Source: Asterias rubens
Taxonomy: Eukaryota
DNA length: 64,000 nt
NCBI RefSeq assembly: GCF_902459465.1
Contig: NC_047081.1
Span: 62,001-126,000 of the forward strand
Reading direction: 5' to 3'
Positions within the stretch are counted from its first letter, which is position 1, and each line of letters begins with the position of its first letter. The notes beneath the pieces were generated by a model. It saw only the letters and a program-made list of their open reading frames with translations. It had not been told where the DNA came from and did not search any database. The translations under genes and the position numbers were made by a program. Positions 1 through 64,000 of this stretch are shown one piece after another.

Positions 1-39
1 CTTGGCCTTTACTAGACCGCGGGTTGGTGGAGCTGCCAT
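1..39 (-). CDS. Probable N-terminus of a third gelsolin-like paralog (truncated by window edge)
   Basis: Minus strand reads GTAACC-ATG-G then MAAPPTRGLVKAK to the window edge. GLVKAK matches the family N-terminus (paralog B here: [12 protein letters not shown]; paralog A: MQKAKTYDW). A pyrimidine-rich acceptor (TTTTCCTCTTCTAG) lies ~17 nt upstream of the ATG, the same layout as in both full paralogs. Only 13 codons are visible. Confidence 0.6.
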   Translation of the reverse strand, partial: MAAPPTRGLVKAK

Positions 40-647
40 GGTTACAGAACAGGGACTAGAAGAGGAAAATAATAGACATTACGTTTAAAAATATCTTCAA
101 CAAAAACTGATTCGTCAAATCAACATTAATATTATAATTAAATGTAAGCATGTCGGTTCAACAGCCGTGAGCAAGAGTTTGGGATATGGGATGGCTGTGA
201 TGATAGAAGACTTGATGGGAGTCAATAATGGCAATTGCTTCAAGACAGCTCACTCAGTCATACCTCAAACTCAGCATCAAGACACCTCCCATGGTCATAC
301 CTCTAGGTCATACATTAGAGCAAAGACCAGACCCGGTCAATCTCAAGATAGAATCGGGAAGCCTACGAAATTGCTGACATTTTTGTCACAGTAGTCATCA
401 CTTCCATGCTGGGATATTAGGAAAACAGATGTGAAGATGTACCCACACCGGCATTTGATTCTAACTTAATCATTTAAATCGTTTCGAATTATGTCAATTT
501 TCTAGCTTGTTATTTAGCTTGAATACAAGTAGTAAACCAAAATGGAAATTGTCTGGATATATGTTTTAAATAATTTAGGTTTTAAACAAACCGAAATCTC
601 AATTGGGCATCAGAAGTTGCAAGAAAAGAATGACAAACAAAAACTAC

Positions 648-850
648 CAGACTTTGTAAGGGGTGACTTTATACGTGGCGACTCTGTAAGGGGGTCACTT
701 TGTAAGGGGTGATTTTGTAAGGGGTAACTTTGTAAGGGGGTAACTTTGTAAGGGGTGACTTTGTAAGGTGTGAGTTTGTAAGGGGTTGACTTAATGTCGA
801 CCCATGGCAAAATCGCGCCCTATAGCAACAAAGTCGCCCCTTACAAAGCC
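648..850. repeat. 16-17 bp minisatellite (ACTTTGTAAGGGGTG-like, ~9 copies) with an inverted copy at ~833-850
   Basis: Directly visible tandem units at 650-790; the inverted motif AAAGTCGCCCCTTACAAAG follows downstream. Confidence 0.8.
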
Positions 851-3800
851 GCCCCATGACTTTTTATGGTCATTAATTTTTGGAGTTATTACCAAAGGTA
901 CTCCCTCACTATGTGACTCAATATAAGTGATTATTTGTTTTCATTGAACAGCTCACTTGAAAAACAATACGGTATGAAAACAAATAAAAACGATGTCACA
1001 TGGGAACACAACTTGCCGGTGCCACGTTCAAGGATACACTTTTGCTGAAACCATAATAGCTTGAAGACACGACCAGACTTTGATTTCACTTTGCGACGAA
1101 TTCCATTTCAAAGCACGTACTAAATGACCTAATATGGTAATTGGGTGCGGGTTACCATTCTGGAAGAAGCTTAGGTCTCATCCAGACCCCCCCCCCCCTC
1201 CAATTTGTGTGCATCGAGGTCACGATTCCCGTCTCAAACGAATCATGTTACAAAATGCGGTAACATAAAGGTCAGAATTATTCCACTTTCATGGAATATT
1301 TCACGAAAGAAAACAACTTTTAAAAACAACTTCTGCATGACCAGAATTTCGGGAAAAGTAATTTGTAAATAAAATGACCAGTTTTTAAACAAATTACTTT
1401 CAAAGTCCTATGTCTAAAAGTTTGTTTCTTGACGTCGAGCCTTTTGATGACGAACTAATATTATATACACCTAAAAGCAAAGCATGAGTGGGCGACAAAT
1501 AACAGAAGGGGAGTACAACTTTTGTTTTCACCATCGCACAACTGTGTTTGTTTTTTATCTTTAAAAGACAGTCGCTTACTCCAAAATTTTAAAGAAAACA
1601 AATTATACTAAATTATAAATATTATTGTATAGGGGTAGGTGCAAGAGCTTTCTTGTTTGGTTTAGAAGAGGCTGGTCTTTTATTCTGTCTCCAAAAAGTT
1701 ACGTTAGTTTCACAGTATTGTAACCATTTATTAATGTGTATATCTTGTAGTGGAGATTTTATTGAGTCCGACACATCCGCGATGCAGTTTTTAAAGTTTG
1801 TCCGGCTCGGGTGTTTTAAATATTATGTACCGCTGATTTAAAATAATAAATAAATAACTTTTAAATAAATAAATAACATACTGCCACGCCCCGCCTCTCT
1901 TCTTGCACAGAAAGCAAAAACCCCCTCATTAGCTCTATGTCCAAAATTATGAGCAAATATTTAATGTGAAAATCAAATCATTAAATACCAACTTTAACTT
2001 ACAAAAATGCCGCCATCAGTCTGGTAATTAGAAACTTTTATACTGCTTTGTTAAAGTACATACCTTCTGGAGAAAGACGAGATCAGTTGAAGTAAAGATT
2101 TGTGGACTGCTTCCTCTACCAGCCAGAATCAAAACACTCAGACCAACTGCAGTGACAAGAAACCAACGCCCTGGAGCTGCAAGATTTGGCGCTGTGCAAT
2201 TATGACATATTATATTTTAAGATGGTCCCTTAAATATCAGAAATGTGGAACCCAACGCTAAGGTATGGCCGGCAGATTGGACAATAAACCAATCCTGCCT
2301 TGAAAAGCAACAATCTTTGATTTTGTTTAACCATTTTTCGATTGTTTTAGTCTATAGATAAAGATGATACAATAAAACTCTAACATGGGACAATTTCATT
2401 TCAAAATGAGATATCGCCTAGAATGCAGAGCGATTATGTCCACGCAGGGAGAACAATCCCCAATATGAATACACAATCTGAGAAACGTTTCAAACAGTAA
2501 CTCTTCTTAGATTCATTTTTTTAGATCATAACTGATGTTTTTTGTTTTATACATAACCACATTACTTCGAAGTTTTTTCAAAATGCCTTATATCGAAAGC
2601 TACTGTATAGGCTTCTAATAACCAAAGGTTTATTGGTATTAATTAAGAGTGATTATTAAACATCCCTTAAATGAGGTTCACACACAACATACCATCGCTC
2701 AAGACCCAAATAAATTTGTTCTAAACTTTTAAATAGACAAGTTTTGCCTTCCATACCGATATGGATATACAGAGAATGTCTGTTGCATTCCGATCTCGAG
2801 GCACATGTTTAAAGTATCTCTCAATCTTACTCTGTTAATGGATCCCTTCATGCTCATGAATTATGTATAATTGTATGGTGACAAAATCAAATCTTAGCCA
2901 ACCAAATCGTTGATTTTCAGAAGAGGCATAAAAGAGGAGCTATAAAAACCGTTCATTTAAATACAATCACAGCAAATTGGATTGAATAAATGAGCACCCG
3001 ATAGCAGGGGATGTAAAAACTGTTAAGTTGTTAAATAGAAAAAAATACAAATAGAAAATTCTTCATTTTGTGATTAAGCACTCGTCAATGGATTTTTCTG
3101 TCCACGTTTCGGCGAGCGCACTATAGAGATTATCTGCATCATAAACAACAATACAATTAAATGACAAGTACATTTTACAAACAATCAGTGACAAAATAGT
3201 TTTTGTTTTGTTGGACAACCTTTTTCCTTTAATACCAAATAAAATCCGATATGACATAAATTAATAGCAAAATATATATAACTAAAGCTTCCTACACACC
3301 GGGTTCCAATAAATTGACCTACCTTGTTAAAGTTTGACCTACAAGCGGCTAGGCTTTCAAATTAAGTTAAAAAGTGAAAAGTAACTGTTATGGTGATAAT
3401 TATAAGTCGTGCATTCAGTGCATCAAAATAATGGGGAGTGAGTAGTTAGTTGAACCATTTTAATTTGTTAAAGATCCTTATAATTTATGCGCATTATGTG
3501 TAATAATCAGTAATAGGATTTCTTCTTACCAGTGCAAAGAAGCAAACTTCAAAATAAGCTCCAAACATTCAGGATAGGTTCCATGCCATTCACAGCAATA
3601 ATAATTAGAATATCAAATAATAAGACTATAGTTTCATGCAAGACCTGGATACGTGAGGCATGGAGGATCACTTAATTGGAATGTATTTTCCTTCAAAGCA
3701 AAATTGTTCTGAGATTTGGTTTAGACTTTACATAACTTTCATGAAGATTTTAAGTACATCATTTCTTTAAAATTACTCTGATAATTGTATGGCAAGTAGC

Positions 3801-4408
3801 ACTTTTAAAGTTTACCTAAGGCAATCATGATTATGTTTCTTTTAAAAAAGTTATTTAATTTACAAACATGTGTATTCTTCTAGAAAAGATTGTGTACCTT
3901 TAAAACATTCCCCTTTAATGTCACAAACTTGTTTATAAGGCACTTACGCGGAAGTATTTAGCAAAAATTATCAACAGATTCGTTGCTTTTTTCTTTACAT
4001 CAATTTCCGATAGTAAACACAGCTTGCTCGGCCAACAGTTGCAAGAGGAACCAAAACAAAAGAAACTAAAACAAATTACCTACAAAAATAAATGGATGAA
4101 TGTCTCAAAATTAAACCTCCCCACATAAAAGTGTAAAACCGTGGAATGTCTGTTACATGAGTGAACTTTAGAATCATACATGGTTGTGATGGTACTTTGG
4201 TTAATTGCAAATGATAAAATAAGTCCCACATTTGTTAGGGATACATTTGAACATTTCTTATCTGGTACAAAAATAAAAGTAAATTTTTCACTCTGTTACC
4301 CTGGGAAACCAGACGTTTTCAATTTTTGGGGTGTGGGGGAACGGATACAATTTGGGAGTTATCTTTAAATGTATCTAACTGTTCATTTGGACATTTTGAA
4401 AGTTGGAT

Positions 4409-4552
4409 NNNNNNNNNNNNNNNNNNNNNNNNNNNNNNNNNNNNNNNNNNNNNNNNNNNNNNNNNNNNNNNNNNNNNNNNNNNNNNNNNNNNNNNNNNNN
4501 NNNNNNNNNNNNNNNNNNNNNNNNNNNNNNNNNNNNNNNNNNNNNNNNNNNN
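4409..4552. other. Assembly gap (144 N)
   Basis: Run of N characters. Confidence 1.
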
Positions 4553-4919
4553 TACACCACTACCTGTAGTGGTGTCTTACTATCTCAACAGTCGTAGGGC
4601 CATTGGTGGAAATGTGAACAAGTTGCAAATGGAAGACATTGTGTAATTAGTTTATCCGCTCTTTGAGTGGAGGTTGGAGGTTGGAGGGAGATTTCTTAAA
4701 ATGGCAAAGTGCTAACAATATATATCTAAGATGAGTTGTACCATGAAAATAAAAACATGTATTTCTTTATTACACAGACTACAATTAATGCTCCCCTTTT
4801 CACCTTCAAGAAATAACTACTGTTGTTCCTTTCCTTAACCAAAAGCTTAGCGATTATTTTGCCTTCAACTTTACAAGGCATTCTCATGCATTATTTTAGC
4901 CTCAACTCTACTAATCATC

Positions 4920-7900
4920 CTAAGGCATGATTTTAGCAAATAGTGCCGTCTCTTTTCCTTCACTCACCACAGTGACTGGAACAAGGGGATGCTGGGTCTT
5001 CATCAAGTAGTTCTGAAATAGAACAATAGAAAAAATCATTCAAATATTTGGCATTGGCGTATTGAGAAAAGAAAACCAACTTGTTTAAATACAATCGGCT
5101 AGGGGCCTACTTGTGCCCTCATCTACAAAATGGAAATATCAAATGTAACCATGACAAGATTAATACTATTTATTGAACAACGCAAGCAATTCAAATGAGC
5201 GCTTTGTTCCGTTGTAAAAAATACTTACATGGGCATAAGACATGGCATTTTTCCTCTCATCAGTACTTGCTGCTTGTCCAATCCATGCAAACAACTGCTT
5301 TCCATCATCAACAAGAAACACATCCTGGTTGAGAGAAAAAAAATATAGACAGAGTTAGAGATACAGATGGATTAAAGAGAAAACCCAAACTAAGATAAGT
5401 CTTGATGTCTAACTGGGTAATAGAACCACAACATGTCTAGTAATAATCCTTGACCAGGTGACGAGAAATGAAAGGAGGACACATAGACAGAGTTAGAGAT
5501 AGAGATGGATTAAAGAGAAAACCCAAACTAAGATAAGTCTTGATGTCTAACTGGGTAATAGAACCACAACATGTCTAGTAATAATCCTTGACCAGGTGAC
5601 GAGAAATGAAAGGAGGACACATAGACAGAGTTAGAGATAGAGATGGATTAAAGAGAAAACCCAAACTAAGATAAGTCTTGGTGTCTAACTGGGTAATAGA
5701 ACCACAACATGTCTAGTAATAATCCTTGACCAGGTGACGAGAATGGAAAGGAGGACACATAGACAGAGTTAGAGAAAGAGATGGATTAAAGAGAAAACCC
5801 AAACTAAGATAAGTCTTGATGTCTAACTGGGTAATAGAACCACAACATGTCTAGTAATAATCCTTGACCAGGTGACGAGAGATGAAAGGGGGAAACACAG
5901 GGATTATTAAGGTCCAGTCTAAAAGTTGTTCAATTGCATTTCTAAGCTTCAAAACAGTCCAGCTTCCAACAAAACTGTCTTGTAAAGGTTTACAGGAACA
6001 CGAAGAGAGAGGGCATTCAATTAGAAGGTTTATAAGAAAATAAAGGGAAGGTCCTCCAGGAGAGGGCATTCAATAAGGAGGTGTATAGGAAAATAAAGGG
6101 AAGGTCCTCCAGGAGAGGGCATTCAATAAGGAGGTGTATAGGAAAATAAAGGGAAGGTCCTCCAGGAGAGGGCATTCAATAAGGAGGTGTATAGGAAAAT
6201 AAAGGGAAGGTCCTCCAGGAGAGGGCATTCAATAAGGAGGTGTATAGGAAAATAAAGGGAAGGTCCTCCAGGAGAGGGCATTCAATAAGGAGGTGTATAG
6301 GAAAATAAAGGAAGGTCCTCCAGGAGAGGGCATTCAATAAGGAGGTGTATAGGAAAATAAAGGGAAGGTCCTCCAGGAGAGGGCATTCAATAAGGAGGTG
6401 TATAGGAAAATAAAGGAAGGTCCTCCAGGAGAGGGCATTCAATAAGGAGGTGTATAGGAAAATAAAGGGAAGGTCCTCCAGGAGAGGGCATTCAATAAGG
6501 AGGTGTATAGGAAAATAAAGGAAGGTCCTCCAGGAGAGGGCATTCAATAAGGAGGTGTATAGGAAAATAAAGGGAAGGTCCTCCAGGAGAGGGCATTCAA
6601 TAAGGAGGTGTATAGGAAAATAAAGGAAGGTCCTCCAGGAGAGGGCATTCAATAAGGAGGTGTATAGGAAAATAAAGGGAAGGTCCTCCAGGAGAGGGCA
6701 TTCAATAAGGAGGTGTATAGGAAAATAAAGGGAAGGTCCTCCAGGAGAGGGCATTCAATAAGGAGGTGTATAGGAAAATAAAGGGAAGGTCCTCCAGGAG
6801 AGGGCATTCAATAAGGAGGTGTATAGGAAAATAAAGGAAGGTCCTCCAGGAGAGGGCATTCAATAAGGAGGTGTATAGGAAAATAAAGGGAAGGTCCTCC
6901 AGGAGAGGGCATTCAATTAGGAGGTGTATAGGAAAATAAAGGGAAGGTCCTCCAGGAGAGGGCATTCAATAAGGAGGTGTATAGGAAAATAAAGGGAAGG
7001 TCCTCCAGGAGAGGGCATTCAATAAGGAGGTGTATAGGAAAATAAAGGGAAGGTCCTCCAGGAGAGGGCATTCAATAAGGAGGTGTATAGGAAAATAAAG
7101 GGAAGGTCCTCCAGGAGAGGGCATTCAATAAGGAGGTGTATAGGAAAATAAAGGGAAGGTCCTCCAGGAGAGGGCATTCAATAAGGAGGTGTATAGGAAA
7201 ATAAAGGGAAGGTCCTCCAGGAGAGGGCATTCAATAAGGAGGTGTATAGGAAAATAAAGGGAAGGTCCTCCAGGAGAGGGCATTCAATAAGGAGGTGTAT
7301 AGGAAAATAAAGGGAAGGTCCTCCAGGAGAGGGCATTCAATAAGGAGGTGTATAGGAAAATAAAGGGAAGGTCCTCCAGGAGAGGGCATTCAATAAGGAG
7401 GTGTATAGGAAAATAAAGGGAAGGTCCTCCAGGAGAGGGCATTCAATAAGGAGGTGTATAGGAAATAAAGGGAAGGTCCTCCGGGAGACTGGTTGGTTTT
7501 TATCCTTTACTTTCTCTACTTCTCCATATTCAACCAGAACCCAATAAGGAGGAGACAAAAGATAACAACATACCTTGGAACTCAGGAAGCTCTTGGAGAG
7601 TTTGCCTTCAGATACAAGACTCATCTCTAGGTGACCAGTCTCGTCAGAAACACTACAGTATAACAGAACAAATAAAACACAATTATGGTATGGAAATATT
7701 CACTCATCTATTCTGTAAGTAACATTAAGTATCACTAACAGATTAAGAGAAAAGGGAATAAGAGCAAGTTGTTACTGCAAACCTAAAACCATAAAAGAAT
7801 AGACAATAATGAGTTATAACTTTACACTACAGTTTTCCTCTGCGGATTTCTCTTTGATAAGTATATAAAAAGGATAAATATCTCAGATCACATTACCGGA

Positions 7901-10761
7901 AAATGGCTGGAGTGAAACTGTCATCAGCTTGCTCAGCCCCCTCAGATAAATCCTCCTCCGAGAGACTTGAGTAGAACTTATGGGTGGAGGAAACGTCACC
8001 TTCATCCAGAGTTTCAACTTTTGGTTTACCGCCACGCTCGGATTTCAGTTGCTGCAGATACTGAACAGCCTGTCATGAATAAAACAATGTGTAACTTCAT
8101 CAAAATGGCATCAGTATTTTCATAATGTTTTAATGTACTGGTGAAATGTTATGACACCAGCAAAAGAGTTATTTGTAATGTAGGTATATAAGAAGGAGAT
8201 GGTGAAATGTTATGACAGGTACATTGCCAGCAAAAGGGTAATTTGTAATGTCGATGTAGGTTTATAAGAAGTAGATGGTACCTTAAACTTCTCATCTTTG
8301 TTGGCTCCTTTTCCGTTCCATTGATAGATCTCCAACCCAAGATCCAGAATGAAGACATCATCCGACTTGAGAGAAAACTTGGACAGGGGTCTCTGCAATA
8401 AATAAAAAGGGTCAACAATAAATGCATTTACTTTTATCCACAAACCAACACCCAAAAAGCTTCACACAAGCGTCAGTACTGGTGCAACTGTACATAAATA
8501 TTACATCCCAATTGTAGGGAATAATGCACATGTACAGTGACTCTGGTTACAAGGTCACTTGCATTTGTCAATATGTCTTTACAATAGAAACGTTGTGGCG
8601 CAGCTATATCAAAGGAAAAACAACAGTTGTTTAGGTTATGAAACATTAACATCAATAGTTGTTAGTCTTGAAAATTACAAGTTTGTTTGTGAACTTTGTA
8701 GGCCTAAATTTGCTTTTGCATGTTTTGGAGCTCCTGCATGGTAATCATTAACCAAGACTGGTCTCCAAAGTAACTGTTTAGCAAATGAAACAATATATTT
8801 TAGAAAAAACGTTTGATTTGCTGATTTTTTACTTATTTGTTCAAATTTATACATATTTTTCACTTGGCAATGTTTCGATGATTGTGGATATGAAATTGCA
8901 ATAAAAGACATTATAGTACCCAGCTGAAGAAACACAAACATTAATATTTGAACAGATTTATACCTCTTTTGTTACGATACTTTTTCTGGTTCCACTGAAA
9001 TGAAGGAGTCTTGGCTGATACTCTTCAGGCTTCACATGACGAAATCCAGTGTCTGCTCCTCCATTCATCAAGCTGTACAAATTAGAAATAGTATAATAAT
9101 TCTCCCTCAACTGAAACTCAACAAAGAACAAAAGAACCCAAAAGCCAAAGCACTGTTATAAAGTAATTCAATCTAGTTAAATGCCATTTTCACACTGTAT
9201 CTCTTATCCATGTGGAATACAGCCCCATTGAGACCACAGTACTTGTTTACACCATGGTTACCCCAGCCCACTTTCACTGTGTTCCTATTACAGGGGGTTC
9301 CTTTTACCGCTAACCCACTACTCCAGAACAGGGATGGCTATTCCCTACAGGGTATGCCCATTTACCAGGGCAGGTAAGCGATCATAGGGTGAAAAGGCCG
9401 GCTGTTATTCCCCAGGGAGAAAGCCCCGGTGAATAGAGTAGTGTGAAAAGGGCTTATGCCCTCTGTTGTAAATCAGACAATTCAAATAGGAAATAGACTT
9501 ACTTGAGGGTTTGGAAATATGACATGAACATTGCCGATTCATGGTTCATAACTTCACGATGCTGCACTGGTTTATCATCAAGAAACGTGTCTAACTCCAC
9601 TGTCTTGTAGGCAGCGGTCCCATACTCATCCTGTCAAATACATAACAATCAAACAGACCAAATCAAGTTATCTTTTACCTCATGTATGTTCAAATTTCCA
9701 AAGATGAAACCTACTTTGTTTCTATGTATCTCATCGGTTTAACATTGGAAAAACCTACTGGTGAAACCTATCCTTGAAACAAATGGATTTTATATAAAAC
9801 AAAACATTGTCCCTGCAACCTCAGCATTGAAACCAACACTATAACAAGTGATAATGCAGATTTGTCTTCTGAATTCACATTAATCAAACTGACCTGTGAA
9901 GATGATGCTCCAATCCAGAAGTGAACATCATAAAGCAGTTGGTCATTCTCAGGTTCTTTCTACAAATAAGACACACACAATACTACTCGTTAAAAGTGTC
10001 CGACAAGCAGGTACTAACTTAACTGACATTATTTTGGTTAAAGACTTGGGATCTCCTGTTTAAGATGAGCATTTTAAGAAAAGTGAATAGAAACATGAAG
10101 TGGGGCCATTAAGCTGAAAGGTGCAAGAGAAAATAATGTCTTAATTTACTTACGTAAGTATTCAAGATGATGTAGGAATCACCATCATAGAAGCTTCCAT
10201 AGTCTTCCTTGGGCCAGTGGGTAACTTTAAACTTCACGATACGCCAAATCTAAAACAAAATATTGAAACACACAAATTGTAGATTTATTAATATAGTGAT
10301 CGATGAAGCTGTTCTTGACCTCAGTTATTTTGTAAAACTCATTTATTGTCCATTGTCCCCTTCAAGGCATCTAATGGAGTAGTTTTTGCTTAATAAAAGA
10401 TCACATTGTTTTTTTATGTAACTATTTAGTTTTGGACTGACAACATTAGTCGACTAAACAGAAATAACATGCATGAGCTAACGACAACAGCTCTGGACAG
10501 GGAGGCTTGGGGAGAGTTAGTTTCTCAGACCACAACGGGATGGCGGATGCCCTAATGGAGAGAGAGTTAGTTGAAGTGCTACCACTACCTTCCCTTTTTC
10601 CCTTAACATTCTCCTTAATTTACCTGAAGTCCAACTTTTTCCCCAGCTCCTTTCCAGGCTGGTTCAGATTCAGCCGATTCTTTCTTGACTTGTTTCTCAG
10701 TGTCTGAGCCAAACAGAGCAAGATTCGAATCATTCCAGTCGTAAGTCTTGGCCTTCTGCAT
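4920..10761 (-). CDS. Gelsolin-like protein (three-domain severin/fragmin-type), paralog A, ~362 aa, 10 coding exons
   Basis: Exons 10761-10624, 10249-10154, 9959-9894, 9630-9503, 9072-8964, 8392-8282, 8069-7897, 7652-7574, 5324-5229, 5012-4920; all introns GT-AG with compatible phases. Translation includes [117 protein letters not shown], which are hallmark gelsolin-repeat motifs. Minus-strand AATAAA at ~4766-4771. Confidence 0.95.
5346..5885. repeat. 138-bp tandem repeat, ~4 copies, intronic (gelsolin A)
   Basis: TAGACAGAGTTAGAG recurs at 5346, 5484, 5622, 5760. Confidence 0.95.
6008..7483. repeat. 53-bp (52-bp variants) purine-rich minisatellite, ~28 copies, intronic (gelsolin A)
   Basis: Unit GAAAATAAAGGGAAGGTCCTCCAGGAGAGGGCATTCAATAAGGAGGTGTATAG; some units lack one G. 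Confidence 0.97.
9182..9454. mobile_element. MITE-like non-autonomous DNA element (possibly PIF/Harbinger-type)
   Basis: Terminal inverted repeats TGCCATTTTCACACT ... AGTGTGAAAAGGGCT around a non-coding ~270-bp core. The superfamily call is an inference from TIR style only. Confidence 0.55.
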
Positions 10762-11633
10762 TCTCAGGTTTTAGTGATTCCTATTGCAAAGGGTTAACAG
10801 AGGTACAATGAAGTTTTATATTTTATCACTCAGAAAATGTTTATTCCCAGCATGTGTTAAACTTAACAAATTAATTTTATTGTTTGATGTAGGGCTACTT
10901 GACCTAACAAGTCCATTTCAATTCAAAACAAAACTTCATCTGTGCATTGACATAATAGTTTGAAAGATTCCCCCAGGTCCCGGGCATTCACCACACCTCC
11001 ATGGCCACACCAACATGCATTTAAATTCAATGTGTGTGGGGGTGGAGGGGGGGGGGGGGTGCTTCGCTTTCTACCATTGTGTAAAGTGCAAATGTATAGT
11101 GCAATGTCATGTGTATTCATTTCTCTATGGTGGTTAATTTTGTCAAACATTGTGGGGAGGTCTATCCTCTATGGGTCATGTAGGTTATCAGCAGACTGCA
11201 CTTAGCAGACTGCATAAGTAAATCAATCAGTATACATTCTATAGCAAGGAGGTCTGCATATTAAATAGGCAAATGCACACTGCACACTGCACAGATGAGA
11301 TTTAATTTAATTTATAAACTCATCGATTTATAAAATAAAATGTAGTATTGTGTCCTTAGTCCCATAGATAATAATGAATATAGCTCGATGTCGGGTCTAA
11401 CAAGAAATAATTCTCCAGATTCAAACCAATTCCATGGGTTAAATTCGTCGTAGAGCTCGACATGGATAAATCATGTTTCGAATTCGATGTTTTAGTCTTG
11501 CCCAAAATAAAGTTTGTTTCCCTCAAATCAACAGAATCAGTGAAGTCCATGTATTGTAATGAACTTTTCTACAAACTAAACATCTTTCGGAGAGGCACCT
11601 ATACACCTCCATGGATGAAGAAAACGTACTCAC

Positions 11634-11950
11634 CTGTTTTATAAAGTCAAGTTTCAACGAACTGAAAGAAGGTCCTATGCTGAGCTACTTCGTCTTACAG
11701 TGTTATGACGCGTCCGATACCCCTTGGCTTTGATGCTTTGGTAAAGGTCGAGCTGGGACAACCACTGCCTGCTGTTGTACTATGCGCATGCACCTGTTAT
11801 TGCAGTGCGCACTAACCATACAGACCGTATGCCAACACAACCAAAGCCAACGCCCATCAATTACGTCATGTATGGAATGTTGCAAACAACAACTTAATAG
11901 TAAATGGTTCAATATACTGTGGTCCGGTTGCGGGGGTTAGGCTTGGGGAA
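11634..11950 (-). promoter_or_regulatory. Candidate promoter and non-coding first exon of gelsolin A
   Basis: Strong donor CAG|GTGAGT at 11634/11633 could splice to the acceptor at 10780 just upstream of the ATG. The region is locally CpG-richer, with TGCGCATGCA and TTACGTCA motifs. Confidence 0.4.
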
Positions 11951-13504
11951 GTCGAGGGGAATTATTATGGAAAACAAACATCATTCTTTTGATAAAGAGT
12001 TTCTGCACAATGCTCGCTTTTGCTACAGGTTCTATTTGCAGGAACTTTATTGTACAACCCACGGAGCAATCTAACCCATTATTGACAAAATGATTCAGAT
12101 AACATGTGCCGCCTACTAGGTTTTATGATAATAATAAATAATAATAATAAGACATGTAATAAGCACATATCCACCCTGCTGGGTGTTCAAGGCACAAAAT
12201 AGTTATCGAAACACTAAAAAGGGGTTGATATAAAAGTTAGTCGTGACAACAGAGTCTTGTGGGTTTCTTGGCAATTTATATGCCTTTATTTATCACAGAA
12301 TTTGGCTTCGTTTATAACAAGCTACATTATGTGCACATGATCATGGCTCAATTGGTTCTAAATTAAAGTGATGTCTAAAAAGACTAAACTTTCGTCATAG
12401 TCGTGATTTACCTTGCATATGAAAGTGAACCCAAAGAAACACAGCTTTTAAAACTGTGAATAGGAAAATATTCTAAGCTACATGTCTGGTGGTTGATAAT
12501 TATGTAATCGAGATTGAAAAACAAATACAGTACAAATTTGATTAAACAGAACACTTATGATACAAGAATAATTATGTATATTATATATATATATGACTAT
12601 CCAATTACATGATTGTGTAAAGATCCTATTTATTAAAAAATATGACAATAGGAAATTAAAGTTTGCCTTCTCAGCAGTAAGAACTAATAGAAGAATCGCT
12701 CAGGCTTTAGACTAAACTGTAGGCTTACATGGCTATAGGCATGTGATGGCACAGATGGGTCTCAAGATTTCATATTCTACAAAGAAACATCTTAATGAAA
12801 GTGGGGAAGTCCTTGAGGCACAAGACAAAACCAAGTCGCAGAAAACTAGAGTAATGGAAGACAACAATAACATGATCAGATGTTTTTTCAAATTTGCTCT
12901 AAAAGAAATCGGAGGTTTCTTTGCAAAATGTGTTAATTTGAGTGTGTTTGGTTTTGACCTAAACTTGAACCAATTTGAACTAATGACTGAAAGTAAAGAT
13001 TTCCATCTACTAGAATCCTTAGGATCAACGCAAATACAAACTAAAAGCCAAGTGAAGAAAAGAAATAACACAACTTTCACAACAATTGTTGTCGTACAAG
13101 ATATATTTGGGATTGTCATTCATCATAATAAACAATGTTGTCATGTTATGAGCACTATATACAATGTATAATGCTAACCTAATGAGAAATTTATATTTGA
13201 AAATAAATGGAATGCTGAATTTGAGTTGTATTTGATCAACAGCTTGATAAAAATGATAAAGGAATGTAATGAAGTGCTAATATTATTATTGAGCCTCCAA
13301 ACAACTAGATAAAGACTGACTAAGATTTTGATTAGTTAAGGAAAAGGGAATTGTCTTAAAAAGAGAACATGTTAGCAGCAATAATTTGGCCAAGTACTCA
13401 GTTGTGTGTATATGCAATAAAACACTACACTTAATGTAACTACATTGTATATCAAGCTGGTGGTTGATCATAAGCACAAAGCAACAAGAGTCAACATTCA
13501 AATA

Positions 13505-13655
13505 TTAAAGAGATACCAAGCAGAAATACAACTTCTTGACAAGTTTTGAATGTTGTTAAAGAGATACCAAGCAGAAATACAACTTCTTGACAAGTTTTGA
13601 ATGTTATTAAAGAGATACCAAGCAGAAATACAACTTCTTGACAAGTTTTTAATGT
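13505..13655. repeat. 51-bp tandem repeat, 3 copies
   Basis: AGATACCAAGCAGAAATACAACTTCTTGACAAG at 13511, 13562, 13613. Confidence 0.9.
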
Positions 13656-14903
13656 TACAACCAATAATACAGGGTTATCAATCATAAGTCACAGATCTGA
13701 CAAGCATGACGTTTTTAAATCATAAACAATTTACCATTGTATTTAGTACATAGTTTATAAAGTTTGACCACAAACCAGTAAAGTGCCGTTTTATTTAAGA
13801 CAATAGTCTCCACCAACGACTTATGTGACTTTTGATTTTCCACTAATGAGTGTTAACCCTCTAAGGTTTTATTTTGCTGGGACTTTCCAAAATATTCAAA
13901 TTAAATCTCTCTTTCTATCAGCTCATCAAGTTTCAAGGTGGATGAGCATGCCATAAATACCGCCCTCTATTGAAAAAGTTGTCACAAATTTAATGAACAA
14001 CTTTTTAAAGATACTTTACTTCAGTTAACTACAAACTACTACTGGTTAAAACGTCTACAGTATATGTTGGCCATTTGTATCCTAAAATATGTGGAAAAGG
14101 TAATCAAAAAGCAAGAAACAATACTCTTTCAAAAACATCACATAAACATCAAAATAAAATCTCATAAAATATTTTTCGATAGGAAATTAGAATAAAAGAA
14201 AGACAATTTTGAAACAAATCTTTTACAGAACTAGATAGAGCTTGATTTCTAAAATAAAACGATTTCAAACACAAAACTACAACTACTTTATATAATTATG
14301 ATGATTGATAAAGCCAAACAGTGGAAATAATATATTCTTTGCACTTAAGCAATTGAGTATATTTTTGCAAGCAGAAGTTTTATTTCATATTTACATTATA
14401 ACCCTTACCATATTCCTTTTGGGAAACAACAAATCAAATTATTTAAAAAAGTCTTTTAAAGTATAATGATGGGAATTTATCTCTCATTAAGAAATATTAC
14501 ATTTGTTCTAGAAAATGTTTTTAATAACAATTGTTTGCACCTTCTTTGCACCTTCAAATAAAAATAAGTCCTGAAACAACTTTTTATAACAAGTTACGGA
14601 TTATGTGTACAATAATAATAAATGTTACCTCATTACAAAACTGCGATTGTCGGTCTTACTTAATGCAGTTTATAACAATTTATAACAATTGTGCAAGTTC
14701 TAAGAACACATGATTGTTGATTTGCATATCAATTCATAGTAATACATTCATTCCAGTATATTTAAACATTTTGAATTATAGATGAAAATACATGATTTGT
14801 AGCGCAAAGATCAGGTGTAGACAAAGTAGGAAAATTTCACTGCCAGCTTTTAATGGATAACAAGACATTATCAGTTATAAAAAATATATGACAAGATAAA
14901 CAC

Positions 14904-15436
14904 CAGGCACTTCACCATAGAGCTGGTAAGCAGAAAACAGTTTATCAAGTTTATTTGCTTACCAAAAACTGTGTAAGTAACCTGTTATAAACTCTTCATA
15001 AATCCAATTGCATTTTAGCTGGTGACTTGCTTTTTTTGCTTAGCAGCTAAGCCAAATGACTCCATAAAGCTATTAAGCAAAAATTATTGATTACATCAAG
15101 TTTAAGATGGTTATTGATTCCAACTAGTATACATTGCATGGTAATTTGGCTCGCTGCTTAGCCGTTTGATGAAACTGGGCCCAATATCATGACTCTGCTC
15201 AACGTAAGCAAAGAATCAGCACTTATTGAAGCAGGGAATTCCGCACTTATGTCAAGCGTATTTCAAAGGTTAGCAGGGAATTTCTGTTTGTGGACAAGCA
15301 TACTATGTATTTTTCGCTTAAACAGCTAGCACAGAAATTTGGTGCTTGCACAGTAAGCGTAGAATGGTGATCGTAAGCGTAGAATGGTGATCATAAGCAC
15401 AGAATTCAACGGTAAGCAGAGCCATGAAATGGGACT
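14904..15436. mobile_element. Two abutting MITE-like elements with GGCCCAATTTCAT-type termini
   Basis: Element ~15177-15436 has TIRs GGCCCAATATCATGACTCTGCT / AGCAGAGCCATGAAATGGGAC. The element to its left ends in TGATGAAACTGGGCC. A second copy of the 15177-15436 body lies at ~16440-16650, and a related left end at ~21984. Confidence 0.6.
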
Positions 15437-15542
15437 ATCGTTTGTAGAGAGATAATGAGAAGTCAGAGCCCTTTTGGATATAATATCACATTATCATTAG
15501 TCCTTGATTCGTACTCAGTAATTTCTCTTTACCTGACTGCAT

Positions 15543-18500
15543 TTATGCTGTGGTTGCAGACATAAAAGACTTTGATTCTTGTCCTTGCTTAAAAACAGTG
15601 ACTGGTAGTAAAGGATGACCTGTGCTCTTTAGATAGTTCTGTCAAACAAACAAAAAAGGCGTATAACATTAAATACGCAGAGCATTAAACAGTTACCAAT
15701 TACAACAATGAGACTTTGTGAAAGACCATTCAAGGTTCAAATTGTGCCTTCAATATTAATTCAGTCTATTCTTTACATTGTTCTTTCTCATAGATCTGTA
15801 TTTTTTATGTACACACATTCAAGGGGTCTCCATCCACCAAGCTCGCTTTTAGGAGACCTCCACTTCATCTATTAAGGTGTTTTCTCATGTAATGTTATAT
15901 TTTGTCATTTTAAATGATTGAGTGGAAAAAATTGAACAATGAACTTAAAGATAAATAAAACACAGAAAACCACAACAAAAACTTAATTGATAGCAATCCT
16001 CTGTTTCCTACATTATTGGTCTAAGATACTTACGTGTGCATATGTCATAGCATTCTGTTTCTCTTGGGGACTTGCTCCCTTGCCAACCCAGACAAAGCAA
16101 TCTTTTGTTGTATCAAGGATGAAGACATCCTAATATAAAAAACAAAAACAACAAATGTAAAAATAAAAATGGCAAACTTAATGAACAATAATTGGGATAG
16201 GCAGGCATAATGCTTGTAACTGACTATTGGCATAAACTGACATAAAATATTTGATTAATGTTGGCATTGATATTGTGCTTTTAATCCAGAATGCTCCAAA
16301 ATGAACTGTCATCATTAATTAAAAGAGTTCTTCTTAAAATACTCAAAGAATTTTTAAGAGCAACATGCAACCTAATATCAGTAATCATAGAGTACATTTA
16401 TTCAGAAATCGTGCATTTTCTATGAAGTTATGCCAACCGTAAATAAAATAAAACGGCGCTTAAGGTAACAGGGAGTTACGCATTTACGTGAAGCCCATTT
16501 CATAGGTTAGCAGGGCATTTTTGCCTGTGCGATTGTGTACTCCACATGGCTAGTCATTCTTCGTTACACAGCTAGCGCAGACATTTGGTGCTTGCACTGT
16601 AAGCGAGGAATGATGATCACAAGTGCGTAATTCTGCGGTAAGCAGAGACATGAAATTTAGCTTAGATGGAAGTAGAAGATCTTGTTGACATACCTCAGGA
16701 GAAAGATTGCTCCGACTCAGTGTTCCTTCATTCTGAACTGTGGAAAACTCAAGCTGTCCGGAGTTATCTGACAACCTGACAAGAAAAATATATAAGTAAA
16801 TCAACTTGTGGCTTCTTTGCAAACTTGAAGAGAATATCTAATGAGTTCCGAGATTGTTCAAAGTTTGTGAAATAATGGCAAGTAGAGGTTTCAGCACACT
16901 AACTCTAACAAACATGATGGCAAGAGGAAGTCCAACAGAATACCAGATATGATGTAATCATTTGCTAATATTAATAGTCAGCCAAACAGACACAGTTTGG
17001 ATTTTTGGATTTACAGATCAAGAAAACAGGTTTGGTCAAAGTCCTGTAAAACCCAACTATTCCCACTTTGAAGATGTTACTGGGACTGGGGATGGATGAT
17101 AGATACGTCACTGTGGTAAAACCCAACTATTCCCACTTTGAAGATGTTACTGGGACTGGGGATGGATGATAGATACGTCACTGTGGTAAAACCCAACTAT
17201 TCCCACTTTGAAGATGTTACTGGGACTGGGGATGGATGATAGATACGTCACTGTAGTCTAAGGGTTACACTGCAGGACTTGCAATTACCAGGTTGTGAGT
17301 TTGAAGACTAGAGTAAGTATTGTAAGTATTCATAACATAGACGTTAAACCAATGTTTGGCATTTATATCCCGTTGTGGGAGCTCCCTTGAAGGGAAGATC
17401 ATCTAAACAACCAAACAAACAAACAAACAAACATGGCTTACTTGAACATGGAAGGAACTGATGTAGTGTCTGGCTTATCATCAGCACTACTCTCAGATGA
17501 AGCTGTTTGTGGAATATCTTCAAAGCATCAATGTCCCATACTCACAAACAACCAAACAACCAAACAAACAAACATGGCTTACTTGAACATAGAAGGAACT
17601 GATGTAGTGTCTGGTTCATCATCAGCACTACTCTCAGATGAAGCGACTTGTGAAAATATCTTCAAAGCATCGATGTCCCTTACTCACAAACAACCAAACA
17701 AACAACCAAACAAACAAACAAACATGGCTTACTTGAACATAGAAGGAACTGATGTAGTGTCTGGTTCATCATCAGCACTGCTCTCAGATGAAGCTGTTTG
17801 TGGAATATCTTCAAAGCATCGATGTCCCATACTCTCTACAGTCTCAGATGTAGCCTTCCCTCGTGTGTTCTTAATCTCCTGAATCCGGGAAATTCCCTGC
17901 AAGCCACCAAAAAACAATAACAATAAATGGAATGAATGGAGCTCAGAACACCAACCCAAAGCAATCAGCAGCTGATGTCACCAAACGCTAGGATTAATCC
18001 GATCTCGTGTTAGGTTAGTAACTCATCCTAACTTAAGATGGGTTCAATGCGTCCGAATGTCTGTGAACATGTAACTTGACTCATCCTAAGTCCCTAAGAT
18101 TAATACTAGGTTAGGATGAGTTTTGTGAAATTGCTGGCAGCACCGAGCCATACAGTTCCTTGAATTTGGCGAGGAAAAAATAAACTCTTTACAAAATGTA
18201 GAGTGTCATGGCTGAGTGGTTAAGAGCATCGAATTCAAGTTCTGGTGCGTTTTCACCGGAGTGTGGGTTCGAATCCCGGTCGTGACACTTGTGTCCTTGA
18301 GCAAGATACTTTACTATAATTGCTTCTCTTCACCCAGGGGTATAAATGGGTACCTGCGAGGGTAGAGGTTGATATTGTGAATGAAAAAGCCTTTGGAGCG
18401 ATATAAACTGTTGCCCAGGTTGTATACTCCCAAGGGAGCTGAGAAACATTAAAAAGGGATGTTATTGGCCCTATGACCAGGGCACTAATGTAAAGCGCTT

Positions 18501-21210
18501 AGAGAATTAAGTGTTAGTTATTAGGCGCTATATAAATCGAAAGTTATGTTAAAATGCAAATGTTGCTAAGACAAAGTAACATAAAGTTAAGAATGAATGC
18601 ATCAACACAGACAACAAAAATATAATAATAATTTTCACAAATGCAGATGGTGCCTAAGATAACTCAAAAGTCTCATCCATGAGCCACATACTCTCAGGCA
18701 GATATCACTCCGTGCAACAGTATACACATTACTAAGACAATACATTTTGATCCAATTATGGTTCATTCCTATGAGACAACTTACCTTGTATTTCTCCATA
18801 GCATTGCAAGTACTTCCACAAAACAAGTAGAGTTTATTTCCCTTGTCAATAATGTACACATCATCATCCGTGACATTGGCCATACAGAATGGAACCTAAA
18901 TTAATCAACAAGAGAAAAAGGTTACATTTATTACAAACAAGTAAACATTTGAGGTCGCCCTAAGCTGCGCTGGATAGACAATATGACGAGGAGAAGTAGA
19001 AGTGTAGGAGAGCTGAGAAGAGTAGGGAATGAAAGAGAACAGGTGATGGCGGTGACTCCAGGAGTCCGTCACAATTACAATTGCAAGTCTTTGCTGAATG
19101 ATGAATGATGAAGTAAATGATTTGAAGTGATGTCTATCAAACAAACTTCTTCATTAAAATAACTTATCAAAGAAATTAAAAAGAATTGACTGATTAGAAC
19201 ACATGTTTTTGTTGTACAATATTTTCTTTGAAACGAAAGGCACCTATTGTGGTAAACATACAGTGTTACATGGATGGCATGTTTAATGTACACAGGAGGA
19301 TTGCCAGAATAAATTCTCTGAGAATCAAAGTTTGTTGTGAAGACCAACTTGAGTTTCTTAGACTGACCTCAGTGACTTGGACTTTCTTAGATGAGCCTGA
19401 AACTTTAAGGAGTCTTGGTTTGTACTGTTCTGGTTCCACATGGTTGAAGCCTGTGTCTACTCCACCATCCATTAAGCTGTTAAGAAAACGCAGTATTATA
19501 ATCATTATTATTTATTGTCATCTTCATCACTCAGTCATTAGAGACAATTATTGTAATACAGTACAAAGGGCCAAAAATGTTCCTTTCTCTGCTTAAATAA
19601 GAGACCATTCTGTGTATACCAATAGTCCCAAAAAACATTCTGTGTATTTTAAGTCTCACCAATAATCTCATTTAGCAAGAGGCAAATTGATTGACTTAGT
19701 TAAACATGTGGTTTTTTGTTTCAACTTTGACACAAAGTTTTTGTGAAAGCCCCCCTGTAATTTCCTGCGGACAAGACATGGCTTATCTGAATTTCAAAGG
19801 TTAAAATAAATTACTACACTTTAAATGTTAATCCTTGAACCTTGTTTCAATGATTGTGGGATACTGCGCCTTTAACGCTGAGCGCCTTACAAGCAGGAAA
19901 TTACGATCACAAGAGGCTACCTGTATGTAACCAAAAACAAACATTTCATCAATTAGGATAATAGGGAGTCAGGCCCATGCTATCATCGTAAAAGTCTACC
20001 ATTTGGACCAAAATTTACCATTTGGATAAACTTACGTGAGGCTCTTGAAGTAAGATTTAAAAAGTGAAGATTCGTTGCGTGCAACTTCACGATGTTGGAC
20101 TGGTCTATCATCAAGAAGGGTGTCCAACTCTACTGTCTTGTAAGCAGCGGTACCATACTCATCCTAACAGGGTGGATGGAAATACAATAATGTTAAAAGG
20201 GTAAAGTAACATCCAGCAACAGAGTCCAGAAGTCTCCTCAAGATGATCAGAGCATAGTGGTTGAAACGTTGAGTCGGTAAACCACCGGTTCTTTTCAGAA
20301 TCAACACTACACAAAAGAGATATTCACATGGTGTTACCGCAAACCTCCCTTAGTTATAAATACTTCCACTATGCAACCATTCAGTTTCAAATCCTACTTA
20401 AAGGGGTAAAGGGAAAAATGGGGGCCAAAGAAGTCACAATGTATCGTACTTATATTATAGCAGATTAAAATGGGTTTGAGTGAATGAATTGGGTTTTAGT
20501 TTGTTGTAGGGTCATGGTGAGTGATAATTGGTTTACATGACAGTGTGAGCTACTATTTCCTATCTGAATCAATCAATCAATCAAGCTACTGACTGCCAAC
20601 ATAGGGCTGGATAGCTAAGTTAGTAGAGCACCTGGTACATTAATCTGGAGGTAGTTGGTTCAATTCCTGCTCCAGTCAATTTTTCTTTCTTCGACTCCAA
20701 ACTTATACATACCTGAGATGACTCTGAACCAATCCAGAAATGTACATCATACTTCAGAATATCTTCTCCTGGATCTTTCTGTAAAGAAATTTCAAATAAA
20801 ACATGTTTAAGAGAGGGTGCGGTTTTGGTACTTATTAGATATCACATAAAATCCAGTTAGGTTTAAGTTGATGATGGCATCAATTTCTGGAAGGACCCCA
20901 TTATGATCTTGGATTTATTTCTTACCCTACATTGCTTTGGACTAAAATGCTTTAAGCAAAGACTTACATAGGTATTGAGCAGAATGTAAGAGTCTCCATT
21001 GAAGAAGTTTCCATATTCCTCCTTTGGCCAATGCTCGACCTTGAACTTATTGATGCGCCAGATCTGCATTCCAACCTTTTCTCCAGCTCCTTCCCAAGCA
21101 GGCTCAGATTCAGCAGATTCTTTCTTGACTTGCTTCTCAGTATCGGACCCAAACATAGCAAGATTGGAATCCTTCCAGTCGTACTTCTTGGCTTTGATCA
21201 TCCCAGACAT
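15543..21210 (-). CDS. Gelsolin-like protein (three-domain), paralog B, ~364 aa, 9 coding exons
   Basis: Exons 21210-20968, 20778-20713, 20163-20036, 19476-19368, 18895-18785, 17896-17733, 16775-16694, 16129-16034, 15638-15543; GT-AG with compatible phases. [30 protein letters not shown]..., [47 protein letters not shown]. Intron positions match paralog A except one. Confidence 0.95.
16440..16650. mobile_element. Second copy of the 15177-15436 MITE-like family (intronic)
   Basis: Shares GGTTAGCAGGG, ACAGCTAGC..AGA.ATTTGGTGCTTGCAC.GTAAGCG and GGTAAGCAGAG.CATGAAAT with the first copy. Confidence 0.6.
17046..17255. repeat. 70-bp tandem repeat, 3 copies, intronic (gelsolin B)
   Basis: ACCCAACTATTCCCACTTTGAAG at 17051, 17121, 17191. 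Confidence 0.95.
17433..17834 (-). repeat. Triplicated 3' end plus splice donor of gelsolin B exon 6
   Basis: A ~110-bp block (last ~100 nt of the exon plus GTAAGCCAT) occurs at 17724 (real), 17574 and 17433, separated by (AAAC/AACC)n. Confidence 0.9.
18203..18537 (+). mobile_element. tRNA-derived SINE, apparently full length
   Basis: A-box TGGCTGAGTGGT (18209), B-box GGTTCGAATCC (18266), central TGTGTCCTTGAGCAAGATACTT motif, tail TAAAGCGCTT...AGGCGCTATATAAAT. Confidence 0.85.
20232..20275 (+). mobile_element. Degenerate Penelope-like terminal fragment with hammerhead-ribozyme-like core
   Basis: GTCTC-CTCAAGA-TGATC...GGTT-GAAA-CG-TT-GAGTC resembles the minimal type I hammerhead (CUGANGA...GAAA-CG-UH) known from PLE repeats, with core mismatches. 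Confidence 0.45.
20601..20690 (+). mobile_element. Short tRNA-derived SINE-like element
   Basis: GGCTGGA...TCCAGTC acceptor-like stem, A-box TAGCTAAGTTAG, B-box GGTTCAATTCC, T-rich tail. Related degenerate copies at ~27320-27402 and ~44511-44598. Confidence 0.65.
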
Positions 21211-24200
21211 GGTGGTTATTTGTCAGGTAAAAAACTTCAAATCAGCAAAACTTCAAATCAAAGAATCAAATCTGAAATCAAATAAAAAACCTGATTAAAT
21301 GTCATAATGCGTACCTACAGTAAAAACAATTTTCCTGTCAAATTTAACCTAAAAACGACCCCAAAACCCAAACAATTGCAGGACAACATTAAATTCCTAA
21401 AGTATACAAACAAGAAGTTCAAACCTTTCTAACCTATCAATTCAACATGAACAATAATGTTTTGTTTTTTTTAATTCCAATGTGTGGCCACAAGAAATTT
21501 GTGTTTGTTGTTACTACCTTACATGAATGAATGAATGAATCATACTCCATGTAGATCCCCTGTCCAAAATATGAATGAAAAGGAAACACACATTTCAACC
21601 ACAACTAGTAAAGTGTAAGATCTATTTGAATTATACACGGTACCAGCAGTATTCAACACAATTGTTCGTTCTCCTTCAATCGTGCCAAGGTTAACAACCA
21701 GATATAAACAAAAGAGAAGTTTAAATTAAAGACCTTTAATATGTGTTGACCATCTTACATAGACCCCAGCTGGTCTATAGAGAGACAATTATAGAACTGA
21801 AATGAAATCTGCCTTATTTATAATGATTACAATCACATGATGTGACTATTGATGCTGATAGGGTGCAAAGATGACACCTGTTCAGAAGAGGTGTGGCTCT
21901 ATCAGGATAGTCACTCCGTCACATCATTGGGATTTAACAAATCAACTTACACATAATGAACCCCAAATTGGATGTTAGTACAGGGCACAATTCATAGAGC
22001 TGCTTAAGCACACTAAGTAGCTAAGCACAACACTATTATGCTTACCAGAATAAGGTCACTTGCCAAATATACAATGTGCCAACACAGTTAAATCAGAAAC
22101 GGTATCCTACTGTAGCATACATGTACAGTGTTATTATAGTAAAACTCCCCTCTGATTCAAACTCTACATTATCATAAAACAAATAGAGTCTTATTGAAGA
22201 GGAAATGTTGTCAATAAAATACAAAAAACAGTCCAAGTTTGGTTGTGTGAAAGTGTAGCTAACTAGCTAAAAGGAAGGAAATTGGACCCGTTCCCGGGTG
22301 CCAATCTAGAGTTGTAGCAGGAAGACATTTGTTATTTGACAATGTAAGTAGGTCATCAGGGTGTAACAGTGCTCATGATAATGTGTGGGTAGGAAATGCC
22401 CATATTTATGAGTTTTGTTGTGTTTTAGTATGCTGCAATGTACAATGTACTGTGTGCATGCTGTTGTAATGTACATTATAAGCAATGCATGCATGCATGC
22501 GGTGCAGTGCATATTGAGTGTGTTTATCATTGATGATATCGTAAATACGAACATGCAATATTTATGTTAAGCTGACAGACAAATAAGAGCTTTTGTAGCA
22601 ACAACTACTTCATTAGATGCTACAAAAGCTCACTGCAGTTTACTACAAGAGACCAATATTAGAGTGTTTCTGTGAAACAATCCAAGCAGTTAAATTACTA
22701 ACTCTTTGAAGTGATAATGGAACCATGAAGGGAAAACAACACTAGTCAGAAAAGCACCAGAATGACAAGTGAATTAGGGCTGACCTTTGCCACATTTATA
22801 AAAATGACTAAAAATAGCCGTTAGACCGCCTCCTTGACAACGAAGCATAGACAGAGTACATGTTTGTCGTTTGTCTGTGGTGACTCAAGGCGACTCAAGG
22901 CGTACTGTAGCATCCCCATCCTGAGTGGATTGAGTCATCCATAAAGAGGCTAGTGATGTTACCTTAGCAACAACAACACACTATAGGCATTTACAAATTA
23001 GTCTTCTACTAGGCATGTTATTTACTCTGGATGGATGAGATGTGGCAGTAACAGATTCCTAATACTACATGTACAGTTCCTTACTAATGGCAATATTTTA
23101 AATTGCATGTAAAAAAACACACATTTCACCCGCATTCATAAAACATAAAAAAAACTTGTTAACATAACTTTGACAAGTACATGTAGACTTTGACTACTCT
23201 GGCAGGCACAATACTGCACAGGTCATATGGGAAAGTTGACAGTTTGTGTCATAATTTCCACATAAATCCAAGAATTAGCACAAGTTGATAAGAACTAGAC
23301 AGTGCAATCTCCATAAAATATAAGATGTTTTATTTCTTCCACTAAGCTGTGTACAAATCATGCCTGCAGGAAGTCTAGGCTCTGTGGCTATTTTGTAATC
23401 GTGTGATGTCACAGGTCACATCGTCTATACATGTACTTGTCAGAATTTGTTTTTAAATGACAATGTAATTTTTTAGTTTGATGTACATACATGTAGGCCT
23501 ATGCTTGCTCTGTTTTAACACTTTTAAGTAAACAGAAAAAGCTGTAAAACCTGACACTTTAAGACAAATTGAGCACTTCCATCTTAAATTGTTGGTGTGT
23601 ATTTCCCAGATATGTGCTATAATCACCACCAAGAAAAATAGCCCACTGCACCCAACAACTGCCATGTTGCACTGTGCTTTTGCTGTGGTGCACTCTACAA
23701 GGTTCCAATACATATTGACATTTTCCTCCTAGAAGTGCCCCTCTGCTAGATGATGGAAATTGCTGTACCCCTTCAAGAGTGAAGGTCAAGGCCTGTCCTT
23801 GTAGGAATACTGCCAATCAAAATAGTCTTTGTTTCCATTTATAAAAACCCAAACTCCCTCCTACATAATCTGTGGGTTCAGGTCACTAAGATGCCAACAC
23901 GTTCGGTAGTGAAAAGAACCACTAACCATAAAACGCCCACTCCTACTGTCCTAAGGAAACGCTTTTGGAAAACACCCAAGCTAATTCATGCCCCAAAATG
24001 GCTTGTTGAGTACTTGTCAACACCAGTGTTTTGTTTACATCCTGTTCGAGTGTGTGGATGTCCAAAAAACAAAACAACAAATCTGTAAACAGTTTGTTTA
24101 TATTCAACAACTTTGAGCTTTAAAATAAGCAACAAGATGACTAAATCTTTCTGTATGAGTGTGTTCCAAATTGGTTAAAGTGGTGGTGCATGGATTATTC

Positions 24201-27200
24201 AAACTTTAAAAGATAGAATTGCAAAATTATGTTGAATGGAAGTGAAGTTCTGACATCTAGAACTGATACAATTGATATCTATGTAATTACCCTGATCAAG
24301 CTGCCTTGAGTTTAACATAGACCGAAACACTGAAAAGGCTTTATTAGTACATTATGTGTAACATAGGATTATAAATGTAGTAAGTAGAAGGTACTCAACA
24401 AAATTACATTATTAAAACAATAGTCTCAACAACCAAGTGCTCACAACTGAACAAAATGTTTTTTCCAGTACACTGCATGCACATTATACATGTAAAACCG
24501 GGTGTCTTCATTTGGCAAACCTTTATGAAGTTAATCAATTCCAGAAATAGTAACTATGAGCAGTGAGTAATGTATTTGTTTACATGCACAGACTAAGTGA
24601 AATAATTCTACTATAACTTGCCTGTTTTCATTAAATACAGGGAAGTAGATTAGAAACTAAAGTATAACTAAATCATGCCATGCTTACCACTATGTGTGTA
24701 GTTCCTCCTTGCAACCAGTACTGAATGACTATCTCTAAAGTAATACAGCAAACACCACAATGCTCACAATCACTACAAAAGTCAATTCCAAAAAAGGATG
24801 GGCTGCCGGCGGCCGGTGCCCACTCATCGGCCGGTACCCTCAGCCTTCACCCCTTCAGGGTTGATTTAACCTAACTTTGCCTGGTTGCCATAGAGACAGG
24901 AAATTCAAGGCAGTGTCTACATAGAGTCTTATTTCCTCATCCTGCTACTATGTGTCACTCTCTAGGCCAAAGGTTAAAGGGGTACATCCATAAGGACTAA
25001 ACTCACTAAACTAACTCTAATTCAAAGGTTACTAAGTGTCAATTACTAGGGTCAAAATCCTTCAAGTAAACTCCTAGTGCTTGAAAGCGTTTCAATCTTT
25101 AAAAACTCACACTCTAACATAAGCATATTTCTAGAAATAACACAAACTTTTCAGCTAAAAAATGTTTGCCAATTTGTCTAATAATGTAACTGATTCTAGC
25201 CATCTATTTTAAAGGAAGTTTCAGACTGTAGAGAATGGTACAAAGGTTTACTTAAAATATGCTAATATCAATATTGCATTAAATCCCTATCAGTTTGTTT
25301 AACAATCATGTGGACAAACTGTGTAAAGAAGTAACATACATACTTTAGGTATTAGTGTTTATTACATTATGAATATCGGTCACACAGGAAATAACTACAT
25401 GTAGGCCCACCTGTTTTATACACAGCTTATATATGGAGAAAAAGCAATACATTGTTAGTGTTCTTTACATGGTACAAATTTATGCTTCAATAATAGTACA
25501 CAACTCTACATCACTAATAAACAAGAACATATTTGGTTTATTTGTGTCAATGAATGAAAGACTAATTTAAGATTTTAATCTCTTTAGACAGTCTTTATCA
25601 ACGTAGTCGGTGTTTCCTCCCACTCAGCCACAAAAATACTTCATACACAAATACTACAGGGCAGGATTTATGCACGCACACCGTTCTAGCAAACACGGCT
25701 ACTCCTACTTACCTTGTACAGGGTGTCGTCAATCAAAGTATTATACCCATTTTGTTTGGGGTACAAACCCATTTATTGACTAGGTAGAATGTCAAGGTAT
25801 GCCAAGGCCTTGTAAGGTCAAATTAAATTATTCATATTGAATCACCTTACTATGGTGGTTCTGCTTCACTTCAAAATACTTTAGAAAGAGAAGAACAGTT
25901 AAATGTAGGCCTACGTGGACTTCAAATTGTTACTATGAGTATTGTGCTATGAGTAAATGTATTATGCCAACCACAAAAATGACTGCGATAAAAGTGCTTG
26001 ATCTCGATAACTTTCTTAAACTCACTTTATTGTGCCTTTCCTCCAGGGGTAAAGGTCTCGGTGATACAATGTGTTTTTGTCCATGTGTATGTTTACACTC
26101 AACATCTCTTTGTGATCATACAACATATCAAATAGTGGTGTACATTTTACAAAACTACATGGAACAGTCGATGGGTACATTGTTGCAGAATAACAAAACC
26201 CTTCCCTTCTTTTGATTTAATGTTTTCTCTCTACAATTTTGAATGGTCGTGAAGAATGATCTTGAATATTTTAAATGATGAAGAGTTCTTCTTTTATCAT
26301 AACAACTGTTTGCAAAACAAGACTTGATAACTGAGATATAATCAACTGTTATTTGTTGAACACTATGAAAACTTTAAGCTTTAGATTCAATGTTGTTCAC
26401 TCTACAAAGACCCTAACGACAGGACATTGTCAAGGACACGCTCCAGGGTTCCAGGACGTTATATGACCTTCTAAATCCCAAAACGGAAATCAGCTTAAAT
26501 CCAGGAAAAGTGGCCAAACCCGTTAAAGTCTATGAGATATCTTGTTATTGTATAAACTCATGTGGTATTTTGTTGTTAGTAAGCTGCAGACATTTATAAT
26601 TAATCAATCTAATCGTACCCATAAGAAGTTCCATTTCAATTGCTGCGTGTCAGGCATAATGCCAGACATCAGCCACGCAGGTTGTCATGTTGTACACATG
26701 TTACTCTTCTTACATTGTTATCCTTCATACTTCAAAACCCTCGGAAGGAAATTGGCTGTTAGTTGCAGACATTGCAAAGGTTGGTTACTCAAGCACACAG
26801 TACTGACATTATACATGTAGACATATCCAGTTGATCTTTTAGTTTTCATCATAAGCCTCTTGTCTGTCTATATGTACAATATGGATATGAAATCTTATAT
26901 GTTCACTAGGGTGGCATTTCACTTTCAGGTTGAGCCGCTACTACTACTATCAAGGAAATGTAAACCTGTAATAATCATTTTAAAAACAGGTAGGCGGAAG
27001 GAAAGCAGATTCAGGAAATTTAAACTTTAAAGGGAGGACACAAATTATTCCTCATACCAGTCTTTGTTCGAAATAAAAAAAACGCCTGGAAATACGGACA
27101 GCTCTCTTGACATGACTGAAAAACAATTTAATAACCTTTGGCAAAGAGAATAATGTTCTTTGAAGGTCGAGTATTAGTATTTGTCACAATAGCCACTAAT

Positions 27201-41500: not shown

Positions 41501-44500
41501 TAGTCTGTTGAAACAGTTCTTACCATGGATACAAGTAACAGGTTCAGGGTTAGGGTTGTCATTACTAGTCTGTTGAAACAGTTCTTACCATGGATACAAG
41601 TAACAGCTTCAGGGTTGGGGTTGACGTTACTAGTCTGTTGAAACAGTTCTTACCATGGATAAGAGTAACAGGTTCAGGGTTGGGGTTGTCGTTACTAGTC
41701 TGTTGAAACAGTTCTTACCATGGATAAGAGTAACAGGTTTAGGGTTGGGGTTGACGTTACTAGTCTGTTGAAACAGTTCTTACCATGGATAAGAGTAACA
41801 GGTTCAGGGTTGGGGTTGACGTTACTAGTCTGTTGAAACAGTTCTTACCATGGATACAAGTAACAGGTTCAGGGTTAGGGTTGTCATTACTAGTCTGTTG
41901 AAACAGTTCTTACCATGGATACAAGTAACAGCTTCAGGGTTGGGGTTGACGTTACTAGTCTGTTGAAACAGTTCTTACCATGGATAAGAGTAACAGGTTC
42001 AGGGTTGGGGTTGACGTTACTAGTCTGTTGAAACAGTTCTTACCATGGATAAGAGTAACAGGTTTAGGGTTGGGGTTGACGTTACTAGTCTGTTGAAACA
42101 GTTCTTACCATGGATAAGAGTAACAGGTTCAGGGTTGGGGTTGACGTTACTAGTCTGTTGAAACAGTTCTTACCATGGATACAAGTAACAGGTTCAGGGT
42201 TGGGGTTGTCATTACTAGTCTGTTGAAACAGTTCTTACCATGGATAAGAGTAACAGGTTTAGGGTTGGGGTTGACGTTACTAGTCTGTTGAAACAGTTCT
42301 TACCATGGATAAGAGTAACAGGTTCAGGGTTGGGGTTGACGTTACTAGTCTGTTGAAACAGTTCTTACCATGGATAAGAGTAACAGGTTTAGGGTTGGGG
42401 TTGACGTTACTAGTCTGTTGAAACAGTTCTTACCATGGATAAGAGTAACAGGTTCAGGGTTGGGGTTGTCGTTACTAGTCTGTTGAAACAGTTCTTACCA
42501 TGGATACAAGTAACAGGTTCAGGGTTGGGGTTGACGTTACTAGTCTGTTGAAACAGTTCTTACCATGGATAAGAGTAACAGGTTCAGGGTTGGGGTTGTC
42601 GTTACTAGTCTGTTGAAACATCTTTGCTACTCTTCTTAAAGCCTTTGCTTGGTCAGTGTTCAGTTTGTATGTCTCTATCATAAGTGTAGCAATGTGATCC
42701 TGAAACAAGATACAAAGATTCAAAGCAGGAGTATTAAGTCCAACCAATCTAACGCATCAGACTCGGTTCTTTATCAATTGCGACTAGAGCAGAAGCCAAA
42801 GCTGTGTTTCAAATAAGGATCTATGGTCATTAAGTATACTTACAATTTCTTGTGGAGGGTAGTTCAGGAATTTAGACTGACTCTGAGCTTGAGCTGGTGA
42901 CTTGAATGTCGACAGTCTTGATTGAGTGATAGGTTGATTGTCCGACCTTAATATCAATTACACCAAACAGAACAAAGTAAGATCTGAAGCTTTGATCAGT
43001 ATGCAAAAGACTTCTCAAAGATAACTTGCGGATTAACATGGCCACAGTGGATTTTCAAACCTGCAAGATTAGATATCCCCAAGAAGCCTCATAACTTTGA
43101 GGGGATACTCGATGCCACAGACTAGCCACCCAAACCCTGTGGATTTGCTGACACAAAGTCAATTAAAATGATGAAGAGAGATCAAACTTACCTATTGATG
43201 AGAGACTGTAGTATCGGCACTGATGTAGAATTGACATGTTCCTTTAGATTACTCAGACATACCAGCTCTGAACTCGCATTACAGGCAAGGATGGCATGTA
43301 CAGTACCTGAAAATAATCATCAACTTAGTCAATATAGTCATTGAGTCTGAGCTCCAAATCCAACTCTATAAGTTTGAGTCCGAGTCAAGGTTTGAGTCAT
43401 TGGTCATCATGGATCAAAGATGACTCGATTTAGAGTCATGCCATTTACCACCTTGTGTATGGATTCTAGCCCCGACCCGATTGAAGGGGTTTCCCCCATA
43501 CAGGTTTTACACCCACATCTAAAACTAAATACTGCTGTAGCCTCTCCAATACATCCAGTTATTGGCACTAGAGCACTTAATTCTCTTAGGGTATCACAAA
43601 CAAGTTGAAAACAATATTTACATGGTGACGGCCAATTGGAAGTAGAATAACACGCTAGTGGCTCTATCTCAACATCATTATTAGACGACGGACCATGGTA
43701 GACACTCTTGGCAAGAAAAGTTGACCTGGGGTCAAAGGTTAGGTCCTTGGAAATTACCCAGATGTCATCTACGGTTCAACAAAGAAACTGAAAGTCAGTA
43801 AAATATGAGGATATATGATGATATAGAAATAAAAGGCCATAGAATATAGAAGGTAAGACGTTACCTTTGCCATAGGAAGTTGATGCTTCTTTCCATGATA
43901 GATTCAAGTACAGCTTCTTCTTTGTGCTTTTCATCATTTGTTGTTTGCGTTTTATTGCCCAAGCCTGGAATAACAGAAATTAGCAAGTCATCAAATATCA
44001 TCATGAACATTTACTTTCAATTCTATTTCCCACCTTTAACTTTGATGGATTCAGTTCTACAGTCATATAATGTCATTGTGGTGCTGTGATTGTATTTTGA
44101 CAACTTTTAGGGCAAATGTCCCTCCATGGTCTACTACAGAGAGTTCACTGTAGTGTGACCCACCAGTAATGAACTGAAAAATGGAGTCTAAGACAAATTT
44201 GACAAATAACATTATAGAAATATAAGGAACTTACTGGTGCGCCAGGCAACATGGAGTTATATGAACAAGTTCTCCGGAATTCACAACCGTAGTACAGGCG
44301 AACATTTTGACTCTTGAAGAACGTCATCGCTGCATTGGGCTCCATTAGGGATATCTTGGTGCTACTTGATCCCTTAGCATCACTGGATGGGTCCGATTTA
44401 AACTGATCTGCCCACAGGAAAAACTGCATCAAGACGATGAAAAGAGCAAGGGGATCAGGGTTTCAGACGGAAAGGATTAGTTTCAATTTATTGTTAATTG

Positions 44501-47500
44501 GGAGACAACCAACATAGGGCTAGATAGCCGTTGGTAGCGGGCTCTCGCTAATCCATCAGTTTAAAGACCAGCTCCAGTAAATTTGCCCTCGTTCAACCAC
44601 AAATGATTGTTCAACTACAAATTAAAGAAGAATTTTACAACGATGACATCATAATTACATAAGGTAAAGAAGTAACATGGTTTTCTAAAATCCTGTTTGT
44701 AGAATGGGGCTAAACAGTGATGGAGCTTGAATATAAGATTTTGGAATGTTATTTTATGAACACACCTTGCATTGGTTGGAACGAGGCGCACTACAAGCAT
44801 AGAAGAATCTGCCTTTGTTCTTGCCTTCCTTCTTAACACACACCATCTTAGCAGCATTGCCATGGTTACACTGAGGAGCGCGGCTGGCTTGAGGGTTATC
44901 AATGGAGGCTAGCGGCGTTGAGGAGTCAAGGCATTGGGTATCAACTTTATTTCTGGCTGTGTGGAAGCGTTGACCAAGGTTGAACAAGATGAGATTAAGA
45001 TGCTCTGTAGTCAAATAATCATCAGAATAAAATTACCGTCAACCCTTAAACACACTAGCTGATTAAAATCCTATACTGCATATTACATATTCTGCAATTT
45101 GGGTTTTCATGGCACATAGTTTAAAATGTTTAATAAAAAAGTGCTGTCAGTTTACCTTTGAGAGCTGATGTGAAGACTTGTTTATAAGAAGCTACTGATG
45201 GGAAGGAAGGAGGGATTTGGACTTGACGTTTGAGGGAGGCAACACCCTGAACTTCACCTGCTGAGGGAAAGAACAATTCCCCACTGACGCTTCTCTGAAA
45301 GTCAAACAAAAACATCCAACAAACATCATTAACTCTTCAACTGGTTGTGGACTTTTCTCGTAGTCAAATGCGGGAGTGAGGGGACAAGTTTAACAGCTGC
45401 TTGGAAAAGTTTAACTATTCTGCTTAATTGTCTCATCTGGTAACCGATCAAACCGTATGTTTTCTGTTTGTTCTGGTTCTGTTCCTGATTCTCCATGAAG
45501 TGGTTTATAAGAGTCAATTCTCTGTACTGGTTATGAAAGTTTTGACCTTTTGCAAATCCAAAATAATTATCATTGCGCTTTACACACAAAATTATGGCAA
45601 ACTGCAATGTGATATCATATGAATAACTATATTTATACAGTCAACCCTCCAACTGTCTGACCGTTCAATCATCCACTGTGGTTTAGAAAGATAGATGCAT
45701 GTATGCCAGCCTGCGATAAGTCATTTAATGATTGAATCTATCAGTATTATCTCTGTTCTCACCCCTGATGAAAGTAAACTCTGTCCAGCTATTGATGAAG
45801 TAGGATTCTTGAAGCCCTTGTATTGTTGCCTCGCTAAAAACTGTAAAGACAAGCCCTCTGCTGAAATCATCAAGAAAACATTAGAAGTGTGAACAATCTA
45901 TGACCACATCAGTCCGATAAAAACAACAGTTCATAAAGGTTAATATTGCAATACTCCTGGAAAAGGGTGTAAGGCTCTATGCCCTTTTTCTCAGGACACA
46001 AAACAAATAACAAGATTCGATTCAAATCTATGTTTTTAACCTAGTATTTGGTTCCCACTTTCCTAACTGGTAAACTTATCAAAAGACAGCCAGGTTTTCA
46101 TATGAATGCAAATAAAGACGTAAAGTCTTGTAACAGCCCGAGCACAGAAAAACCCCAGTATATCATGGCATATGTGACATGACACATTAATATCAGATGG
46201 CACATCTAGAGGACATCACCTGTACAGTCTGGGTAATTATAAGTGTTGCTTGGTGTACTGGATGGGCTGATGGTACCCTGCTGGTCCAACCAGTTACTAT
46301 TGTTGCCTGTAGATACATCTCTCCCTGCCTTAATGCTGAGATTCTGATTGTAAGATGCTTCGTTCTGATGAGGAGTGCTCATCTCTTGTCTCAATTTGAA
46401 GAGACTCCGAGTGAAGTCAGAGATGCTATCATCTTCTACAAAGATCTTTGGTGTATTGAACTGATTTTTGGCTTTGCATGGTCTCCACTTTGAGGGACTT
46501 TGACGAATCTTAGGGCTGTAAGTATATTGTCTCCATTTACAGGGACTTGTAGAAACATCCGGGCTGTAAGCATCTTGAAGTGAAGATGACAAATTGCTGT
46601 GTATATTAGATTGATTTAGGCCTCCATCTTGTCTCAATTTACAGGGACTTCCAGAAAAGTCTGCAGTAGTAGCATCTTGAATTGATGATTGCAAGATGTT
46701 CTGCAACTCAGATTGACATTCGAGATTGTCTTGCCTCCCTTTAGATGGACTTTGCCAAACCTTCAGCCTGTTGGTGTCTTCATAAGTAGATCCCAAGATG
46801 TTCCGCAATTGAGTTTGGACATCATCCCGTCTCCAATTAGGGGAATATGGAGGTACCAGGCCAGTAACATCTTGCTGTCTACAGATATCTTCCATCAACT
46901 GCTTGTCATAGCTTTGGTTGTATCCATTGTGATCCTGTCTCCAGATACAGGGGCGTGAGATGGTAGATTCATTGTGGGCTATATCTTCCATTAGCTGTTT
47001 GTCATAGCTTTGGTTGTATCCATTGTGATCCTGTCTCCAGATACAGGGGCGTGAGATGGTAGATTCATTGTGGGCTATATCTTCCTTCAACTGCTTGTCA
47101 TAGGTTTGGTTGTATCCATTGTGATCCTGTCTCCAGATACAGGGGCGTGAGATGGTAGATTCATTGTGGGCTATATCTTCCTTCAACTGTTTGTCATAGG
47201 TTTGGTTGTATCCATTGTGATCCTGTCTCCAGATACAGGGGCGTGAGATGGTAGATTCATTGTGGGCTATATCTTCCATTAGCTGTTTGTCATAGCTTTG
47301 GTTGTATCCATTGTGATCCTGTCTCCAGATACAGGGGCGTGAGATGGTAGATTCATTGTGGGCTATATCTTCCTTCAACTGCTTGTCATAGGTTTGGTTG
47401 TATCCATTGTGATCCTGTCTCCAGATACAGGGGCGTGAGATGGTAGATTCATTGTGGGCTGTATCTTCCATTAGCTGTTTGTCATAGCTTTGGTTGTATC

Positions 47501-50500
47501 CATTGTGATCCTGTCTCCAGATACAGGGGCGTGAGATGGTAGATTCATTGTGGGCTATATCTTCCTTCAACTGCTTGTCATAGGTTTGGTTGTATCCATT
47601 GTGATCCTGTCTCCAGATACAGGGGCGTGAGATGGTAGATTCATTGTGGGCTGTATCTTCCATTAGCTGTTTGTCATAGCTTTGGTTGTATCCATTGTGA
47701 TCCTGTCTCCAGATACAGGGGCGTGAGATGGTAGATTCATTGTGGGCTATATCTTCCATTAGCTGTTTGTCATAGGTTTGGTTGTATCCATTGTGATCCT
47801 GTCTCCAGATACAGGGGCGTGAGATGGTAGATTCATTGTGGGCTATATCTTCCTTCAACTGCTTGTCATAGGTTTGGTTGTATCCATTGTGATCCTGTCT
47901 CCAGATACAGGGGCGTGAGATGGTAGATTCATTGTGGGCTATATCTTCCTTCAACTGCTTGTCATAGGTTTGGTTGTATCCATTGTGATCCTGTCTCCAG
48001 ATACAGGGGCGTGAGATGGTAGATTCATTGTGGGCTATATCTTCCATCAACTGCTTGTCATAGCTTTGGTTGTATCCATTGTGATCCTGTCTCCAGATAC
48101 AGGGGCGTGAGATGGTAGATTCATTGTGGGCTATATCTTCCATTAGCTGTTTGTCATAGGTTTGGTTGTATCCATTGTGATCCTGTCTCCAGATACAGGG
48201 GCGTGAGATGGTAGATTCATTGTGGGCTATATCTTCCATTAGCTGTTTGTCATAGGTTTGGTTGTATCCATTGTGATCCTGTCTCCAGATACAGGGGCGT
48301 GAGATGGTAGATTCATTGTGGGCTATATCTTCCATCAACTGTTTGTCATAGGTTTGGTTGTATCCATTGTGATCCTGTCTCCAGATACAGGGGCGTGAGA
48401 TGGTAGATTCATTGTGGGCTATATCTTCCATCAACTGCTTGTCATAGGTTTGGTTGTATCCATTGTGATCCTGTCTCCAGATACAGGGGCGTGAGATGGT
48501 AGATTCATTGTGGGCTATATCTTCCATCAACTGTTTGTCATAGGTTTGGTTGTATCCATTGTGATCCTGTCTCCAGATACAGGGGCGTGAGATGGTAGAT
48601 TCATTGTGGGCTATATCTTCCTTCAACTGCTTGTCATAGGTTTGGTTGTATCCATTGTGATCCTGTCTCCAGATACAGGGGCGTGAGATGGTAGATTCAT
48701 TGTGGGCTATATCTTCCTTCAACTGCTTGTCATAGCTTTGGTTGTATCCATTGTGATCCTGTCTCCAGATACAGGGGCGTGAGATGGTAGATTCATTGTG
48801 GGCTATATCTTCCTTCAACTGCTTGTCATAGCTTTGGTTGTATCCATTGTGATCCTGTCTCCAGATACAGGGGCGTGAGATGGTAGATTCATTGTGGGCT
48901 ATATCTTCCATCAACTGCTTGTCATAGGTTTGGTTGTATCCATTGTGATCCTGTCTCCAGATACAGGGGCGTGAGATGGTAGATTCATTGTGGGCTATAT
49001 CTTCCATCAACTGTTTGTCATAGGTTTGGTTGTATCCATTGTGATCCTGTCTCCAGATACAGGGGCGTGAGATGGTAGATTCATTGTGGGCTATATCTTC
49101 CTTCAACTGCTTGTCATAGGTTTGGTTGTATCCATTGTGATCCTGTCTCCAGATACAGGGGCGTGAGATGGTAGATTCATTGTGGGCTATATCTTCCATC
49201 AACTGTTTGTCATAGGTTTGGTTGTATCCATTGTGATCCTGTCTCCAGATACAGGGGCGTGAGATGGTAGATTCATTGTGGGCTATATCTTCCATCAACT
49301 GCTTGTCATAGGTTTGGTTGTATCCATTGTGATCCTGTCTCCAGATACAGGGGCGTGAGATGGTAGATTTGTATCCATTGTGATCCTGTCTCCAGATACA
49401 GGGGCGTGAGATGGTAGATTCATTGTGGGCTATATCTTCCTTCAACTGCTTGTCATAGGTTTGGTTGTATCCATTGTGATCCTGTCTCCAGATACAGGGG
49501 CGTGAGATGGTAGATTCATTGTGGGCTATATCTTCCTTCAACTGCTTGTCATAGGTTTGGTTGTATCCATTGTGATCCTGTCTCCAGATACAGGGGCGTG
49601 AGATGGTAGATTCATTGTGGGCTATATCTTCCTTCAACTGCTTGTCATAGGTTTGGTTGTATCCATTGTGATCCTGTCTCCAGATACAGGGGCGTGAGAT
49701 GGTAGATTCATTGTGGGCTATATCTTCCATCAACTGCTTGTCATAGGTTTGGTTGTATCTGTAGTGGAGTTGTCCTGGTGCAACATTCTTGTCAGTTAGT
49801 GTAGAGATGAATGGAAAGGATTCAGTTGTTGCAGTATAACTAGGATACAATATATCGGATGTTAAAGTTGAATCAAGAATTACCTCAGATCCAAACATAT
49901 CTACTGCCTCTTTCTCTGTGGTGTATGAAGAAAGATTCATTTCAGATCTTGAATGAAGAGTGTCCGATTCTTTTTCTTTGAAGAATGTCTCCCAATGTGG
50001 AAGATGCTCTGATGCTTCTTTCCATTGCTCATCTTTAGCTCCATCCTCATCACACGGCAATGTTGGTACTTGAGGTCTTGCCTGGATGGGAGTGGAGTAT
50101 CCTCCATCTTGGGAAGCGACAGGGAATTGTTGCCGTCTTGCACTGGCTTGGTATAGGGTTGCAGCTGGAGGCCTTCTGCGTACCGTTCCACTCGACACAG
50201 GGTCATTCCAGTAATTCTCTCTCTTTCTCTTTTTAGGTTTCTGCAGGGAGATAAGCATATATGTTTTAATGATCAATTTTAGTTTAGAAATACAAACAAA
50301 TGTAGAGAATGATTCATTTTAAAACCAAATATTGGATGTACACATGAGTGAGTTGTTAAAATATAATCATGAGATGAAACCTGGACTATTCCATTTTACA
50401 TCTGCTCAGGACTCAGACAGCACCGAGTTTACAGTGCATATCGCACATCGGTGTAAAGGTAAAAAACCCAAACTAATAGAATCACCTTGTCACTGAGTCT

Positions 50501-53500
50501 TGGGATGCATCCTTCAGCAGACACATCCTCCTCATTAAAAGGACCCCTCCTCAGCTGAGATGGATGAGGCAACGACGGATGAGGTAACGATGGATGAAGT
50601 AACGATGAGTAAGGATCGATGCATCCTTCGGGAGACATATCCTCATCATTAGAAGGTCCCCTCTTCAGCTGAGATGGATGAGATACCGCTGGATGAGGTA
50701 ACGATGGGTCAGGTAACGATGAGTAATGAACGATGTATCCTTCTGGAGATGTTGTCTGCTCCCTGAGAGGTACTCTCGCTACAGATTCATCATCTGATGG
50801 GTAAAATTGAGTCGCATGTTTAAATATTTTCCTGTATGTTTACAGTGTGTAAGCAATAATATAAGCAGATGGCGCGTTGTCATACCGCACCACACCGGCA
50901 CCTTCAAATGGCTCATACGAATGTTACAAATATTCACCAGCATCACAAAATACCATCTCAAAATACAACCTTGCCCGAAAGTCTTAATGTACAACATAGA
51001 CTTAATGCATTATTGATAATCAGAAAGTTGTAAAAACTATTAACAACGCTGTCTGTATTATCATGACAATTTTGTGAGGTTACTGATTTTAAAGTTGGGA
51101 TTTTGTAATACCAAAAAATAATTACAAATAATTCTTTTAGGAGATTGAACTATTCCCACCTCCTTGTGATATCACATGAATGGTAACATTTGTACTTTAC
51201 TTATTTTACATGATAGCTTCTAATTTACTCACCTCTTATGTCGAGCAATGGCTGACTGGATTGTGGATATCTGTCAATCATCTGATGGTCTTTTGGGATC
51301 ATCCAGCGATCAAGGCAACTCTCTGATTCACATCGGCTTGAAGATTCTTGATCTATCATCTCTGTGTGATCTTCATTGATGATTTCATCTAAGAGTACTT
51401 CTGCCTCTTGATGAATGGAATGAAGGAATGAGGAGCAAGGTCTGGAGGCAGACGGGGACCAAGGACTCGAGGGAGAATCTCTCTTGTTGTTTGTTGACAT
51501 TGGCAGCCACTGAGGATTTACAGAAATCCCAGCATCGTTGTACCAGTCATGGTTGGGCATCGCTGGAGATAAAGTTACTGCTTTTTGAGTTTGGAAGTTT
51601 TCAAACAGACTCCCTGAGCATCTGCCATCAGAATTTTGTTGAAAATGATTCTGATTGCCATGTGAGAAACGTTGACCTGTTTCAAAAAACTGTGGTGAAG
51701 TTGATTGACAGAAGTCCTCTTCTGTATTTTGAGTCTTGATTCTCAGCATAGGGTTTTGTTCATCTTCATTTAGATCAATATTTTCTGAGTATTTTACTGC
51801 TGTTCCTTGATTGAAATAATCCATCTCTGTTTTATGCGACACCATTTCTGTCTTACTCCTCCTTGCCACTCCTCTCAACTTAATTGGGTTAAAGAAAGAA
51901 ACATCCTGAGACCGCTTAGAAATGGGAGAGCAGATTGGAGGAATGACATCAATAGTATGGCTTCCCATCTGAACTTCAGGAACAAGCAACATTTCACCAC
52001 TTATGTTTTCGCTCATCCTCTTTAGAATATTTGAGTGGAAGAATCCTTTTATGTCTCTTCGCTGTGGAGTCTTACGCTGGACGTATTTATCTTGAGACAC
52101 TGTCAGATGATCAGCATTGAATCGGTCTTGATCAACAGGTACGCATTGTTCTGTTGGACTACTACTACTCTCTGCCCAGGTCCGTTGGTTCTTAGACTCA
52201 GCTTCTAACTGTGGACTTACTCTGCTTTGTTGTTGATGTAATCCATAGCTCGATACCTCATTCTCTTGTCTGTTCTCTACAAGTAGGTTCATCCTTGGCA
52301 CAACTTCTTGTTTACCTTGATCCCAAATTCCAGTTATAGGCAGTGTAATGGTCAATTGAGGCACGACACAATCGCTAGTCTCTCCTAGTTCTTGACTTGA
52401 CGTACAATCCATGTTTCTCAGCCACTCCTCAACGGGATACTGGGAGAGGGTTTTCCCGTCTTCATTAACCATCTTGATGCGTTTATCTTCACGGTAATGA
52501 GGGAACTCAGAAGTGGGAACCTGGGATTGGTATTGGATGATTTTAAGATCACCATCTCTGTCTATAATTTCAGCAGGAGCCTCGTTGCTACAGTTAGGCT
52601 TGGGTGATGCTCTGGCATTCTCTGAAGTTAAAGGTAAAGACAATAGAGCATCTTCTCCTGTATCTGGCATCTTATTCTGCATCACAGAATCTTCAGTAGT
52701 TGCATCTTGTGAAGAAACAGGTGGGTGACGCTTTTGCTCATTTTCTTGAAAGTGGTTTCTTGACTTCCATGATGATTCAAAGCCTGTTGTTAACTCATCA
52801 GTGCATTCGGCACACATGTCCTGTAGTGTGTTACTCAACTCAACTCCACAAAGGGTGCAGACTATTTTAGAGTCCGTTATCTCAGCAATGGTTGTGTCTG
52901 AAGTTTCGGAATCTGTACTTGGGATGTCAATAACCAGTTCACTTGGGTCATTCTCAGTGTTCTCACAATTATCCTGGCTAGCTGGGTTATCACCATCATC
53001 CTGATTACTAACATCCTGCTTGTTACTACTCTGATCACCATGGTTTCCCTCATCAAGACTGTTACTAGCAGCATGGTTACTACAATCTTGGTTTATCTCA
53101 TCACTATGGTTGCCATTATCCAAAGGGTTGTTCTCACCATGGTTGTTACTTTCCTCCCTGTCACCCTGGTTACAATTACCCTGGTTACTACAATCTTGAT
53201 TTATCTCATTACCATGGTTGCCAACAGCTTGACTGTTACCATCACCATTGTTTACATCACCATGGTTACTACAATCCTGTTTTGTCTCATCACCATGGTT
53301 ACTACAATCCTGGTTTATCTCATCATCATGAAAGCCATCATCCTGACTAATACTATCACCATGGTTGGTACTATCCTCACCACTGTCACCCTGGTTACTG
53401 TCACCCTGGTTTAACACGCTACCATCTTGGTTACAATGAACATGGTTTATCTCATCATTACAGCTACTGGCATCATCAACATGCGCCCTAATATGGATCC

Positions 53501-64000: not shown

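What the first reader, a model, noticed from the sequence alone, without database searches (positions are those of the whole stretch)
46884..49759. About 30 near-identical 32-aa repeats inserted in frame in a DNA-repair helicase
Seen: a 4021-bp exon with correct splice phases on both sides, containing ~950 aa of DIAHNESTISRPCIWRQDHNGYNQ(T/S)YDKQL(M/K)E. There are no stops, the only variants are T/S, M/K and I/T, and the single length variant (51-bp unit at ~49321-49371) removes 45 bp and keeps frame. Known: human ZGRF1 is ~2100 aa and I know of no such repeat in it. Inference: a recent coding VNTR tolerated or selected in the linker before the GRF finger, giving ~30 Cys/Trp/His-bearing modules with possible multivalent binding or metal coordination.
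Basis: partly seen in the sequence, partly recalled or inferred. Interest (0 to 1): 0.75.

Follow-up and report, generated by a model that had tools for sequence, protein, structure and literature searches.

The report
Young coding minisatellite in starfish ZGRF1
A 96-base unit has recently been copied about 30 times, in frame, inside a giant exon of the starfish (Asterias rubens) DNA-repair helicase gene ZGRF1; it is real and lies in an expressed exon, but it looks like a tolerated, fast-changing length expansion of a loosely constrained linker, not a new functional domain.

Summary
At 46885-49759 on the minus strand there are 29 units of 96 bp and one of 51 bp, open in one frame only. They sit in a 4021-bp exon (46220-50240) whose splice phases fit its neighbours.

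The gene is the Asterias rubens ZGRF1 orthologue: ZGRF1-like_N domain, GRF finger and SF1 helicase are all present and in order.

The array is not an insertion. One module of an older, degenerate ~32-aa repeat region was amplified; that region is still visible just downstream as four SP[CS]KxR motifs.

Short-read contigs of the closest DNA run give the array node about 20 times the flank depth, where the assembly predicts 27. So the array is real, but its length is either heterozygous or somewhat overstated.

The RNA came only from a source 2-3% diverged from the window. It shows the exon expressed and spliced, with a unit joined to the 3' flank, but at about single-copy depth. The 30-copy state is therefore very recent and probably variable.

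The linker exons evolve almost neutrally (28 nonsynonymous, 12 synonymous differences) but keep frame. No relative of the unit was found, and the fold prediction had low confidence. Metal binding and multivalent binding are unsupported.

This is an ordinary kind of feature in an extreme form. This scan had not reported this array before.

The parts
46885..49759 (-). Tandem array: 29 units of 96 bp plus one of 51 bp, coding 32-aa units in frame (about 958 aa)
49368..49418 (-). Single short unit (51 bp; an in-frame 45-bp deletion), the 4th unit in mRNA order
46220..50240 (-). The exon that holds the array (4021 bp; enters in phase 0, leaves in phase 1)
   Evidence: P0001 (RefSeq ZGRF1-like isoform X3) is 100% identical to its last 257 codons and continues into the next exon
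49760..50240 (-). Unique 5' part of the exon. It begins with KPKKRKRE (50217-50240), which matches the classical basic nuclear-localisation pattern (my reading). Its last codons (QLHYRYNQ) are a diverged partial unit
   Evidence: Covered by RNA contig X1 (49774-50230) and by raw RNA reads, while the intron has none
46220..46884 (-). Unique 3' part of the exon, with older degenerate repeats of ~32-aa period: SPNWRRDD, SPSKGRQD, SPCKLRQD, SPCKWRQ, SPSKWRP, LFKLRQE
   Evidence: score 51 against a shuffle 95th percentile of 37; SP[CS]KxR occurs 4 times, reached by 0 of 20000 shuffles
50486..50793 (-). Upstream 308-bp exon (phase 1 in, phase 0 out) that reconciles the phases. It contains its own in-frame 114-bp x 2.2 repeat
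   Evidence: An X1 RNA contig joins 51233-region letters to 50795/50793
51233..54076 (-). Upstream 2844-bp linker exon, low-complexity and rich in N/Q/D
   Evidence: RNA depth
45763..45861 (-). Next exon downstream of the array exon
   Evidence: tblastn of P0001 against the window
44766..45005 (-). Exon with the GRF zinc finger
   Evidence: (PF06839, E 5.7e-14)
56374..56556 (-). N-terminal ZGRF1-like_N (DUF2439) domain exon
   Evidence: PF10382, E 3e-14
35569..40362 (-). Helicase exons (AAA_11/AAA_12, SF1) and the C-terminus

Best explanation
This is a young coding minisatellite (VNTR). The linker exon of starfish ZGRF1 already held an old, decayed series of ~32-aa modules. One module was amplified in place, by unequal exchange or replication slippage, to about 30 near-identical 96-bp copies. 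Some steps involved two units at a time. The exon is transcribed and spliced as an ordinary exon, so the assembled allele would add about 950 residues of probably disordered, polar, Trp/Tyr-bearing sequence between the N-terminal ZGRF1-like_N domain and the GRF finger plus helicase. The array stays open because any frameshift or stop would cut off the helicase downstream. The amino-acid sequence of the linker itself is barely constrained, so the expansion is tolerated rather than selected. Copy number differs between close relatives and probably between the two haplotypes of the sequenced animal. Shown: the array, the frame, the exon borders, the gene identity, the older repeats, the multi-copy depth in DNA reads, and expression and splicing of the exon in a close relative. 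Inferred: the mechanism of expansion, disorder, neutrality, and translation of the 30-unit allele.
For: Array and frame. Youth: only 6 variable sites per 96 bp and 11 unit types. Blocks of identical neighbours and a repeated two-unit pattern (units 22-23 equal units 24-25) point to multi-unit steps. In-place origin from older repeats. Gene identity. Exon borders and phases. DNA reads: in X16, which is almost letter-identical to the window, a 49-base array node has depth 3410.5 against 172.6 for the single-copy flank contig, about 20 times; the assembly holds that node 27 times. A node present 4 times in the assembly has depth 340, about 2 times. This fits a real array confined to this locus with a shorter second haplotype. 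RNA: X1 contigs cover exons and not introns. One contig is spliced from 51233 to 50793. One covers 49774-50230. One runs from a unit straight into 255 letters that begin with the reverse complement of window 46855-46884, the 3' flank. Raw RNA reads of X10 cover the 5' flank (0.4-0.6) and the unit bin (1.73), with none in the intron. Weak constraint but kept frame: of 40 listed differences between that RNA and the window in the two upstream linker exons, 28 are nonsynonymous and 12 synonymous. The three listed insertions or deletions are 9, 3 and 3 bases; a fourth of 3 bases is inferred from the letters at the splice joint. No relatives of the unit. Low-confidence fold, mean pLDDT 42. Language-model neighbours are disordered repeat proteins at scores of 0.78 or below.
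Against: No RNA run of the same source as the window was available, so inclusion of all 30 units in mRNA and protein is not shown. In the RNA I could lay, the unit has depth 7.3 against 5.3 for the flank, so there are about one to two identical units there, not 30. The RefSeq isoform I could retrieve (X3) starts at a Met inside the last unit; I could not retrieve the longer isoforms. Four old copies keep the SP[CS]KxR core while the rest of the module has decayed. That pattern is what a selected short motif would show, and it speaks against pure neutrality of the module family. The syn/nonsyn count within the array (3:3) is too small to say anything.
Confidence: 0.68

Rival explanations
1. The array is a selected multivalent module. 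Each unit carries a short binding motif (the xPCxWRQD core plus a short helix), and multiplying it raises avidity for a partner in recombination repair or drives clustering through regularly spaced Trp/Tyr/Arg. This would resemble the BRC-repeat expansions of BRCA2 in Trypanosoma brucei.
For: The core SP[CS]KxR(Q)(D) survives in four old, otherwise decayed copies next to the array. The array is in frame and in an expressed exon. Human ZGRF1 binds RAD51 physically (PMC7473174). Recent repeat expansions with functional effect are documented in another recombination protein (PMC2408642).
Against: The amplified unit has lost the S-P-x-K form of the old core (it reads S-R-P-C-I). It has no Phe, so it cannot be a BRC-type FxxA motif. 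A close relative expresses the exon with about one unit at flank depth. The linker evolves near neutrally. No homologue of the unit turned up among 1.84 billion representative proteins. The predicted structure has low confidence.
Confidence: 0.15
2. The array is real, but the assembled copy number is substantially wrong: the assembler over-expanded it, and the true allele is much shorter.
For: The array node depth in X16 is 73% of what 27 copies on both haplotypes would give, and a 4-copy node reaches only half its expectation. Three unrelated arrays in this window all have 28-30 copies, an odd coincidence.
Against: Depth is still about 20 times single copy, so there are tens of units on average. 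The half-depth of variant-specific nodes is what a heterozygous length or sequence difference predicts. Contig word depth is only a rough measure, as the tool itself warns.
Confidence: 0.1
3. The array is not part of the main protein: the exon or the array is skipped or spliced out, or the long allele is a non-functional variant carried heterozygously.
For: No RNA from the window's own source was laid. The only retrieved RefSeq isoform starts inside the last unit. The unit contains weak GT and AG dinucleotides (my reading).
Against: In the related RNA, a unit is contiguous with the 3' flank and no flank-to-flank joint was reported. One X11 read pair appears to join exon 50486 to 50240, inferred from 24 letters of depth in that bin, not from a listed joint. 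The exon begins with a nuclear-localisation-like KPKKRKRE, and skipping its 4021 bp would shift the frame (4021 = 3 x 1340 + 1).
Confidence: 0.07

Closest known systems
Coding minisatellites / VNTRs inside exons (general class; reviewed for mammals in PMC12776774, found, of which I read only the title and the start of the abstract)
   Same: Head-to-tail units of tens of bases, period a multiple of 3, open frame continuous with the exon, near-identical units, signs of copy-number difference between close sources.
   Different: Unusually large: about 2.9 kb and about 950 aa, roughly a quarter of a protein I estimate at about 3900 aa. It sits in a recombination-repair helicase. Polymorphism is inferred here from depth, not measured.
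BRC-repeat expansions in BRCA2 of Trypanosoma brucei (PMC2408642) and repeat-number changes in Drosophila yakuba dmbrca2 (PMC2882388)
   Same: A recent tandem expansion of a ~30-40-aa module within a homologous-recombination protein, arising from a pre-existing repeat family.
   Different: BRC repeats have a defined RAD51-binding motif and a shown function. This unit has no Phe and no BRC-like motif, no known partner, and no evidence that copy number matters.
ZGRF1 of vertebrates (human protein characterised in PMC7473174)
   Same: Same domain order: ZGRF1-like_N, long linker, GRF finger, SF1 5'-3' helicase. About 50% identity over the GRF and helicase part.
   Different: The vertebrate proteins retrieved are 2029-2191 aa. 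Nothing in them, nor in the Acanthaster isoform retrieved, aligns with the array exon: similarity to Acanthaster starts only in the next exon.

Membership tests
ZGRF1 orthologue (host gene) | N-terminal ZGRF1-like_N / DUF2439 domain | tested here: met
   PF10382, E 3e-14, on window 56374-56556 minus strand
ZGRF1 orthologue (host gene) | GRF-type zinc finger followed by an SF1 helicase (AAA_11 + AAA_12), downstream on the same strand | tested here: met
   PF06839 E 5.7e-14, PF13086 E 3.6e-27, PF13087 E 5.1e-49 on P0001. Exons mapped at 44766-45005 and 35569-40362
ZGRF1 orthologue (host gene) | Best matches outside the species are ZGRF1 proteins | tested here: met
   Acanthaster ZGRF1-like at 70% identity; fish, reptile and mollusc ZGRF1 at 48-50%, with E-values of 1e-224 or lower. 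Senataxin-like helicases score far weaker
Coding minisatellite / VNTR | Tandem head-to-tail units, period a multiple of 3, frame open and continuous with both flanks | tested here: met
Coding minisatellite / VNTR | Lies in an exon that is present in mature RNA | tested here: inconclusive
   Met in a 2-3% diverged source (X1, X10, X11: exon covered, intron empty, unit joined to the 3' flank) and by a RefSeq model for the last unit onward. Not tested in RNA of the window's own source, and not for all 30 units
Coding minisatellite / VNTR | Copy number varies between individuals or alleles | tested here: inconclusive
   X16 node depth is about 20 times the flank against 27 expected, and variant-specific nodes are at half expectation. 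The X1 RNA unit is at about 1.4 times flank depth. Suggestive only; spanning long reads are needed
Metal-binding (zinc-finger-like) repeat | Four conserved Cys/His ligands at fixed spacing in each unit, and a confident compact fold | tested here: not met
   One Cys and two His per unit. Cys is replaced by Ser in two of the four old motifs. Mean pLDDT 42, no residue above 70. No Pfam stretch passes on its own
BRC-type RAD51-binding repeat | FxxA core motif within a ~35-aa unit (from established knowledge of BRCA2) | tested here: not met
   The unit contains no Phe
Cluster of cyclin-dependent-kinase sites | Repeated S/T-P-x-K/R (consensus from established knowledge) | tested here: not met
   The old flanking copies fit (SPSK, SPCK, SPCK, SPSK). 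The amplified unit reads S-R-P-C-I and does not fit

The most novel reading that the evidence does not exclude
The array is a lineage-specific, length-polymorphic multivalent scaffold. Thirty evenly spaced Trp/Tyr/Arg-bearing modules, derived from an old conserved SPxKWRQD motif, would tune how strongly ZGRF1 binds a recombination partner or concentrates at repair sites. Natural alleles with 1 to 30 units would then differ in recombination or repair capacity. That would be a counterpart to the BRC-number effect in trypanosome BRCA2, in an animal known for regeneration.
Probability: 0.1. Interest if true: 0.7.

Novelty: new member of a known kind. Interest (0 to 1): 0.35.

Why it matters
The result shows how much extra sequence a long, weakly constrained linker of a DNA-repair helicase can absorb: about 950 residues, roughly a quarter of the protein, provided the reading frame to the helicase is kept. 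If copy number really ranges from about 1 to about 30 among close relatives or alleles, the locus is a natural allelic series for testing whether linker length or motif number affects ZGRF1 function. It would also be a very informative length marker for Asterias populations. For annotation it is a caution: short-read RNA cannot be placed inside the array, and gene models may start or break there, as isoform X3 does.

Tried and rejected
(1) Phases. I first found apparent phase clashes on both sides of the exon. Upstream, the 2.8-kb exon ends in phase 1 at 51233 while the array exon starts in phase 0. This was resolved by the 308-bp exon 50486-50793, seen as a spliced RNA contig. Downstream, I proposed an alternative acceptor at 45260. 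P0001 showed instead a separate exon at 45763-45861, so I dropped that idea.

(2) Pfam hits on the array exon (CFAP141, BT4734-like_N, Herpes_UL49_2, Caveolin and others) are sums of weak matches over 30 units. None has a stretch that passes on its own, so I rejected them as artefacts.

(3) An exhaustive profile search with three units plus the 3' flank gave only three hits at E above 1e-4, all unrelated repeat proteins. A word-indexed search for fragments of 172-548 aa found none. The Atlas gave only disordered repeat proteins at scores of 0.78 or below.

(4) An exact scan of JGI metagenome contigs for 32 invariant bases of the unit gave 0 matches.

(5) I looked up genomic places for P0001 and for the Acanthaster isoform P0005, to read the orthologous exon. 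Neither is on record. The longer isoforms (X1, X2) could not be reached because the search tools need a stop-free query of comparable length.

(6) I tested for a shared core among the three ~30-copy arrays of the window (96, 65 and 53 bp). There is no similarity beyond shuffles.

(7) The 20 letters that replace the window's sequence upstream of 49773 in the X1 contig are absent from the window, even allowing 3 mismatches.

The stretch laid (49664-55663) holds exactly one unit, so reads from any unit pile up there.
Full report
**Observation.** Tandem Repeats Finder reports a 96-bp period at 46885-49369 (25.9 copies, 97% matches) and at 49369-49759 (4.1 copies, 99%). The break between the two rows is caused by one short unit. 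The minus strand is open for 1356 codons from 50276 to 46206. Parsing the translation gives 30 cores of STISRPCIWRQDHNGY: 29 are spaced 32 aa apart and one unit has 17 aa (51 bp, 49368-49418). Only 6 of the 96 positions vary, and all lie in the second half of the unit. Three change the protein (T/S, K/M, I/T) and three are silent. There are 11 unit types, and the other five frames carry stops in every unit. The unit-variant string shows runs of identical neighbours and a repeated two-unit block (units 22-23 equal units 24-25). This fits stepwise unequal exchange or slippage.

**Gene and exon.** A protein search with the exon returned one hit, 'protein ZGRF1-like isoform X3 [Asterias rubens]' (P0001, 1253 aa). 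It is 100% identical to the last 257 codons of the exon. So the window is starfish DNA, and the exon's 3' part and donor are in a RefSeq model.
- Pfam finds the GRF finger and the AAA_11/AAA_12 helicase in P0001, and ZGRF1-like_N in the ORF at 56374-56556.
- The best hits outside the species are ZGRF1 proteins of another sea star (70% identity) and of fish, reptiles and a mollusc (48-50%).
- The exon runs from 50240 (acceptor ctccctgcag|, phase 0) to 46220 (donor ACAG|gtgatg, phase 1), which is 4021 bp.
- The 2844-bp exon upstream (54076-51233) ends in phase 1, which at first seemed to clash.
- An RNA contig of run X1 joins the end of that exon to 50795/50793. The sequence there gives a 308-bp exon (50793-50486) with acceptor ccatcag| and donor ACAAG|gtgatt. 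It enters in phase 1 and leaves in phase 0, which removes the clash.
- Downstream, P0001 continues into an exon at 45861-45763 and then into the GRF exon.
- The array exon opens with KPKKRKRE, which fits the classical basic nuclear-localisation pattern. This is my reading and was not tested.

**Origin of the unit.** The 221 codons after the array contain SPNWRRDD, SPSKGRQD, SPCKLRQD, SPCKWRQ, SPSKWRP and LFKLRQE, spaced 16-35 residues apart and mostly about 32. The best alignment of the unit to this flank pairs PCIWRQDHNGYNQ... with PCKLRQDGGLNQ..., and the next core with SPCKWRQ. Its score is 51 against a 95th percentile of 37 in shuffles. The pattern SP[CS]KxR occurs four times; none of 20000 shuffles of the flank reached that (the pattern was chosen after looking). 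The last codons before the array (QLHYRYNQ) are a diverged copy of QDHNGYNQ. So the array is not a foreign insertion. One member of an old, decayed repeat family of the same period was amplified recently. The old copies carry S-P-x-K, the full consensus for cyclin-dependent kinases (established knowledge). The amplified unit reads S-R-P-C-I and has lost it.

**DNA reads.** Run X16 (DNA contigs, almost letter-identical to the window, probably the assembly's own sample) gives these depths:

| Piece | Copies in the assembly | Depth in X16 | Ratio to flank |
|---|---|---|---|
| 6.3-kb single-copy flank contig | 1 | 172.6 | 1 |
| 49-base array node, 49680-49728 | 27 | 3410.5 | about 20 |
| Variant-specific node | 4 | 340 | about 2 |

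Three things follow.
- The unit really is present in tens of copies.
- It is not a genome-wide satellite, because depth does not exceed what this one locus predicts.
- Depth is about 73% of expectation. The simplest reading is a second haplotype with roughly a dozen units. A modest over-expansion in the assembly is the alternative.

Contig word depth is a rough measure, and the tool warns against reading it as copy number.

**RNA.** All RNA runs offered carry a different organism label from X16, and their reads and contigs differ from the window by 2-3% (66 of 67 X10 reads are in the 95-99% class). They come from a sister species or a diverged population; the names are coded.
- In X1, depth is on exons and zero in introns, and a spliced contig is present, so X1 is RNA.
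- A 457-base X1 contig covers 49774-50230.
- Another X1 contig lies on the unit down to 49720 and then continues for 255 letters. These begin with the reverse complement of window 46855-46884, which is the 3' flank. A unit is therefore contiguous with the flank in RNA.
- X10 raw reads give 0.4-0.6 depth on the 5' flank, none in the intron 50264-51263, and 1.73 in the bin with the unit.
- One X11 read pair seems to join 50486 to 50240. I infer this from 24 letters of depth, not from a listed joint.
- No flank-to-flank joint was reported.

However, in X1 the unit has depth 7.3 against 5.3 for the flank. The three X1 observations at the unit are 20 unlike letters above 49773, a 40-letter continuation, and the 255-letter run into the 3' flank. 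They fit a single contig of about 425 bases holding only about 1.5 units. The 20 unlike letters are not in the window. That source therefore expresses the exon with few units and a somewhat different repeat structure. The 30-unit state is very recent: specific to the window's lineage, or even to one allele.

**Constraint.** One search listed 40 differences between that RNA and the window in the two upstream linker exons. Of these, 28 change the amino acid and 12 do not, close to the roughly 3:1 expected without constraint. The three listed insertions or deletions are 9, 3 and 3 bases, and a fourth of 3 bases is inferred at the exon end. All keep frame. The linker is therefore kept open but is almost free to change, which is the setting in which an in-frame expansion is tolerated. 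Within the array the count is 3 silent to 3 replacement sites, too few to interpret.

**Relatives and fold.**
- An exhaustive HMMER search of 1.84 billion representative proteins with three units plus the 3' flank gave only three unrelated repeat proteins at E above 1e-4.
- A search for fragments gave nothing, and a metagenome scan gave nothing.
- Similarity to the Acanthaster protein starts only in the exon after the array exon.
- AlphaFold on four units plus flank gives mean pLDDT 42, with a weak strand-plus-helix pattern in each unit.
- The Atlas places it near disordered repeat proteins at low scores.
- Pfam hits on the exon are additive artefacts with no single passing stretch.

**Interpretation.** The best reading (0.68) is a young, tolerated coding minisatellite in a near-neutral linker. 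It is kept in frame by selection on the downstream helicase, and its copy number is unstable. The rivals are:
- a selected multivalent motif array (0.15), supported mainly by the survival of the SPxKxRQ core in old copies;
- a substantially wrong assembled copy number (0.10);
- exclusion from the main protein (0.07).

Metal binding fails its defining features. The closest documented parallels in recombination proteins are the BRC-repeat expansions of BRCA2 in Trypanosoma brucei and Drosophila yakuba (PMC2408642, PMC2882388), but this unit has no BRC motif. Human ZGRF1 is a 5'-3' helicase that binds RAD51 (PMC7473174). Nothing here links the repeat to that activity.

**Limits.**
- There is no RNA from the window's own source.
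- There are no spanning long reads.
- The longer RefSeq isoforms and the orthologous exons of other sea stars could not be retrieved.
- RNA depths are very low.
- The single-contig reading of the X1 pieces is an inference.

Noticed in passing
window 40734-42620 (minus-strand gene): A 65-bp x 29 array (95% matches) in the same gene. Each unit repeats the end of the exon that codes ...NPNPEPVTLIHG, and it lies between that exon and the next one, which holds the helicase Walker A motif (VFGAGKS). Another note of the scan (s1-150320) calls such exon-boundary arrays 'mirage' minisatellites (unchecked).
   Followed up: partly
window 6007-7488: A 53-bp x 28 array (98% matches), period not a multiple of 3, near the gelsolin-like exons. 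Three unrelated arrays in this window have 28-30 copies each and share no core sequence. The coincidence in copy number is unexplained.
   Followed up: partly
window 50504-50749: The 308-bp exon just upstream of the array exon contains its own in-frame 114-bp x 2.2 repeat (38-aa units, 85% matches). This is another, older coding repeat in the same linker.
   Followed up: partly
window 53255-53877 and 55967-56048: More coding repeats in the ZGRF1 linker: 33-, 72- and 48-bp periods in the N/Q/D-rich 2.8-kb exon, and a (GCT)27 tract on the plus strand that codes a poly-Gln run in an upstream ORF likely to be an early exon.
   Followed up: no
window 49773/49774: In RNA contigs of the 2-3% diverged source, the letters upstream of ACAACTCCACTAC... 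have two alternative contexts. One is the window's 5' flank; the other is 20 letters absent from the window and in frame (reading LESTQIP). That source therefore has a different repeat structure at the start of the array.
   Followed up: partly
window 60618-62500 (minus): A SPARC-like gene lies upstream of ZGRF1: SPARC_Ca_bdg PF10591, E 4e-11, on the ORF at 60615-61217, with follistatin/Kazal-like Cys-rich ORFs at about 61400-61850.
   Followed up: no
window 5169-21222 (minus): Gelsolin-like repeat exons occur twice, for example 20866-21222 and 10112-10770 with near-identical peptide motifs. This suggests two tandem gelsolin-family genes downstream of ZGRF1.
   Followed up: no
window 4409-4552: A run of 144 N (assembly gap or masked), left untouched.
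   Followed up: no
window 38802-39192: A 137-bp x 2.9 repeat (98% matches) inside a helicase intron.
   Followed up: no
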